Shown here: piece after piece, positions 1 to 64,000 of the stretch
How positions within the stretch are numbered: the first letter of the stretch is position 1
How the letters are laid out: each line of letters opens with the position of its first letter
Source of the DNA: an uncultured Actinomycetes bacterium
GTDB lineage: Bacteria > Actinomycetota > UBA4738 > HRBIN12
DNA length: 64,000 bases
Reading direction: 5' to 3'
NCBI GenBank assembly: GCA_963710985.1
Contig: CAVQCI010000003.1
Span: forward strand, 1,026,096-1,090,095
Notes under the pieces: model-generated
Told to the model about the DNA's origin: nothing
What the model saw: only the letters and a program-made list of their open reading frames with translations
Databases searched by the model: none
Position numbers and translations under genes: made by a program

Positions 1-218
1 CCGTGGGGACCCGCCGTGGCAGCCAGCGTGATGTACGCCGAATCGCGCCGCTACATCTTTCGGGCGGTGGTCGAGTGCGCCACCGGGTTCTGCATCGCCC
101 AAATCGCGGGGCATCGATCATCGGCAAGTGATTTCACGTGTTGCACGTCTTCATCCGATGCATCCGTTTCGACCTCGACCAACCATCTTCGGGCTAGGGC
201 ACATCGAGGAGCTCAGAC

Positions 219-1163
219 TTGAGGGCTGTTGTTCTCCACCGGTCGGGAGGGCCGGACGAGCTGCGCCTTGAGGAGGTCGCCGATCCCGAGCCGGCGGCGG
301 GCGAGGTGCGCATCGCCGTGATCGCGGCGGGAACCAATCCCGTCGACGCCGGGAACCGGGCCGACGGATCATGGGCTCGGATCGAGTTCCCGTTCGTGCC
401 TGGCTACGACGTCGCGGGCGTGATCGATGCGGTCGGGGCGGGGGTCACAGGCGTGAGCGTCGGCGACACCGTGATGGCCATGACGAGCTTCCCTCGAGGG
501 GCTGGCGGGTACGCCGAACTTGTCGTGACCACCGCCGATCTCGTCGCGATCCTCGAACCTGGCGTCGACGTGGTCGCCGCTGCGGCCGTCCCGCTGGCCG
601 CAGGAACGGCGCTCGAGGTTCTCGAGCGACTGGCGCTCGACCGTGGGAGCACGCTGTTGGTGCTCGGTGCGAGCGGAGGTGTCGGACAGTTCCTCCTGCA
701 GCTCGCCCGTCACGAGGGCCTCCGAACCATCGCGGCGGGGGGCCGATCCTCGCACGAGCGGATGCGCGAAGATGGCGCTGCCGCGTGCATCGATTACACG
801 ACCGAGGAGGTCGCTCAACGGGCGCTGGAGTTGGCGGGCGGGCCCGTCGACGCCATCGCCGACCTCGTAGGGGGAGACCTACTGACCCGCTCGATGGATG
901 CGCTGAAGCCGAAGGGGTCGGCGGCCTCGATCGCCACCCCGGCGCTCGATCTGGACGCGGTGCTCGACAACAACATCTCCTTCCACGGCGTGTTGATCGG
1001 CGACGACGGGAGACGGACCCGACGCCTGGCCGACATGTTCGCTCGGGGTGCATTGCGCCCCCACGTGAGTCACGTACTGCCGCTTGACGAAGCGGCGCAG
1101 GCGCATCGGATCCTCGAGTCGGGCCACGCCGGCGGCAAGGTCGTCCTCACCGTTCGAGGTTGA
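219..1163 (+). CDS. NADPH:quinone oxidoreductase-like MDR-family oxidoreductase
   Basis: 314-aa ORF with a TTG start preceded by GAGGA. GroES-like N-domain (FVPGYDVAGVIDAVG), Rossmann motif LVLGASGGVGQFLLQLA and C-terminal GHAGGKVVL are typical of the zeta-crystallin/QOR family. Confidence 0.85.
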   Translation: MRAVVLHRSGGPDELRLEEVADPEPAAGEVRIAVIAAGTNPVDAGNRADGSWARIEFPFVPGYDVAGVIDAVGAGVTGVSVGDTVMAMTSFPRGAGGYAELVVTTADLVAILEPGVDVVAAAAVPLAAGTALEVLERLALDRGSTLLVLGASGGVGQFLLQLARHEGLRTIAAGGRSSHERMREDGAAACIDYTTEEVAQRALELAGGPVDAIADLVGGDLLTRSMDALKPKGSAASIATPALDLDAVLDNNISFHGVLIGDDGRRTRRLADMFARGALRPHVSHVLPLDEAAQAHRILESGHAGGKVVLTVRG

Positions 1164-1656
1164 CGTTTGTCAGTCGGTCGGTCGGCTGGCTGGTGGGGTG
1201 TTCTCAGAACCCGCTGACCACACGGTTTGCGTGCTCGATTGCGGAGTACCCACAGGTAAAGAGGGGTAGTACCCACACTTGGGCCGCAAGCGTTTGGCCG
1301 AAGGGCGGAGTCCGATTGGTCGATTCCGTAGCCGGGCCACGCCGCTCGAGGGACATCCCGCGAACCCTCGCCGAGCGGGCGTCCCATCGCCTCAGCAGCA
1401 TCCGTGGAACGCCTCGGTTGTGCCGCCGGTAGTGGATCGAGTCTGACACCCGCGAGGCGGCGCGCCGCACGATCATCGGCTGATGGCCAAGATCGACGTG
1501 GCGGCCGGGGAAGGGGCCGGAAGTCCACGTGTGCGGGATACGCGGGCGGATGGCCGAAGGTCGAAACCGCATCGTGGCTGAACTACTCGTCAACGCCTGG
1601 CGTCCCTGGGCAACGTGATGCTTGGGCTGGCCTACGAGAGAACGCTAGGGAGGCGT

Positions 1657-1897
1657 AGACGCACGAAGGCCCCCCGGCCGAAGCAGGAGGCCAACTGTGC
1701 CACGCGCGACCGGTTCATGACGGGTGCGACCCGTACGGTGCGTGCGTGCTGTGAGTCCTTGGCATACCCGGGATGCTCCCGGCTACCACCCGATCGATCT
1801 AGAGGAATCTTCGGCCCCGCAGCCTTGGACAGACACGGCCCACAAGTCGTGATGTTGGCTCGCCCGCTACCCGATCTCCGGTAAGGCTTTGGGACTC
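1657..1897 (+). repeat. Structured repeat, long copy A (conserved ~95-nt core 1657-1753 plus 3' extension)
   Basis: Starts AGACGCACGAAGG followed by a GC hairpin. Core CGCGCGACCGGTTCATGACGGGTGCGACCCGTACGGTGCGTGC is identical to 21346-21440 and, in reverse, to 26471-26554. The 3' extension is roughly 90 percent identical to 21455-21554 by hand alignment. Confidence 0.8.
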
Positions 1898-1937
1898 GCC
1901 GCTGGGACGACGAGGGCAGTTTGGGTCGTCGGTTCCC

Positions 1938-2471
1938 TCAGGAACTGAAGTGCACCATCGCGGTCGCACAGCCCACACCCTGCACCCAGACGTTCTGGAG
2001 CCCCGAGATGTCGGGAGCGATGTCATGCGCTGAGACGATGATGTTCGCGGTGAACGACTCGTCGTTGCCGTCCCCGGCCCGGTAGAAGTCGGCCTGGAGC
2101 ACGACGGTCTGCTCGTCGGTGCTGGCGGGCTTGAGGGCCTCACTCAACGAGCCCGTGCACTTGAACGACGTCCCCGCCAGGAGGCTCGCCGTATCCCAAC
2201 GGACGCCCTCTCCGGCAAGACAGCCGGCAAGCGGGCCCTGACTCACGTCCGAATCGCATCGGAAGCCACCCGCCGAATGGACGGATCCGGTTGAGGAGTT
2301 GAAGCTTCCGCCGCCCGTCAAGAAGACCTGGCCCGTGGGGAACCCGGAGACCTCCGAAGCGTTGAATCCGAAACCTGTGTTCGGCCCGGCCGCGACGGCG
2401 GCACTGGCCCCGAGCGAAACGACGAAGAGCGCTGCGGATGCAGCGATCAGCATGGAACGGATCGATCTCAT
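1938..2471 (-). CDS. Secreted hypothetical protein
   Basis: Internal ATG at 2471 is preceded by GGAGGAAGG. N-terminus MRSIRSMLIAASAALFVVSLGASAAVAA is a signal peptide. The upstream part of the 216-aa ORF looks non-coding. Confidence 0.6.
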   Translation of the reverse strand: MRSIRSMLIAASAALFVVSLGASAAVAAGPNTGFGFNASEVSGFPTGQVFLTGGGSFNSSTGSVHSAGGFRCDSDVSQGPLAGCLAGEGVRWDTASLLAGTSFKCTGSLSEALKPASTDEQTVVLQADFYRAGDGNDESFTANIIVSAHDIAPDISGLQNVWVQGVGCATAMVHFSS

Positions 2472-2514
2472 CCTTCCTCCTTCTGCTCGGAGACAGCCTG
2501 CGTTCCTCGGCTGA

Positions 2515-2679
2515 CTACGACGTGACGGCGAACCGTGTCCCACCGATCCCTTGACCGTTCGCCTGGCCGGGCTGGGGGTCGCCAGCACGGGTGTAGAGCG
2601 ACATCCCGTTGGACGTGATCTGCTCTTCGCCGTCGGGCCGCTGGATCGTCCCGAAGGTGCCCGTCTGTCGACCGTTCAT
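2515..2679 (-). pseudogene. C-terminal remnant of a COG4315-like secreted repeat protein
   Basis: GTFGTIQRPDGEEQITSNGMSLYTRAGDPQPGQANGQGIGG resembles the terminal repeat of Yx(FWY)xxD lipoproteins. I found no matching N-terminal part or signal peptide upstream in the same frame. Confidence 0.3.
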
Positions 2680-3166
2680 CTGCAGGTGTACGGGCGAGCG
2701 AGGTGCTTGGCTCAGCCGGTTCGACACTTCCACGCACCCGCCGAGCCTCTCGTCAGGTGGGTCATGAGACTCGAGGCGGGCACGAGCTCGCCGACCTTCG
2801 ACACCTAGCGTTGTGTCGTGGCAGCGCGACCAGCTCCCGAAGGCGATCCGCCAGCTCGTACTCGACGACCAGCGGCTGCGGAACGACATCTGCTGGTCGG
2901 TGTCCCACTGCTAGCGGCCGAGGCCGGTCCGGCTCCGCGCGACCGCGAGACGGTTCGACCATCGACATCACAAGGCGGACCTACAGCGATTGCCAACGGT
3001 TTACCGCCGAAGCAGCATCCGGGGAATCGGCGAGCCAACCCGTCTTCCCTCCCGAGAACCGTCGCCCAGGCTCGACACGGTGCGGGGGGGCCCGTCTCGG
3101 ATGAGGGGTTACGCGTGGCGGCTACCCACGCTAGGTTGAAGGGGTCCGTTCCGGAAGGGGGAACCG

Positions 3167-3562
3167 ATGGACAAGGTCGTGCACTTCGAGATCACGTACG
3201 ACGAACACGCGCGGGCCAAGGAGTTCTACGCGTCCGTGTTCGATTGGGAGCTGAACGACGTGCCGATGGGCGGTGACATGGTCTACACGACGGCCACGAC
3301 CGTGCCCGTGGACGACAAGATGATGCCCACGGAACCGGGGGCGATCAACGGCGGGTTCACCAGTAAGGGGGCCGAGACCCCAGCGCCGGTGATCACGATC
3401 GGCGTGGGCTCGATCGACGACACGATCAAGAAGATCGAGGCGAGCGGTGGGAGTGTCGTGACGCCCCGCACCCCGATCCCCGGCATGGGTGCCTTCGCGT
3501 ACTTCAAGGACAGCGAGGGCAACACGATGGGCCTGTTCGAGACCAATCCGGACGAACGCTAG
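3167..3562 (+). CDS. VOC/glyoxalase family protein
   Basis: 131-aa ORF; GGAAGGGGGA precedes the ATG. VHFEI...FYASVFDWE and C-terminal GAFAYFKDSEGNTMGLFE are typical VOC beta-alpha-beta modules. Confidence 0.85.
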   Translation: MDKVVHFEITYDEHARAKEFYASVFDWELNDVPMGGDMVYTTATTVPVDDKMMPTEPGAINGGFTSKGAETPAPVITIGVGSIDDTIKKIEASGGSVVTPRTPIPGMGAFAYFKDSEGNTMGLFETNPDER

Positions 3563-3949
3563 CCAACGGCGGCCTGCTGCATCCGGCCGGGCGTGCGGAC
3601 GCCGCAGCAGTGGAGTCCGTCGGCGCGCCGCGCATCAGAGCTGCTGAAGACCGGGGAGTCGTATCCGAGGGCGGCTCGAAGTCTCCCTATGCCAAGAGGT
3701 CAAGGACGACACGCATCAGGGTCGCACCGTGTGTCGCCTGCGCTGACTCCGATGTTCGCTCCTCTGTGGGCCCGGTCAGCGCTCCAGGTCCTCTTGGATG
3801 TGGGACGTCCCCAAACGCGGTCAGGAGCGTGCGACGCCTCGGGTGGGACGTGCGCTCGCGGCCCGCGTCGCCGATGTCGGATCGGGACACCACGCCGGTC
3901 ATCTCCTTAACAGGGTCGGTGAGACTGCGCTTCTCCTCGCCGATCCCCC

Positions 3950-4081
3950 ATGGGTGACAAGTTGTACGGGTGGCCGCAGACGTTCGTCGGGGCCAAGCCG
4001 CCTGGGCCCGTGGCCCCAAGGCCTGATGGTGAGTCCTGCGAGAACCAGGCCCTCAGGCCCCTGTGGGGGATGAAACCCTAG
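3950..4081 (+). pseudogene. Remnant (C-terminal tail) of the XRE-like HTH mini-gene family
   Basis: Encodes DKLYGWPQTFV, matching the tails at 4698-4754, 24315-24467, 46198-46226(-) and 46735-46800(-). No HTH part is present upstream. Confidence 0.4.
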
Positions 4082-4121
4082 ATCGAGGCTCACGGGTTGG
4101 GTCGACTGAGGGGGAACGTTC

Positions 4122-4559
4122 ATGGCGACTTCGACGGTTCATGCTACGGGCCACTCGACGCGAACAAGGCTCGCGGTCATCGCCGCTGCCGGGTTCATCG
4201 TGCTTGGTCTCTTCCAGATCGCCCTGGCCTTGGGCGCACCGCTCGGTGAGGCGGCCTATGGGGGGACGCGCACCGACCTGCCGGCCTCGCTGCAGATCAC
4301 GAGCGCCGTTGCCGCGGTCGTCTACGGCCTGGCGACGCTTGTCGTCCTCCGTCGCGTCGGGTACCACGTGCCCCTCATCAGCGGCCGGGTGTCTCGGGTA
4401 GGGACGTGGATACTCGCGGGCCTGATGCTGCTCGGCGCGCTGATGAACTTCGCATCCTCGAGCGGATGGGAACGCTTCGGGTGGGGTCCGTTCGCGCTGG
4501 TGCTCGCGATCCTGTGCTTCCTGATCGCCCGAGGGGACCGAGGGTCGAGTCGAGCCTGA
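4122..4559 (+). CDS. Hypothetical membrane protein (4 predicted TM helices)
   Basis: 145-aa ORF with GAGGGGGA before the ATG and four hydrophobic stretches. It is flanked on both sides by HTH-tail remnants. Confidence 0.6.
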   Translation: MATSTVHATGHSTRTRLAVIAAAGFIVLGLFQIALALGAPLGEAAYGGTRTDLPASLQITSAVAAVVYGLATLVVLRRVGYHVPLISGRVSRVGTWILAGLMLLGALMNFASSSGWERFGWGPFALVLAILCFLIARGDRGSSRA

Positions 4560-4697
4560 GCGGCCGTCGCGTCGGTCCTTGTTCGCTCCTCTCATGCGCT
4601 CGCTCCTTCGGCGGCTGATGCCTGAGGACGCTGGACGGAGGCGGACCGGTGGTTCAGGGTCCAACGTCGCCTTCTGATCGGCCACCGGTCCTACGTG

Positions 4698-4754
4698 GAC
4701 CGGATCTGCAAGCTGTACGGGTGGTCGCAGACGTTCGTCGCGGCGAACCGCTGA
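4698..4754 (+). pseudogene. Remnant (C-terminal tail) of the XRE-like HTH mini-gene family
   Basis: Encodes DRICKLYGWSQTFVAANR followed by a stop. The upstream frame no longer encodes the HTH. Confidence 0.4.
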
Positions 4755-4930
4755 ATTCCCGTTGGAGAAACGAGCTTCGGTCTCCAGAGCATGGACGGAC
4801 ACCTTCCGAAGGACTTCGCCGTAACGCCCGTGCAGCACGTCGACGTATCCTTACGCCAGGCAACCTGACCCTGCGGAGGCGTGCACCTGGTTCTTCTGCG
4901 CTTAGCGGAGCTCGTTCTCTATGCCACCGA

Positions 4931-7456
4931 TCACTCCGGCAGGCGGAGGCGTTTGAGCAGCAGCGCGTTGACGGCCACGAGCAGGCTCGACCCAGACATA
5001 GAGATCGCTGCGATCTCGGGGCGAAGGACGAGCCCGAAAGCGGGCTCGAAGACCCCGGCGGCGATCGGGAGCGCCACGGAGTTGTAGCCGATCGCCCAGC
5101 CGAGGTTCTGTCTCATCTTCCGAACGGTTCCCCTGCCGATGTCCAAAGCGATGGGCACGTCGAGCGGATCCGACCGCATCAAGACAACGTCAGCCGTCTC
5201 GATCGCGACATCGGTTCCGGCCCCGATCGCGATACCGAGATCCGCTCGCGCCAATGCTGGCGCGTCGTTGACGCCATCCCCGACCATAGCCACCCTTCGA
5301 CCTCCCTCCTGCAGGGCGTCTACCTGGTCGGCCTTGTCTCCGGGAAGGACCTCGGCGATGACCGTCTGCACCCCGAGCTCGTGGGCGATCCTCTCCGCGG
5401 TCGCTTGGTTGTCGCCCGTGAGCATCACCACTTCGATGCCGGCGTCCTTGAGCGCGGCGACGGCAGCCACCGACGTGTCCCGAGGGGCGTCGGCGATCCC
5501 GATGATCGCCGAGGCGACACCGTCGATGGCGACGCAGACGACCGTCCGTCCGCTGGAGGCGAGCTCCTCGCGTCGCTGCGCGAGTGGACCGAGTGATACG
5601 GCCTGCTGCTCCATGAGCCTGAGGTTCCCGACGGCCACGCGCCGGCCGTCGACGACGGCAAGCGCACCCTGACCTGGAACGTTCTCGAACGCCTCCGCGC
5701 GAGGGTTGTTCCTGCCGTCCAACTTCTCGGCGGCGAACGAAACGACGGCTTGCGCGAGGGGGTGCTCGGACTCGGTCTCGACGGCGGCGACGAGCGAAGG
5801 ACTTCGATCTTCGACATGCCGTCGACCACGAAGTCGGTAACCTCGGGCTCGCCCTTCGTCAAGGTGCCCGTCTTGTCCATCACGACGACGTCGATGGACG
5901 CAGCCGTCTCGAGCGCGATCGCGTTCTTGAACAAGATCCCGCGTTGGGCGCCCAGGCCCGTTCCGACCATGATCGCGGTGGGTGTCGCGAGCCCGAGGGC
6001 GTCGGGACACGTGATCACGACCACGGTGATCGCGAAGAGCATCGCCGTCGCGAAGTCCTTCCCGGCGAGCATCCACGCCACGAGGGTGAGGGCCCCGCCG
6101 ATCAGCGCGACGAAGACGAGCCAGAACGCAGCCCGGTCGGCCAGACGCTGGCCAGGTGCCTTCGAGTTCTGCGCTTCCTGGACCAGCTTCACGATCTGGG
6201 CGAGCGCCGTATCCGCTCCGACCTTCGTGGCCCGAACTCGGAGGGTGCCGTTCTCGTTGATCGTCGCACCGATCACTTCTGACCCGGGACCCTTCGAGAC
6301 CGGAAGGCTCTCACCCGTTACGACGGATTCGTCGACCTCGCTCTGACCTTCCTCGACGGTCCCGTCGACACCGATCTTGTCCCCGGGTCGCACGAGCATG
6401 AGGTCGCCGACCACCAAGTCTGCTGTGGGGATCTTGACCGAGACCCCGTCGCGGATCACCGTCGCCTTCGGAGGGGCGAGGTCGAGGAGCGTTCTGATCG
6501 CGTCGTTCGCCCCACCGCGGGCCCTCATCTCGAACCAGTGACCGAGGAGGACGAACGCGGCCAGCACCGACGCCGCTTCGTAGAACGTGTCACCTCCTCC
6601 GGTGAGCGTGACGCCCAGCGAATACAGCCAGCCGGCACCGATCGCGACCGCGACGAGGACCATCATGTCGAGCGTGCGGGCGCGAAGGGCGCGGACGGCC
6701 CCGTCGAAGAAGATCCACGACGAGTAGAAGACGACCGGAAGACTGAGCAGCAGCAGCCACACATCGTCTCGAAGGCCGAACGGCGCCGGCGCCGAGAAGT
6801 GAAGGACGTCCCGTCCGATGGGGGACCACAGGAGGATCGGGACGGACAGTATCGCGGCCACCAAGAAGCGGTTGCGCATGTCGCGCACCATCGCCTCCAT
6901 CGACGTGCCCGCGTGGCCGCCGTGGCCCATCATGTCGTGGGAAGAGGGCAGCGTCCTCTCGGCGGGCATCTCGTGGCCGGCGTTGATCCACGGGCATCGC
7001 GTGATCGCCGTGATCCACCGGCATCTCGTGCCCCGGGTGTTCCGTCTCCATCTCCTCATGCGTCTCGTGGCTGGCAGGCTCCGCATGCGTCGCGTGCCCC
7101 GCATGTCCGGGGGCGACGACCGTGGCGACATCCACCGGGTCCGGTTCGGACATGGCGTCGCAGATGTGGTGGGGTACCGATTGGCCGGCACAGTGGTAGC
7201 GGCACTCCTCGACCCACCGACGGAGCTCGGCGATCGACGTCGTGCCGGTGTCGTACGTCACGGTTGCCGTCTGCGACACGGGGTTCGCTTCCACGCGCTC
7301 GACCCCTGGTCGGCGTGCGAGGGCGCGTTCGACAACTACCTTCTCGCTCGCGAAGTTCAGACCCCAGACCTGAAGGACTACCGTCGCGAGCTTGCGGTCC
7401 CCGTTCTGATGCTCGCTCCCCACCAAGCTTGGGCCCACGTGGGCTGCGTGGTCCAT
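4931..7456 (-). pseudogene. P1B-type heavy-metal (copper-type) translocating ATPase, interrupted by two apparent frameshifts
   Basis: Three ORF pieces join into one ATPase. The N-terminus has a degenerate HMA domain, CRYHCAG and a His/Met-rich tract. The core has TGES, DKTGTLT, SEHPLA, GDGVNDAPAL and a TM6 motif that reads CPD. Frame changes lie near 6975-6995 and 5791-5794; restoring one nt at the latter gives the canonical [18 protein letters not shown]. Confidence 0.85.
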
Positions 7457-7479
7457 CGTTCCCTCACCTCACTCGTCCA

Positions 7480-8583
7480 CTATGAGCCCGTCGTTGGCGC
7501 TGAGCCGACGGGGAGCTCCACCTTCACGCCGCGTTCTGCCAGACGAGCGAAGAATCGAGCCGGGTCAACGACTTGCTCGGGCATCCAGGCGCCGGGCTCG
7601 GCGACCTCGCCGTCCAGCAGTGACCGCACGAGAACAGCCGTTCCGGCGGCGGTAGCGTCGGCCTGTGCCCCGCCGACCACCGTCGCATAGCTCGCGTTCC
7701 CGTCGCGCGTCACATCGACGCGCAACGCGAAATGCTCGTGGCGACGCGGAGCGCGATCGCGGCGGCGCTGCACCAGCGCGCGACGAACGCCCTCTCGCCC
7801 TACGACCCGTGTAGCCCGTGTCCGCACCAGGAGCGCTAGCAGCCGGGCCAGGCTCGGCGGGTCGAGCGCCAGCCGCGACAGCACGGTGCGGGCGCCCATC
7901 GTGCGCGGGTACAGCACCTGGTCGGAGAAGGGGAACAGATACGCCTGCCGCGACCCGATCGGCGCGGGGAAGTCGACGCGGCGTGGGTCGCTGAACGCGT
8001 GCCCGGGACGGTCGGCACCATCGACGTGCACGTCGAAGGGCATCGTCAGCTCCTGCAAGAAGTAGTTGAACGACGCTGGGCCTGCCGCGTCGCCCGCGTC
8101 GAGCAGTAACGACGTCTCGATGGTGTCCGACCCGCCGAGCGCGTTCGCGACGCCGCGCACCATCACGTTTGAGATCCCGGGCACGATCCCGGCGCCAAGC
8201 AGGACGCGCGAACCGGACGCTTTGGCCGCACCATCGATCCGTTCGTACGCGGCACCGCGCCCGAGCTCGCTCAGGTGCGGAGTGATGTCGGTGTAGCGCA
8301 ACCCGCGCTCGATCACGGCGTGCATCAGTCCGCGCTCGGGCTGGTCGATAGAGTTGATGGCGAGCGCGACATCATCGAGCGCCGCCCCGATCGACTCGGG
8401 GTCAGTCACGTCGAGGGCGCGGCCGCGAACCCCGTGGCCGATCGCTGCCGCAGTCGCGTCTGCGCGCTCGGCGTCTCGCCCGGAGACGATGAGGCGTCCC
8501 GGATAGTGGGGGGCGAGCTCAGCGGCGATCCGACGGCCGACGACGCCATAGCCGCCTGCGATCAGTATCGCTTGGCTGCTCAT
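7480..8583 (-). CDS. Saccharopine dehydrogenase-like NAD(P)-binding oxidoreductase
   Basis: Start taken at MSSQAILIAGGYGVVGRRIAAELA (Rossmann GxGxxG). The length and C-terminal domain fit the saccharopine dehydrogenase family. Confidence 0.75.
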   Translation of the reverse strand: MSSQAILIAGGYGVVGRRIAAELAPHYPGRLIVSGRDAERADATAAAIGHGVRGRALDVTDPESIGAALDDVALAINSIDQPERGLMHAVIERGLRYTDITPHLSELGRGAAYERIDGAAKASGSRVLLGAGIVPGISNVMVRGVANALGGSDTIETSLLLDAGDAAGPASFNYFLQELTMPFDVHVDGADRPGHAFSDPRRVDFPAPIGSRQAYLFPFSDQVLYPRTMGARTVLSRLALDPPSLARLLALLVRTRATRVVGREGVRRALVQRRRDRAPRRHEHFALRVDVTRDGNASYATVVGGAQADATAAGTAVLVRSLLDGEVAEPGAWMPEQVVDPARFFARLAERGVKVELPVGSAPTTGS

Positions 8584-8894
8584 CGCTATTCCTTTCAGGG
8601 GTGTCTCGCCCCCGAACATGGTGCGGTGAGATGAAGAACCGACGAAACGGTTGTGTACGTTCGACGATTCTCGCTGCCACGGGTAGAAGGTGACGATGGT
8701 CGCTGCTGGCTGACCAGCGTGAGAGGCTGGCCCGACTCAAGCCAGGTGCGCTACCGAGTCGGCACAAGGCTTCATCAGGGCCGCCTCCGAGCTCGACGGG
8801 GACCTCCGCCGCGGAATCCGTGCGGTTGCGGTGGTGGCTGGAAGGATCCGACGACATGATATGGGGCTGGAGCGACTCCTGGGCAGGGTGGGGG

Positions 8895-9356
8895 TCATGC
8901 GTGGGGCGACGTCGCGAAGAGGATCGGGCAGACAAGGAACGCCGCTCGGCACAAAGGCGAGCAGAACTTGTAACTCTCGCCATCCCAACGAGTAGTAAGC
9001 GGACGCTGGTTGGTGATCGGCATCCCACAGATGGGGTCGAATAGACCCAGCGTGCCGGGCCGATCGCCGAAGATGTAGTCCATCTCCTCTCGCCAGCGGT
9101 ACCGCTCGCGATCTCCTTCGACTTCCACATCCGTTATGCCTTGCTCCGCGAATCGCGACAAGACCGCCTCGGCCTCGCCGAGGCTAAGGTGACGATCTCT
9201 CGCGAGGTCCTCGGCAGAAACGGACTTCCTCTCGCCACCGACAAGCGCAAGGTAAGCGGACCGCTCTGCGGCCGTCCCTAGATGCGCTCTCGCGAACTGG
9301 GTCCAGGGGTCATAACGCTCAGTGATCGTTCCTGTGCTCGCTCCACTCGTTCCCAT
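8895..9356 (-). CDS. YHS (TRASH-type) domain protein with helical N-terminal domain
   Basis: C-terminus FDPICGMPI...YKFCSPLCRAAF is a YHS/TRASH metal-binding motif. The gene is divergent from the lgt-ccmF ORF. Confidence 0.7.
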   Translation of the reverse strand: MGTSGASTGTITERYDPWTQFARAHLGTAAERSAYLALVGGERKSVSAEDLARDRHLSLGEAEAVLSRFAEQGITDVEVEGDRERYRWREEMDYIFGDRPGTLGLFDPICGMPITNQRPLTTRWDGESYKFCSPLCRAAFLVCPILFATSPHA

Positions 9357-9553
9357 GCCTGTGAGTCTGGTCGCTCCGTTCGCCGCCTTGATGTGGAACG
9401 CGTGAACGTCATGTGAAGCCCGGCGTGAATCGGGAGAGCCGCCGGGAGGCGGCTAGGAGGGCCGGATCACGCCCCACAGCGGGTGCGGGAGCCGCACACC
9501 GCGTTCACAACCTCCGCACAGAGTGAGCATCGACCGTCCCTAGCTTCGGTCGC

Positions 9554-12409
9554 ATGGTGAGCGCCATCTCATGGCCGGTGGTGACGGAGCTCCACTTCGG
9601 ACCGATCCCGATCCGGCCGCACGGCATCCTGATCGCCGTTGGCTTCATCGCCGGCGGGCTCGTGATGCGCCGTTCGACTAGGCGCGCAGGGATCTCCGAC
9701 GACGATCTGTGGCGCGTCCTCGAGTGGGGGCTCATGGGCGGCGTGATCGGGATGCGCATGGCGTGGGACCTCGGACACATCCGCGACATGCACTCGATCG
9801 TCGATTACGTCGCCGTCTGGAACGGCGGGATGAGTCTGCTCGGCGGACTGATCGGGGCGGTCGTCCTGGGCGGAGCCGTTGCACGCCGCGCAGGGCTGCC
9901 GCCGCTCCCGATGCTCGATATGGCCGCGGCTGGGCTCGCGCTGGGGATCGCGATCGGGCGCCTGAGCGATCTGATCATCGGCGACCATCTCGGGAAGCCG
10001 ACCTCCCTGCCGTGGGGCTTCTCCTATCAAGGCGGGATGCATCCGCTCGCAGGCGTGCCGGCTATGGGCACGGTCGTCCATCCGGTCGCGCTCTACGACC
10101 TGCTGCTCACGACAGTGCTCTTCATCGTCCTTCTGAGGTTCGCGCGTCGGCCGCGCGCGGTGGGCTCCGCGATCGCACTCTTCGTCCTCTGGTACGGGGG
10201 GAGTCGGATCCTCACAGACTTCCTGCGGACCGATCCCCGCCGGATCCTCGGTCTCACCGGGAGCCAACTCACCGCGATCGTCCTGGTCGCGGTCGTAGTG
10301 GTCGCGCTGCTCGTGCGTGCCCGCGGCTCACGTTCCACCCCTCGTCTCGCACCGCTCCCTCGGCGGGGCGCCGACCGAGAGCGCCGCCGTCGGGGAGGAG
10401 GCCTCTGTATGAACACCATCGGCAGGTACGCGCTGCTCCTCGCGCTCGCGTGCACGACGAGCAGCGCCGTGCTCGGCTACATCGGCGGCCGACGGCGACG
10501 GCCCTCGGCGACCCGCGCCGCCGAAGGGGGGCTGCGCGCCTCTGCGCTCCTGCTATCTGTCGCAGGGTTCGCCCTCTTCTACGCGCTCGTCACACGCGAC
10601 TTCTCGCTCGAGTACGTCGCCTCGTACACGAGCCGGGACCTTTCGCTCTTCTACACGCTCGGCGCGTTCTGGGCGGGACAGGCCGGATCGCTCCTCCTGT
10701 GGGCCTGGGTGCTCGCGATCTATGCGGCGGTGGTCGTCCGGCAGAACCGGACGCGCAACCGGGACCTGATGCCCTGGGTCGTGACGGTGATCGCGACCGT
10801 GCTGGCCTTCTTCACGTTCCTCGTCGTGTTCCTTTCGAACCCGTTCAACACGGTGGCTGCCGTGCCGCCCGACGGGCAGGGGTTGAATCCGTTGTTGCAG
10901 AACTACGGGCAGTGGATCCACCCGGTCACGCTCTACATGGGATACGTCGGGTTCGCGGTGCCGTTCGCGTTCGCGGTGGCGGCGCTCGCGACGGGCAATG
11001 TCGGCGACACCTGGATCCGCACCGTGCGCAAGTGGTCCCTGTGGGCGTGGCTCCTGCTCACGGTCGGGATCATGTTCGGAGCCCGCTGGGCATACGTCGA
11101 GCTCGGCTGGGGTGGCTTCTGGGGCTGGGACCCGGTCGAGAACGCGAGCCTGCTGCCGTGGCTCACCGGAACCGCGTACCTGCACTCGGTGATGATCCAA
11201 GAGAAACGCGGGATGTTGAAGGTCTGGAACGTCTTCCTGATCACCGCGACGTTCGCACTCTCGATCTTCGGCACGTTCCTGACGCGGTCCGGCGTCGTGT
11301 CGTCGGTCCACGCCTTCTCCGAGTCGAGCATCGGCCCGTTCCTGATCCTGGCGGTGGCCACTGTGGTCGTCGGGATGGGAACGCTGATCATCTGGCGGCT
11401 CCCGCTCCTGCAGGGCGAGCACCGGATCGACGCCGTCGTCTCGCGCGAAACGTCGTTCCTCGTGAACAACCTCCTGCTGCTCGGGATGGCGTTCACGGTG
11501 TTCTGGGGCACCATGTTCCCGCTCGTCGCGGAGGCCGTCCGCGGCGTGAAGGTGTCCGTCGGCGGTCCCTTCTTCGAGGCGTTGATGACGCCTCTCGCCG
11601 TTGGCCTGCTCGTGCTCGCCGGCGTCTGTCCGCTGCTCGCATGGCGGAAGGCGACGGGGAGGAACCTGCGTCGTAACTTCACAGGCCCAGCGATCGCCGG
11701 CGCGGTGGGGTGGGCTGTGCTCCTCGCGTGGTCCCGGGCGCAGCACCTGGGAGCCGACGCGATCGTCGCCCTGTCGATCTTCGTCATGGCGACGATCGTG
11801 CAGGAGTTCTGGCGCGGGACGCGAGCGCGTCGGACGACGCGGGGCGAGGGCTGGGGGCGCTCCTTCATCAACCTGTTCTCGCGCAACCCGCGCCGCTACG
11901 GCGGGTACGTGATCCACCTCGGGATCGTGATCCTGTTGACCGGCGTCGCGATCAACGCCTCGTACAAGGTGGAGTCGCGCCTCGCCGGCGTGGCGGTCGG
12001 GCAGTCCTCGACGGTGGGTGGCTACACGGTGACCCTGCGATCGCTCAGGACCGAGACGACGGCGACGCGACAGACGATCGTCGGGACCTTCAGTCTCCGC
12101 GACCCGAGCGGGCGCGACCTGGGGACCGTCGACGCGGAGAAGTCGTTCTATCCCAACCAGGATCAGCCGGCGACGGAGGTCGGGATCCGCTCCACGCCGT
12201 GGGCCGATCTCTACATCATCCTGTCGGACCCCGATCCGGCGCGTCAGATCGCGGCCGTCTCGTACCTCGTGAACCCCGGCATGTATTGGATCTGGCTGGG
12301 GGCGCTGATCGTCGTGATCGGCGGCGTGATCGTCGGGTGGCCCAGCACGCGACGCCCGGAGACGAAGGAGGTGCCCGATGCGGCGGAGTTCGCGCGGGCC
12401 GAGGCGTAG
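9554..12409 (+). CDS. ccmF: Single 951-aa ORF: Lgt (prolipoprotein diacylglyceryl transferase) domain fused in frame to CcmF-type heme lyase
   Basis: Residues 1-270 carry Lgt motifs (HGILIAVGF, GGMSLLGGLIG, IGRLSDLIIGDHLGKPTSLPWGF, HPVALYD). From the ATG at 10409 (preceded by GGGGAGGAGG) the protein is CcmF, with WGGFWGWDPVENASLLPWL. There is no in-frame stop between the two parts. Confidence 0.8.
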   Translation: MVSAISWPVVTELHFGPIPIRPHGILIAVGFIAGGLVMRRSTRRAGISDDDLWRVLEWGLMGGVIGMRMAWDLGHIRDMHSIVDYVAVWNGGMSLLGGLIGAVVLGGAVARRAGLPPLPMLDMAAAGLALGIAIGRLSDLIIGDHLGKPTSLPWGFSYQGGMHPLAGVPAMGTVVHPVALYDLLLTTVLFIVLLRFARRPRAVGSAIALFVLWYGGSRILTDFLRTDPRRILGLTGSQLTAIVLVAVVVVALLVRARGSRSTPRLAPLPRRGADRERRRRGGGLCMNTIGRYALLLALACTTSSAVLGYIGGRRRRPSATRAAEGGLRASALLLSVAGFALFYALVTRDFSLEYVASYTSRDLSLFYTLGAFWAGQAGSLLLWAWVLAIYAAVVVRQNRTRNRDLMPWVVTVIATVLAFFTFLVVFLSNPFNTVAAVPPDGQGLNPLLQNYGQWIHPVTLYMGYVGFAVPFAFAVAALATGNVGDTWIRTVRKWSLWAWLLLTVGIMFGARWAYVELGWGGFWGWDPVENASLLPWLTGTAYLHSVMIQEKRGMLKVWNVFLITATFALSIFGTFLTRSGVVSSVHAFSESSIGPFLILAVATVVVGMGTLIIWRLPLLQGEHRIDAVVSRETSFLVNNLLLLGMAFTVFWGTMFPLVAEAVRGVKVSVGGPFFEALMTPLAVGLLVLAGVCPLLAWRKATGRNLRRNFTGPAIAGAVGWAVLLAWSRAQHLGADAIVALSIFVMATIVQEFWRGTRARRTTRGEGWGRSFINLFSRNPRRYGGYVIHLGIVILLTGVAINASYKVESRLAGVAVGQSSTVGGYTVTLRSLRTETTATRQTIVGTFSLRDPSGRDLGTVDAEKSFYPNQDQPATEVGIRSTPWADLYIILSDPDPARQIAAVSYLVNPGMYWIWLGALIVVIGGVIVGWPSTRRPETKEVPDAAEFARAEA

Positions 12410-12977
12410 GTATAGCCGGGTGGCTTCGGGGATCGCCGCCGCGGCGCTGGTCGGCGCCGTCGCCGCGATCGTCGTGTTCGGTGCGTTCCCGCACGTAGCG
12501 ATGGCGGGGACGATGTACGACGTCGCCCAGGTGTCGACCGCGCCGAGCATGGCTCCCCACGACGCCCAGGAGATCCCGGTCAGCGACGGGCTCAAGCGTG
12601 TGCTGCAGGGGCTCTTGTGCCAGTGCGGCTGCAACCTGGACGCCTACGGTTGCCAGCAGACGATGACCTGCAAGGTCTCGAGCGCGATGTGGCGTCAGGC
12701 CGCGCGGATGGTCGATCGCGACGGGAAGACGCCGACGGAGGCGCTGCAGTTGTTCGCCGCCGACTACGGCGAGTACGTCCTGGCCTCGCCAACGAAGGAG
12801 GGCTTCAACCTGACCGTGTGGGTTCTGCCGTTCGTCGCACTCCTGGTCGGAGGTGTGGTACTCGCCTTCGCTTTGCGCGGGTGGCGTCGCACGCCGCGAC
12901 CGATCGAGGCCGAAGCCCCAACCCTGGATCCCGCCCTCCGGGACCGGATCGAGCGTGAGCTGTTCGAGGAGGACTAG
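12378..12977 (+). CDS. ccmH: CcmH/NrfF-like cytochrome c biogenesis protein
   Basis: GAAGGAGG lies 6 nt before the ATG. The Cys motif LLCQCGC is followed by MWRQAARMVDRDGKTPTEALQLFAADYGEYVL and a C-terminal TM helix, matching CcmH architecture. Confidence 0.75.
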   Translation: MRRSSRGPRRRYSRVASGIAAAALVGAVAAIVVFGAFPHVAMAGTMYDVAQVSTAPSMAPHDAQEIPVSDGLKRVLQGLLCQCGCNLDAYGCQQTMTCKVSSAMWRQAARMVDRDGKTPTEALQLFAADYGEYVLASPTKEGFNLTVWVLPFVALLVGGVVLAFALRGWRRTPRPIEAEAPTLDPALRDRIERELFEED

Positions 12978-13442
12978 ATGCTGCTCGTAACGATCGTCTC
13001 GTTCGCGCTGTTCATAGCCGCGGTGACGATGATCGCAGCGCCGCTGTTGCGCCCCGACCCTGCAGATGTCCCCGATGAAGGCGACGACTTGTCTCCACGA
13101 CGGCAGCGCCTGCTCACGGACATCCGTGAGCTCGACCATGATCTGGCGACCGGCAAGCTCGACACCATCGATCACGAACGATTCCGGGCGACCGCCCTCG
13201 CCGAGCTCGCGAGCACGATCGAGGCGATGGATCAAGCCGGTCCGCCGATAGATGACGCTCGCGAGCCCGACGGCGAGGCGTTCGATGTTGATGCCTGGCT
13301 CGAATCCAAGATCGCCGAACGCAGGCAGACGCTGCAAGCCTCGCCCTGTTGCCCGGAGTGTGAGGCTCCGCGCGACCCGGGCGACGCGTTCTGCCGCCGG
13401 TGCGGCGCTCCCGCGTTCGCACGCGCGACGAAGGTGACGTAG
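12978..13442 (+). CDS. CcmI-like N-terminal module with C-terminal zinc ribbon
   Basis: The ATG directly follows the ccmH stop. An N-terminal TM helix is followed by RRQRLLTDIRELDHDLATGKLD (like the CcmI N-domain). The C-terminus is CPECEAPRDPGDAFCRRCG. Confidence 0.55.
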   Translation: MLLVTIVSFALFIAAVTMIAAPLLRPDPADVPDEGDDLSPRRQRLLTDIRELDHDLATGKLDTIDHERFRATALAELASTIEAMDQAGPPIDDAREPDGEAFDVDAWLESKIAERRQTLQASPCCPECEAPRDPGDAFCRRCGAPAFARATKVT

Positions 13443-13444
13443 CC

Positions 13445-14053
13445 GTGAGAACCGTCGATCAGCACCAAACAGCGCAGGATACGGACGAGCCGGGCGGAGA
13501 GACCGGCCGCGTCACGAAGCGCAGTGGCCGCTTCACCTCGATCGTCGTATCGATCGTGATCGGCGGTCTCATGCTTGGCGTCTTAGCGGCCGCAGCCAAG
13601 GTCAAAGGAGGTCCTCAGCTCGCCGCGAACCCCTCGGGCCCGGCCCCGGACTTCACCCGGCCGCTCCTGGAGGGCGAGGGTTCGATCACCCTGTCCGATC
13701 TTCGAGGACACCCCGTCCTGCTCAACTTCTGGGCGTCGTGGTGCGGGCCGTGCAGGGACGAGGCCCCCGTCCTCGCAGCGGGGTGGACGAAGTGGCGCGA
13801 CAGCGGCGTCATCTTCCTCGGAGTCGACACGCGAGACAGCAGGAGCGCTGCGATCGAGTTCGAGCGGCGCTACGGGGTGGAGTACCAGAGCGTCGTCGAC
13901 GAGAACGAGGAGGTCAACTACGCATACGGCGTGACCGGGTTCCCGGAGTCGTTCTTCATCGACGCTCGAGGTCAGATCGTCGCCAAGTACGTCGGGCCGA
14001 TGGATACGCCGACGCTCGATGCGTACGTCTCGATGCTGGTCAAGGGATCGTAA
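13445..14053 (+). CDS. TlpA/ResA/CcmG-like membrane-anchored thiol:disulfide oxidoreductase
   Basis: Contains FWASWCGPCRDEAP (a thioredoxin-type CxxC active site) after a TM anchor. GTG at 13445 was chosen because it follows the upstream stop; an ATG at 13400 is also possible. Confidence 0.85.
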   Translation: MRTVDQHQTAQDTDEPGGETGRVTKRSGRFTSIVVSIVIGGLMLGVLAAAAKVKGGPQLAANPSGPAPDFTRPLLEGEGSITLSDLRGHPVLLNFWASWCGPCRDEAPVLAAGWTKWRDSGVIFLGVDTRDSRSAAIEFERRYGVEYQSVVDENEEVNYAYGVTGFPESFFIDARGQIVAKYVGPMDTPTLDAYVSMLVKGS

Positions 14054-14065
14054 GGAGGCGTGACC

Positions 14066-14746
14066 GTGCAACGAGCCAACGTCGCGATCTTCCTCACGGC
14101 CGTCGCGTTGATCGGTCTCGCGCCGCTCATCCTTGCCGTGGCATCCGTCGCTCGTCGCCGCGCAGATGGCGGGGGCGCTGGACGACGTGGCCGGCGCCGG
14201 CTCGCCGTCGCCGGGATGGCGAGCCTACTGCTCGTTGGAGTCACGGTCCTGGCAGCGTGGGCACTCGCGGGCAGGACGCAACCGGGGGCCGGATCTGCGT
14301 CGGGCATGCGGGGGATGGGCGCCGGTTCCGGCGGGATGTCGACCCACGTGCGCGTACCTCGCACGCTCGCGGGGCTCAAGATCACGGCTCTCACGCGTGG
14401 TGATGATGCGATCGCCGAAGTCACCACACTCCACGGCTCGGCGTTCCCGCTCGTCGATGCCGCTGTCGCCCGGTACGGAGACCGGGTCGACGTGTGGGTG
14501 TCGTCTGCGCCCGACGTCGCGACCGCCCGGCGAGAGGTCGACGAGATGCGCATCCGGATCGCCGACGGGGGAACGCCGTTCGCCACACCGACCCTCGTCC
14601 GCACCGCAGGACGCGTGTTCACCACCTCGGGGATGGGGGAGCGGCACTTCTTCTTCTCGTCCGGTCGCGACGTCTGGTGGATCAGCGCTCCTGGGCCGTT
14701 CGCGGAGGCGGCGCTCCATGACCTCATGGGAGGAGCAGCGGCATGA
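14066..14746 (+). CDS. Hypothetical membrane protein (2 TM helices plus soluble domain)
   Basis: AGGAGG lies 7 nt before the GTG at 14066 (alternative GTG at 14060). The gene is translationally coupled to its neighbours. I recognised no family. Confidence 0.55.
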   Translation: MQRANVAIFLTAVALIGLAPLILAVASVARRRADGGGAGRRGRRRLAVAGMASLLLVGVTVLAAWALAGRTQPGAGSASGMRGMGAGSGGMSTHVRVPRTLAGLKITALTRGDDAIAEVTTLHGSAFPLVDAAVARYGDRVDVWVSSAPDVATARREVDEMRIRIADGGTPFATPTLVRTAGRVFTTSGMGERHFFFSSGRDVWWISAPGPFAEAALHDLMGGAAA

Positions 14747-15090
14747 TGACCATCCATCTCCTCGGCGGTGTGGGGCTTGCCGTGCTCGCGATCGCGACGG
14801 CGGCCGCGTTCCTCGTACGTCGAGCCGTTCCGCGCGCGACCCTCGCTGCCTGGGCGCTCGCCCTGCTCCTCGTGCAGGTGGCGACGGGCATGCTTCTGCT
14901 CACCGCGACGAACGAGGGTCCAGGCCCCGTCCACGTCGCGGTGCCGCTGGCCGCTCTCGCGGTCGCAGGCGCGGCGCGGTTCTTCTCGTCCATGCGAGGG
15001 CGGGGTGGCACAGCGGTGCTCAGCGCGGCATACGCCTTCGTGGCGTTCGCGGCGCTCGTCGCCCTCGCAACGGGTCTGGCAGGCGGGTGA
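14743..15090 (+). CDS. Hypothetical integral membrane protein
   Basis: ATGA overlap with the upstream gene; 115 aa with four hydrophobic helices. Confidence 0.55.
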   Translation: MMTIHLLGGVGLAVLAIATAAAFLVRRAVPRATLAAWALALLLVQVATGMLLLTATNEGPGPVHVAVPLAALAVAGAARFFSSMRGRGGTAVLSAAYAFVAFAALVALATGLAGG

Positions 15091-15159
15091 GAATCCGATG
15101 ACACGATCCTGGAACGAGGGTGGCGTACCCTGCCTTCGATGAGGATGGGTGTCTGAACC

Positions 15160-15861
15160 TTGGGCGCGGCGACGATCCTCGTGGTCGACGACGAGCAGAA
15201 GATCCGCGACACCGTCCGGCAGTACCTCGAGCACGACGGGTACTCGGTGCTGGTCGCGGACAGTGGTCAGCGCGCGCTCGAGATCTTCGCTCGCTCGGAG
15301 CCGGACCTGATCGTCTTGGATCTGATGCTGCCCGATCTGTCGGGGCAGGAGGTGGCCCGCGCTATCCGCGAGTTGGCGCCGACGCCCATCATCATGCTGA
15401 CCGCGAAGTCGACCGAGGACGACCGCGTACAGGGCCTGAAGCTCGGTGCTGACGACTACCTCGTGAAGCCGTTCTCGCCGCGCGAGCTGATGGCACGCAT
15501 CGAAGCGGTTCTGCGACGAACGTCGAACCACGGCGATCGGCCGGGGGCGATGTCGTTCGAAGGTGGCAAGCTCTCGATCGATCGCGAGGCGCGCGAGGTG
15601 ACCGTGGAGGGGGAGTTCGTGGAGCTCACCCGGAGCGAGTTCGACCTCCTCCTCGCCCTCGCGTCGCGGCCCGGTCGCGTGTTCTCTCGGTACGAGCTCG
15701 TCACGCGCGTCCAGGGTTACGACTACGAAGGCTATGAGCGCACGATCGATGCGCACGTGAAGAACGTCCGACGGAAGCTGCGCGATGACCCGAAGCACCC
15801 TCGCTACCTGGTCACCGTGACCGGCGTCGGCTACAAGCTCGGCGTGAAAGCCGATGGGTAG
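15160..15861 (+). CDS. OmpR-family response regulator
   Basis: Receiver motifs ILVVDDE, DLIVLDLMLPD and LTAK, followed by a winged-helix output domain (TVTGVGYKL). Confidence 0.9.
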   Translation: MGAATILVVDDEQKIRDTVRQYLEHDGYSVLVADSGQRALEIFARSEPDLIVLDLMLPDLSGQEVARAIRELAPTPIIMLTAKSTEDDRVQGLKLGADDYLVKPFSPRELMARIEAVLRRTSNHGDRPGAMSFEGGKLSIDREAREVTVEGEFVELTRSEFDLLLALASRPGRVFSRYELVTRVQGYDYEGYERTIDAHVKNVRRKLRDDPKHPRYLVTVTGVGYKLGVKADG

Positions 15862-17248
15862 GTCCTACCGGCTCCGGCTGGTCGCGGCCTTCGCCGGCGT
15901 CGGGATAGGGGCGGCGGCCCTGACCGCTCTGCTCGTGAACGCTGCCTTCAGTCCGAGGTTCGACCTGTACGTCCAGCAGCAGCGGCAGGTCCACGAGCAG
16001 CAGATGCAGGCGGCGCTGGCTGATTCCTACGCGAAGATGGGCGGATGGAACACCGCTGACCTCAACGGACTCGCCCCGTTGGCGTTGATGGACGGTGGGA
16101 CGCTCCGGCTCCTCGACGCGCAAGGGCGACAGGTGTGGGACGCGTCCGCCGGTCCAGGCTCGCGACTCGCTCAGATGCAGCACACGATGAGTGGGGGATC
16201 GACGCTCGGGCCTGAGGACCGGGTGCCGGTCACGGTCGGCCACAACACAGTCGGTACCGCCGTGATCAGGTTCCCGGTGTCCGGGCTGCTTCCGCAGGAC
16301 CAAGCGTTCCGCGCGTCGGTGAACCGGCTGCTCGTCCTCGGTGGCATCGCCGCCGCCGTGTTCGCCGTGATCGCCGGAGCCGTCCTCGCTCGTCGGGCCG
16401 TGCGTCCCGCCCTGGAACTGACCGAGGTCGCGAGGTCCGTCGCCGCCGGTGACCGGTCTCTTCGTGTGGTCCCCGACGCGACCGAGGAGTTCGCGGCGAT
16501 GGCGCGCGCGTTCAACCAGATGGCGGACACGGTCGCCGAGGAAGACGAGCTTCGCCGAACGTTCGCGGCCGACGTCGCCCATGAACTCCGTACCCCGCTG
16601 GCGGTCTTGCTCAGCCAGGTCGAAGGGATGCAGGACGGCGTGATCGGCGCCGACCCCGTTGCGCTTTCTTCGCTGCACGAGGAGACGCTCCGCATCGGGC
16701 GGCTGGTCGCCGACCTCGAGACCCTCGCGTCCGCCGACGCCGCCGGCTTCACCCTCGCACCCGTGCAAACCGACCTCGACGTCCTCCTCGGGGACGTCGC
16801 CGCCGAGTTCGCCGGCCTCGCGGATGCGCGCAACGTCGCGATCACCGTCGATACGGAGCCCCTTAGCCTCGTCCTCGACCCGAGTCGCATCAAGCAGGTG
16901 GTCGCCAACCTCGTCTCGAACGCGGTGAAGTTCACACCGGAGGGCGGCGCCGTCTCGCTATGGCTTCGCCGCGAGGGGGACGAGGCGTGCGTCGCTGTTA
17001 CCGACACGGGTCCGGGCATCCCCGAGGATGAGCTGCCCCATGTCTTCGAGCGGTTCTTCCGTGGACGCGATGTGCGCGCAGGTGGTTCCGGGATCGGTCT
17101 GAGCGTCGCGCGTGAGTTGGTAGTGGCGCACCACGGCTCGCTCAGCGTCACGAGCCGCGCCGGCCAGGGCGCTCGATTCGAGATGAGGCTGCCGGTGAGT
17201 ACGCCCGTCGCGGCGACCACGGCGCAGACGTCCGACCGCTCGAGCTGA
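15854..17248 (+). CDS. Sensor histidine kinase (TM, HAMP, HisKA, HATPase_c)
   Basis: H-box FAADVAHELRTPLAV, N-box NLVSNAVKFTP and G-boxes DTGPGI and GSGIGLSVA. Overlaps the response regulator stop. Confidence 0.9.
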   Translation: MGRSYRLRLVAAFAGVGIGAAALTALLVNAAFSPRFDLYVQQQRQVHEQQMQAALADSYAKMGGWNTADLNGLAPLALMDGGTLRLLDAQGRQVWDASAGPGSRLAQMQHTMSGGSTLGPEDRVPVTVGHNTVGTAVIRFPVSGLLPQDQAFRASVNRLLVLGGIAAAVFAVIAGAVLARRAVRPALELTEVARSVAAGDRSLRVVPDATEEFAAMARAFNQMADTVAEEDELRRTFAADVAHELRTPLAVLLSQVEGMQDGVIGADPVALSSLHEETLRIGRLVADLETLASADAAGFTLAPVQTDLDVLLGDVAAEFAGLADARNVAITVDTEPLSLVLDPSRIKQVVANLVSNAVKFTPEGGAVSLWLRREGDEACVAVTDTGPGIPEDELPHVFERFFRGRDVRAGGSGIGLSVARELVVAHHGSLSVTSRAGQGARFEMRLPVSTPVAATTAQTSDRSS

Positions 17249-17342
17249 CGGTTCCATCGCCGCGAAGGTCGCGTCGTTCGCGCACAGGCCCTTCACGGCG
17301 CGTTCACACGCTTGTCCGAAGTTGCATGGCGGAAGGTACGCC

Positions 17343-17699
17343 ATGAAGACCCGGACGCTGGTGATCGCAGGAACGCTCGCGGCGACGGTCCTCGTCTTGC
17401 TCGTCGTGCTCGGCTGGCCGAGGCCGGCGACCGAGACGCAACCACCTGCGGGATCGATCTCTGCACCCGAAGCCCAGTTGATCTGGTATGCGATGCAGTG
17501 GCACGACTCCGCAGTGAGCTCTGGCGACCGCGGAGGTGCGGCGACGCCGTGTCGTCTCCACCGGCTCGGGCTCAACGTGACGACCACCCTCCACCGAACC
17601 ATCCCTTCTCTCTCTGAGCTGGGCCCGGCGCGGCTGAGTGGCCACACCCGGTTCCAGACAGGGTGGGAGGCAGTGCCGAGCGAAAGGGCCGAGAGATGA
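17343..17699 (+). CDS. Small membrane-anchored hypothetical protein
   Basis: GGAAGG lies 8 nt before the ATG. N-terminal anchor is MKTRTLVIAGTLAATVLVLLVVL. The stop overlaps the next start (ATGA at 17696-17699). Confidence 0.45.
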   Translation: MKTRTLVIAGTLAATVLVLLVVLGWPRPATETQPPAGSISAPEAQLIWYAMQWHDSAVSSGDRGGAATPCRLHRLGLNVTTTLHRTIPSLSELGPARLSGHTRFQTGWEAVPSERAER

Positions 17700-18355
17700 C
17701 ATCGCGAACGGCATCGCACGCGACCGACCATCGCGCGAACCACAAGACCGCCGCCATCCGCAAGGCCGAGCGTCGCCGCGCGGCGGAGCGTCGAGCGGCG
17801 CGCAAGCGTGCGCTGCAGATCACGGGTGCGATCGTCGTCGTCGCCGCGCTCGGGTACCTCGCGACGCGGAGCTCGTCGGGGGAGAAGGCTCCGCCGGTCT
17901 CGCTGGCAGGTATCCGAGCGGTGTCGAACACCGAGTTCCCGGCGAGCGACGGCAAGTCGGTGACCCTGTCGCAGTTCGCGGGAAGCCCCCTCGTCCTCTA
18001 CTTCTACGAAGGGCAGTCCTGCGGCGCGTGTCAGACGCAATTGGCCGACATCCAGAAGGAGTTCCCGCAACTCCAGGCGACTGGTGCGCACGTGCTGGGC
18101 GTCACGACGGACCCCGTTGACGTCTCGGCCTCGGTCGCGTCGCAGCTCGGGCTCTCGTATCCGATCGTCGAGGACGTCGATCACCAACTCGGTTCGGCGA
18201 TGGGAACGTTCGAGGCGAGTGGCCACATGGGCCCGGCAGACCAGCACTCCGTCGTCGTGCTGGGCGCCGACGGATCCGTCGCGTGGCGCCAACTCGCGGG
18301 GACGACGATGTACGTGGCCCCGGACGCGATCTTGAGCGCCGTGAAGGGGGCATAG
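17696..18355 (+). CDS. Membrane-anchored AhpC/TSA-type redoxin
   Basis: A TM anchor is followed by a thioredoxin fold with LVLYFYEGQSCGACQTQL and VLGVTTDP. Confidence 0.75.
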   Translation: MTSRTASHATDHRANHKTAAIRKAERRRAAERRAARKRALQITGAIVVVAALGYLATRSSSGEKAPPVSLAGIRAVSNTEFPASDGKSVTLSQFAGSPLVLYFYEGQSCGACQTQLADIQKEFPQLQATGAHVLGVTTDPVDVSASVASQLGLSYPIVEDVDHQLGSAMGTFEASGHMGPADQHSVVVLGADGSVAWRQLAGTTMYVAPDAILSAVKGA

Positions 18356-18613
18356 ATGACCTCCTCACTCCGCTATCTGACGTCGCCGGACTGCCACCTG
18401 TGTGAGCGCGGGAGGGACATCGCCGAGAAGCTCGCCGACGAGGCTGGGATCGAGCTCGTCGAACTCACATGGACCGAGCCGTGGGCACGCGAGCGGATCG
18501 AGCGAGATGCCGTGGCCTTCCCCCCGGCGCTCTACCTCGAAGATAGGCTCCTCGGGTACGGCCGCCTCTCAGAGCGCCGCCTCCGCAAACTCGTGATGGC
18601 GGTGCCCGCATGA
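18356..18613 (+). CDS. Glutaredoxin-like small thioredoxin-fold protein (DUF836-like)
   Basis: 85 aa with CHLC near the N-terminus. The ATG directly follows the upstream TAG. Confidence 0.65.
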   Translation: MTSSLRYLTSPDCHLCERGRDIAEKLADEAGIELVELTWTEPWARERIERDAVAFPPALYLEDRLLGYGRLSERRLRKLVMAVPA

Positions 18614-19686
18614 ACGGGCTCGTCTACTCTGCGTCCCTCATCGCGGCGTTCCTCGGTGGCGTCCTCGCGTTGTTCGCGCCGTGCTGCGTGGTCACGCTCT
18701 TGCCGAACTTCGTTGCGACCGCGGTGCGCCGCGGCGTGCGTGCGTTGCCAGCCACGACGCTGCTCTTCTCCACGGGCTTGGCCCTCGTCCTGCTCCCGAT
18801 CGTGCTGGGCGTCGGGGCTCTCGGCCACACGATCGGGCGTTACCACGCCGCGGTCTTCACGACGATCGGCATCTTCCTGATCGCCCTCGGCACCTACATC
18901 CTGACCGGGAAGCGGTGGTCGTTGCCGCTGCCAATGATGTCGAAGCCGAGCGGCAACGGGGCCACCTCGACGTTCTTCCTCGGGACCGCTTCGGGAGTGG
19001 CCAGCTCCTGCTGTGCGCCGGTCGTCGCCGGGGTGGTCGCGATGTCTGCGCTGAGCGGGTCATGGATCGGGGCGCTCGGGCTCGGGCTCGCGTACATCTT
19101 CGGCATGGTCTTCCCGCTGCTGCTGTTCGCGATCGCGGCGGTTCGGCATGGGCAACGGTCGAACCGGCCGCTTCGGAAGGTCACGATGTTCGGGCGGGAG
19201 CTCCTCTGGACCGACGCTGTGTCGGGCTCGATGTTCGTTCTGTTCGGCGCGATCACGTTCTTCCTCGGCATCAGCGGTGAGGGAAGCGTGACGCCCGGCC
19301 CACTCGCGGTCTGGGATCGCGTCGTGACCCGCCGGTTCGCCGACCTCGCTGCCGCGCTCGGTAAGACGCCCCTCGTGCTGCAGGCCGGGTTCCTGGTGCT
19401 GCTCGCCGTCCTCGTCGCGGTCCCTCTCTGGCGCACGATGCGCGCCGACGATGGAGGTGGAACCGCGGGAGGCCGGGGTGCTCGTGGCACACGTGTGCGC
19501 ACTACGACGAACCGGGAACGCGATCCGGTGTGCGGGATGGTCGTGCTCGTCCGGCCCGACAGCTTGTCGGCAGACTGGGACGCGAAGACCTACCACTTCT
19601 GTGCGGCGGCGTGCCGCGAACGGTTCGTCGAGAGGCCCGAGGAGTTCGTGAGGCCAGCGACCGCGTCCAGTGCCTCGTCTCGTTGA
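18610..19686 (+). CDS. CcdA/DsbD-like transmembrane thiol-transfer protein fused to a C-terminal YHS domain
   Basis: Six hydrophobic helices carry FAPCCVV and SSCCAPV. The C-terminus DPVCGMVV...YHFCAAACRERF is a YHS/TRASH motif. ATGA overlap with the upstream gene. Confidence 0.8.
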   Translation: MNGLVYSASLIAAFLGGVLALFAPCCVVTLLPNFVATAVRRGVRALPATTLLFSTGLALVLLPIVLGVGALGHTIGRYHAAVFTTIGIFLIALGTYILTGKRWSLPLPMMSKPSGNGATSTFFLGTASGVASSCCAPVVAGVVAMSALSGSWIGALGLGLAYIFGMVFPLLLFAIAAVRHGQRSNRPLRKVTMFGRELLWTDAVSGSMFVLFGAITFFLGISGEGSVTPGPLAVWDRVVTRRFADLAAALGKTPLVLQAGFLVLLAVLVAVPLWRTMRADDGGGTAGGRGARGTRVRTTTNRERDPVCGMVVLVRPDSLSADWDAKTYHFCAAACRERFVERPEEFVRPATASSASSR

Positions 19687-19779
19687 GGGGCACTTTCCGC
19701 AGCTTCATCGCGACATGTCACGAGCTTCACGTGGCCTTCACACGCTGCGAGTAGCCTGGGGGTCGAAAGGAGATCACAC

Positions 19780-20031
19780 ATGATGTGGGGCAACGACTGG
19801 GGTTGGGGCGGATGGGCCCTCGGGTTCCTGATGATGCTCGTGTTCTGGGGAGGTCTCGCGGCGCTCATCGTGCTGCTGGTTCGAGGAACAGACCGCACGA
19901 GCGACCGACAGGAGCCGCGAGGCGATCCGCACGACGCGGACGCGATCCTGCGGGAGCGCCTGGCGCGCGGTGAGATCTCGGTCGAGGAGTATGAGGAGCG
20001 CAAGAAGGTGCTCCAGGACGCGGGCAGCTAG
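19780..20031 (+). CDS. SHOCT-domain small membrane protein
   Basis: AAAGGAG lies before the ATG. A Trp/Gly-rich N-terminus and TM helix are followed by LRERLARGEISVEEYEERKKVL (SHOCT). Confidence 0.8.
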   Translation: MMWGNDWGWGGWALGFLMMLVFWGGLAALIVLLVRGTDRTSDRQEPRGDPHDADAILRERLARGEISVEEYEERKKVLQDAGS

Positions 20032-20348
20032 CTGACCGGCGGCGACGCTACATCGACCAGTGCCGTGTCTCGCGTGCTGATGTCTCGCGGATCCGCTCCG
20101 GGGATATGTCTCAGTGCCCGAGCGTTGGACCAACGTGAGCGGTCGGACTTGTCCCGCGACGGTCGTCATGAGCCCCATCCCCCGCGCGGTGATGCATCGT
20201 GGCGAAGACAAGTGGCACGAATGACACGGCCTAGGGCGTTGGCGCTGGTCGTGGCCGCCGCACTCGCAACATCATCCTGCTCGTGATCGGGGCCGCCCTG
20301 CGGGGTGGTTCGATCGGGACTAGACGATGATCCCGTCCTCAGCGCGTC

Positions 20349-20852
20349 TCACGACCTGCTTCGCAAGTCCAAGATCGCTTTCCCGGTCATCAGCGCCCCC
20401 ACCACGAAGATCAACGTGGCTAGATAGATGAGCCCCAGGTGGCCGAGCGTGTCGAAGTGGTTCGCGTAGTGGGCAGGGAGAGCGATCGCAAGAGCCAGAA
20501 CAGGGGACACGACGGCACCGATCCATGCCCAGCCTTGACCCCGTCTCACGCCAAAGGCGACCAGGAACAGCACCGCCAGACCGGTTGCGGCGATGAACCC
20601 CGAGATGGCGATCTGCAGATGACTGATGTACTCGTAGAGCGAAGGGCTGAACTGCTGGATCTGGTCCTTCCCGACGTTCACCTCGTTCGGGCCGATGCCG
20701 AGCTCGAGGAAGGCGTCGGTGAAGTTGCGGATGAAGAAGAGCACCGCGTATCCGATGAACCCGACCGCTGCGAGGCCCATGAGCCAGGAGCCCCACCGAA
20801 GCCACGGCTCTTCCTGATCGACGGTTCGCGGAGCGACTCCTGCCGTTGCCAT
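20349..20852 (-). CDS. Hypothetical integral membrane protein
   Basis: 167 aa with four hydrophobic helices. No family recognised. Confidence 0.55.
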   Translation of the reverse strand: MATAGVAPRTVDQEEPWLRWGSWLMGLAAVGFIGYAVLFFIRNFTDAFLELGIGPNEVNVGKDQIQQFSPSLYEYISHLQIAISGFIAATGLAVLFLVAFGVRRGQGWAWIGAVVSPVLALAIALPAHYANHFDTLGHLGLIYLATLIFVVGALMTGKAILDLRSRS

Positions 20853-20994
20853 CTGGATACCCCCATCCCCTGGATGGCTCGCGACTCTAGGTCAGTCGCC
20901 GACGATCTGCCAGCCGGCCGGCCCGAGAGCCGCGGGAGGTCGGCACTGAGTTTCGTCGGGGCCGGGTGGCGCTAAGGAAGCGCTGGATCGGTCA

Positions 20995-21040
20995 ACCGTG
21001 TGTCGCGAGGATTGATCCGCAGCGGTGGTAACCGTGTGTC
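20995..21040 (+). repeat. Tandem pair of ACCGTGTGTC motifs (36-nt spacing)
   Basis: Exact 10-mers at 20995-21004 and 21031-21040. The second is followed by AGCAGCTTAGAAGTCGGGC, as at 29461-29497. Confidence 0.7.
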
Positions 21041-21345
21041 AACGGACGGAGCAGCTTAGAAGTCGGGCCATGCAGTGCGGCGACGACGTGGCGGTGGGGG
21101 CACACGTCATGACGGGCCGGGGCCCCTCTACCAATCGGGAAGGCGGTGCGTCGCCCGTCCGCCGGTCGTCGTGGGATCCGGGGACTCCGTCGGGTCCAGA
21201 TCGAGGCATGGGCCCCTCGCAACATGACTTGACTCGGCCGTCCCCGCGGGTGGAGAGAGCGACTCGAAGGACGAGATCCTGCAACTGCGCGAGGACATGG
21301 CTCGTATCGAGTCGAAGATCGACGCGCTCACGCCGCCTCAGACGA

Positions 21346-21554
21346 AGACGCACGAAGGCCCCCGGAAGAACCGGAGGCCAACTGTGCCACGCGCGACCGG
21401 TTCATGACGGGTGCGACCCGTACGGTGCGTGCGTGCTGTGGGTGACACGATCGACCTAGAAGAACCTTCGGCCCCGCAGCCTCGGACACACATGGCCCAC
21501 AAGTCCTGATGTTGGCTCGCCCGATACCCGATCTGCGGTACGGCTTTGGGAGTC
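21346..21554 (+). repeat. Structured repeat, long copy B
   Basis: Same start (AGACGCACGAAGG), GC hairpin GGCCCCCGG-AAGAA-CCGGAGGCC, identical core up to 21440, and a 3' extension matching 1800-1897. Confidence 0.8.
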
Positions 21555-21854
21555 ACGACGCGGGTGCGTTCCGCTTGTGGTGGGTGAAGCGCCGCGAGGG
21601 AACAGGCCATCCGTTGACTCCGCGTAACCGAGTACCCTCGGCCTATGACGCAGGTGGTAGCCGTTGAGGGCAGGGCTGGCTTCTGGCACTGGATGTACTC
21701 CTGCGGCGCGGGCAGCCGGCGCTGGTACTACACCCGCGACGAGGCCCTCGAAGCGGGCAGGTTGCACGCAGACACCCACGAAACCAACCCGTCGTTCACC
21801 ACTCGACTCGCCACAGGCACCGTGCTGGTCGGCTCCAACCCGTCGCCCCTCCCT

Positions 21855-21860
21855 TAGGCT
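21855..21860 (+). promoter_or_regulatory. TAGGCT, candidate -10 hexamer for a leaderless transcript
   Basis: Fits TANNNT and lies 6 nt upstream of the TTG start at 21867. The same hexamer sits 7 nt upstream of start codons at 47449 and 48018 on the minus strand. Confidence 0.35.
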
Positions 21861-21866
21861 CGGCCC

Positions 21867-22733
21867 TTGACCGACGACTTCCGCGCCGCGCTGGCGGCCC
21901 TTCCGCCGAAGTCCCGCGACCTGATGCGCCGCGTCCTGATCGGCGACCAGGCCGACCGCGACGCCGTGTCCTACCGCCTGCGCCGCTATCGGGACGAGGC
22001 CGGCGACGAGGTTTCGGACGTGATCGACCTCTGCAGAGCTGAACCTGGAAGCCCGCGGAGGCATCGACCCGGAAGGCGTCTGCTCCGCTTGGCTGTCGTC
22101 GCTGTCTCGGCGATGTACGCGATGGTGATCCGGCCGCGGATGCTCACCTGGGGGGCGACGACAGAGGAGAAGACCGGTACATATCCCGGCGACGAGCTCG
22201 TGCCAGATCCCGACGGCGGGGCAACGATGGCCACGACCCTGCCAGCGCCACCCGAGAAGGTCTGGTCCTGGCTAGTGCAGATGGGAGGCGAGCGGGCAGG
22301 CTGGTACAGCTGGGACTGGTTGGACAACGACCGGGAACCGAGCGCGGACCGCGTCGTTCGCGAATGGCAGAACCTAGAGGTGGGACAGCATCTGCAGCGG
22401 CCACCCAAGGGCCCGACGAACTGGTGGACCGTGGTGATCCTGGAGCCGAACCGCACCATGGTGCTGCAGGCGAGCTACGACTCGACCGGCCGATCCTTCG
22501 ATCGGCGGTCCGGTACGGTGCCTCGGGCATATACGGAGGGGATCTGGGGCTTCCACCTTAGCGCCGTTCCTGAGGGCGGCACCCGTTTGGTGGTCCGGAC
22601 GCGGAACCGTAGCCGCCCGAGACTGCTCCATTGGCCTTTCGGGGTGCTGGTTGGGGAGCCTGTGCATTTCATCATGCAGACTCGTCAATTCCACAACCTG
22701 CGCACTCGGGTGGATGCGAACGTGACGCGGTGA
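21867..22733 (+). CDS. SRPBCC-family protein, read as one ORF with an N-terminal module of the DDLRAAL mini-gene family
   Basis: Residues 1-56 (MTDDFRAALAALPPKSRDLMRRVLIGDQADRD...DVIDLC) match 45499-45735 and 37766-38053. The remainder (WGATTEEKTGTYPGDELVPD...VWSWLVQMGGERAGWYSWDWLDN) is SRPBCC-like and may have its own start near 22113. Confidence 0.55.
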   Translation: MTDDFRAALAALPPKSRDLMRRVLIGDQADRDAVSYRLRRYRDEAGDEVSDVIDLCRAEPGSPRRHRPGRRLLRLAVVAVSAMYAMVIRPRMLTWGATTEEKTGTYPGDELVPDPDGGATMATTLPAPPEKVWSWLVQMGGERAGWYSWDWLDNDREPSADRVVREWQNLEVGQHLQRPPKGPTNWWTVVILEPNRTMVLQASYDSTGRSFDRRSGTVPRAYTEGIWGFHLSAVPEGGTRLVVRTRNRSRPRLLHWPFGVLVGEPVHFIMQTRQFHNLRTRVDANVTR

Positions 22734-23051
22734 GGACGTCTTATGGAAGGGTCGTGCGGCGGCAGGCAAGTGGATGCGACGTCATCCGCTTTGTGGATCG
22801 CCTGGCGGCTCGCATCCTTGAACGGGATCGTGCGTAACACTTCGCGTAACAACGCACGGGCACGCCGAGGGACTGACAGGTACTGAGAGGTACAGCGAAA
22901 CGGCTGCTCAGGCCCCTGACCAGCACGTTTGCCTCTCCCTTACAGGGCGAAGGTCGGGTTCGAGCCCTCAGCGCCCGCTCCTGAAGATCCTTCAGTATGC
23001 GTCCGTAAGATTCTGCCTAGCGAGGAACCGCCCAAGTCATAGGGCGGAGGA

Positions 23052-23266
23052 TCACGAATCCAGGTTCCGATGTGGGCGTTTCTCCATGTTCCTGGGGCGG
23101 CGTTGACGGACGCCGTTTCTTCGGAGTCGGGCGTCGCACCGTGCGCATGAGCGCGGAGCACGGATGCCCTCGCTCTCTTCGACGAGCTTCCCGTCCGGCC
23201 CGGCCAACACACGATCCGAGTGGCCGGTTCGCCGCACACGAAGCACACGTCCCCTGTCTCATTCAC
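23052..23266 (-). pseudogene. Possible small zinc-ribbon protein with a frameshift
   Basis: A GTG-start frame gives NETGDVCFVCGEPATRIVCW. A second frame continues AGPDGKLVEESEGIRAPRSCARCDARL, supplying two CxxC pairs only if one nt is restored near 23200. Confidence 0.25.
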
Positions 23267-23358
23267 CCGGGAACCCCAACGCGTAGGTTCACCTGATCGA
23301 TCGCAAGGCTAGATGAGGAGTGGGGTTTGAACCCTAGACGCCGATCAGGGTGGAAGTC

Positions 23359-23472
23359 GTGGGCACCGAGCCTGCCTCAACGGCACCGCTCAGCCGCGGA
23401 CGAGGCCTCCGCGCCCCGCTGGCGGACCTGCCGCCGCGCTCCCGCGACGTGCTGCGCCGCGTCGAGTCATAG
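23359..23472 (+). pseudogene. N-terminal fragment of the DDLRAAL mini-gene family
   Basis: Encodes ...LRAPLADLPPRSRDVLRRVES then a stop. It breaks right after RRV and runs into the AGACGCACGAAGG hairpin element, as at 48179-48232(-). Confidence 0.6.
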
Positions 23473-23520
23473 ACGCACGAAGGCCCCAGACTGCGCCGGG
23501 GGCCGACGTGCCAACGAGTC
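23471..23520 (+). repeat. Partial (5' part only) copy of the structured repeat
   Basis: AGACGCACGAAGGCCCCAGACTGCGCCGGGGGCCGACGTGCCAACGAGTC. A near-identical copy lies at 48129-48179 on the minus strand. Confidence 0.75.
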
Positions 23521-23632
23521 AGTGGAGAGGGGGGACCCCACCACCACCGTTCCCCGGTGGCGAGCTCCTCCGGACGTGAAGGTGAGCGGTGGATGGGGCA
23601 GTATGTTCGCCTCGGACACGGGGAGGCATCTG

Positions 23633-24262
23633 ATGGCTCCGATCACACCCGAGCGGTTCCACGAGGTCCACTGGCGCGTCATGTCCTACGCCGCCGGGAC
23701 CCATTTCCGAACCCGCTCGTTCGCGGAAGGGGTTGCGCTGGTCGAGGCGATCGGGCGGGCCAGCGAGAACTCGAGCCGGCGGCCGGATGTCGACCTTCGG
23801 GCCGACGGCGTCACCGTCCGGCTGACGGTGAACGAGCAAGGTCAGCTCGGCGAGGACGACTTCGCGCTGGCTCGCGAAATCTCCGAGGTCGCTCGCGAGC
23901 GCGGCGTGGAGGTCGACCTGTCGGGGTTGCAGATGATCCAGATCGCGGTCGATGCGATGGTGATCGCCGATGTGATGCCGTTCTGGGCGGCCGTCCTCGG
24001 GTACCGGGAGTTCGGCGACATCGTGACGGATCCGCACTTCACCGCCCCCGTCTGGTTCCAGCAGATGGACGCTCCGCGTCCACAGCGGAACCGCATCCAC
24101 ATCGATCTGTATGTCCCTGAGGATCAGGCGGAGGCTCGGGTCGCCGCGGCCGTCGCAGCCGGCGGACGCATCGTGAACGACTCGAGGGCGCCGCTGTGGT
24201 GGACGCTCGCCGACCCCGAAGGGAACGAGGTCGACGTTGCCCCTTGGCCCGATCGTGGCTAG
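23633..24262 (+). CDS. Two-domain protein: pterin-4a-carbinolamine dehydratase-like N-domain plus glyoxalase-like (VOC) C-domain
   Basis: GGGGAGG lies 8 nt before the ATG at 23633. The C-terminal half (PFWAAVLGY, RIHIDLYVP, LADPEGNEVDV) is glyoxalase-like. The N-half assignment is weaker. Confidence 0.6.
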   Translation: MAPITPERFHEVHWRVMSYAAGTHFRTRSFAEGVALVEAIGRASENSSRRPDVDLRADGVTVRLTVNEQGQLGEDDFALAREISEVARERGVEVDLSGLQMIQIAVDAMVIADVMPFWAAVLGYREFGDIVTDPHFTAPVWFQQMDAPRPQRNRIHIDLYVPEDQAEARVAAAVAAGGRIVNDSRAPLWWTLADPEGNEVDVAPWPDRG

Positions 24263-24314
24263 CGGATCGGTGGTCGAAGAGACCTGAAGCCGCGTGCGAG
24301 CCCCTCAGAACGGC

Positions 24315-24467
24315 ATGACGGTCGCGCACAGGTGGCGTGGCGTCTCGGCGTCTCGCCGGTCGTCTACCGCGAGCTCGAGGTCGGCACGCGCCTCGCCCTC
24401 GTTCGACACCTTTGACCGGATCTGCAAGCTGCACGGGTGGCCCCAAACGTTCGTCAGAAGCCTCTAG
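24315..24467 (+). pseudogene. XRE-like HTH mini-gene, frameshifted
   Basis: One frame gives AQVAWRLGVSPVVYRELEVGTR. Another gives SPSFDTFDRICKLHGWPQTFVRSL then a stop. The two halves are out of frame. Confidence 0.6.
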
Positions 24468-24489
24468 CGGACGTCCGAAACTCGGGTGT

Positions 24490-24907
24490 ACCATCCGCGG
24501 CCGCGAGCAACGCCTGCAGCAGGCCCTCTGGCTCTCCGATCTCCCTCCCGACGACTTGGTCCGGGCGCTCATCCCCACCATGTTCTCGGCGTCCGTGCCG
24601 GCGGAGGTGGTCGATGGCTTCGCCGCGAGCTTGGCGGCATTCCATCCGGCTGGGCTCCTGGCGATGTCGCGGTCGTTCGCCGAAGCGGACCTACGGGATG
24701 TCCTTCCGCGGATCGACGTGCCGACACTACTGCTCTACGGCGACCAAGACGTCCGCGCTCCGCTGGACGTTGCCGAGGCCCTGCACGCTGCGATCACGAC
24801 GTCGACGCTCGTCGTCTTGCCGGGGGTTGGTCATGGGAGTCAACCTCGAGGCGCCAGACCGCTTCAACACCGAAGTTCGCAGCTTCCTCCGATCGCTGGC
24901 GAAGTGA
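24490..24907 (+). pseudogene. C-terminal fragment of an alpha/beta hydrolase, frameshifted near 24835
   Basis: DVPTLLLYGDQDVRAPL...VVLPGVGH is in one frame and VNLEAPDRFNTEVRSFLRSLAK in another. No N-terminal nucleophile region is present. Confidence 0.6.
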
Positions 24908-25023
24908 GCCGTGTGTACCCGGTGGCCGCCGCACGATCGTCGGGCTCTGGCCGAGGTCGACGCAGAGTCCTGATCTGCGCATTGACCCGGCTGAGCCGCC
25001 CGCCTAGCGTCGAGGTACTTCTC

Positions 25024-25485
25024 ATGAGCGGGAAGGAGGACGGATGGCTACCGACCCAGCCGCTGATCTGGAATCAAGTCATCGAGCACTACCACCTGGC
25101 GCTCGACGCCTTCATGAAGGGGGATCACGGGCCCGCCAAGGTGCTGTTCTCGCAGCGGGACGATGTGACCCTGGGGAACCCCTTCGGCCCCTTCGCACGG
25201 GGGTTCTCGGAGGTCGCAGACACGATGGCGCGTGCCGCGTCGCACTACCGAGATGGTGAGGCGACTGGCTTCGACGCCGTATCCAGATACGTCACGCCTG
25301 ACCTCGCCTGCATCGTGGAGGTGGAGCGGCTGAGCTCCAAGGTCGGCGAACGGGAAGACGTCGCGCCGTTGAACCTCCGCGTCACCACCGTGTTCCGCCC
25401 GGAGGACGGCCGCTGGAAGATCGTCCACCGGCACGCTGATCCGATAACCACCGCCCAACCAGCCGACTCGGTGCTCGAAGGGTAG
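25024..25485 (+). CDS. SnoaL-like / NTF2-fold (DUF4440-like) protein
   Basis: 153 aa. YHLALDAFMKGD, VTTVFRPEDGRWKIVHRHADP and the length fit the ketosteroid-isomerase-like fold. A decayed paralogue lies at 37256-37695(-). Confidence 0.7.
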   Translation: MSGKEDGWLPTQPLIWNQVIEHYHLALDAFMKGDHGPAKVLFSQRDDVTLGNPFGPFARGFSEVADTMARAASHYRDGEATGFDAVSRYVTPDLACIVEVERLSSKVGEREDVAPLNLRVTTVFRPEDGRWKIVHRHADPITTAQPADSVLEG

Positions 25486-25569
25486 GTCGAGCTCTGCACG
25501 CTGTACGCGGAGGCGCGACGCACGATCGTCCAGACGCTGGTCGAGATCGACGCTGCCGCAGCCGACTGA
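25486..25569 (+). pseudogene. C-terminal fragment of the DDLRAAL mini-gene family
   Basis: VELCTLYAEARRTIVQTLVEIDAAAAD then a stop, starting immediately after the SnoaL TAG. It matches IDLCTLYPEARRTMVRLLAEVDAAG in 45499-45735. Confidence 0.6.
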
Positions 25570-25593
25570 ACGTCCTTAGCGAAGGAGACGACC

Positions 25594-25887
25594 GTGCGAG
25601 TCCTCGCTTGGCATCAAACACCGACCCTCACGAGGGAGAGGTACGAAGAGGTCGTGCGCCGACTCACCGGCGGCAAGACGCGTATCGAGTCGCCCGCCGA
25701 CCTGCCGTTCGACGGCCTACTGGTGCACGCCGCCGGCGAGGGGCCCGACGGGTTCTGCGTGTTCGACGTTTTCGAGTCCGAATCTGCGGTCGAGAGCTTC
25801 CGCGCCGCGCTCGGGTCCATCCCTCAGGACGTTGGGATCATGGAGCCGCCGCGGTTCTTCCCAGCTCATACCGTCTTCGTCCAGTAG
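25594..25887 (+). CDS. Small hypothetical protein (possibly ABM/Dabb-like fold)
   Basis: GAAGGAGA lies 5 nt before the GTG. 97 aa, acidic, with ordinary codon usage. Confidence 0.55.
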   Translation: MRVLAWHQTPTLTRERYEEVVRRLTGGKTRIESPADLPFDGLLVHAAGEGPDGFCVFDVFESESAVESFRAALGSIPQDVGIMEPPRFFPAHTVFVQ

Positions 25888-26470
25888 GCGCGCGGACGGT
25901 CTCGTCACCGGGGCCTCCCGCCTCGAATCTTCGACCGTCGTGGGGTGAGGGCCATGCGGGGGCCGCGGTTTCCGAGCCGCGTCGGCATTGGGACGCCGGC
26001 AGGCGCACGTCGCGTGTCGGCGCGCTCGTCGAGCGCGTCACCACCGACCCGTACCACCAGTTCGGCACGGTGATTAGCTCCTTGCCGCGCCCGCCGCGAC
26101 GAGCGCCTGCGCGTTCGCCATCGTCGCCTCATAGCCCTCACCGGCGAGTGCCATCTGCGCAGGAATGGTCTGCGCGCCCGCGCCGCCGCGAAACGCGGAG
26201 AGCAGTACCAGCGCGGGCGTTTCTGGATGCTCTGCCCTTGCGCGACGCCGGGCATGCCGCCCTGATCGGCGACCCTGACGCCAGCTGGGCGTCGAAGCGC
26301 TCTACTTGCGGGTTCGGCACGTCTTGCACGTCGCCACGGTCAGCGTCTCCTCAGGTGTCTCGTGCCCTCGCGGTGGTGTGCGTGTGTGGTCGGATGTTTC
26401 ACCCAACGTTGACGAGCACCGGCACGTCTCTTAAGTCGGTCTGGCGTGTAATCGGAACCGCAGGAAGAAG

Positions 26471-26554
26471 GCACGCACCGTACGGGTCGCACCCGTCATG
26501 AACCGGTCGCGCGTCGGCACGGTGGGCTTGGGGTTCACCCGGGCCCTCCGTGCC
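26471..26554 (-). repeat. Structured repeat, short copy C (core only, reverse orientation)
   Basis: The reverse complement carries the identical 42-nt core. Its 5' hairpin has different bases but preserved pairing (GGGC...GCCC, versus GGCC...GGCC in copy B). Confidence 0.75.
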
Positions 26555-27550
26555 CAGAACAACGAGGATGGGCGAACGACGGCGCAGGCTAGTCAGGCCG
26601 TCGATACCCTCGAGCGGGGTCCCGAACGCAACGCCCGTCCAGAGGACAAGAGGGCGGCGGGAGTCATCGCCCAACCGACCTTGCTCCCGCCGCCCGTAGG
26701 TCACGTGGGAACCGATCACGTCGAAGGCCGAGGCCCCTGAGTTGGCCGACCGCCTCACCGACCGCTTCAACCTCCCCAAACGGGGCAGCCACATCCGGCG
26801 CGAGGTAAGAGCCTCACGGGGCGCCGCCGGCAGTGGATCGAGTCCGACACCGGCGAGGACGTCCTCAACGACCAGCCATCGAGCTGGACCGCGACCTCCA
26901 GGTAGGCGAGCACCCAGCCCAACGCACCTCTCGCGTCTGCCCGTCGTTGTAGAAACGACGGATGTCCGAGGAGGAACTCCCGGCGAAGTGCGCTGACGCG
27001 AGGATGCTCAAGGGAAGGAGAAGCACATACGCCAATCATCTGGGGGCGAGGCAGCCCGCGAGCCACGCGAGGGAAGCGGCTCTCGGCGTCCGAGGGCGGT
27101 CCGTACCCGGAGCGCGTAGGCGTCGGGTGGTCAGCTGCGGACACACGGTCGGGCGGCGCTCCGCCACTTCGCCCTCCCTTATCGCCCGGCGCCGGCAGCG
27201 GTAGCCGCAATCACCGAGGCCGCGCAGACACGCGGTGATGAGACCCGTGTATCGGTCGCCCGGTCCGCGGATGTGCATGACCGTGCGTCACGCCCGTGAG
27301 CGGGGTAGCTGGTGAACCGGATGGACCGGTGCATCAAGGGACGTGAGTGGGTCTTCTCTCCGGACGAGCGAGCGCGCTCGAGCAACGCCATATCAGCGGG
27401 CGTCGCGGATGGGTGGGGGACGAGTTGCGAGGAACCCGAGGGAGCGAGCAGAGTTCCGGGGTGGCGACCGGCACGACCTTCGGATACGCGCGTCCTGACG
27501 ACGGGGCGTAGATCGGGTACCGGGTCGACGGCGAGGGACCCATCGACATC

Positions 27551-28798
27551 GTGTGGCAGCCCGACTGGCCCGGGAACGTCGATCTCGACTGGCAGGATCC
27601 TCTCCTCGGACCCTGGCTGAGCGGTCTCGCGTCGGTCGCTCGCGTCATCACGCACGACCATCGTGGTGTCGGCCTTTCGAGCCGAGACGTGGACCTTCCC
27701 ACGCTCGAGGTACGAGTGTCCGATCTCCTCAGCGTGCTGCGGGCGACCGGTGCGCGACGGCCCGTCCTGATGGGCGTCTTCAGCACGGGCTCGGTGCACG
27801 TCTTGCTGGCGGCGATGCGCCCTACCTTGCCGCGTGCGTTGGTTTGGCTCGAGCCTACGGCCCGCTACGGCTGGGCGCCGGACTACCCGTGGGGTTTGAC
27901 CGACGAGCAGTGGCAACTGCAGCGGGAGTTCATCCACCTATGGGGGACCGTCGGGTACGGGAAGGCCTTCTGGGAGGAAGAGGAGGCGGCCGGCAATCCG
28001 ATGCCGATAGAAGCCATCGAGCACACGGCGTTCCAGACCAGGAACGCCTGCACGCCCGACGTCGCTGAGCGGCTCACGGACATCTGGTACGAGGCCGACG
28101 TTCGGTCGATCCTTCCGAGCGTGAAGACGCCCACCTTGCTCCTCGTTCATGAGGAGCGTGAGTCGAGCGTCGAAGAGGCGAACTACATCGCCTCGAAGAT
28201 GCCCGCTGCAGAGGTCCGGGTGATGCCGGGCTTGGCGTGGTCCGCCGAGGAGCATGCTGCGTGGGTCGAGGCGATCCGGGATTTCGTCGGCATCGCGCGC
28301 CCCCACCCGACGTTGGGGTCCGTCCTCTCGACCGTGCTGTTCACGGACATCGTGGGATCCACCGAGCGGCAAGCTGAGGTGGGCGATCGCAGCTGGACCA
28401 ACGTCTTGCAGCGGCACCATTCGATCGTTCGTGATGCGCTGAAGCGTTGGCAGGGAGAGGAGATCGACACCGCCGGGGACGGCTTCTACGCGACGTTCGA
28501 CGGTCCTGCTCGTGCGATCCGCTCTGCGTTCGAGGTCAGCGAGCGTGTCCGTGAGTTGGGGATCGAGATCCGTGCCGGGATCCACACAGGGGAGTGCGAG
28601 ATGGTGGACGGCAAACCCGGAGGTCTCGCCGTCTCGGTCGGCGCGCGGGTCGCGGCCGTCGCCGGCCCCTCCGAGGTGCTCGTCTCTGGAACCGTCAGGG
28701 ACCTCGTGGCAGGTTCGGGCCTCCGCTTCGAAGATGCTGGCGAACATGAACTCAAGGGTGTCCCCGGCAAGCCGCACCTCTACCGAGTGGTGGCGTGA
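27551..28798 (+). CDS. Class III adenylate/guanylate cyclase with N-terminal alpha/beta-hydrolase-like domain (N-terminus cut by an in-frame TAG)
   Basis: Cyclase motifs VLFTDIVGSTE, TAGDGFYATFD and IRAGIHTGECE. Homology continues upstream to a GTG at 27461 (TFGYARPDDGA-stop-IGYRVDGEGPIDIV) across a TAG at 27509-27511. Confidence 0.75.
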   Translation: MWQPDWPGNVDLDWQDPLLGPWLSGLASVARVITHDHRGVGLSSRDVDLPTLEVRVSDLLSVLRATGARRPVLMGVFSTGSVHVLLAAMRPTLPRALVWLEPTARYGWAPDYPWGLTDEQWQLQREFIHLWGTVGYGKAFWEEEEAAGNPMPIEAIEHTAFQTRNACTPDVAERLTDIWYEADVRSILPSVKTPTLLLVHEERESSVEEANYIASKMPAAEVRVMPGLAWSAEEHAAWVEAIRDFVGIARPHPTLGSVLSTVLFTDIVGSTERQAEVGDRSWTNVLQRHHSIVRDALKRWQGEEIDTAGDGFYATFDGPARAIRSAFEVSERVRELGIEIRAGIHTGECEMVDGKPGGLAVSVGARVAAVAGPSEVLVSGTVRDLVAGSGLRFEDAGEHELKGVPGKPHLYRVVA

Positions 28799-28980
28799 CA
28801 CCGTCGCCTGAGCGGGCGGACCGAGAGATGGAGTCATTGCGGTAGCCCTCGCCATGCGGTCGATCATCGTCCGACCCGCGAGAGGTCGGCACCGTGCGTC
28901 TTGAAAGGTAGGTGTGTCGATTCGCCTGAGTGGCGTTCGGTCCCAAGTTCGCTGAGGGCTTGCGGGGTGCGGCCTCGGGA

Positions 28981-29283
28981 TCATCCGGGAACGGAACCGA
29001 AGAGGAACGTCGCGACGATCAGTACGAACACGAGCGCGAAGCAGGCGACGACGACCCAGCCGATGACCATAGCCGCCGACGCGAGCCATCGTCCGCGCTG
29101 TCCGCTGATGGCGATCTCCTTCTTCGCCTGGTCTCCGAGGATCAGCGCCGGGACCGCCGCCAGGAGGTTCAGCGGGAAGACGAGGATCGCGAAGACGACC
29201 GACCACACAGCTTTGTGGTTCCAGGGCTGCGACGAGGAAGGCGTGACCGATGGCTTTGATAGACGCGGAGGTTGTGTCGTCAT
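28981..29283 (-). CDS. DUF4190-like small membrane protein
   Basis: 100 aa with two TM helices flanking LILGDQAKKEIAISGQRGRWLA, typical of DUF4190. Confidence 0.65.
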   Translation of the reverse strand: MTTQPPRLSKPSVTPSSSQPWNHKAVWSVVFAILVFPLNLLAAVPALILGDQAKKEIAISGQRGRWLASAAMVIGWVVVACFALVFVLIVATFLFGSVPG

Positions 29284-29602
29284 GGCTCCTCCTCGTCGCC
29301 TCTCCCGACGATCGTCGGGACTCGAGGAAGATCCTTCCAGTGGAGAACGGCCCGCTGCCCGCGGGACCGACGGGCGGCGATGGGGAGGTAACTAGGGAAC
29401 GAGGAACCGTTGGCGGATGGGGGTTAGTTGGTCATTGGGGCACGACATCCGTCGGCGGTAACCGTGTGTCTTCGGACATAGCAGCTTAGAAGTCGGGCGT
29501 GCGATACGGTGCCGCGACGACGCCCTCGTTCGACACCGACGTGGGAGCTCGTCGACCGGATCCTCCGCGAACCCCAGCGGTTCCTCGAGACGACGGTAGC
29601 GA

Positions 29603-31063
29603 TCACTTCGTGAAGTCGATCTCCGAGCGGGCCAGACATGCCGTTCTCGGCGGGGGCGAAGAGGGGTTGTTCAGCCACCGACTCCAGATGCGGACCTGGC
29701 ACCCACTGAGAAAGAGGGGGCGATGGTCGGCCGTGGGGACCTCGAGCGTGAAGGATCCGCGCAGGGACGAACGACTCAGCTCCGGGACGGAACGGGGAGG
29801 GCTGAAGGGGTCGAACCTCCCCGCCACGAGCAGCGTCGGGATCGCTGGCACGAGCTCGTCGCCCACCGCGGGCTCAGTCGCGCCGTCCGCCCATTCCGTG
29901 CACGCCGCTTCGTACGGGTCCGAGCCGAACGCTCGCCTGACCCCAGGGATCCGGACGACCGATCGCAGCCTCCCGGGGAGGCTGAGGGCGACGCCTCCTT
30001 CGGGGCAGAGGGCGGAGAGGTACGCTCCGAGGCTTCCTTCTTGGTCGCATCCGGCCCGGTAACCGGCACAGAGTGGCACGCGAGCCCGGTAGGCAGCGAG
30101 TAGATCGGGGTCGATCCTGCCGTGCGAGGCGGCAGTCACGATCTTCGGCACGTCCGGGATCGAGGCCAGATCCTCCGCCACGTAGGTTTCCAGACCACGG
30201 ACGAACGCATCCGCGCCGAACGCGAGCTCGACACCGCCCGAGCGAACGACGATCGGCTGTCCTTGCAGCCGATCGATCGTTCGTCGCCACGTGTCACGAA
30301 GCGCCGGATAGCGCCGATCGCACGCGGGTCGAGCCCGGCAGGTCTTGAAGATCATGCGCAGCACGAGGCTGGTGCCAACGGCCAGGTCGGCGCCCCGTGA
30401 CACGGAGAGCTGCGGTGAGTCCAGGAACACGGCTCGCAGGTGGTCCGGATACCGGCGCATCACTTCAATGGCGATGACTGCACCGGTCCCGGATGCGCCC
30501 AGGTCCCACGCATCGATGCCGAGGGCACGTCGGAGGTCCCCGACGTCTGCCGCCGTGGCAGCGAGATCGAAGTTTGCGGGGTCCGTGCCGGCGGAGACCA
30601 GGCGCGAGCGGCACGCGGAGACGGCCACGAGGAACGCGGCACGATCGTCGTCCGCAGTCTCCGTCTCGGGACAGGAGAGCGACGGACGTGAGTGGCCGCT
30701 CCCTCTCGGGTCGATGACGTAGACGACGCGGCGGAGCAACTGCGGGGCGGCCTGCAGACCGCCGTAGTCAGGGAGGCCACCCACCTCGCCCCCGACGATG
30801 ATCACGGGGTCCTGCCGCAGGGGATCGTCGGGTGGGTCCATGCGGGTGACGAAGACCTGGATCGTCGGACCCTGGGGACGGGTCCGATCCTCGAGCACGG
30901 TGATGAACCCGCACGAATGCGACACGAGCAGCAGCAGGTTGACGTCTCGAGGGCAGGGCGTGGGCCTGAAGCTGGGGTGGAAGGCGCGGGGTCCTCCTCC
31001 GCCGGTGCAAGCCACGAGCAGGATGGAGAGGGCAAGCGCGGCTCCGCGCCGGCTCGCCCGCAC
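29603..31063 (-). CDS. Secreted alpha/beta hydrolase, tripeptidyl-aminopeptidase (TAP)-like lipoprotein
   Basis: The GTG at 31063 follows the upstream stop. Lipobox LLVACTGG, and a C-terminal TAP-like region (PTLLVAGRFDPFSPP). Confidence 0.7.
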   Translation of the reverse strand: MRASRRGAALALSILLVACTGGGGPRAFHPSFRPTPCPRDVNLLLLVSHSCGFITVLEDRTRPQGPTIQVFVTRMDPPDDPLRQDPVIIVGGEVGGLPDYGGLQAAPQLLRRVVYVIDPRGSGHSRPSLSCPETETADDDRAAFLVAVSACRSRLVSAGTDPANFDLAATAADVGDLRRALGIDAWDLGASGTGAVIAIEVMRRYPDHLRAVFLDSPQLSVSRGADLAVGTSLVLRMIFKTCRARPACDRRYPALRDTWRRTIDRLQGQPIVVRSGGVELAFGADAFVRGLETYVAEDLASIPDVPKIVTAASHGRIDPDLLAAYRARVPLCAGYRAGCDQEGSLGAYLSALCPEGGVALSLPGRLRSVVRIPGVRRAFGSDPYEAACTEWADGATEPAVGDELVPAIPTLLVAGRFDPFSPPRSVPELSRSSLRGSFTLEVPTADHRPLFLSGCQVRIWSRWLNNPSSPPPRTACLARSEIDFTK

Positions 31064-31064
31064 G

Positions 31065-31697
31065 TCAGCCCACCCTGCGGAGCGGGAAGCTCGCGAACAG
31101 CGTGGTGTTGTACGGGCCGTCGTGGCGGTCACACTGCGCGATCACGTGAAGGCGCAATCCGGTGCCACTGACGGAGGAGGAGTACGTGCCGGTACACCGC
31201 GGGGAGCTGAGGGTGAGCGTCCCGTCCGGGGCGACCCGGGCCGTCGCCTCGTACCCCACGACCGGTGGCCCGCCGTCGCCGCTCTCGAACTCGACGAAGC
31301 GTGCCCCGGCGAAGCGGAGGGTGATGACGGCGTAGTCCTTCGACCCGTTGCCGAGCTGAGCGAAGAAGCCGCGCCCCTCGGCTCGCGTTCCGCCGGCTGC
31401 GACGAACGCCGCGACGGTCTGCGCCCGATCCAGCCTCGACGAGCGCCATGTCCCGTCCAGGGAAGGGACGGCGATCGTAGGTGATGCCCCGGGGATCGGA
31501 GTGGCCCCCCCGCCGAGCCCGTGCAGGGAGCCGACCAACACGGCCACGCCGACGGTGATCGCCAGCGCGACCACGACCGTCGCCACGCGCTGCCGTTGCT
31601 GGCGCCGCTGCTGGCGGTCGAGCATCCGCTCGAGGGCACCAGAGGGGAGATCGAAGCGCTCCCCCTCGTGCTCGAGGGCTCGCTTGAGGTCAGCCAT
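31065..31697 (-). CDS. Membrane-anchored putative anti-sigma factor
   Basis: The start overlaps the sigma gene stop (ATGGCTGA). It has a short cytoplasmic N-terminus, one TM helix and an extracytoplasmic domain. Confidence 0.5.
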   Translation of the reverse strand: MADLKRALEHEGERFDLPSGALERMLDRQQRRQQRQRVATVVVALAITVGVAVLVGSLHGLGGGATPIPGASPTIAVPSLDGTWRSSRLDRAQTVAAFVAAGGTRAEGRGFFAQLGNGSKDYAVITLRFAGARFVEFESGDGGPPVVGYEATARVAPDGTLTLSSPRCTGTYSSSVSGTGLRLHVIAQCDRHDGPYNTTLFASFPLRRVG

Positions 31698-32361
31698 CTC
31701 GATCCTCCAGGAGCCGCCGCATCACCGCACGTCCTTGTGAGGCGAGCACGCGGGCCGTCACCGCCCGCGTGCCCATCAGGCGTCCGGCCTCCTCCGAGCT
31801 GTAGCCGAGCAGCTCGGTGAGGACGATGGCCGTTCGCTGCCTCCTGCTCAGCATGCCCAGCGCTCGGCGTACGACCTCTCGGTCCTCGGCTGCCGCGAAC
31901 TCGTCTGCGGGGAGGGTGTTGGCGACCGGCTGCCGGAGGATCCTGGCCGCGCGCTTCCACCGCTTGTGCACGAGGCGGAACGCCGTGCGGTAGAGGTAGC
32001 CGGTGGGGTCGTCCATCTCGCTGACCCGGTCCCAGCGCTCCAGGACGCTGATGAACGCGTCCTGCATCACCTCCTCGGCTTCCTGGCGGTCGCCCGTGAT
32101 CAGGCACAGCCGTCGGTACAGGGTTCGGCTCTCCGCTTCGAAGAACTCCTCGAAGCTCTGGGCCTCGCTCACCGGCTCGGGTCTCGCGGCGCCGTCGCTG
32201 GCGACGATCCTCAACGGTTCTGGCATCTGTGAACGAGAAGGCGCCATGGGCTCGGATCGTTCAGGTGCGCGCATCGGATCGCCGGCAACCGGGTGCGGGA
32301 AGCCTACGGCCTGAACGTTCCGGGCCGATACCCCCTTCTTCTTCTGTGACGGCGAAGACAT
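31690..32361 (-). CDS. ECF-type RNA polymerase sigma factor
   Basis: Region 2 (LYRRLCLITGDRQEAEEVMQDAF, GYLYRTAF) and region 4 (LSRRQRTAIVLTELLGYSSEEAGRLMG). The start is uncertain (in-frame ATGs at 32361, 32274, 32247 and 32226). Confidence 0.85.
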   Translation of the reverse strand: MSSPSQKKKGVSARNVQAVGFPHPVAGDPMRAPERSEPMAPSRSQMPEPLRIVASDGAARPEPVSEAQSFEEFFEAESRTLYRRLCLITGDRQEAEEVMQDAFISVLERWDRVSEMDDPTGYLYRTAFRLVHKRWKRAARILRQPVANTLPADEFAAAEDREVVRRALGMLSRRQRTAIVLTELLGYSSEEAGRLMGTRAVTARVLASQGRAVMRRLLEDRDG

Positions 32362-32384
32362 CGCTGGCGATGGGAGGGGGTCTC

Positions 32385-33344
32385 ATGTCCCGTTTCAAGG
32401 AACCGGTCGTGCTGTTGATGACGGTGACGACGCTGCTCGCGGTGGTACCACAGGCGGCGTCGGCGAAGGTTGCCGGTCAGAACGGGAGGATCACGTTCGG
32501 CCGGTTCAACGACAGTATCGGTGACTTCGAGATCTTCACGGCCGCCTCGGACGGCTCGGATCAGGTGCAGCTCCTGCCCGGGGCGGCGGAATGTCCGCGG
32601 TGGTCACCGGACGGGACGAGCGTGCTCGTGTGCGCGGCGGACCCAGCGGGACTGATCCGACCCGCGACCGTCAAGCCCGATGGCACTGATTTCACCCTGC
32701 TGGATACGCCTGATCCGACCCTGAACCTGGGATGTTGGGCATGGGGCGCGTACGGCTACCGGGTCGCGTGCGAGGGCTGGGACGACATCCACCCAGAGAG
32801 AGCTGCCGGGATCTTCACCGTGCGAGCGTCAGACGGGGGAGGGTTGACCCGTGTGACCACGAACCCCTTCGGAGGACACGACATCCCGGGTGACTACGCA
32901 CCGAACGGGGGCCGGATCGTCTTCGCTCGGAACAACGACCCGCTGCAGGATCCGGACAACGAGAGCGCCGCCCTCTTCGTCGTGAACACCGATGGCAGCG
33001 GTCTGCGACGGATCACGCCGTGGAACTTCGCGGAGGATTGGGGAACCTGGTCCCCCGACGGGCGATGGATCGCCTTCACGAACACGAAGGGGAAGCTGTT
33101 CTTCGTGCGCCCGGACGGATCGGGGCTGCACCAGGTGCCCATCGCCATCGAGGCGGGTCGTGCGTACGCATCCCAGCCGGCGTGGGCGCCCGACGGCACT
33201 CGCCTCGTGCTTCGCGCGTACCTCACGGTGACCGGTGAGGTGCATCTGTTCACGGTCAAGGCCGACGGCACGGATCTGCAGGAGGTGGCGGGCACCGTGG
33301 GCAACGAGGAGTTCCCGGATTGGGGGCCGGCTGCGGCCGCTTAG
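32385..33344 (+). CDS. Secreted TolB-like beta-propeller (PD40 repeat) protein
   Basis: GGGAGGGGG precedes the ATG; signal peptide ends ...AVVPQAASA. SPDG/APDG/ADGT repeat units recur. Confidence 0.75.
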   Translation: MSRFKEPVVLLMTVTTLLAVVPQAASAKVAGQNGRITFGRFNDSIGDFEIFTAASDGSDQVQLLPGAAECPRWSPDGTSVLVCAADPAGLIRPATVKPDGTDFTLLDTPDPTLNLGCWAWGAYGYRVACEGWDDIHPERAAGIFTVRASDGGGLTRVTTNPFGGHDIPGDYAPNGGRIVFARNNDPLQDPDNESAALFVVNTDGSGLRRITPWNFAEDWGTWSPDGRWIAFTNTKGKLFFVRPDGSGLHQVPIAIEAGRAYASQPAWAPDGTRLVLRAYLTVTGEVHLFTVKADGTDLQEVAGTVGNEEFPDWGPAAAA

Positions 33345-33487
33345 CCGCTCACTCTGCAGGGGGGGATCTGGCCCTGGCGCCGCGGGAGCTGCGCCGGGCC
33401 CGTGGCGATCTCGCGTCGTGACGGCCGAGGTCGTGTACGAGGTTGAGGATGCCGGCCGCGACCGGTTTGCGAGAACGGTCGGGTAGG

Positions 33488-33608
33488 CCGTGTGTCGAGG
33501 CGCACGACACTCGGGGTGCATGACCGTGTGTCAGGACGACCTCCCTGCGGCGCAACCCTCGCAGCGTGCGATCTGTCAGCGAGCCACGGGACCGGCCGAC
33601 CGTGTGTC
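33488..33608 (+). repeat. Cluster of CCGTGTGTC motifs, two with short inverted partners
   Basis: Motifs at 33488, 33524 and 33600. Two form local hairpins (CCGTGTGTCG...CGACACTCGG and GTGTGTC-TACG-GACACAC). The cluster lies between convergent gene ends. Confidence 0.65.
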
Positions 33609-33679
33609 TACGGACACACCGTGGAGCAGGTCGACGACGTACGTGCGCCCATGGGCCGCCGACGTCGATGGGGGAACGA

Positions 33680-34894
33680 CTATCTGAGCCGGTGACTCTG
33701 TGCCGTGACGGCGTCCACGCTCCGGTTCGCGAGATCCTTCTCGAGCGGGGTGCGAAAGCGTGGGATCGCGCGCACGTTCCCGAGCCACTCCTGGACGCGG
33801 TCGCGCTCCCGGCGCACGCGCCTCACGGTTCCGGGGTCGACCTTCTCCAGGAGCTCCACGGCGACGGTGCCGTCCGCCCGTTGCGCCCATCCGCCGATCG
33901 CCCGACCGTCCGCGAACACCGTCGGCCCCGCGTTGCCGTTCCTATCGAACAACATCGGGCCGTGCTCGCCGAGGTACCACCCCCGGAGCTTCCAGCCCAT
34001 GACCGTCGGGTCGAGACCGGGCAGCAAACGGACCCATGGAGCCGGCGTGGGGGCGAGTTGCGTATCGCGCGGCAGGACGTAGCCGCGCTCGCCGCCGTCG
34101 AGCTCGACGTCGACCGCGCGAACCGCTTGCAGAGCCGCCATGGTCTGCTTGAGGGTCCAGCCCGTCCACCAGCGGAGGTCTGCCTCCGTCACCGGCCCGA
34201 ACGCCTTCAGATAGCGACGGACGAGCTCAGCACTCGCATCCGCACGGTCGGTCACCTGCAGGGGTTCGCCGAGCCAGGTCGCGAGCTCCGCCCACCGGTA
34301 CTGGCCGGAGATCCACGAACCGCGCGGGCGCGTCCGCACGATCTTCCCCTCGGTGGCCAGCAGGAACAGGATGCGTGTCGACATCCCGACATCACGCGCC
34401 CAGGTCGAGTTGGTGTCGAACCGCAGCTTGAGTGCGAGCTCGGGGACATCCTTCGACAGGTCGACGGCCGCGGCCTCGCCCCGGTCGCGGAGTGCCGCGA
34501 GCGTCCGGTCGCTGACGCGATCGATCCAGCGAGCGCCATCCCTCGTGATGCCTTGCTCTTCGATCCACCGGATCAGGCGTCGGCGTTGCTGCGGAGCGAG
34601 GAGCTTCGTACATGCCTCGTCGACCACGGCCGCCACGTCACGCGAGACGACGAACAACGTGCGGCGCATGCCCAACATCCGCACGAGCGTCTTGTCCTCG
34701 TAGAGCGCGCGCTCGAGATCGGCGTGCCGGAACCGGCGCACGCGCGCGAGCGCGGACAGGTACACGGTCGAGGGGTCGCTCGAGTGCAGCGCGACCAACC
34801 GGTCCACCGCGCGCTCGACCGTCGGCACGGATACCTCGAGGGCGTGACGCTGCCCGAGACGGGCACGGCGTTCCTCGACGCTGATCCTGGCCAC
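33680..34894 (-). CDS. Winged-helix DNA-binding protein of the YcaQ/AlkZ (DUF1006) family
   Basis: 404 aa. N-terminal EERRARLGQRHAL, and the length and C-terminal pattern (DRNGNAGPTVFADGRAIGGW) fit crosslink-repair glycosylase-like proteins. Confidence 0.7.
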   Translation of the reverse strand: MARISVEERRARLGQRHALEVSVPTVERAVDRLVALHSSDPSTVYLSALARVRRFRHADLERALYEDKTLVRMLGMRRTLFVVSRDVAAVVDEACTKLLAPQQRRRLIRWIEEQGITRDGARWIDRVSDRTLAALRDRGEAAAVDLSKDVPELALKLRFDTNSTWARDVGMSTRILFLLATEGKIVRTRPRGSWISGQYRWAELATWLGEPLQVTDRADASAELVRRYLKAFGPVTEADLRWWTGWTLKQTMAALQAVRAVDVELDGGERGYVLPRDTQLAPTPAPWVRLLPGLDPTVMGWKLRGWYLGEHGPMLFDRNGNAGPTVFADGRAIGGWAQRADGTVAVELLEKVDPGTVRRVRRERDRVQEWLGNVRAIPRFRTPLEKDLANRSVDAVTAQSHRLR

Positions 34895-34939
34895 CGCAGG
34901 TTCACCGCATGACCGAGCGCGCGACGCTCTCCAGGTGCG

Positions 34940-35461
34940 TCATGTCGCCGTGAACGGCTGCCCGAACGTCTCCGTCGACGCGACCTCGCCGAGCGGCTTC
35001 CGGCTCTTGCGGCCCCGGCTCGCCGGACGCCGCGGATACCCGAACGGCACGACGGCGATCACGTCGTACGTGTCGGGGATACCTGCGAGCTCCCCCACGT
35101 CGCGCAAGCCCGCGAATCCGGTCCAGTTGGAGCCGACCCCTTCCGCCCACGCCGTGAGCATCATCGACTGGATCGCCCGACTCGCGTCGGAGAGCGCGAA
35201 CCGGCTGTCTCGCTCGGCGGCGACGATCACCGCCAGCGCTGACCCCGAGACGTAAGGGCCGGTCTTCACCAGACGTCCGAGCTCCTGCAACCGCGATCGA
35301 TCGCGCACGACGACGAAGTGCCACGGTTGGCCGTTCATCGAGCTCGCGCTGAGGTGCGCCGCCTCGATGATCCTCGTGATGAGGTCGTCGGGGATCGGCT
35401 CCTCCTTGTACTCCCGGACCGCTACTATCGTCCGCACCGCATCGAAGACCGCGTTGTCCAT
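34940..35461 (-). CDS. Nitroreductase family protein
   Basis: RTIVAVREYKEEPIPDD, SASSMNGQPWHFVVV and GIPDTYDVIAVVPFGYP. Confidence 0.85.
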   Translation of the reverse strand: MDNAVFDAVRTIVAVREYKEEPIPDDLITRIIEAAHLSASSMNGQPWHFVVVRDRSRLQELGRLVKTGPYVSGSALAVIVAAERDSRFALSDASRAIQSMMLTAWAEGVGSNWTGFAGLRDVGELAGIPDTYDVIAVVPFGYPRRPASRGRKSRKPLGEVASTETFGQPFTAT

Positions 35462-35663
35462 GCCTCGATCGTAGTTGCAGGACGTGGATACGCGGACCCG
35501 TCCGCCCCTCGGAGGGGTTACCCGTCCGCCGACCCGCGCCAGGTTGATGGAATCTCGACGTTGTCACGAGGGTGCCTCGCAGGCCGTTGCCATCCTTCGG
35601 CTCATCTTCGAGTAGGACCACAGCGCGCTTGCCCCCTTTCGTGTCGACATCCTGTCTTCGGAG

Positions 35664-35800
35664 CCGTGTGTCGAACTCCGGCTGGCGCAACGGAGCGTCT
35701 GCCATCCTCAGTGGTGGGGCGCCGTGTGTCATGGATGACACGCGCTTGTGCATGACCGTGTGTACTTCAAGCGACCAACGGCCGGCGGTAACCGCGTGCC
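35664..35800 (+). repeat. Cluster of four CCGTGTGTC-type motifs in a divergent intergenic region
   Basis: Exact copies at 35664 and 35722, and variants at 35754 (ACCGTGTGTA) and 35791 (ACCGCGTGCC). Spacings are 58, 32 and 37 nt. Confidence 0.6.
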
Positions 35801-36079
35801 TTCTTCGATGCGAGAGGACGCATGCACCAACGGAGTTTCTCTCGCGTCGGCGGGAGGTTGGCCGATCTTCCTCGTGCTTCGTGGGTGAGAAGCCTCGGCG
35901 TCGGCTCCGGTGGTCTGCAGCAGGTGAACACCTGGCTCGCTCCGGTCCCGTCCGATTGGGGTCCGTCGCCCCTGCGGCCACCCCTAGGGCCCTGCATAGG
36001 GTGAATGGACTACAGCACCGGGAGAGCATGCACCTCAGGGTGAGGAGCGCGCCTCCCGGCGGAGGGAGGAGATTCCGAG

Positions 36080-37012
36080 ATGCGGAGGACCATAGCGTTA
36101 CTCGTGTCAGGGCTGACGGCGTTGGCGTTCATGATGGCGCCGACGGCCGCCGGCGCAGCGGCGACCCCACAGGGCCTTTGGGGGCCACCTACCGTACCCC
36201 CGTGCGTCGCGGTTTCAGGTGATCCATGCGGGATCGCTGACACGGCGAGTTATGAGCTGGGCGTCAAGTTCCAGACATCGGCTCCGATCTACGTGGTCGG
36301 AGTGCGGTTCTATCGAACCGACGGTGGGATGTCGTCCGGCAGCCTCTGGAACTACGGGGTCACAACACCGCTTCGGACCGGCACCGTTTCCAACGCCGTC
36401 ATAGGCTGGGAGGACGTGACCTTCAACACTCCGATGGCGATGGCGCCGGGCGACACGTTCATCGCGTCTTACGCCGCACCTAATGGCGGATACGCCTACG
36501 AGCACAACTACTTCTCCAGTAGCGGGTTCACCGTGGGACCGGTGACCGCCCTGCAATCAGGCGTGATCGGCCCCAACGGTGTGTACAACAACGACCCGGG
36601 CGCCCTCCCGGCGGATAGCTTCATGGACTCGAACTACTGGGTGACGCCCCTGTGGATCCCCCAGTACACGCTCAGCGGCTTCTACTCACCGGTGGACATG
36701 AGCGGGGTGTTCAACACGGTGAAGGGCGGTTCGACCGTCCCGCTGAAGTTCGAGGTCTTCTGGGGTGGTGACGAGCAGACCGATGTTGCCGTCGTCGACA
36801 GTTTCAAGGCCACGCCGATTACCTGCCCCAGCGGTAGCGTGACGACCGATCAGATCGAGGTCACCACGACCGGAGGGACGAGCCTCCGCTACGACCCTAC
36901 GGCAGGCCAGTTCGTCCAGAACTGGAAGACGCCGAAGAAGGCCGGGTGCTACGAGGTCACGATGTTCACCGCGGACGGCTCCTCTCTCAGTGCCAACTTC
37001 CAGCTGAAGTAG
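36080..37012 (+). CDS. Secreted DUF4082-domain protein with a C-terminal PxKF-like domain
   Basis: Signal peptide; YELGVKF...VGVRFYR (DUF4082); GFYSPVDMSGVFNTVKGGSTVPLKFEV. Confidence 0.7.
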   Translation: MRRTIALLVSGLTALAFMMAPTAAGAAATPQGLWGPPTVPPCVAVSGDPCGIADTASYELGVKFQTSAPIYVVGVRFYRTDGGMSSGSLWNYGVTTPLRTGTVSNAVIGWEDVTFNTPMAMAPGDTFIASYAAPNGGYAYEHNYFSSSGFTVGPVTALQSGVIGPNGVYNNDPGALPADSFMDSNYWVTPLWIPQYTLSGFYSPVDMSGVFNTVKGGSTVPLKFEVFWGGDEQTDVAVVDSFKATPITCPSGSVTTDQIEVTTTGGTSLRYDPTAGQFVQNWKTPKKAGCYEVTMFTADGSSLSANFQLK

Positions 37013-37036
37013 AGGACCTGGGAGCTCCGATCATTT

Positions 37037-37064
37037 GGAGGGCCGGTCTTCGGACCGGCCCTCC
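37037..37064 (+). terminator. Intrinsic-terminator-like hairpin after the DUF4082 gene
   Basis: Perfect 12-bp stem GGAGGGCCGGTC / GACCGGCCCTCC with a TTCG loop, 25 nt after the stop. The T-tail is weak. Confidence 0.55.
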
Positions 37065-37081
37065 CGGTTCTCCGCAGTGAG

Positions 37082-37106
37082 CCACGGAAGGTCGGCACCG
37101 TGTTTC
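37082..37106 (+). repeat. att-like hairpin motif (variant)
   Basis: CCACGGAAGGTCGGCACCGTGTTTC followed by ATGCAGA, as at 49906-49936. It abuts a putative integrase 3' remnant. Confidence 0.5.
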
Positions 37107-37200
37107 ATGCAGAGAACTGCGGCGATTGGCGGTGGGCGCATCCGGGTCTCGTTGTGTAGAGGACGTAGTCGCGCTGAACTGTGTCGGGGATGGCAACGGG
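37105..37200 (-). pseudogene. Possible 3'-terminal remnant of a second tyrosine recombinase
   Basis: Translates to ...IPDTVQRDYVLYTTRPGCAHRQSPQFSA then a stop. This resembles, at both nt and aa level, the end of the 49928-50600 integrase (LPDQYDYIASRLNLVHTDATRASRSA, stop). The similarity is weak. Confidence 0.3.
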
Positions 37201-37255
37201 CCAGCATCCGCAGGGTCGTGCTGCGCGCCTCTGGGCGCAGGGTGCAGAGCTCGAC

Positions 37256-37695
37256 CTAACCCTTGAGCACCGAATCGGCTGGTTGGGCGGTGGTTATCGG
37301 ATCGGCGTGCCGATGGACGACCTTCCAGCGGCCGTCCTCCGAGCGGAACACGGTGGTGACGCGGAGGTTCAACGGCGCCACGTCATCCCGTTCGCCGACC
37401 TTGGACTTCAGCCGCTCGACCTCCACGATGTAGGCGAGGTCAGGCGTGACGCACCTGGATACGGCGTCGAAGCCAATGGCCTCTCCATCTTGGTAGTGCG
37501 ACGCGGCACGCGCCATCGCGTCGACGACCTCCGGGAACCCCCGTGCGAAGGGGCCGAAGGGGTTCCCTAGGTCACATCGTCCCGCTGAGAGAACAGCACC
37601 TTGGCGGGCTCGTGATCCCCCTTCATGAAGGCGTCGAGCGCCAGGTGGTAGCGCCCGATGACTTGATCCAAATCAGCGGCCGGGTCGGTAGCCAT
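37256..37695 (-). pseudogene. Decayed paralogue of the SnoaL-like gene
   Basis: High nt identity to 25044-25485. ACCCTGGGGAAC in the intact copy reads ACCTAGGGAAC here, which introduces both a TAG and a 1-nt deletion. Confidence 0.8.
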
Positions 37696-37765
37696 CCGTC
37701 ATCCTTCCCGCTCTTCAGAGGTACCTCGACGCTAGGCGGGCGGCTCCGCCAGGTCAACGCGCAGA

Positions 37766-38053
37766 TCAGACCGCGTCGATCTCGGCCAGGAGCCGGACAA
37801 CCTTCCGGCGCTCCTCGGGGTCAAGCGTGAGGAAGTCGATCATGCCCGCGAGCTCGTCGCCGGCGGTTTCTCGGTATGGAAGCAATGCCGCGACGACGGC
37901 GGCTCGGTCGCCCACATCGCCCATAAGCACGCGACTCAGCAGGTGTCGGGCCTTCGGCGGGAGGTCCGCCAGGGCGGCCCGGAGATCGTCGCTGTCGCGT
38001 GGGTCTCTCACGCCGAGGACGTGTGGATCGCCGTCGTAGGCGTTCATGGCCAT
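37766..38053 (-). CDS. DDLRAAL-family mini-protein (intact copy, 95 aa)
   Basis: DDLRAALADLPPKARHLLSRVLMGDVGDR...IDFLTLDPEERRKVVRLLAEIDAV. Paralogue of 45499-45735. Confidence 0.55.
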   Translation of the reverse strand: MAMNAYDGDPHVLGVRDPRDSDDLRAALADLPPKARHLLSRVLMGDVGDRAAVVAALLPYRETAGDELAGMIDFLTLDPEERRKVVRLLAEIDAV

Positions 38054-38411
38054 CTGGTGGGTATCGGCACGAACGGCCTGTGCTTTCGGGGATCGGGAGG
38101 GTTACCGGGAGCGACTCGCCCACGGTGGACCGAGGGGCCAGCATCGCCATCAGCGATGTCATCGTCTTCGTCCTGAGCTGGGTCGTCGGGCTGATCTTCC
38201 CCCGGAACACTCGTCTCACGACGTGGGCTACCCAACGACGATCCAGGCCACCTTGGTATCCTTCGGGGCCTGCTCGTTCAGGTCGATTGTGGATCCGGCG
38301 GAGGGCACCGCCGCAAGGACGAACACGCCTGCCCGAGCTGCTGGGCTACGGCAATCACACGCTGGTCTTCAACATCCGCACCTTCAACGCGACGGCTACG
38401 ACCCCGACGAG

Positions 38412-38499
38412 CCACGGGAGGGTCGCACCGTGTGTCGCGAGCAGAGGCCGCGACCACCTTGACCGCGTCCCGATTGGTCACCCGGCGCCCGCCGTCTGG
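38412..38499 (+). repeat. att-like hairpin (38412-38436) plus B element (38468-38499)
   Basis: CCACGGGAGGGTCGCACCGTGTGTC, then TCCCGATTGGTCACCCGGCGCCCGCCGTCTGG. The second element is the reverse complement of 49843-49874. Confidence 0.65.
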
Positions 38500-38796
38500 G
38501 GTCCACAGCGGCGGCGCGCGCCCCGGCGCGAGCGGCCGTTTGCTCCAAACCTGGAGCGTCTCGAAAGCTCGAGCCGCCGCCGGTTCTCAAGTTGGGGGGG
38601 CGCGCCTCCGAGACCTAAGGCTCGACGCTCGACAGCTGAAGGCGTGTGAGGTCTGACCGGCCCGTCAGCGTGCAAGACCTCCGGCACTGGCCGGGAGCGC
38701 GGGCGAGAGCTGACGCCGAAACGCTGAGCGGGAGGCGATCGGCTTACGCTCGTTCCGGAGACGCCCGACGCGGAGATCCGTTCCGCGCGCTGAGCG

Positions 38797-39615
38797 CTAC
38801 CGACCCGAAACCGCGTACCGCGCCGGCGTGATCCCCACGTGTCTCCGGAACTGACGCGTGAAGTGCGGTTGGTCGTGGAATCCGACCGCGGCGGCGACCG
38901 ACGCCACCGGCTCGCCGCCGAGCAAGCGCGGCCTCGCCGCGTCGATCCGCCTCGCCGTCAGATAGCGGTGGGGCGCGATGCCGTACGCGCGGCTGAAGCC
39001 CCGGACCAGGTGGGCCGGCGACGCATGGAGCACGCTGCCGGCCTCCGCGAGGGTGACCGTCCCGAACAGATGGTCGTCGAGGAAGTCGCGGAGCTCGGCG
39101 GCGAGGATCGCCTCGGGCCGGTCGTCGCTCGTTCGCGGCGGCGCTCCAAGGTGCCGCAGGATCGACGCGCACGCCGTGGTGACGAGCGACTCCGCCTCGA
39201 GCGGATCGTGCGGGCCCGACAGTACGGTGTGGATCGACCGGATCCCCCTGACGACGCCACTGTCCTCCACATCCGGACGGTCCACCGCGCGCCCGGTCCA
39301 CCGCTCGTCGAGCAACTCGGTCCCCACGTAGAGCACGCGCTTCCGATAGCCGCTCGTGCCCGCGGCGCGCCCGTCGTGCACGACGTGGGGTGGTAGGAGC
39401 GTCACACGTGCGCCGGCGGCACCCCGATGCGAACGCTCAAGGTCGTAGCGGATCGCGCCCTCGTCGACGATGAACACCGTCCACGCGTCGTGGGTGTGCG
39501 ACGGATACGCATGATCCACGAATCGGGCGTGGAACACCTCACGGATCCCCGGAACGTCCGGCCGCCACGCGCGGACCCACTCGCGCTGCCCACTCACCAC
39601 GCAAAGAACGTACAA
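38797..39615 (-). CDS. AraC-family transcriptional regulator with cupin-like N-domain
   Basis: C-terminal HTH pair (TLAEAGSVLHASPAHLVRGFSRAYGIAPHRYL...GFHDQPHFTRQFRRHVGITPARY). Confidence 0.85.
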   Translation of the reverse strand: MYVLCVVSGQREWVRAWRPDVPGIREVFHARFVDHAYPSHTHDAWTVFIVDEGAIRYDLERSHRGAAGARVTLLPPHVVHDGRAAGTSGYRKRVLYVGTELLDERWTGRAVDRPDVEDSGVVRGIRSIHTVLSGPHDPLEAESLVTTACASILRHLGAPPRTSDDRPEAILAAELRDFLDDHLFGTVTLAEAGSVLHASPAHLVRGFSRAYGIAPHRYLTARRIDAARPRLLGGEPVASVAAAVGFHDQPHFTRQFRRHVGITPARYAVSGR

Positions 39616-39648
39616 GACCTCGCACGACTTCTGCGGTTCGATCGTGGC

Positions 39649-40230
39649 GTGACGGACCTCGTGGCGGTGGTGACGTTCGCCTTCGCTGGCTCCGCGTCGC
39701 CCGGGCCTAACAACACCGTGCTGTGGGCCTCAGGCATGCGCTTCGGGTTCGCCCGCACGATCCCGCACGTGGTCGGCACCGTCGTCGGCATCGGGGCTCT
39801 GCTGGTCGCCGTCTCGCTCGGACTCGGCGCCCTGCTGCAAGCGGCGCCGCAGGTGGAGGTGGCGCTCAAGGTCGGAGGCTCGGTGTACCTCCTCTACGTG
39901 GCCTATCTCGTGGCGGGCAGTGGCGCGATCGGACAGGGCGATGCCACCCGGCCCCTCGGGTCGCGTCGAGCCGTCGTCTTTCAATGGAGCAACCCGAAGG
40001 CGTGGGTGTTCGCGATCGCCGCCGTCGGCTCGTTCGTGCCTGTCACGACGGTCCAAGGGGTGACCGTCTTCGTGGTCGTCGTCTCCGCGGTCGTCGCGGT
40101 GTCATCGGCCATCTGGGCGGCTGGGGGCACGGCGCTCGGCCGCGTGGTGAACGACGATCGCGGGCGCCGGATAGCGAGCATCGTCCTGGCCCTGCTACTG
40201 GTCGCGTCCGTCGTGCTCATCTGGGTCTGA
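39649..40230 (+). CDS. LysE/RhtB-family amino-acid exporter
   Basis: GSASPGPNNTVLWASG, NPKAWVF and six hydrophobic helices. A GTG start was chosen, divergent from the AraC gene. Confidence 0.75.
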   Translation: MTDLVAVVTFAFAGSASPGPNNTVLWASGMRFGFARTIPHVVGTVVGIGALLVAVSLGLGALLQAAPQVEVALKVGGSVYLLYVAYLVAGSGAIGQGDATRPLGSRRAVVFQWSNPKAWVFAIAAVGSFVPVTTVQGVTVFVVVVSAVVAVSSAIWAAGGTALGRVVNDDRGRRIASIVLALLLVASVVLIWV

Positions 40231-40365
40231 GTCGGCGGCGACCCCTAGGCGAGGGCGGAGACCCCTGCACGCCACGCGGCGTCGAGGTTCGCCCCGGCGC
40301 GGCACGCTAGAGGGCCAAACTGTTCACGCGCCCCAGCGTCCGCGGCTGCTCTGAGTCGTCTACGT

Positions 40366-40455
40366 GGAGCTTTGTCGGCGGCTCGAGAAGGAGGCGGACC
40401 CGGCTATTCGAGGGGGAGGAGTCGGTCCACCATTTGACGGGCTGGGGTGGGGTGG
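40366..40455 (+). repeat. Repeat family 3, copy 1
   Basis: GGCGGACCCGGCTATTCGAGGGGGAGGAGTCGGTCCAC plus GGGCTGGGGTGGGG, shared with 41231-41306 and 45389-45488(-). Confidence 0.7.
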
Positions 40456-40490
40456 TGGGCGTCGGGCGGCCGTTTCGTGGTCCAGTGAGC

Positions 40491-41171
40491 TTATTCACTG
40501 TGCGTCCGCCTGCGGCGGCGCTGCAAGACCTCGTGGAATGGGATGAGCAGATACAGCGCGATCGCGAGGTAGAGGAAGACCGCCAGCCGGGGCGCGAGCA
40601 AGCCGATCGCGATCGCCGCCGCGTAGAACCCGAGACTGGGGGTCAGCTTCTTTGTGACCTCCTGCACCTCGTCTTGGGGATGCTCGCCCGAGAGCATCCC
40701 TTCGCCGACCGCGTGGCGCCACACGACGCTCGTCATGGCCGACATCGCAAGCAGGTTGATCCCGTAGATCGTGACCGCGATTCGCTCGGGCCCGAAGTCC
40801 CCCATGAACTCCGCGAGCATCTTCGTGGGGAACGGGAGAACCGAGACGAAGAAGAGCAGGAGAAGGTTGAGCCGCAGCAGGACGGAGTCCACCCGCTCGA
40901 GATGGTTCGTGATGATCGAGTGAGCGATCCACACTGCGCCAACCGATGCAAAGCTCACGAAGTAGGCCACGTAGACTGGCCACTGATCGAGGAGCGCGTG
41001 CCCAACCCCGCTGCCGGGTTCGGGGACGGCAAGGTCGAGCACGAGCAGCGTGATCGCGATAGCGAAGACGCCATCGCTGAACGCCTCCATCCGACCGGGA
41101 CGGAGCCACCGGCTGCCACTCTCGGGCGATGGGTCGTTGCTCACAGGCCGAAGATAGCGGTCCTCGGACAA
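40491..41171 (-). CDS. TMEM175/DUF1211-family putative potassium channel
   Basis: RMEAFSDGVFAIAITLLVLDL, with a second RxxxFSD-like repeat region and six TM helices. Confidence 0.75.
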   Translation of the reverse strand: MSEDRYLRPVSNDPSPESGSRWLRPGRMEAFSDGVFAIAITLLVLDLAVPEPGSGVGHALLDQWPVYVAYFVSFASVGAVWIAHSIITNHLERVDSVLLRLNLLLLFFVSVLPFPTKMLAEFMGDFGPERIAVTIYGINLLAMSAMTSVVWRHAVGEGMLSGEHPQDEVQEVTKKLTPSLGFYAAAIAIGLLAPRLAVFLYLAIALYLLIPFHEVLQRRRRRTHSE

Positions 41172-41230
41172 GGGCGTTGCCGACAGGCGAGGCTTGCCTC
41201 CCTGGCCGAACTGTTGGTCGTCCCCTCGTT

Positions 41231-41306
41231 GTGTACAGATAAGGAACGTTGTCCGCGGCTCGATAGGGTGGCGGACCGGCTATTCGAGGGGGAGGAGTCG
41301 GTCCAC
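41231..41306 (+). repeat. Repeat family 3, copy 2
   Basis: GTGTACAGATAAGGAACGTTGTCCGCGGCTCGATAGGGTGGCGGACCGGCTATTCGAGGGGGAGGAGTCGGTCCAC, 173 nt upstream of the ECF sigma gene. Confidence 0.75.
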
Positions 41307-41478
41307 TATCTGATGGGAAGGGATAGGCCTTCGGAATCGGAGTTCGTGTCCCTTCACTTGCTGCGGGTGACCAACTCTGGAGACCCCAGGCGGCTGGGCA
41401 CCGGGCGATTCCAGGTCTGGGTGTGACGCTGAAGCACCTTCCAAGCACATCTAGAGGAAGGAAGGATGATGTCGTCAC

Positions 41479-41943
41479 GTGGAGCTCGAGGATGTCTTCA
41501 GGACCTATCAGCGTCCCGTCTTCACGTACTTCTATCGGGTGGTGGGAAGGCGTGATGCCGCCGAGGAGCTCACGCAGGAGACCTTCGCCCGCGCGTGCTC
41601 GGCGGTTGTGCGCTACCGCGGTGATGGCCCGATCTCGCACTGGCTGTTCGCGATCGCGCGCCGGGTGCTGCTGGAGGCATCACGGAAGGGGCTCTTCGAC
41701 CGCCCGCTCGAGCTCGACCCCGACGTCCCCGCCCAGGAGATCGATCATGCCGCCCGCTTGGATCTTGAAGCGGCCTTCGCGATGCTCCGCCCCCTTGATC
41801 GCGAGGCGCTCATTCTCGTCGATTACCTTGGGTACGAGCCGATCGAGGCGGCGCGGCTCACCGGCGTGGAGGGGTCGGCGTTCCGCATGCGCCTGCTCCG
41901 CGCGCGCACTCGTTTGCGCGAGCTCGTGGAGGATGGCGGATGA
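41479..41943 (+). CDS. ECF-type RNA polymerase sigma factor
   Basis: GTG start. Region 2 (FTYFYRVVGRRDAAEELTQETF, HWLFAIA) and region 4 (LRPLDREALILVDYLGYEPIEAARLTG). Confidence 0.85.
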   Translation: MELEDVFRTYQRPVFTYFYRVVGRRDAAEELTQETFARACSAVVRYRGDGPISHWLFAIARRVLLEASRKGLFDRPLELDPDVPAQEIDHAARLDLEAAFAMLRPLDREALILVDYLGYEPIEAARLTGVEGSAFRMRLLRARTRLRELVEDGG

Positions 41944-42464
41944 GTGATGAGCGTGCGATCGATCTGCGCGGGCTCGATGCCGCGACCCCCGAGGTGGCTC
42001 GTGCCGCGATCGAGCGGTTCCGTCGGCGCATCGTCGTGTTCATCGCGTGGCTGGTCGTGTTCGCCCTGGCAGGAACGGCTATCGTCGCCGACACGATCCA
42101 TAAGCGCACCCACGACCCAGCCGTGCTCGTCGCGACCGGCGCGTCGATCAACACCCATGTCGGTGACTATCGGGTCGGCGTGATCGACGTTGGCCTCCTG
42201 AAGGTGGTCGAGGAAGTAGACGACCATTTCGGTGTATCCCTCGGGTTCCAGTTCGTCTTCCACTCTGACGAGCCGCTGCCCGGACGATGCTGCAACCTCT
42301 ATCCGAGGCAGGCGCAGAACACCAGAGATGTCGTTGCCGAGCCCGGCGCGAGGTTCGCGCAGCAGATCGTCGATCTTGCCAGCGTCGTACACGAGTCCGA
42401 CCGGCACGATCGACATGCTCTTGACGGACGGAGCTGGGCACAAGCTCGGCAGATTCACCGTTGA
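41940..42464 (+). CDS. Single-pass membrane protein, putative anti-sigma factor
   Basis: ATGA overlap with the sigma gene. One TM helix (IVVFIAWLVVFALAGTAIV). The C-terminal part is unassigned. Confidence 0.5.
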   Translation: MSDERAIDLRGLDAATPEVARAAIERFRRRIVVFIAWLVVFALAGTAIVADTIHKRTHDPAVLVATGASINTHVGDYRVGVIDVGLLKVVEEVDDHFGVSLGFQFVFHSDEPLPGRCCNLYPRQAQNTRDVVAEPGARFAQQIVDLASVVHESDRHDRHALDGRSWAQARQIHR

Positions 42465-42503
42465 TCTGCCCGCGTTGGGCATCAGAGGGTTCATGGGGGG
42501 CTG

Positions 42504-42947
42504 ATGGACGACTCGCTCCGCGGTACCGACCGGGTAACCCTGCGGGCATGGCACCTGCTCAACGTGCTCGGGTGGTCGGTGCTTGCGATCCTGTTGGCCA
42601 CGTTCCTGCGGATCGGCTTCGAGTCCGCCGCGGACCTTTTCGGCTCGCGTTCGCTGATGGACGTGAGCGACTGGCTCACCTACTGGGAGTATGCCGCTCT
42701 GGTGCTCGTGCCCTCCTCTGTCGTGTGCGGCCTGTTCATCGGCTCTTTGATCGGTGCGAAGGTCGCCTGGAGACCGATCTGGGTAAGCGTGGCCGCGGCC
42801 GGCATCTTCGCCGCCTGGAACTGGTACGTGATGAGCGTCGAGCCCATCCCGCACGGTGGAGCGATCAAGTTCATCGATGCCGTGCTGGTGTCGTTGACCG
42901 TGATCGTCGCTGTGGTCGTGGCAGCGCAACGTGCTGGACGCATCTGA
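42504..42947 (+). CDS. Hypothetical integral membrane protein
   Basis: 147 aa with four hydrophobic helices. Confidence 0.55.
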   Translation: MDDSLRGTDRVTLRAWHLLNVLGWSVLAILLATFLRIGFESAADLFGSRSLMDVSDWLTYWEYAALVLVPSSVVCGLFIGSLIGAKVAWRPIWVSVAAAGIFAAWNWYVMSVEPIPHGGAIKFIDAVLVSLTVIVAVVVAAQRAGRI

Positions 42948-43138
42948 ATCGGAGTCCGGTGCGGTGTTGTTCGCGCGTGATTCCTGCCCCTTACGGAGCC
43001 GGTGTGAATCCGGAGGGCGGTTGCCGCTCCGCCGGCGGGACGCGGCGCCGAGCGGCGCCTCGCGAACCCGCTGACACGGCCATGGGTCGCCTTGAAGCAC
43101 GAATCGGGCAACCGTGTGTCCCCCGATGGTCTTCGCGC

Positions 43139-44125
43139 TCAGGCTTCAGCGACCGTGACCACGACCTTCCCCTTGGGGTGGCCGTCCTCCAGATAGCGCA
43201 TCGCCTCGGGCGTCTGGCTCAGGGGATACGTGCGATCGATCACCGGAATCAGCTCACCCTTCTCGATCATGGTTGCGAGGGTCTCGAGATCGGGGCCGTT
43301 CGAGTGGCTCCCAACCGAGCGCAACCGCTGCCCAACGAACGGTGAGACGAGGACTCCGCGAGTGCCGATGCTGCCGGGACCGAGCAGCCCGCCGTGCTGC
43401 GAGCCTCCGACCGCCGCCAGGGTCCCTTGGCGGTTGAGCGTCCGCCGAAGCTTGCCCAAGGAGTGCGTTCCTCCGATGTTCACGACGAGGTCATAGGTGC
43501 GCCCCGCATCGATCGGATCATCGACGGTGTAGTCGATGACCTCATCTGCGCCGAGGGACCGGACCAGCTCGACGGCGCCCGGGCTACAGGAGGCGGTGAC
43601 CTTCCCGCCGAGCGCATGAGCGATCTGCACGGCGAAGGTCCCCACGCCGCCGGAGGCGCCGTTGATCAGCACGGTCTGGCCCCCCTGGAGGCGGCCGTCG
43701 TCGCGAACCGCCACCAGTGCGGTCACACCAGCCATCGGCACGGCGGCGGCCTGCTCGAACGTGAGCCCGGAGGGCATAGCCCCGGCTCGATCCTCGGGGA
43801 CCACGACGAGTTCCGCGCACCCACCCTTCATCATCGATTCGGCATACACCGAGTCATCGGGTGAGAAGCGGGAGACCTCGTCGCCCACGCTTTCGACGAT
43901 GCCAGCGACGTCCGAGCCGATGATCATCGGGTGACGGGGTTTGCGCAGCCCCGTGGCGATCCGAGCGAGGAACGGGTCCGCGCGCATGATGTGCCAGTCG
44001 GCCGCGTTGAGGCTGCTCGCTCGAACCCGGATCGCGATGTCCTTCGGGCCAGGAACCTTCGCCTCGATCTCCTCGTACGCCAGCACGTCCGGCGATCCAT
44101 AGCGCCGATAGACCCAAGCCTTCAT
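43139..44125 (-). CDS. NAD(P)-dependent MDR-family alcohol dehydrogenase/quinone oxidoreductase
   Basis: IIGSDVAGIVESVG, LINGASGGVGTFAVQIA and C-terminal GHPKGKVVV. Confidence 0.85.
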   Translation of the reverse strand: MKAWVYRRYGSPDVLAYEEIEAKVPGPKDIAIRVRASSLNAADWHIMRADPFLARIATGLRKPRHPMIIGSDVAGIVESVGDEVSRFSPDDSVYAESMMKGGCAELVVVPEDRAGAMPSGLTFEQAAAVPMAGVTALVAVRDDGRLQGGQTVLINGASGGVGTFAVQIAHALGGKVTASCSPGAVELVRSLGADEVIDYTVDDPIDAGRTYDLVVNIGGTHSLGKLRRTLNRQGTLAAVGGSQHGGLLGPGSIGTRGVLVSPFVGQRLRSVGSHSNGPDLETLATMIEKGELIPVIDRTYPLSQTPEAMRYLEDGHPKGKVVVTVAEA

Positions 44126-44171
44126 CCGTCACTCCTCGTGGCCATGCCAGGACCCTAGCCTGGTGTCGTCC

Positions 44172-44708
44172 TCACAGGGAGACCTGCTCCTGTCTCCGAG
44201 CGCCTCCACCCGAGGCCTGTCGGTTGACGTGCCGCACCCGCAGGCACCGATCGACGCGGAAGCGGCGGAGCCTCACCTGCTCGTCGGCCGGGAGTGCGTC
44301 AGCCACCTCGGCGGTCCGGACGAGCTCCGGTCGATCGACCTCGTAGGTCTGCCCTTCCGTGACGAGCGTGGCGGAACCGCTCGCGAGCACGTTCTTGAGC
44401 CAGTCCGTCTCGGTGCCGTAGGGGAGCGCGATCACGAAGCCGTCGTCGGTGGGGAACGGCCCGACGGGTGTCTCGTACGCCCTTCCCGAGGTCCGGCCCG
44501 TGTGGCGGATCACGCCCGCGAACGCACCGGGCGTGCCCGCCGATCGCATCTGTCGAGGGTTCATCACGGCTAGGTTCATCCGGCGGACCGCGTTGAGCAC
44601 CGGCGGGAACTTCGTCCGCATCCCCAGCAGGAACGCGAGTGCGAGCACCCCCAGAACGACGACCAACGCCCCCACGACCGTCAAGAGTCCGATCCCACGA
44701 TCGGCCAC
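44172..44708 (-). CDS. Deazaflavin-dependent nitroreductase-family protein (DUF385-like) with an N-terminal TM helix
   Basis: IRHTGRTSGRAYETPVGPF, YGTETDWLKNVLASG. The start is uncertain (GTG at 44708 after GGAGGAGG, or ATG at 44621). Confidence 0.65.
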   Translation of the reverse strand: MADRGIGLLTVVGALVVVLGVLALAFLLGMRTKFPPVLNAVRRMNLAVMNPRQMRSAGTPGAFAGVIRHTGRTSGRAYETPVGPFPTDDGFVIALPYGTETDWLKNVLASGSATLVTEGQTYEVDRPELVRTAEVADALPADEQVRLRRFRVDRCLRVRHVNRQASGGGARRQEQVSL

Positions 44709-44837
44709 CTCCTCCTCTGTCCTCAACCTCGCAGACCTCGGCGGGTTCCAGGGCGGCCAACCGCCCTTCGGGACGAGGGTCCTCCTGACCCTCGCTTCGC
44801 GTCCGGCCCTGCGCCCGGTCGAGCCGAGGCCCTCCCC

Positions 44838-44867
44838 GTCCGCGGACAACGCTCCTTATCCGTATAC
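44838..44867 (-). repeat. Repeat family 3, partial copy 4
   Basis: The reverse complement GTATACGGATAAGGAGCGTTGTCCGCGGAC matches the 5' part of 41231-41260. It lies upstream of the DUF385 gene. Confidence 0.55.
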
Positions 44868-44872
44868 CGACA

Positions 44873-45439
44873 GTGCCTAGGGCTACGAGCCCGTTCGTTG
44901 TCAGGGGGCCCCATCTCTATGCTTCGAGCGTGGCTCTAAGCATCGGCGTGTATCGCGTCTCAGACCGGGAGTTCGTTAGGCGTGCACCCCCTGTGAACTC
45001 AGCCGAGTTCGACGCATGGTTTGCTCGATGCGTGGAACTGGAGCTCTTCGACGCACCACTCGGCGGGTCCGCCGCGATCCACAAGTATTGGGCTAGTCCC
45101 TCGACCATGCTCGGACTTCGGCTGTTGGCCTCCCTATCCGACGAGTTCCTCGAAGTAGAGGGCCCCGATCTCGCCGAGCTCCTCCAAGAGACGCACCAGC
45201 TCGAGCAGTACTGGGTCGAATCGGTCGATCCCACGGCCGGGGTGACCCTGACGATCTACGGTCACAACCTTCAGGTGCCAATGCTCCACCATCTGTCCGA
45301 TCGAGCGGAGTCCCTTCGGGCAGCGATTCCGCGTCGCCCGAACCTGCGGAGGCTTCCTGACAATCTCCTAAGCGTGCAGCCCGAGCGCCGCCCCACCCCA
45401 GCCCATCAAGATGCAGGTCGGCTCCTCCCCCTCGAATAG
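44873..45439 (+). CDS. Hypothetical protein (orphan ORF, no family recognised)
   Basis: 188-aa ORF with a GTG start. The acidic helical segment LSDEFLEVEGPDLAELLQETHQLEQYWVESVDP looks protein-like. Its 3' end runs into a repeat copy. Confidence 0.35.
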   Translation: MPRATSPFVVRGPHLYASSVALSIGVYRVSDREFVRRAPPVNSAEFDAWFARCVELELFDAPLGGSAAIHKYWASPSTMLGLRLLASLSDEFLEVEGPDLAELLQETHQLEQYWVESVDPTAGVTLTIYGHNLQVPMLHHLSDRAESLRAAIPRRPNLRRLPDNLLSVQPERRPTPAHQDAGRLLPLE

Positions 45440-45488
45440 CCGGTCCGCCACCTTTTCGAGCCGCGGATAACGTTCCTTATCTGTACAC
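45389..45488 (-). repeat. Repeat family 3, copy 3 (inverted relative to copy 2)
   Basis: The reverse complement reads GTGTACAGATAAGGAACGTTATCCGCGGCTCGAAAAGGTGGCGGACCGGCTATTCGAGGGGGAGGAGCCGACC...GGGCTGGGGTGGGG. Confidence 0.75.
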
Positions 45489-45498
45489 AGGTGAAGCG

Positions 45499-45735
45499 CT
45501 AACCCGCCGCGTCCACCTCGGCCAGCAGCCGTACCATCGTGCGGCGAGCCTCGGGGTACAGCGTGCAGAGGTCGATCACGTCCGAGAGTCCGTCGCCGGC
45601 CTCGTCGCGGTAGCGGCGCAGCCGGTAGGAGACCTCGTCACGGTCGGCCTGGTCGCCGACCAGGACGCGGCGCAGCAGGTCGCGGGACTTCGGCGGCAGT
45701 GTCTTCGCCAGCGCGGCGCGGAGGTCGTCGGTCAT
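45499..45735 (-). CDS. DDLRAAL-family mini-protein (intact copy, 78 aa)
   Basis: MTDDLRAALAKTLPPKSRDLLRRVLVGDQADRDEVSYRLRRYRDEAGDGLSDVIDLCTLYPEARRTMVRLLAEVDAAG. This is the reference copy for the N- and C-fragments elsewhere. Confidence 0.6.
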   Translation of the reverse strand: MTDDLRAALAKTLPPKSRDLLRRVLVGDQADRDEVSYRLRRYRDEAGDGLSDVIDLCTLYPEARRTMVRLLAEVDAAG

Positions 45736-45794
45736 CGAAGGCCGCTGAGATCTTGCTCGCCAGGCTTCCCGGAACCAACTGACGGAGCGCGGCA

Positions 45795-46136
45795 TCAAGA
45801 GTCCCGCGAGGATGACACAGCCGGGAACGACGCTGGACCGGGCGAGGACGCTCCCGGCCCAGCGGTCCTCCAAGTCAGGAGGTACCACGCGGTGGACACA
45901 ACAAGGGGCCAGCGAGGGCGAGGCCCAGGAGGTATCCCGAGGCGATCCCCTTCCCACAACGCCCAGCCGGCAACACACATCGCGGCCGTCAGCGCGAGTG
46001 CACGGAGCACGAAGGTGAGCGAATAGCCAGAACAACTGACGGTGATGAGGAAGAGCCACACCCGCCAGACCGTGAGGAGGAAGAGCACGCCCGCGACGAG
46101 CTGCACGTACCACGGCTTCTCGTACCGCATGGACAC
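45795..46136 (-). CDS. Hypothetical membrane protein (possibly truncated or frameshifted)
   Basis: The N-terminus has three hydrophobic helices. Further hydrophobic segments continue in another frame. Confidence 0.35.
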   Translation of the reverse strand: MSMRYEKPWYVQLVAGVLFLLTVWRVWLFLITVSCSGYSLTFVLRALALTAAMCVAGWALWEGDRLGIPPGPRPRWPLVVSTAWYLLTWRTAGPGASSPGPASFPAVSSSRDS

Positions 46137-46347
46137 ACTCTAGGCCGGGCGGGAGTCCTCCTGTGTGGGATGGGCAGAGGCCTGCTGTCCGCGCGACCCA
46201 CGAACGTCTGCGGCCACCCGTTCAGTCTCAGCCAGCATCCTCAACTGGACGAGGGCGAGCCGCTCCGCCGGTCCTGGCCGGTGTGGGCGTGCGACTCTCG
46301 ACGCCAGGGCTGTGCCTCACAAGCATGGGCGCCGGGAGGTGGGCAAC

Positions 46348-46741
46348 GTGCGTAAGACGATTCCGCTGGTTCTCGTGGTCGCCCTCGCGGTCCTCGTGGC
46401 ACCGCACGCGAGTGCCAGTGTGCCCGAGAAGGGGTGTCCTGGCCCTACGGCATCGGTCTGGAACGAGGTCGACTACGTCACGTCGGGTGACTACACGACG
46501 ACGTCGTTCTTCGACTGGTACTGGCACGTCGGCGAAGGTGCGGCGATCGACGCGTTCAGGGCACTCGAACCCGATTGGACCGACGCGCAGAATCTACTTC
46601 TACGGCGCGCAAGGCCTCACGGCGATCGACAACAACGCCGATCACCTCGTTTGCGTGACGTGGGAACACATCGGCGGGAACCCTGGTCGACCCGACCAGT
46701 GGATCTCCGTCGTCGATAACAACTCCGCGACGTCTCAGTAG
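46348..46741 (+). pseudogene. Small secreted protein, frameshifted near 46590
   Basis: GGGAGG lies 8 nt before the GTG. Signal peptide VRKTIPLVLVVALAVLVAPHASA. The reading continues in another frame as IYFYGAQGLTAIDNNADHLVCVTWEH. Confidence 0.55.
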
Positions 46742-46922
46742 CGCCGCGATCCCACGAACGTCTGGGGCCACCCGTACAGCTTGCAGGACCGGTCCGAGAC
46801 GTCGAACGTCGGCGACCGCGTGCCGGCCTCGAGCTCGCGGGTAGATGGCCCGGGCTGACGCCGATCCGCCACGCGACCTGACCGACGGTGAACCCGGCCT
46901 GCTGCCGGCCCTCCGCGAGCAT
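46735..46922 (-). pseudogene. XRE-like HTH mini-gene, frameshifted
   Basis: MLAEGRQQAGFTVGQVAWRIGVSPG is in one frame and TRELEAGTRSPTFDVSDRSCKLYGWPQTFVGSRRY in another. TAGGCT lies upstream at 46947-46952. Confidence 0.65.
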
Positions 46923-46934
46923 GTCCGGGAACGC

Positions 46935-47449
46935 CGAGATGAGGCGAGCCTAGCGCGTGTGGGGCCAGCCCTGCTGCTCCGCGAAGTCCCAGACATCGAT
47001 CGAGGGTGGCTCCACCCCGATCGAGCTGAGGGCTGATAGATCTCGGTCCTCCGGTGGCATCGGTGCCGTGGTGAAGGGCCTGGGCGAGGCGGATCCCCGT
47101 CGGCCACCAGACCTCCGTGCCGTCGTCGGCCTTCCCCATCACGGGTGCTGCGGGATCGGGTCGGCGGCGAGTATCCGCGGCCAGGCCTTGGTCCGCCTCC
47201 TGCATCGCCGCGCTGAGCTGGGTGAGACCATCTCCTCCTCGTCGAGGAACCCGGAGGGCCGGCTTTCGAGTCTGTACCGGTACTAAGCGTCCGCGCCGAC
47301 GAGATGTCGAAGCGTGTCTGAGGATTCGAGCCATACGTGCCGGGCATAGTCGTCTCGAGCTGGCTCGGGTCGAGCGACGCGCATGCGTCGATCGTTCGCC
47401 TGGTTGCCCAGACGTGGTGGGCGAACGCGTCGTCCAACAACGTGACCAT
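46935..47449 (-). pseudogene. DinB-family protein, decayed
   Basis: MVTLLDDAFAHHVWATRRTIDACASLDPSQLETTMPGTYGS. The homology then continues in another frame (DTLRHLVGADA-stop-YRYRL) with an in-frame TAG and further frame changes. Confidence 0.7.
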
Positions 47450-47456
47450 TGGGCTG

Positions 47457-47462
47457 AGCCTA
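47457..47462 (-). promoter_or_regulatory. TAGGCT, candidate -10 hexamer for a leaderless DinB transcript
   Basis: On the minus strand, TAGGCT, then 7 nt, then the ATG at 47449. Confidence 0.35.
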
Positions 47463-47627
47463 GCTCGTAGCGCATTGAGGGCCAGGCCTCGTGTTGGAGA
47501 TTCCGGGAGCCTGGCCTTCGGACACGCGGTAGAGGGCTGGGCTGACGCCGAGATGCCACGCGACCTGACCGGCGGTGAACCCGGCCCGCTGCCGATCCTC
47601 CGCGAGCATGTCCGGGAACGCCGCCAC
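47460..47627 (-). CDS. XRE-like HTH mini-gene with a divergent C-terminus (55 aa)
   Basis: GTG start. VAAFPDMLAEDRQRAGFTAGQVAWHLGVSPALYRVSEGQ..., with the family tail (GWPQTFV) replaced. Confidence 0.45.
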   Translation of the reverse strand: MAAFPDMLAEDRQRAGFTAGQVAWHLGVSPALYRVSEGQAPGISNTRPGPQCATS

Positions 47628-47701
47628 GGGAAGCAGGGCAGTCCGACGCGCGGACGGACGTTGTGCCGCGTCGAAGGTCCGCGCGTTCTCTCCGAGTCTT
47701 C

Positions 47702-47968
47702 CTATGACAGGACGCGCCCTCGGTGCTCGACGATCTTCGTCAGCACGTCCGCGAGCGCCTCGACCTGGTACCAGTCGAGCGGAATCGCGACTTCCGCGCC
47801 GTCGTCCGTGCGGAAGAGCAGCCGCGCCGTCTTCGTGTCTCGGGTGCATCCTTGTCCGTCGAAAGTCGATCGACTCCGTACCAGTGGTAGTCCAGTGACT
47901 GCGTCACGTATGTCCCCTCTCTGAAGTTCCAACGTCGGTATCGGCAGCTTGTGCACATGCCTCCACAA
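47702..47968 (-). CDS. Small hypothetical protein (88 aa)
   Basis: LLFRTDDGAEVAIPLDWYQVEALADVLTKIVEHRG looks protein-like, with locally lower GC. It sits between two HTH mini-gene copies. Confidence 0.4.
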   Translation of the reverse strand: MWRHVHKLPIPTLELQRGDIRDAVTGLPLVRSRSTFDGQGCTRDTKTARLLFRTDDGAEVAIPLDWYQVEALADVLTKIVEHRGRVLS

Positions 47969-48025
47969 GGCGACCTGCGCCGCCGATCGCGGGCGAGCAT
48001 GTCCGGGAACGACGCCACGAACGCG

Positions 48026-48031
48026 AGCCTA
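48026..48031 (-). promoter_or_regulatory. TAGGCT, candidate -10 hexamer before a truncated HTH mini-gene
   Basis: On the minus strand, TAGGCT, then 7 nt, then the GTG at 48018 (VASFPDMLARDRR...). Confidence 0.35.
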
Positions 48032-48128
48032 GCGCCGGACAGCGGACGGGGCCTCCTGGCATCGGGTTGACCGCTCACGGCGAGTTGCTTACCCTGCTGC
48101 CCGCCGGTGGGGTTCCCCCTCTTCCGGC

Positions 48129-48232
48129 GACTCGTTGGCACGTCGGCCCCCGGCGCAGCCTGGGGGCCTTCGTGCGTCTCATCCGACCCGGCGCAGCAGG
48201 TCGCGGGACTCCGGCAGCGGGTCCGTCTCCGT
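48129..48232 (-). repeat. N-terminal DDLRAAL fragment (48179-48232) joined to a partial structured-repeat copy (48129-48179)
   Basis: The reverse complement encodes DPLPESRDLLRRVG then a stop, followed by AGACGCACGAAGGCCCCCAGGCTGCGCCGGGGGCCGACGTGCCAACGAGTC. This is the same junction as at 23359-23520. Confidence 0.7.
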
Positions 48233-48237
48233 GCAGG

Positions 48238-49361
48238 TCAGATGTTGCTCGTACAGAAGTTGTTGTGGATCCACACGTTCCCGCGTCCGGCGTCGCCGTC
48301 AAGGTATCCGTCGAGGTCTCCGTCGTTGCACGCGGTGTTCAAGAAGATCTTGTTCCTGCCCGAGCCCGCCAGCACTGCGAACCCGTCGCCCTGGTTCCCA
48401 CTAGCAATGTTGGCGCCGACCGAGTTGAAGTCCGAGCCGACGAACACGAAGCCGGCTCCGCCGTTACCCGTCGCCTGGTTCCCGCTGAACCTGTTCGAAT
48501 CTCGACGCGTACGCGTTCAAGCGAAGGCGCCCTCGCCCAGGCACGAACAGATACCAGGATCCGTCGCGGTAGCGACGGTCGCGAAGCGGAGTGATGGCTC
48601 GTCTTCGATAACCGACGACGTAGACCCTCGCCCCACCTGGGGCGGCCGCGAGCGCCCGAGGGAAGCCCTGCTCATCGAGGGGGCCCCGATACAGGTCCGT
48701 CCACCGTTGCTTCCCGCCTCGCGCTGCTGTATGGGACCAGCCGCCAACTGGTGACCGGCCACCCGCCGGTCATGGCGACGCGGGCGCGAAGGTACCCACG
48801 TCAAGTCGATCCCTTGTCCCAGCGCCTTCGTCGAATCCGGTAGAACAGATCTCGCGTCCGTTCCGCATCTCGAGGAAGCGGGAACATGTCGGAGCAGGAC
48901 ACGCCGGCCCGTTCGGTGTTCCCGGTGAAGAAGACCCTGCTCCCACGCCGGTCGGCGGTGACGTCGCGGATCATGCCCTTCCAGGCGGGGTCGAGGTGGT
49001 CGATGTGTGTCCTCGCTCCCGACGTCGTGTCGTACTCTATAACCCGCCAGCCCGATTGGTCCAGGATCTTGGTGTCCGTCATGCTTGAACTACCGGCGTT
49101 CGTTCCATCGCGCGAGCGACGGAACGTGTCACCCCACTCGAGAGCTCCGTCGGCCGCGGCGTACGCGACCGTTCGTGCCGCCGACGAGATGCGGGTGTCC
49201 ACGTATCCGCTCACGAGTACGCGACCGTCACGGATGACGACGCTCCCCGCCGCCGCGTCGCCCGGTGGAGTGTCCGATCGGACGGTCCACAAGACGGTTC
49301 CGACGTGCGGGAGCAGCGCCAGGAAGAACCAGTCGCCGTCCGTCGGCGGCAGGGCCGGCAT
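48238..49361 (-). pseudogene. Decayed secreted beta-propeller / parallel beta-helix repeat protein
   Basis: The C-terminus NRFSGNQATGNGGAGFVFVGSDFNSVGANIASGNQGDGFAVLAGSGRNKIFLN is beta-helix-like. The upstream pieces (GARVYVVGY..., GSRVFFTGN...) are scattered over three frames. Confidence 0.5.
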
Positions 49362-49842
49362 GGCGACGAGGCGGGTAGGTCGCGAGATGATCGGTAGCCG
49401 ACATGTCGTCGATCCAGGCCCGGGCGATATCGAGCGTCCCGGCGGCGAGGAAGTACACGGCCGCCTGAAGCACGGTCGCCAGCAGGACGGTCGCGATGCG
49501 CAGGACGCCGGATCGGCGAGAGCTTCGGCTCCGGGTGGGCCGCGCCCGCGTTCCCTACATGGTCGGTCATCACCGTCGGCTGCGGCGTCTCTCTACATCC
49601 TAGGCCTCGGCCCGCTCCCGGGAGTCGGCGGTGGCATCGTTGAGCTGGGGCGCGAGGAGGCTGCGCCTTCATATGGGACCCCTCACCTCCTGGGTCACGA
49701 GCCCCGACAAAGCTCCACGTAGACGTCTCGTAGTGCAGGCCGCGGACGCTGGGGGCGCGCCACAGCTGTGGACCCCGAAGGCCCGCAATCGGGCTGAAGG
49801 TGTGTCGTCCTGGCGTGTTGAGTTGCCCTGGACGCCGGGGCG

Positions 49843-49929
49843 CCAGACGGCGGGCGCCGGGTGACCAATCGGGATGACCTTCAAGTCCTCTGGCGTCGTG
49901 GTGATCCACGGGAGGTCGCACCGTGTGTC
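49843..49929 (+). repeat. B element (49843-49874) plus att-like hairpin (49906-49929) abutting the integrase stop
   Basis: CCAGACGGCGGGCGCCGGGTGACCAATCGGGA ... CCACGGGAGGTCGCACCGTGTGTC. The integrase TGA (49928-49930, minus strand) overlaps the motif. Confidence 0.65.
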
Positions 49930-50600
49930 ATGCAGACCTCGAGGCCCGGGTCGCGTCGGTGTGCACCAGATTCAGCCGTGAGGCTATGTAGTCGTACTGG
50001 TCGGGGAGGAGGTGCGCGTAGCGATCCATGTGATCTGGATGCTCGAGTGGCCGAGGTGGAGCTGGATCGCCTCGCGTGCACACCTTCACGGATCAGCAAG
50101 CTCGCACACGTGTGGCGCAGGTCGTGGATCCGGATGGACCGGGGGAGACCGGCCGCGTGGAGCGCAGGCCACCATCGCGCTGCCGGAAGTTCGCGATCCT
50201 GAGCGGGCCTCCTGTCGGTGCGGTGAACAGCAGGGGGTCGGGCGCGGCATCCACCCTTTCGAGGTGCGCGCGGAGCTCCCCGACGAGGAAGTCGGCGAGC
50301 CGCGTCTTGCGCACGCGGTAGGTCTTGGTCCTCCCGAACATGAGGTGACGTCGCCAGTTCTGCCCTTAGACCACCCCGAGGCCTGGTCCAGACTCCCTTT
50401 GACCTGGATGGAGACCCAAGTCAGGCCGGTCTCGGGCTTCAGCGCGCGCGCGAGGCCAGTCCGTCCGAGGAGGTCGAGCCTTGGGTCACTCCGTTACTCA
50501 CCGAGCCTGACCTGTTGTCACACGGTCGGAGGAGTGCATCCGGTCGCCGAGCTCCAGCGTATCGATGACCGCAGGCCCCTCGCCCGCGGTTGTCTGGGCG
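49928..50600 (-). mobile_element. Tyrosine recombinase (phage-integrase family) pseudogene with multiple frameshifts
   Basis: Catalytic-domain pieces lie in three frames: TGLARALKPETGLTWVSIQVKGSL, KTYRVRKTRLADFLVGELRAHL...PLLFTAPTGGPL, RIHDLRHTCASLLIREGVHA, AIQLHLGHSSIQIT and MDRYAHLLPDQYDYIASRL. Confidence 0.75.
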
Positions 50601-50604
50601 CTGC

Positions 50605-52117
50605 TCAAGATCGAGTGAACGAGTCGACCGCGAACGAACGTGTGGTCCGGGGAGAGAGCCCGGACATCATCAACCAAGAAGGATCGTCAGGCAGGTCTTG
50701 GAGATTGGCATCGAAGCCGGGGAATAGGCGGCCGTTCCGGACCTTCCCGGGGGACAGTCCGCGCGGCCCTCCATGTGAAGACGTCCAGCGCCCTCGCGCG
50801 CGTCCACCGCTGGGAGTGGTCGTGCGGGTGCTCCAGCGCCCAGACGCCGGCCATCGGATCGAACGGGGACATCGGGGTGTCTGAGCCGCCCCCAAGCTCG
50901 ACGCCGCTGTTCTCCATCTCGAGGAAGGCATTCATCTGGGCTGCGGTCTCTCCGCCGCAGACGCTGGAAGTACATCTGCCCGGGATGGCCCCACAGCGTG
51001 TCGAAGGCCGGCTGAACGGAGGCCCTGATCCCGAGACGAGCGGCCTCCCGCATCTGTGTGGGCGTCGCCATCTCGAAGTGCTCGAGGCGATGTTTGCGCT
51101 CGCGGAACGCTCTCGCGCTCTCCTCGTCTAGAGTCGCGTAGACCGCTCCGAAGCCCCCGAGAGCCTGCTCGATCGCGCGCTGGCCGATCACATGTAGGGC
51201 AACCTGGAACCCACGATGGTGGGCTTCATGGAGGAACTCCCGGATCTCCCGGTCCTCGTACGTCAGCACGCCGAGCCCCTCCCCGTCCGCGTATGGTTTG
51301 TTGATCGCGGCGGTCCGAGCCCCGATGGAGCCGTCGAGGAAGAGATCGCCGCCGATCTGCGGAAGCCCCAGCGCCGCCACGCGGTCGATGTCGAAGATCG
51401 GCGACGTACAGCACGACGTCGGGCGAGAGCTCCTCCATGACCTCGAGAGAGGATCCCGGCGTCGCGCCGGCCACGCTTGTCGGGCATCGACATCTCGTGA
51501 ACGCTCGTTAATCCTTGCCCGACGGCCTGCTCGGCTGCGCGTCGCAGCGCATCGACAATCTTGCGCTCAGGCACGGACTCGAGGTAGGTGCGGTGTGCGT
51601 CCGCTGCCGCCTCGGTCCGGAGCGCCCCTGTCGCATAGCCACTTTGATCGCGGTCGATGCCTCGTTGCTCGTCGATGTTCGCTGCCCGCATCGCCGCGGT
51701 GTTCGCGACGCACATGTAGGTGTGCATCCTAGGGAGCACGAGCGGCTCGGAGGGAGCGAGCTGATCGAGCTCTTGCAGCGTCGGTAGGCGGCGATCATCC
51801 CACCGCGTCTCATCGAACCCCAGCCCGACGACTTCGCCCTCGAGCAGTCGGCGTGCCAGGGCCAACAGCTCTTCGCGCGAGGTGGCGGAAGACAGGTCAA
51901 GGCCCGCTGTGGCGAGACCCGTCCACGACAGGTGCACGTGAGCATCCGTGAATCCGGGGAAGATCACCTTCCCGTCGAACGACAGCGTCTCGTCGGCCTC
52001 GGGGGCGTCACCGTCGCCCACGGCGACGACTCTTCCCTGCCTCACGACCAGCCAGGACCGGGGCGCTTCACCCGGCGTGGTGTAGACACGCTCGGCCGCG
52101 AAGACGGTCTCCCTCAT
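50605..52117 (-). pseudogene. Amidohydrolase (Amidohydro_3-like), decayed paralogue of 53738-55393
   Basis: GFTDAHVHLSW...SVHEMSMPDKRG, then LGLPQIGGDLFLDGSIGARTAA...HVIGQRAIEQAL, then GGGSDTPMSPFDPMAGVW, spread over at least four frames. Confidence 0.75.
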
Positions 52118-52260
52118 CGTGTCGGCTTTGGATCGATCGTGAGGAGCGTTCGGGGGTAGACGACGAGGAGCTGCTCGATCTCGCCTCGGCTCACCCCGTT
52201 ACGGCGCATCATCGGGACGACGCGGACGAGCAGGTGGCTGTCCCATCCAGGCCCAGTCGC
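52114..52260 (-). pseudogene. 3' remnant of a phosphotriesterase-like gene
   Basis: HLLVRVVPMMRRNGVSRGEIEQLLVVYPRTLLTIDP matches the C-termini of 52585-53631 and 59425-60499. Its stop overlaps the decayed amidohydrolase start. Confidence 0.6.
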
Positions 52261-52584
52261 ATGTTGGTCTCTTTCCGGCACGGACCTTCGGGCTCTTCTG
52301 GGGCATTGCCGAATATAGTGCCCGTGTTCGCTTCGCTCACTCGCGACTGCTCCTTCGGCGGCTGGTGTCTCCGAACTCGACGCTAGACGGCAGCCTGATA
52401 CAGGGTCAACTGTCCTTCCTATCGCAGTCCTGCCCAGCTGTGGGCCGGACTTCGAGCTGCACGGAGCCCGACCGGTTCCTAGGAGGTGTGGCGGTCCGAT
52501 AGAAGGAGAGAATCGATCGGAACACACGCATGATCGTCCCATTACACCTGCGAGGGTGGGGTGTACCTGCGCAGGCTGGACTCC

Positions 52585-53631
52585 TCAGGGGCTGTCGATC
52601 GTCAGGAGTCGTGCCGGATTCGCGACCAGCAGTTCGTCTATCTCTGATTCGCTCACACCTTTGCGGCGCATGAGAGGGACGACTCTGGAGAGAAGGTGAC
52701 CGTACCCTTCGCCGCCGAAGCGCTGGAGATGAGCCTTGCGGCAGACATCTTGCGACACGAGCAGCTGCCTTCCGAACCCCAGTTCCATCAGACTGAGGAT
52801 CAATTCGATCCTTCGTGCATCGTTCGGCATATCGATCGGCGATAGGTCGTAATAGGACGACTCCTGTCCGAAGAGGTCGAACTCGACGTAGCACTCGTGT
52901 CGTGCGAGCTCCACGATGTCAGCTAGCTCGAACAACGTGCGATCGATATGGCCAACGACCGTATTCGTCGGGTCGCCGCCGGCACGTTCAACAGCTTCGA
53001 TAGCAGCGGTGGGAGCCTCCGTGTGGCGGCCAGGGTGGACCGAAATGGCAGCTCCGGTCGAAACCTGTGCCCGAACCGCCGCCCGAAGGACTTTTTCCTC
53101 GTCGGGGTGCACCGGCCACGTCAAGCCCACCTCTCCGATGATCCCCGCTCGAACACCATCCCTTGTCCCGTCAGTCAGGTCGCCGATGAAGACATCCGCA
53201 ACTTCTGCCTCGTTCATGTCGGTGAGTTCCGCCGGGTGAAAGGCGTGGACGTAGAAGGAAGTGCCCATGACGATGTGGATTCCTGCCGCGTGGGAAATCG
53301 CCTGAAGTGCTCGGGGGTCACGGCCGAGGTCGATTGTCGTCAGATCGACTATCGAGGAGCCACCCGCACGAGCGAATGCGCCGAGTTCCTCTATGGCGTC
53401 GTTGACGTTCGTGAGCTGAAGGTTCTCTCGGAACAGGTGGATGAATCGTCGAACCTCGTAGTAGTTGCCGAGCGTGATTGGCTCGTTCCATCGGCTGAGG
53501 TCCTGCGGAGTCTGCGCCGCAGGCTCTGTCGGGCCGACGAGGTCGATAAGCAGATGCTCGTGCGGTTGCGTGATACGCAGCTCGCTCGGCTTGATGTCGC
53601 CACGAACCGTCCGTACCAGCCCAGCGGCCAT
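52585..53631 (-). CDS. Phosphotriesterase-related (PTER/PHP-family) metal hydrolase
   Basis: A G-rich SD precedes the ATG at 53631. ITQPHEHLLIDL, IVDLTTIDLGRD, GIIGEVG and VSQDVCRK. Confidence 0.85.
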   Translation of the reverse strand: MAAGLVRTVRGDIKPSELRITQPHEHLLIDLVGPTEPAAQTPQDLSRWNEPITLGNYYEVRRFIHLFRENLQLTNVNDAIEELGAFARAGGSSIVDLTTIDLGRDPRALQAISHAAGIHIVMGTSFYVHAFHPAELTDMNEAEVADVFIGDLTDGTRDGVRAGIIGEVGLTWPVHPDEEKVLRAAVRAQVSTGAAISVHPGRHTEAPTAAIEAVERAGGDPTNTVVGHIDRTLFELADIVELARHECYVEFDLFGQESSYYDLSPIDMPNDARRIELILSLMELGFGRQLLVSQDVCRKAHLQRFGGEGYGHLLSRVVPLMRRKGVSESEIDELLVANPARLLTIDSP

Positions 53632-53737
53632 TCCCCACCCCCCTTGCCAACTGCGCCGAGCATAGCCACCGGCCCGGGTACTCATAGCGACGTGAGAGTC
53701 ATTTCTCCGGGTCGACACGGGTCACTATCATCAGCGG

Positions 53738-55393
53738 GTGACCCGATCCCGCCACGAGACCCAATCGCGGTTGAACGGCGCGCTCGCGCTCACGAACGCG
53801 CGGTTACTCGTGTATGACGAAGCACGTCAGCGGCTCGTTCTCGCAACAGCCACAAGCGTGCTGATCGAGGATGGCATCATCACTCGGATAGGCGACGACC
53901 GCACCGTGCTCGGAGCAGCGGGCATGAGGGCAGCTGCCGTTGATCTGCGTGGTGCCACGCTGGCACCTGGGTTTGTCGATGCCCACGTTCACGCGTTCGG
54001 TTGCGCGATGACCTCGCTGACCGTGTCCTGCCTACCCCCCGCCGTGGACAGCCTCCTCACGCTGAAGAGCCGGCTGAGAGAGCGTGCGGCAGCGCTAAGC
54101 CCCGGCTCGTGGGTAGTCGGGACTGGGTACGACGATTCCAGGCTCCTTGAACAGCGGCACCCCTCTCTTTGGGATCTGGATGAGGCTGCTCCGGATCACC
54201 CCGTCCTCGTTACACGAGTGTGCGGTCACATGAGTGTTGCGAACACCCGCGCACTCGAGCTCGCGGGCATCGACCGGGCCACATCGGATCCACCTGGGGG
54301 AGCTGTCGTGCGAGACCAAGGGGGAGAGCCGACGGGGCTTCTTCTCGAGCGAGCACAAGAGCTCGTGCAGAGGATCGTCCCGGTTCCAGGTAACGTCGAG
54401 ATCGCTCGAGCGCTGCATTCCACGGGAGAAGCGATGCTCGCTCACGGGATCACAACGATCTGTGAGGCGCTACTTGGTGTGTTCCATCCACGCGAGTCAG
54501 CGATCTGGGAGCGAGTGCTTAGCGACGGCTGGCGCGGGCCGGATGTACGGTTCCTCCAGGATTCCGGCACCGTGGGCGATGCGGCTGCTTCACAACTCCC
54601 GGTTGTCGGCACGAAGCTCTTTGCCGACGGCGTCGTCACGGGGGGAACCGCTGCGCTCAGCGAACCGTTTGAGGGCGCTAACGGGATAGGGATGTTGATC
54701 CACTCGCCCGATGACCTCACTGCGCTTGTTACTGAGTCGAGTGCTCGCGGACTCCCCGTTGGGATCCATGCTATGGGGGACCGAGGGATCGCGGCGGCGA
54801 TCGATGCGATTGAGCACGCTGAGAAGACCCGTGTGAATGAAGCTGACGCTTCATTCACCCCGCGTCCGGGACATCGCATCGAGCACTGCGCCGTCCCGAC
54901 TGTCGACTCCCTTCGCAGGATGAAGAAGTTGGGGATCTCACCCGTCCCGCAGCCCGTATTCCTCTTCGCAGAGGGCGAAGCGTATCTGACCGCCATCGGT
55001 CGTGAGCGGTGTAGCCGCGCATATCCCCTCCGGACCATGATTGACGTCGGTCTTCGGCCAGCGCTCAGCTCGGACGCACCCGCGACCTCGTGGCAGGATC
55101 CGCTGAACCCCTGGCTCGGAGTAGTGACGGCTGCCAAACGGAAGACATGGGCGGGGACGGTACTCGGCGAACGAGAGGCGATCTCGATCGCAGAGGCGTT
55201 GGCCGCATACACAGCGAACGGGGCATCGGCATTGGGGATCGAGGATCGAACGGGGTCGATCAAGGAGGGGAAGGTGGCGGACCTGATCGTGTTGCCCGAG
55301 GACCCGCTCACCTTGCCTGTCGACGAGCTGCCCTCTCTTCGGCCAACCGCCGTCCTGGTCGGCGGCAAGGTCGCTTGGGGTGCTCTCCCCTGA
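53738..55393 (+). CDS. Amidohydrolase (Amidohydro_3 family)
   Basis: GFVDAHVHAFG, IHAMGDRGIAAAIDA, HRIEHCAV and SSDAPATS; 551 aa. Confidence 0.85.
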   Translation: MTRSRHETQSRLNGALALTNARLLVYDEARQRLVLATATSVLIEDGIITRIGDDRTVLGAAGMRAAAVDLRGATLAPGFVDAHVHAFGCAMTSLTVSCLPPAVDSLLTLKSRLRERAAALSPGSWVVGTGYDDSRLLEQRHPSLWDLDEAAPDHPVLVTRVCGHMSVANTRALELAGIDRATSDPPGGAVVRDQGGEPTGLLLERAQELVQRIVPVPGNVEIARALHSTGEAMLAHGITTICEALLGVFHPRESAIWERVLSDGWRGPDVRFLQDSGTVGDAAASQLPVVGTKLFADGVVTGGTAALSEPFEGANGIGMLIHSPDDLTALVTESSARGLPVGIHAMGDRGIAAAIDAIEHAEKTRVNEADASFTPRPGHRIEHCAVPTVDSLRRMKKLGISPVPQPVFLFAEGEAYLTAIGRERCSRAYPLRTMIDVGLRPALSSDAPATSWQDPLNPWLGVVTAAKRKTWAGTVLGEREAISIAEALAAYTANGASALGIEDRTGSIKEGKVADLIVLPEDPLTLPVDELPSLRPTAVLVGGKVAWGALP

Positions 55394-55423
55394 GGATGCA
55401 CACCGAGACGTAGCTGGATCGAG

Positions 55424-56215
55424 TCATCGACCGCTAATCAAGCGGGACGTCACGAGAGACGCAGTCTCACGCACATGGGGCAGTATCTCGTTGCGGAAGC
55501 GCTGCACCGAGACCTTCGAAGAGTACGACCAGACACCGATTGCCGCGACGACTCGGTCATTCCCGTCGCGGATCGGCGCCGCGATTGACCGTATCCCTTC
55601 CTCGAATTCCTCATCGACGAGCGCCCAGCCTCGCTCTGCAGCCTCGTCGAGCGCCTGTTCCAGTCGAGAACGGTTCCGGATCGTTCTAGTGGTGTAGCCC
55701 TTCAACGGTTCGAGCCGGTCAAGTAGCGAACTCCTTTCTTCGACAGGCAGAGACGCGATGAGAAGCCTGCCCGCGGGGGTAACGTGTGCTGGGAATCGCG
55801 ACCGCAATGCAAGTGCGACCGGCGAGCTGCGGTCGAATGGGACGTTCGCGACCTCGATCACGTCTAGCCCATCCAGAAGCGAGAGCACGCATGACTCGCG
55901 TACCTGATCGACGAGCGAAACCATGTAGGGGATCGCGATCTCTCGGAGTGGCACAGAGGCGATGAGACTGTAGCCGAGCCTCAAGGCTCCGGTCGCCAGT
56001 GAGAACCGTGTGCCAACTTGGTCGACGTAGCCCAGCTCCCGCAGCGTGTGGAGTACTCGTCGCGTGGTGGGCTTTGGGAGGCTCGTGCGCTTCGACAGAT
56101 CGCTTATCGTCAAGGCACGGCTCTCTCGTGTCAGCTCCTCCATCACAGTCAAGCCACGTTCAAGCGACTGAACGAAGTTGGCGTTCCGCTCGCCCTTTGC
56201 ATGTTGGCTTGACAA
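55424..56215 (-). CDS. IclR-family transcriptional regulator
   Basis: N-terminal wHTH (SLERGLTVMEELTRESRALTISDLSKRTSLPKPTTRRVLHTLRELGYV) plus an IclR effector domain. Confidence 0.9.
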   Translation of the reverse strand: MSSQHAKGERNANFVQSLERGLTVMEELTRESRALTISDLSKRTSLPKPTTRRVLHTLRELGYVDQVGTRFSLATGALRLGYSLIASVPLREIAIPYMVSLVDQVRESCVLSLLDGLDVIEVANVPFDRSSPVALALRSRFPAHVTPAGRLLIASLPVEERSSLLDRLEPLKGYTTRTIRNRSRLEQALDEAAERGWALVDEEFEEGIRSIAAPIRDGNDRVVAAIGVWSYSSKVSVQRFRNEILPHVRETASLVTSRLISGR

Positions 56216-56374
56216 GCGTCTCCTCCCAGACTATGACAGCAGCATCATATCGTACGTAGGTACGCATTGCGGACGTCGGGGGGATATGGGGGAGCCAGAC
56301 CGGAGCCTTTGGGGGATGTTGGGAGTGCGCGGCGCCGACCGCGTCGTCGGGAAGCGGCCCAGAAGGGGGCGACG

Positions 56375-57496
56375 TTGAAGAAGATCCGTGTCGTCGGGTG
56401 GTTGATTCCTATTGCTGTCTTCGTCCTCGTTGCGGGCGCTTGCTCGAGCGGGAAGAGCTCAGGAAGTGGAGGTAGCGGGACGTCCGGCACGATATACCCG
56501 AGCAGTCCCCCAGCTAGTCAGGACACGGGAACCCTGAAGGTCCTGACGTTCTCCGGCGACGATGACCCGAAATTCGACCAGGCGTTCAAGCAGCAGTACC
56601 CGAACGCGACGGTTCAATACGCGACCGGCGACAGTAACGACGACTTCTTCTCGAAGATCAGCACCGGGTCGGTGAATGCGGACGTCATCTACGGGGCGTG
56701 TGTGAACTACCTCCCCAACTGGCAGAAGGCCAACCTGATCGCGCCGATCGACACGAGTCAGATGAGCAACTGGGGTGATCTGAACCCTGACGTCGAGAAA
56801 CTCGGTCAGATTGGCGGTCAGCAGTGGGAGGCCGTTTCGTACTACGGGTACGACTCCATCGTCGCGGCGTCCAATGCCGGCCCACTGCCGACTTCGTGGA
56901 GCGATCTTTGGAACCCTGAATTCAAGGATCAATTCTCGATGATCAACTACGCGGAGAACGGCGTGCAGATGACGGCAGTCGCGCTTGGCTTGCCCTATCC
57001 CGATCTCTCTGACCAACAGCTGAACCAGATCAAGGAGAAGCTCCTCCAGCTCAAGCCCAACATCAAGAGCTTCTGGACGAACCTATCCGACCCCATCCAG
57101 CAACTCAGCAATGGTGACGTGAGGATGTTCTACGGATGGCCATCTCAGTTTGCAACGTTGCAGCAGTCTGGGAAGGCAGTCCAGTACCTCGATCCTTCTG
57201 AAGGTCGCCTAAGCTGGTCCTGTGGGGCGATCGTGAACAAGGATACCCAGCATTACAACCTGGCTCTCGCGTGGATCAACGGGCGGCTTTCGGCTCAGTC
57301 AGGCGCCCTGCTCGTCAACACGGAGGACGTCGGATCCGCGAACACTCTGGCGATCAAGCAGGCTAACCAGGACGTCGTAAAGGGTCTCTCCCTCGACGAT
57401 CCCAGCGTCTTCGCCACTAGCCACCCTGCGGAGGCGCTGACGGATGCGCAGCGTCAGCAGTTCAACCAGTTGTGGAGTGAGGTTGTCGGGAGCTGA
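56375..57496 (+). CDS. ABC transporter substrate-binding lipoprotein (PotD/PotF-like)
   Basis: A TTG start follows AAGGGGG; lipobox LVAGACSSG. The fold-family assignment rests on length and motifs (KVLTFSGDD, FYGWPSQ). Confidence 0.75.
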   Translation: MKKIRVVGWLIPIAVFVLVAGACSSGKSSGSGGSGTSGTIYPSSPPASQDTGTLKVLTFSGDDDPKFDQAFKQQYPNATVQYATGDSNDDFFSKISTGSVNADVIYGACVNYLPNWQKANLIAPIDTSQMSNWGDLNPDVEKLGQIGGQQWEAVSYYGYDSIVAASNAGPLPTSWSDLWNPEFKDQFSMINYAENGVQMTAVALGLPYPDLSDQQLNQIKEKLLQLKPNIKSFWTNLSDPIQQLSNGDVRMFYGWPSQFATLQQSGKAVQYLDPSEGRLSWSCGAIVNKDTQHYNLALAWINGRLSAQSGALLVNTEDVGSANTLAIKQANQDVVKGLSLDDPSVFATSHPAEALTDAQRQQFNQLWSEVVGS

Positions 57497-57521
57497 TCCA
57501 GCGCGAGCGATCCGATAGATC

Positions 57522-58469
57522 GTGGCCAGAAGAAGTGAAGCACGAGCGCCCCTGGATGAAAGGCGCGGCCGCCTATCACGCATCTCGAACAAGCGGTCGG
57601 TAGCCGACCCGACAGGACGGCGAAGGTTCGGGCTCCTGATTGCTGCCATCCCTTCGCTGTGGCTAGTTCTCTTCCTGGTCGCGCCGCTGATCCTACTGGT
57701 CGCCTGGTCGTTCCAGGCTCCCTCGATCGGCATCTTCTTCCGCAGCCAATACAGCCTGGGTTCGTATCGGCTCGGGCTTGGGACTCCCCAGTACTGGACG
57801 GTGCTCTGGAAGACTGTCTTCACGGCGTTCGCGGTCGCGGTGATCAGCATCCTTCTCGGCTACCCGATCGCCTACGTCCTCGCCGTGATCGCCTCCCCGT
57901 CCCGTCGGTACACGCTCATGGTCATCGTCATGTTGCCCTTCCTGACCAGCTACCTCTTGCGGATCTACGCCTGGCGCCTGATCCTCGGCACCGACGGTGT
58001 GCTGAATCGCTTCCTCGCGATTACCGGCATCAGTCACAGCTCATTCAGCTACTTCCTCTTCACGCGGATTGCCGTCGTCATCGTCCTGGTCTACGTCTGG
58101 GCCCCCTGGGCAGCGTTGCCGATCTTCGTCCGTCTTGAGCAGATCGAGTTAGCGCTCAGGGAAGCGGCTGCCGATCTTGGAGCGAGCCCATGGGGTGCGT
58201 TCGTCCGCGTCGTGCTGCCTCTGTCCTTCTCTGGCGTGCTCGCGGCCTTCTTCTTCGTCTTCATCCCGACTTTGGGTGATTTCGCGACGGCGGACCTAGT
58301 CGGAGGGTCGGGAGGCGTCATGCTCGGGAACTTGATAGACGGACTCCTTCGGGTGTTGTCCTATCCATCTGGTGCCGTCCTGGCTGTGATGCTCATGGTC
58401 GTCGCGTTAGCGTTCATGTTCCTGGGCGGACGTTTCATCAGGCAGGGAACGGCCTTCCGTGAGCAATAG
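57522..58469 (+). CDS. ABC transporter permease (PotB-like)
   Basis: Six TM helices and an EAA-type loop (REAAADLGASPWGAFVRVVLP). Confidence 0.85.
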   Translation: MARRSEARAPLDERRGRLSRISNKRSVADPTGRRRFGLLIAAIPSLWLVLFLVAPLILLVAWSFQAPSIGIFFRSQYSLGSYRLGLGTPQYWTVLWKTVFTAFAVAVISILLGYPIAYVLAVIASPSRRYTLMVIVMLPFLTSYLLRIYAWRLILGTDGVLNRFLAITGISHSSFSYFLFTRIAVVIVLVYVWAPWAALPIFVRLEQIELALREAAADLGASPWGAFVRVVLPLSFSGVLAAFFFVFIPTLGDFATADLVGGSGGVMLGNLIDGLLRVLSYPSGAVLAVMLMVVALAFMFLGGRFIRQGTAFREQ

Positions 58470-59280
58470 CCGCCTGAAGGGCCTTGGCTTCTGGTTCTAC
58501 TTCTGGGCGTACGTTGCCCTGCTCTACCTCCCACTGGTCGTGCTCGCGCTCTTCTCATTCAACAACTCGCCGATCCTCTCGCTGCCGTGGCGAGGTTTTA
58601 CGATCCGCTGGTACTCAGCGATAGATGCGTCGCCCGCCCTGCTCAGGTCGCTAAGGACCAGCTTCGTTGTAGCCTTAGTCAGCAGCGTCTTTGCCGTAGT
58701 TCTGGGCGGAGCTGCCGGCGTGGCGGTGGCCCGTTTTCGCTTCCCTGGCCGCGGAATCCTTCTCGTCCTCGCTCTCGCGCCTCTCGTGATTCCATTCCTC
58801 GGCCTCGCGGTCGCACTCCTGTTGACGCTGCTCGCCATTGGGGTCCGACCTTCGACCCTCACCGTCTCGATGGCGCATGCGACCGTCGCAATCCCGGCCG
58901 TCTTGTTGCTCGTCGCGACGCGGATGCTCGGTCTCGATAAGGGGCTAGAAGAGGCTGCGATGGACCTTGGCGCGAGGTGGAGCCGGATCGTGTGGCGCGT
59001 CTACATCCCCCTGATGATGCCTGCGCTCGTGGCGGGGTTCCTAGCGTCGTTCGTCTCATCCTTCAACGAGTTCTACCTCGCGCTGTATCTCTCCGGTCCG
59101 AACGTGACGCTGCCCGTCTATTTCTTCTCCGCGTTCCGTAACCCGAACCTGCTGCCGCCCACGGTTGCCCTGAATAGCCTCGTAACGATCGTGATCCTTG
59201 CGCTCGTGGTCGGGGGGTTGCTGGTGCGGCTCATTCGCTCGCGATCTTCGGCCTTGAGCATGGAGCAGGAGATAGCGTGA
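58459..59280 (+). CDS. ABC transporter permease (PotC-like)
   Basis: Overlaps the upstream permease. EAA loop (EEAAMDLGARWSRIVWRVYIP). Confidence 0.85.
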   Translation: MSNSRLKGLGFWFYFWAYVALLYLPLVVLALFSFNNSPILSLPWRGFTIRWYSAIDASPALLRSLRTSFVVALVSSVFAVVLGGAAGVAVARFRFPGRGILLVLALAPLVIPFLGLAVALLLTLLAIGVRPSTLTVSMAHATVAIPAVLLLVATRMLGLDKGLEEAAMDLGARWSRIVWRVYIPLMMPALVAGFLASFVSSFNEFYLALYLSGPNVTLPVYFFSAFRNPNLLPPTVALNSLVTIVILALVVGGLLVRLIRSRSSALSMEQEIA

Positions 59281-59424
59281 GACGGCGAATGACCAGTTGC
59301 GCCTCATCGGTGCGGGCAGGCTGTCACAGAACGCCTGGTCTGCTGCCTTCGTCGTGTGAGCAGCTATGTACCGGGATCGGCGCGGTACCCGCGATTCACG
59401 ACCACTGACCCAGGAGCGAACGGA

Positions 59425-60499
59425 ATGTCCGACGGGATGACAGGCAGGACTCATACAGTCCTAGGAACCGTACCAAGCGACGCACTTGGTACGGTCCTGC
59501 CGCACGAGCACGTTCTCATCGCGCTTACGAATTGGCACGTGAAGACAGGGGATCCAGCCGATTCGGCTCCTGTCTCGCTTGAGAATCTGGCGCGCGTTCG
59601 GCGTCGTCCGTACGAGAATCTGGACAATCTCCTACTCTCCGACCTCCAGATGCAGCAGCAGGAGGTTGAGCTGTTCCGGGAGGCCGGTGGAAAGACGATC
59701 GATCGATCTGTCGCTCCCGGCCATCGGCCGCGACGTGAGAGGTCTAGCGCAGATCTCGGAAGCCACTGGTATCAACATCATCGCCGGCTGCGGCTACTAC
59801 GTCCACACTGCCCACCCGCCTGAGATCGAGAACATGACCGCGTCTGATGTCGCCGATGTTCTGATCCGAGACTTGACCGAGGGGATCGATGGGACCGAGA
59901 TCAGGGCCGGTGTCATTGGCGAGATAGGGACATGGAATCCGATCCAACCGAATGAGGAGAAGGTGCTACGTGGAGCGGCCAAGGCACACTTGGCTACAGG
60001 TGCTCCGGTCATCGTGCATACGTATCTCTTCGCTAAGTGGGGACCTCGTGTACTCGACATACTGGTGGAGGAAGGGATGAGCGCAGAGCGCGTGGCTCTC
60101 GCGCACGTCGACTCGATCGTCAACGATCTCGATTACCACAGAGCGATGGCGGACCGCGGTGCGTATATCGAGTACGACCTGTTTGGTGCGGAGGGCACGA
60201 ACGAAGACTGGCGAGACCAGGAGAGAGGCCAGAGGCTGATCCCTCCAATCCCATGTGATATGGAGCGGATCCTCGCGGTGAAGCAGCTGATCGATGCTGG
60301 CTACGGGGATCGCTTGCTTGCGTCACAGGATGTGTGCATGAAGGTGTCGCTCACTTCGTACGGGGGCTATGGCTATGCGCACATCCTCGAGAGTGTCGTT
60401 CCGCTGATGCGTGACGTCGGGATCTCTGACGCTGCCATTCGTGATCTGATCGAGGGCAACCCGCAGAGGTTCCTAGGCTGGAGCCCTCCGCTCGCCTAA
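59425..60499 (+). pseudogene. Phosphotriesterase-related hydrolase with one frameshift inside a GATC tract
   Basis: AGGAG precedes the ATG at 59425. LPHEHVLIAL...REAGGKTID is in one frame and DLSLPAIGRDVRGL...GVIGEIG...ASQDVCMK in the next. The switch lies within ACGATCGATCGATCTG (59695-59710). Confidence 0.8.
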
Positions 60500-60520
60500 G
60501 CCTCACGTGGAGGCGTCCTC

Positions 60521-61798
60521 ATGGCAAGAAGCCGAACCCGCTACCGGACGACGAAGGGCGAAGTGATGACGGCCAGCAACAAGGAGCAGTTCCTTGCGAC
60601 CCACGAGGTTGACTCACAGAAGGCATTCCCCGCCGACGAGTATCGACACCGACTCGATCGCATCCGTGCCTCGATGCGAGACCACAACATCGATGTTCTG
60701 TTTCTCTCGGCGCCCGAGAGCATCTGCTACGTGAGTGGCTACGCGGCGGACTGGTACCGGTCCCAGAGCTCAACTGACTGGAGCCCTGCGAGCGGGATAG
60801 CCATCTGCGTCGACTCCGATGAGTACGTCCACTTCGACGAGGAGGACGAGCAGCTTCTGATAGAAACGGTTGCGGTCTCCCGAGATGTCGATATTCACCG
60901 ACACTCCGACCCACCGATGAAGGACGTGATCGCTGCCGAACTTGAACGGAGGGGCTGGCTCGCAGGAACCGTCGGCCTCGAGATGTGGAGCTACCGACCG
61001 CACCGAGGCTACAGCGAACTATTCCAGGCTGCGCTTGAAGCCAAGGGTGCTCGGGTCGTCGATGCGACGAGGCTCGTGCGGGGGTTGCGCAACATCAAGT
61101 CGAAGCGTGAGCTGAACCACATCGCCGAGGCAGCGCGCTTGGCTGACATCGGTATGAGGGCCGCCAAGGAGGCGCTGCGACCGGGCGTGACGGAGCTCGA
61201 GGTGTACGCGGAGATCGTGACTGCGATGGCGCGTTCGGGTGGCGAGAGCCCGTTGGTGACAGTCGGCGCGGGGAAGGGGAATGCTTCCGTCCACGCTTTG
61301 CCCTCCAGGCGCAAGGTATCTGCGGGCGATATCGTCAATGTCGATATCTGTGGCGTCTTCAACCGGTATCACGCGACACTCGGACGATGCTTCTCCATCG
61401 GCCGGCCGACTCTAGACGTGGTGGAGTATGCGAGCAAGGTCGCCGGCGCCGTTGATGTGGTCGTTGGAACGATCCGCCCGAACCTACCAGTCGCCGATTT
61501 GCTGGCCCCACTGAAGCGGTACTGTCAAGAGACTGGGATTTGGGACGACCAATGGTGGATAGGTGGGTACGAGATTGGGATCGCATTTCCTCCCGATACG
61601 GTCGGCGAGTTCTACTTCGACATCAGTGACGAGCCTGACGGTGCGGTCTTCGCTCCTGGAACAGTGACAACGTTCGAGAGCAACTTCTACCTACCAGAAG
61701 CGGTTGGCCTCCTGCTACAGATCAGCACAATGGCGTTTGGAAGCGAGCAAGCGACGCTCCTGCATGATGTACCTGCGGGCCTCGATGTCATCGAATAG
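60521..61798 (+). CDS. M24-family metallopeptidase (Xaa-Pro peptidase/creatinase-like)
   Basis: GGAGG lies 8 nt before the ATG. A creatinase-like N-domain is followed by a pita-bread domain (IVNVDICGVFNRYHATLGRCF, GGYEIGIAF, TFESNFY). Confidence 0.8.
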   Translation: MARSRTRYRTTKGEVMTASNKEQFLATHEVDSQKAFPADEYRHRLDRIRASMRDHNIDVLFLSAPESICYVSGYAADWYRSQSSTDWSPASGIAICVDSDEYVHFDEEDEQLLIETVAVSRDVDIHRHSDPPMKDVIAAELERRGWLAGTVGLEMWSYRPHRGYSELFQAALEAKGARVVDATRLVRGLRNIKSKRELNHIAEAARLADIGMRAAKEALRPGVTELEVYAEIVTAMARSGGESPLVTVGAGKGNASVHALPSRRKVSAGDIVNVDICGVFNRYHATLGRCFSIGRPTLDVVEYASKVAGAVDVVVGTIRPNLPVADLLAPLKRYCQETGIWDDQWWIGGYEIGIAFPPDTVGEFYFDISDEPDGAVFAPGTVTTFESNFYLPEAVGLLLQISTMAFGSEQATLLHDVPAGLDVIE

Positions 61799-61811
61799 AG
61801 GCGGAGAATCC

Positions 61812-62933
61812 ATGGGTCTCGTCGGAAGTCCGTGCCGTGAGCTCGGGATCCGGATAGGGGAACTGAGGCCTGGTCCGAACGACGCGATCACCGACGTCCC
61901 CGGCGTGCGGGTGGGTCACGCGACCGTGATCGCTGGAGAAGGCCCGCTCATCGTCGGGCAAGGGCCGGTCCGGACAGGGGTCACGGTGATCATGCCGCAC
62001 GACGGTTCTGTCGGTGAGGAGCCGCTGTTCGCCGGATGTCATCGCTTGAATGGCAATGGCGAACTTACAGGCCTCGAATGGGTGCGTGAGTCGGGGATGT
62101 TGATGTCACCGATTGCGATCACGAACACGCACAGCGTCGGAACGGTTAGGGACGCGCTCATCGCACACCAGGTCGGTCAGCGCCCGAAGGGGCCGATCTT
62201 CTGGAGCCTGCCCGTCGTGGGTGAGACCTGGGACGGCACGCTGAATGACATCAACGGGTTCCACGTGAAGGCAGAACACGTCGATGCCGCCCTAAGCCAT
62301 GCCTCTGACGGCCTCGTGGAGCAGGGCAACGTCGGCGGCGGTACAGGGATGATCTGTCACGATTTCAAAGGCGGGATCGGTACAGCCTCACGCGTTCTGA
62401 CCGAGGCTGACGGCGGCTACACGGTCGGCGTGCTCGTCCAGGCGAATCACGGGCGTCGGCATCGTCTCACCATCAACGGTGTCGCCGTTGGCCGCCGCAT
62501 CGATACGAATGAGGCGCCGGCGCCGCGCCTTCCTGAGCCAGAGAGGAGCCATTCCGCGACTAGCTCGATCATCATCGTCGTCGCAACGGACGCACCTTTG
62601 CTACCCCACCAGTGCGATCGTCTCGCTCAGCGCGCAGGCTTGGGAGTGGCGCGAACCGGCGGGGTCGGAGAACATTCAAGCGGGGACCTGTTCTTCTGCT
62701 TCTCGGTCGCGAACAGGGGCATGTCGCCGAGCAAGCGGGTCGGCGGCGCGAAGCTAACGAGCAGTGTCGAAGTGCTCTCGGACCTCTACATCACTCCGCT
62801 GTTCGACGCCGTCGTCGAGGCGACGGAAGAGGCGATTGTGAATGCCCTCCTGGCTGCAGAAACGATGGTGGGAAGGGATGGTGTTACGGCACATGCGTTG
62901 AAAGGGGGGCGTCTCCTCGAGCTCTTGTCCTAA
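61812..62933 (+). CDS. P1/S58-family aminopeptidase (DmpA-like)
   Basis: NDAITDVPGVRVGHATV, VVGETWDG, GNVGGGTGM and VVATDAPL. Confidence 0.8.
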   Translation: MGLVGSPCRELGIRIGELRPGPNDAITDVPGVRVGHATVIAGEGPLIVGQGPVRTGVTVIMPHDGSVGEEPLFAGCHRLNGNGELTGLEWVRESGMLMSPIAITNTHSVGTVRDALIAHQVGQRPKGPIFWSLPVVGETWDGTLNDINGFHVKAEHVDAALSHASDGLVEQGNVGGGTGMICHDFKGGIGTASRVLTEADGGYTVGVLVQANHGRRHRLTINGVAVGRRIDTNEAPAPRLPEPERSHSATSSIIIVVATDAPLLPHQCDRLAQRAGLGVARTGGVGEHSSGDLFFCFSVANRGMSPSKRVGGAKLTSSVEVLSDLYITPLFDAVVEATEEAIVNALLAAETMVGRDGVTAHALKGGRLLELLS

Positions 62934-63022
62934 CACGGGCAGAGCTCCACGGAAACGGCGGTTGGCCCGGCCCACGGTCTTGATCACATAGTCGACCCTG
63001 CGCGTCTCCGATCACCAAGTCC

Positions 63023-63634
63023 TCACTCATCGCCGACATCACGCGGCGATATGGATCGGGCCTTCCCGCCAGTGACGTTCGTTCGGCCTTCCGCACGATG
63101 CCTGTCCGGTTCCACGACGACATGGAGCGGCTCAACGATCGCCGCAACCAAGTGATACCAGCCAACCAACACTCCGAGCTCGATCGCGCCGGCTGGCCCC
63201 AACGCCTCGAGGACGCCGTTGAAGATTGCGTCGTCCACACTTCGGGTTGATGTCACCTGATGCGCGTAGGAGATCACATACCGCTCGGGCGCCGCGAACC
63301 CGCCCAGGTCCCACGTGGACAGGCGGGCGATCTCTTCCCTCGTGACTCCGGCACGCTCTGCGTCCAGCAGATGGTGCGCGGTCTCGTACTCGCTTCCTAT
63401 CGTGAATGCGGTCGCCAGGATTGCGAGTTGGGACAGTCGAGCGGGCAACGTTGATTCGTCTCGTACCCGGCGCGACAGTCCGAAGAAGGCGGGAAGCAAG
63501 GTCGGTTCGTTCGCCACTACCCGGAACAGATTCGTGACCTCGCCGCGAACACTGCGAATCTCCCCGAAGACCTCGGCGGTGAGTTCATCTCGAACGTCGA
63601 GGCCCACCAGAGGAAGTCGCATGCCGTTAGTCAT
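63023..63634 (-). CDS. Carboxymuconolactone decarboxylase (AhpD-like) family protein
   Basis: 203 aa. NLFRVVANEPTLLPAFF and SEYETAHHLL are typical of the CMD/AhpD-like fold. Confidence 0.7.
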   Translation of the reverse strand: MTNGMRLPLVGLDVRDELTAEVFGEIRSVRGEVTNLFRVVANEPTLLPAFFGLSRRVRDESTLPARLSQLAILATAFTIGSEYETAHHLLDAERAGVTREEIARLSTWDLGGFAAPERYVISYAHQVTSTRSVDDAIFNGVLEALGPAGAIELGVLVGWYHLVAAIVEPLHVVVEPDRHRAEGRTNVTGGKARSISPRDVGDE

Positions 63635-63913
63635 GGAATGACCTTTCGCTACTTGGGAAGCCCCTACCTCGTATGCCTCAAACTCCGTCGCCGTGTCCTC
63701 CTCGATCAGCAGCTCCTTGGCATGGCAGAAGTACGTGGTCGCGCCCAGCTATGTGTTGCGGGTACGGCCCAAGTATCGTCATGACCCGACGACCAGGGCA
63801 ATGCCCTATCGTGCATATCGCATCCGTACTCGAACTCTGGGCTCAGCCCGTGACTACTAGAACTTACCTGGAGCCGCATGGGACAGCGTTCACGTCTCCG
63901 AGCGCTGGGCGAG

Positions 63914-63938
63914 GCACGGGAGGTCGGCTCCGTGTCTC
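63914..63938 (+). repeat. att-like hairpin motif (degenerate copy)
   Basis: GCACGGGAGGTCGGCTCCGTGTCTC; compare CCACGGGAGGTCGCACCGTGTGTC at 49906-49929. Confidence 0.45.
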
Positions 63939-64000
63939 GAGGCGACTCCATCAACCCAAGACGGCTGTCGTCTGCTGACGAAGCCGCGACGAAGCACGGT

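Follow-up and report, generated by a model that had tools for sequence, protein, structure and literature searches.

The DNA that we analyzed (the window, 64 kb in length) has a GC content of 67%, looks chromosomal, and carries genes for alcohol dehydrogenases, ECF sigma factors, an AraC regulator, peptidases, and an ABC binding protein. It also contains five members of a noncoding repeat of approximately 95 nt that is built of two stem-loops. All five copies lie in three stretches (about 1.2 to 5.4 kb, 20 to 27.5 kb, and 45 to 50 kb) in which the coding signal is weak or shifting and many other short duplications are found. These stretches hold full and fragmentary copies of a gene for a 78- to 95-amino-acid protein without a Pfam family, together with a duplicated SnoaL-like gene and three XRE/HTH_31 gene fragments, and every copy of the repeat is surrounded by probable pseudogenes and short duplicated fragments. 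The repeat has small, cassette-like genes for neighbors, some with glyoxalase, SnoaL, or pterin dehydratase/glyoxalase domains and others small unknowns, and one SnoaL gene is flanked by direct repeats of the 3' end of the small-protein gene. The elements occur in both orientations, 2 to 25 kb apart, and do not form an array. Two of them, copies A and B, form direct repeats separated by 19.7 kb and bracket an Lgt-CcmF fusion, CcmH, thioredoxin-like proteins, a two-component system, DsbD-YHS, and a truncated P-type ATPase.

Copy B, the site to which an earlier note on this DNA had drawn attention, is located at 21346 to 21440 (+), with hairpin 1 at 21350 to 21388 and the core at 21390 to 21432. 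It is followed by a module that we call D1 (21445 to 21554, +), which lies between the element and a gene for a 70-amino-acid protein (21645 to 21857). Copy A (1657 to 1753, +; hairpin 1 at 1661 to 1701 and core at 1703 to 1745) follows a 3' remnant of the gene for the 78- to 95-amino-acid protein at a distance of 150 nt and continues into an extension (1754 to 1897, +) made of a 30-nt extra segment with a perfect hairpin of its own (approximately 1757 to 1786) and then D1 (1788 to 1897). Copy C (26471 to 26554, −) combines a hairpin 1 of different stem sequence with an identical core. These three copies were all present and aligned as the earlier note had described. The note had also taken two further sites for 5' partial copies, and the sites and their hairpin 1 were confirmed, but copies D (23471 to 23555, +) and E (48089 to 48179, −) are not simple truncations: they are duplicates of each other over 122 nt (84% identity, including 48 nt of an upstream gene fragment), and another second hairpin replaces the core. 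Both abut N-terminal fragments of the 78- to 95-amino-acid protein. Copy D adjoins a truncated small-protein open reading frame (23407 to 23463, found by tblastn) whose stop codon, TAG, overlaps the first bases of the element, and the corresponding fragment upstream of copy E is at 48185 to 48214. Both sites have AGACGCACGAAGGCCCC...GGGGGCCGACGTGCC in common with A and B.

A covariance model of the approximately 96-nt unit, run unfiltered over all 64 kb, scored copies A, B, and C at 98 to 119 bits (106.7 bits for A, matched at 1655 to 1752 on the minus strand, 119 bits for B, and 97.6 bits for C) and copies D and E at 21 to 22 bits (full-length alignments of 21.8 and 21.3 bits, respectively, with E values of about 0.01 to 0.02), and every other match in the window had an E value of at least 0.5. 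The core, CGCGCGACCGGTTCATGACGGGTGCGACCCGTACGGTGCGTGC, is 43 nt long, one nucleotide more than previously given, and its reported identity across the full copies was correct, with zero mismatches among 1703 to 1745 (+), 21390 to 21432 (+), and 26471 to 26513 (−). None of 100 dinucleotide shuffles contained a match to it, even when three mismatches were allowed. A length of approximately 95 nt, as proposed, did not hold for A and B, which share homology over about 215 to 245 nt that includes the 110-nt D1 module. The members have one end in common and differ in reach, from 84 nt in C, where homology stops abruptly at both edges, to about 240 nt in A and more than 600 nt in B.

In the orientation used by the earlier note, the unit begins with hairpin 1 and continues with a second stem-loop; the two hairpins are unrelated to one another, and this layout is found in every member, including a distant copy from a metagenome contig (L020, described below). 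Hairpin 1 is built from the outer helix GCAC(G)/(C)GUGC and a GC-rich inner helix of 6 to 10 bp, with a small pyrimidine/purine internal loop between them; the inner helix differs in sequence between copies, and the foot sequences of the hairpin are conserved (GCACG-RA-GG ... CC-RAC-(N)GTGCC). In A, B, and C, the second stem-loop is formed by the invariant core, in which the stem ACGGGU-GCG-ACCCGU lies inside the outer pairs ACCG/CGGU. Copies D and E have a different nested hairpin in its place, yet the covariance model aligns them position for position. There are at least two subfamilies in this small paralogous family, with D and E representing the second.

The whole unit was more stable than its shuffles (z from −1.8 to −4.9), and the double hairpin, if transcribed, would be very stable. 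The stem ACGGGT-GCG-ACCCGT pointed out previously is present, though invariant in every core-bearing copy, and a stem without any variation is evidence neither for nor against structure. The closing helix that had been proposed for the element is available as ACGCACG/CGTGCGT complementarity in A and B, and C has GGCACG/CGTGCC instead. These inverted termini are short (6 to 7 nt), and the 5' GCACG has an alternative local partner in the CGTGC that ends hairpin 1; the local GCACG/CGTGC helix is the one kept in the coreless D, E, and L020 copies. The D1 module did not fold stably on either strand (z from 0 to +1.7) and was rejected as a structured RNA.

Distribution and coding status

The only relatives with copies of the repeat were three short soil-metagenome contigs, which were reached through their proteins. 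The first, L022 (JGI 3300040998), is 96% identical over 616 nt to positions 21242 to 21857 and has copy B at the same place. The second, L018 (JGI 3300040999), contains a B-type element, D1, and the 70-amino-acid gene, and its left flank is that of copy C. The third, L020 (Logan assembly), has a 70-amino-acid gene with about 80% identity and a D/E-type module. No copy was found in two contigs with distant homologs of the 70-amino-acid gene (L019 and L021), in a related MAG contig (L001), or in a small-protein locus (L099). F420-type and other neighbors in related contigs hint at a soil organism of actinobacterial type as the possible source. D1 is conserved in L018 and L022 and is absent upstream of the 70-amino-acid homologs in L019 to L021. 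A strict tie between the repeat and the 3' ends of small-protein genes was rejected, being significant only at A, D, and E and not at B, C, or L020.

Database searches found no further relatives. The earlier note had suggested a search of Rfam, and no RNA family was matched: Rfam 15 gave 0 matches for the whole window at gathering scores, and for positions 21200 to 21700 at E <= 10 it gave only a 13.8-bit chance match to a miRNA, outside the element. Phage and plasmid collections, searched for near and distant DNA similarity, contained nothing similar; no known IS or MITE end was matched in the collections searched, a match that the note had named as counting against its view. A core 20-mer had 0 occurrences in GTDB genomes (one per species; 185,579 representatives, 596 Gbp) and 0 in a JGI metagenome contig set, which is evidently one without short contigs such as L018 and L022, and exact 20- and 22-mers of the core had 0 in viral contigs. 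A degenerate pattern for hairpin 1 returned 16 matches in GTDB and 76 in metagenomes, all of them attributable to chance and most of them inside coding DNA. The repeat family is very narrowly distributed, and no described RNA or mobile-element family matched it.

Three other origins were dismissed. A coding element was rejected because no reading frame is common to the copies and the hairpin carries frame-shifting indels; when the six translated frames were compared with 5.8 billion proteins, one spurious open reading frame was the only overlapping match. Derivation of the element and D1 from a decayed XRE gene found no tblastn similarity, and a tRNA- or tmRNA-derived att site was ruled out, as the window has no tRNA or tmRNA.

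Uneven conservation, pairing, and junctions

The inner helix of hairpin 1 maintained its pairing across eight variants. The compensatory flips that had been described between B and C are correct: pairs 19-39 and 23-33 are both C-G in B and G-C in C. Of the two, one is G-C in C against C-G in the other seven variants, and a third pair of the hairpin forms the series C-G (D and E), U-G (A, B, and C), and U-A (L020). The claim that pairing was kept despite sequence change was thus borne out by double and wobble changes, including the replacement of C-G by U-A in L020. Covariation, which the note had wanted tested, was not statistically convincing: double changes were found at two pairs, and 43 to 67 of 500 column shuffles reached the observed values with eight variants. 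The score is lowered by MAFFT setting the outer helices of A, B, and L018 out of register. At eight variants, the covariation of hairpin 1 is only suggestive and not significant, and the paired changes could arise by quasi-palindrome template switching without any selection. The stem and loop of hairpin 1 turn over rapidly and yet remain paired.

The rest of the unit did not diverge at the same rate. Between copy C and L018, the differences numbered 1 of 43 in the core, 11 of 34 in the interior of hairpin 1, and 5 of 153 in the common left flank (Fisher p = 8e-7). Similarly, A and B were 99% identical over a 71-nt stretch holding the core and 89% identical over the adjoining D1. A core that stays near constant beside diverged neighbors is either constrained or homogenized. 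Recent transposition cannot account for the same core beside a hairpin that has diverged so far, and selection or gene conversion is needed as well.

Between loci, homology is lost precisely at the GCACG foot and directly after the core, and the same sharp end of the element is reused in at least four different flanks. If the flanks are designated by letters and the element by el, copy B of the window reads Z-el-Y and copy C reads X-el-W; the order in L022 is again Z-el-Y, but in L018 it is X-el-Y, so that the upstream flank of copy C recurs in L018 beside a B-type element. These patterns fit the hairpin foot as a preferred break or join point, and the element marks the edges of rearranged DNA. 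Inversion of 21346 to 26554 (B to C) would produce the arrangement in L018, and an equally good explanation would be orthology of L018 to another, paralogous locus. The source contig does encode a second 70-amino-acid paralog, P0066, which suggests one further element locus there. Additionally, a 1.5-kb segment bounded by two small-protein N-terminal repeats is absent from both L018 and L022.

The reading that we prefer, tentatively, is that of a lineage-specific structured intergenic repeat resembling REP elements and MITEs, with a sequence-constrained core and a fast-evolving hairpin, residing in an accessory region rich in duplications and pseudogenes, and not that of a free-standing RNA gene. 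The most serious competitor, although we still think it unlikely, is that the copies are functionless debris of segmental duplication, in which pairing would reflect quasi-palindrome template switching and the core would be homogenized by gene conversion. The position of all copies amid duplicated fragments and probable pseudogenes, the very narrow distribution, and the nonsignificant covariation all speak for such debris. However, the core shows 0 to 1 changes beside sequence that is 11 to 32% diverged, one sharp end recurs in different flanks, and the hairpin-1 foot and the architecture persist in L020, in which the coding DNA is only about 80% identical; all three observations argue against debris.

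Strand and possible roles in transcription

The reverse strand, i.e., the complement of the strand on which the element had been described, folded better in five of seven members. The z-scores for the reverse strand and the strand of the earlier note were −2.3 versus −1.1 for copy A, −4.4 versus −3.0 for copy B, −3.8 versus −2.3 for copy C (for which these are the plus and minus strands of the window, respectively), −2.0 versus −1.3 for L018, and −4.9 versus −3.3 for L020. Copy D gave a tie, and copy E was the one exception, its reverse strand being slightly less stable (−2.5 versus −2.9). Each of the seven wobble cells pairs as G.U on the reverse strand, where the opposite strand would have C.A, and canonical cells numbered 92 versus 85 of 111 in favor of the reverse strand. 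In the alignment of A, B, L018, and L022, one-sided changes leave pairs intact when the reverse strand is folded but disrupt them on the forward strand. All of this comes down to about five independent events versus one (binomial p about 0.2), which makes the strand asymmetry a lean and not a result. Going by the G.U cells and the better z-scores, the strand chosen earlier is probably the wrong one, again as a lean only; gene context favors it, as stop codons directly precede D and E on that strand.

A small RNA or 3'-UTR-derived RNA transcribed from the reverse strand would account for this asymmetry. The core stem-loop and a single-stranded CAUGAA would then be the functional or seed part, and hairpin 1 would be a fast-evolving terminator followed by UUCGUGCGUCUU. 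Families of paralogous sRNAs usually combine a conserved core with a terminal hairpin that varies, and the repeat resembles them in this respect; copy A, in addition, is downstream of a real gene that is co-oriented with the putative RNA (1938 to 2453, −). Against this, no co-oriented gene lies upstream of B, D, or E on the reverse strand, the sequence upstream of such an RNA is unrelated in C and displaced by the 30-nt insertion in A, and the unstable D1, the empty Rfam search, and the small number of independent strand events likewise weigh against it, so that we regard a reverse-strand RNA as unlikely.

The signals expected around a transcribed unit were also poor. No promoter was called at A, B, or D, nor did a consensus scan find a canonical terminator on either strand at these three copies. 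The tail that follows hairpin 1 on the reverse strand, UUCGUGCGUCUU, is an interrupted U-tract, and the other strand has no U-tract. In vitro, mycobacterial RNA polymerase fails to stop at hairpins that lack a U-tract (PMC3993855), which makes a terminator role doubtful on the strand of the earlier note and weakly plausible on the reverse strand. The lack of promoters and terminators at A, B, and D and the ending of homology at the element edges in copy C argue against a self-contained RNA gene. A promoter, a discrete conserved unit, and conservation across species, which would mark a free-standing sRNA gene, were not seen in these sequences.

The element and D1 lie about 200 nt upstream of the 70-amino-acid gene in copy B, L018, and L022, where they could act as a cis-regulatory leader or as a promoter/operator of that gene, with the palindromes ACCGGT, TCATGA, and ACGGGT-GCG-ACCCGT as operators and TACGGT as a −10 element. 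By direct reading of the sequence, a TANNNT hexamer occurs on that strand nowhere in the module but in the core. Moreover, an XRE-family gene precedes the 70-amino-acid homolog in L020 and in one further related contig, and this lineage has the module in its place. However, copies A and C have no downstream 70-amino-acid gene and D and E have no core, and the constant position upstream of homologous genes that is typical of a leader or riboswitch was not observed, the arrangement being absent at the homologs in L019, L020, and L021. With no promoter called, no leader or riboswitch matched in Rfam, and an invariant core stem, we consider regulation of the 70-amino-acid gene improbable. Two specific candidates in the core were rejected as well: an ECF or sigma-70 promoter had no consensus match, and a CsoR/RicR-type copper operator, whose half-sites are TACCC..GGGTA, would need the opposite order of the GGG..CCC found here.

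Mobility and comparison with known systems

The conserved foot of hairpin 1 could also be a site of recombination. In integrons, attC sites have conserved foot sequences and a central part that is variable in sequence but paired, and their folding is strand asymmetric. An attC-like site serving small accessory gene cassettes, active as a folded single strand with crossover at the hairpin foot, would match the repeat in several ways: the foot is conserved, the center is variable but paired, one strand folds better than the other, the neighbors are small and accessory (including the SnoaL gene between direct repeats), and flanks have been swapped exactly at the GCACG foot among the window, L018, and L022. 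However, the attC core sites RYYYAAC and GTTRRRY are absent from the hairpin foot by direct reading of the sequence (a GTTGGCC on the reverse strand occurs in A and B only, and its partner arm is UUC rather than AAC), and the window has no integrase or recombinase domain, neither Phage_integrase nor IntI. Neither is there an ordered cassette array of a single orientation, as the elements are few and dispersed in both orientations, and ordinary recombination between dispersed repeats also explains rearrangements such as that of the 1.5-kb segment. Integrons are not known in organisms of this kind, and we assign an attC-like site only a slim chance. Slim prospects also attach to an undescribed cassette-shuffling system, in which the foot boxes and invariant core would be recognized by a recombinase encoded elsewhere and genes would be inserted, inverted, and exchanged at the foot, although such a system would explain the combinations X-el-Y, Z-el-Y, and X-el-W.

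Direct signs of transposition were few. The called genes of the window and six-frame translations of the DNA surrounding B, C, D, and E contained no transposase, RAYT, or recombinase domain. No consistent direct repeat flanks A, B, and C as a target-site duplication, and a 4-nt TTCT at C is unmatched elsewhere. The inverted termini are too short, in DNA with a GC content of 67%, to be told from an RNA helix or from chance. Of the features that would go with a MITE, short inverted termini exist; a target-site duplication, a transposase, an IS match, and a high copy number were not seen in the window and the collections searched. The broader description as a structured RNA or MITE was partly borne out, in that the element is genuine, multicopy, and noncoding with preserved pairing; an RNA gene and a transposable element are candidate readings only.

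The structured intergenic repeat that we favor could have been propagated at the DNA level in either of two ways: through a trans-acting enzyme, or through illegitimate or homologous recombination promoted by the hairpin together with segmental duplication. The foot of hairpin 1 is a recurrent junction within the accessory region, and the 43-nt core of subfamily 1 and the sequences of the foot are kept constant in sequence. On transcripts, the double hairpin may act as a 3'-end or insulator structure between small accessory genes. As nothing more than a lineage-specific hairpin repeat, the element would chiefly be of local interest as a marker of a recombination-prone accessory region, and it would add another small family of structured repeats outside the proteobacteria, the group in which REPINs and MITEs have been studied best. 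It would matter more if the invariant core were the recognition site of a recombinase or transposase, if the element were a reverse-strand RNA, or if the 240-nt direct copies A and B mediated the gain and loss of the 19.7-kb cytochrome c biogenesis and metal-related cluster that they bracket.

Several known kinds of element share features with the repeat. Intrinsic terminators and clusters of 3'-end hairpins (PMC3993855; PMC8355165) resemble it in having GC-rich stem-loops right after stop codons, as at D and E, two adjacent hairpins, and compensatory evolution of the stems. Unlike the repeat, terminators have no 43-nt invariant neighbor and no conserved foot sequences. The likeness to MITEs extends to more traits. 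These elements, such as Correia, ERIC, and the IS200/IS605-derived PATEs, are small, noncoding, multicopy, and foldable, with short inverted termini, and all of this applies to the repeat, which is likewise intergenic and located at the edges of rearrangements. However, neither a target-site duplication nor a parent IS, a transposase, or a uniform length was found for it, and it has one common end with variable reach and an internal hairpin that is far more diverged than the core.

REP elements are short extragenic imperfect palindromes that form stable hairpins, occur in either orientation, and are mobilized by RAYT transposases (Bertels & Rainey 2011, PMC3116915; PMC3337134). They are 20 to 40 nt in length, number tens to hundreds per genome, are nearly uniform, and typically form inverted doublets accompanied by a single RAYT gene (PMC3116915; PMC3337134). 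The repeat departs from this description: it has five members in 64 kb, its hairpin stems diverge by as much as 32%, no RAYT is seen in the window, and it belongs to a high-GC soil bacterium rather than a proteobacterium. Like REPs and REPINs, it is an extragenic hairpin repeat present in several copies between genes, near stop codons, and in both orientations, and it is lineage specific and keeps its structure while its sequence drifts. What sets it apart from them in architecture is the tandem arrangement of two different hairpins, with a hypervariable stem beside an invariant core of 43 nt.

Copies A and B and the gene cluster between them

The direct copies A and B of the two-hairpin element, each of ~240 nt (1657-21554), enclose a 19.7-kb gene cluster encoding a truncated P-type ATPase, a 951-aa Lgt-CcmF fusion, CcmH, two TlpA/AhpC-like proteins, an OmpR-type regulator, a histidine kinase and DsbD-YHS. 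If A and B recombined with each other, this cluster could be lost or amplified. Copy A carries 30 nt (1757-1786) that are absent from copy B and from L018 and L022, the two JGI metagenome contigs with a B-type element. This segment contains a perfect 6-bp hairpin (CCGGGA-TGC-TCCCGG, 1768-1783), and, judged from its sequence, the indel is a self-contained stem-loop.

The 70-aa protein encoded downstream of copy B (21645-21857) has motifs with Cys and His (...WHWM.SCG.GSRRW...) and homologs in L019 to L022, and a second paralog is found elsewhere on the source contig. A 57-aa homolog occurs in the more distant relative L020, a Logan assembly, and in one further contig available without DNA; there it overlaps the stop codon of an XRE/HTH_31 gene, whose position in the window's lineage is taken by the element and D1, the 110-nt module shared by A and B.

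Gene fragments and a duplicated gene

The N terminus of an XRE/HTH_31 gene is present as three tandem, diverged fragments on the minus strand (46840-48035), adjoining copy E of the element and having in common the sequence ...FPDMLAE.RQ.AGFT.GQVAW..GVSP.... Another coding fragment, ...CKLYGWPQTFV..., is repeated at 3947, 4698, 24414, 46197 and 46754.

A family of small proteins of 78 to 95 aa, without a Pfam domain, is represented in the window by two complete genes and by seven or more fragments. Together, these lie at 45499-45735, 37766-38053, 48185-48214 and 37199-37255 on the minus strand, at 21867-22058 and 23407-23463 on the plus strand, and at 24911-24964, 25486-25557 and 1459-1505. At 21867-22733, a fragment comprising amino acids 1 to 65 continues in frame into an unrelated C-terminal part of 220 aa. 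Almost all of the 56 homologs come from soil metagenomes.

The window contains a SnoaL-like gene and its flanks twice, in opposite orientations (24927-25540 versus 37810-37201; 615 nt, 89.6% identical). In both copies, repeats of the last ~24 codons of the small protein stand on either side of the gene, an arrangement that looks as if the gene had been inserted as a cassette.

Other repeats in the window

A further family of ~90-nt repeats (GTGTACAGATAAGGAACGTTGTCCGCGG...CCGGCTATTCGAGGGGGAGGAG), which had no Rfam match, has copies at 40366-40455 and 41230-41327, at 45388-45489 and 49686-49759 on the minus strand, and on the reverse strand of L018 (109-137). One copy lies a short distance upstream of an ECF sigma factor gene (41479-41943). 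The two arms of a perfect 32-nt inverted repeat (TCCCGATTGGTCACCCGGCGCCCGCCGTCTGG), at 38468-38499 and 49843-49874, are separated by 11.3 kb. The motif GAGCCACGGGAGGTCGGCACCGTG occurs in five plus-strand copies of ~31 nt each (20927, 28873, 37079, 38409 and 63911); when the copy at 28873 is reverse-complemented, its sequence, AAGACGCACG|GTGCCGAC, appears to resemble hairpin 1, the first stem-loop of the two-hairpin element, minus the inner palindrome.
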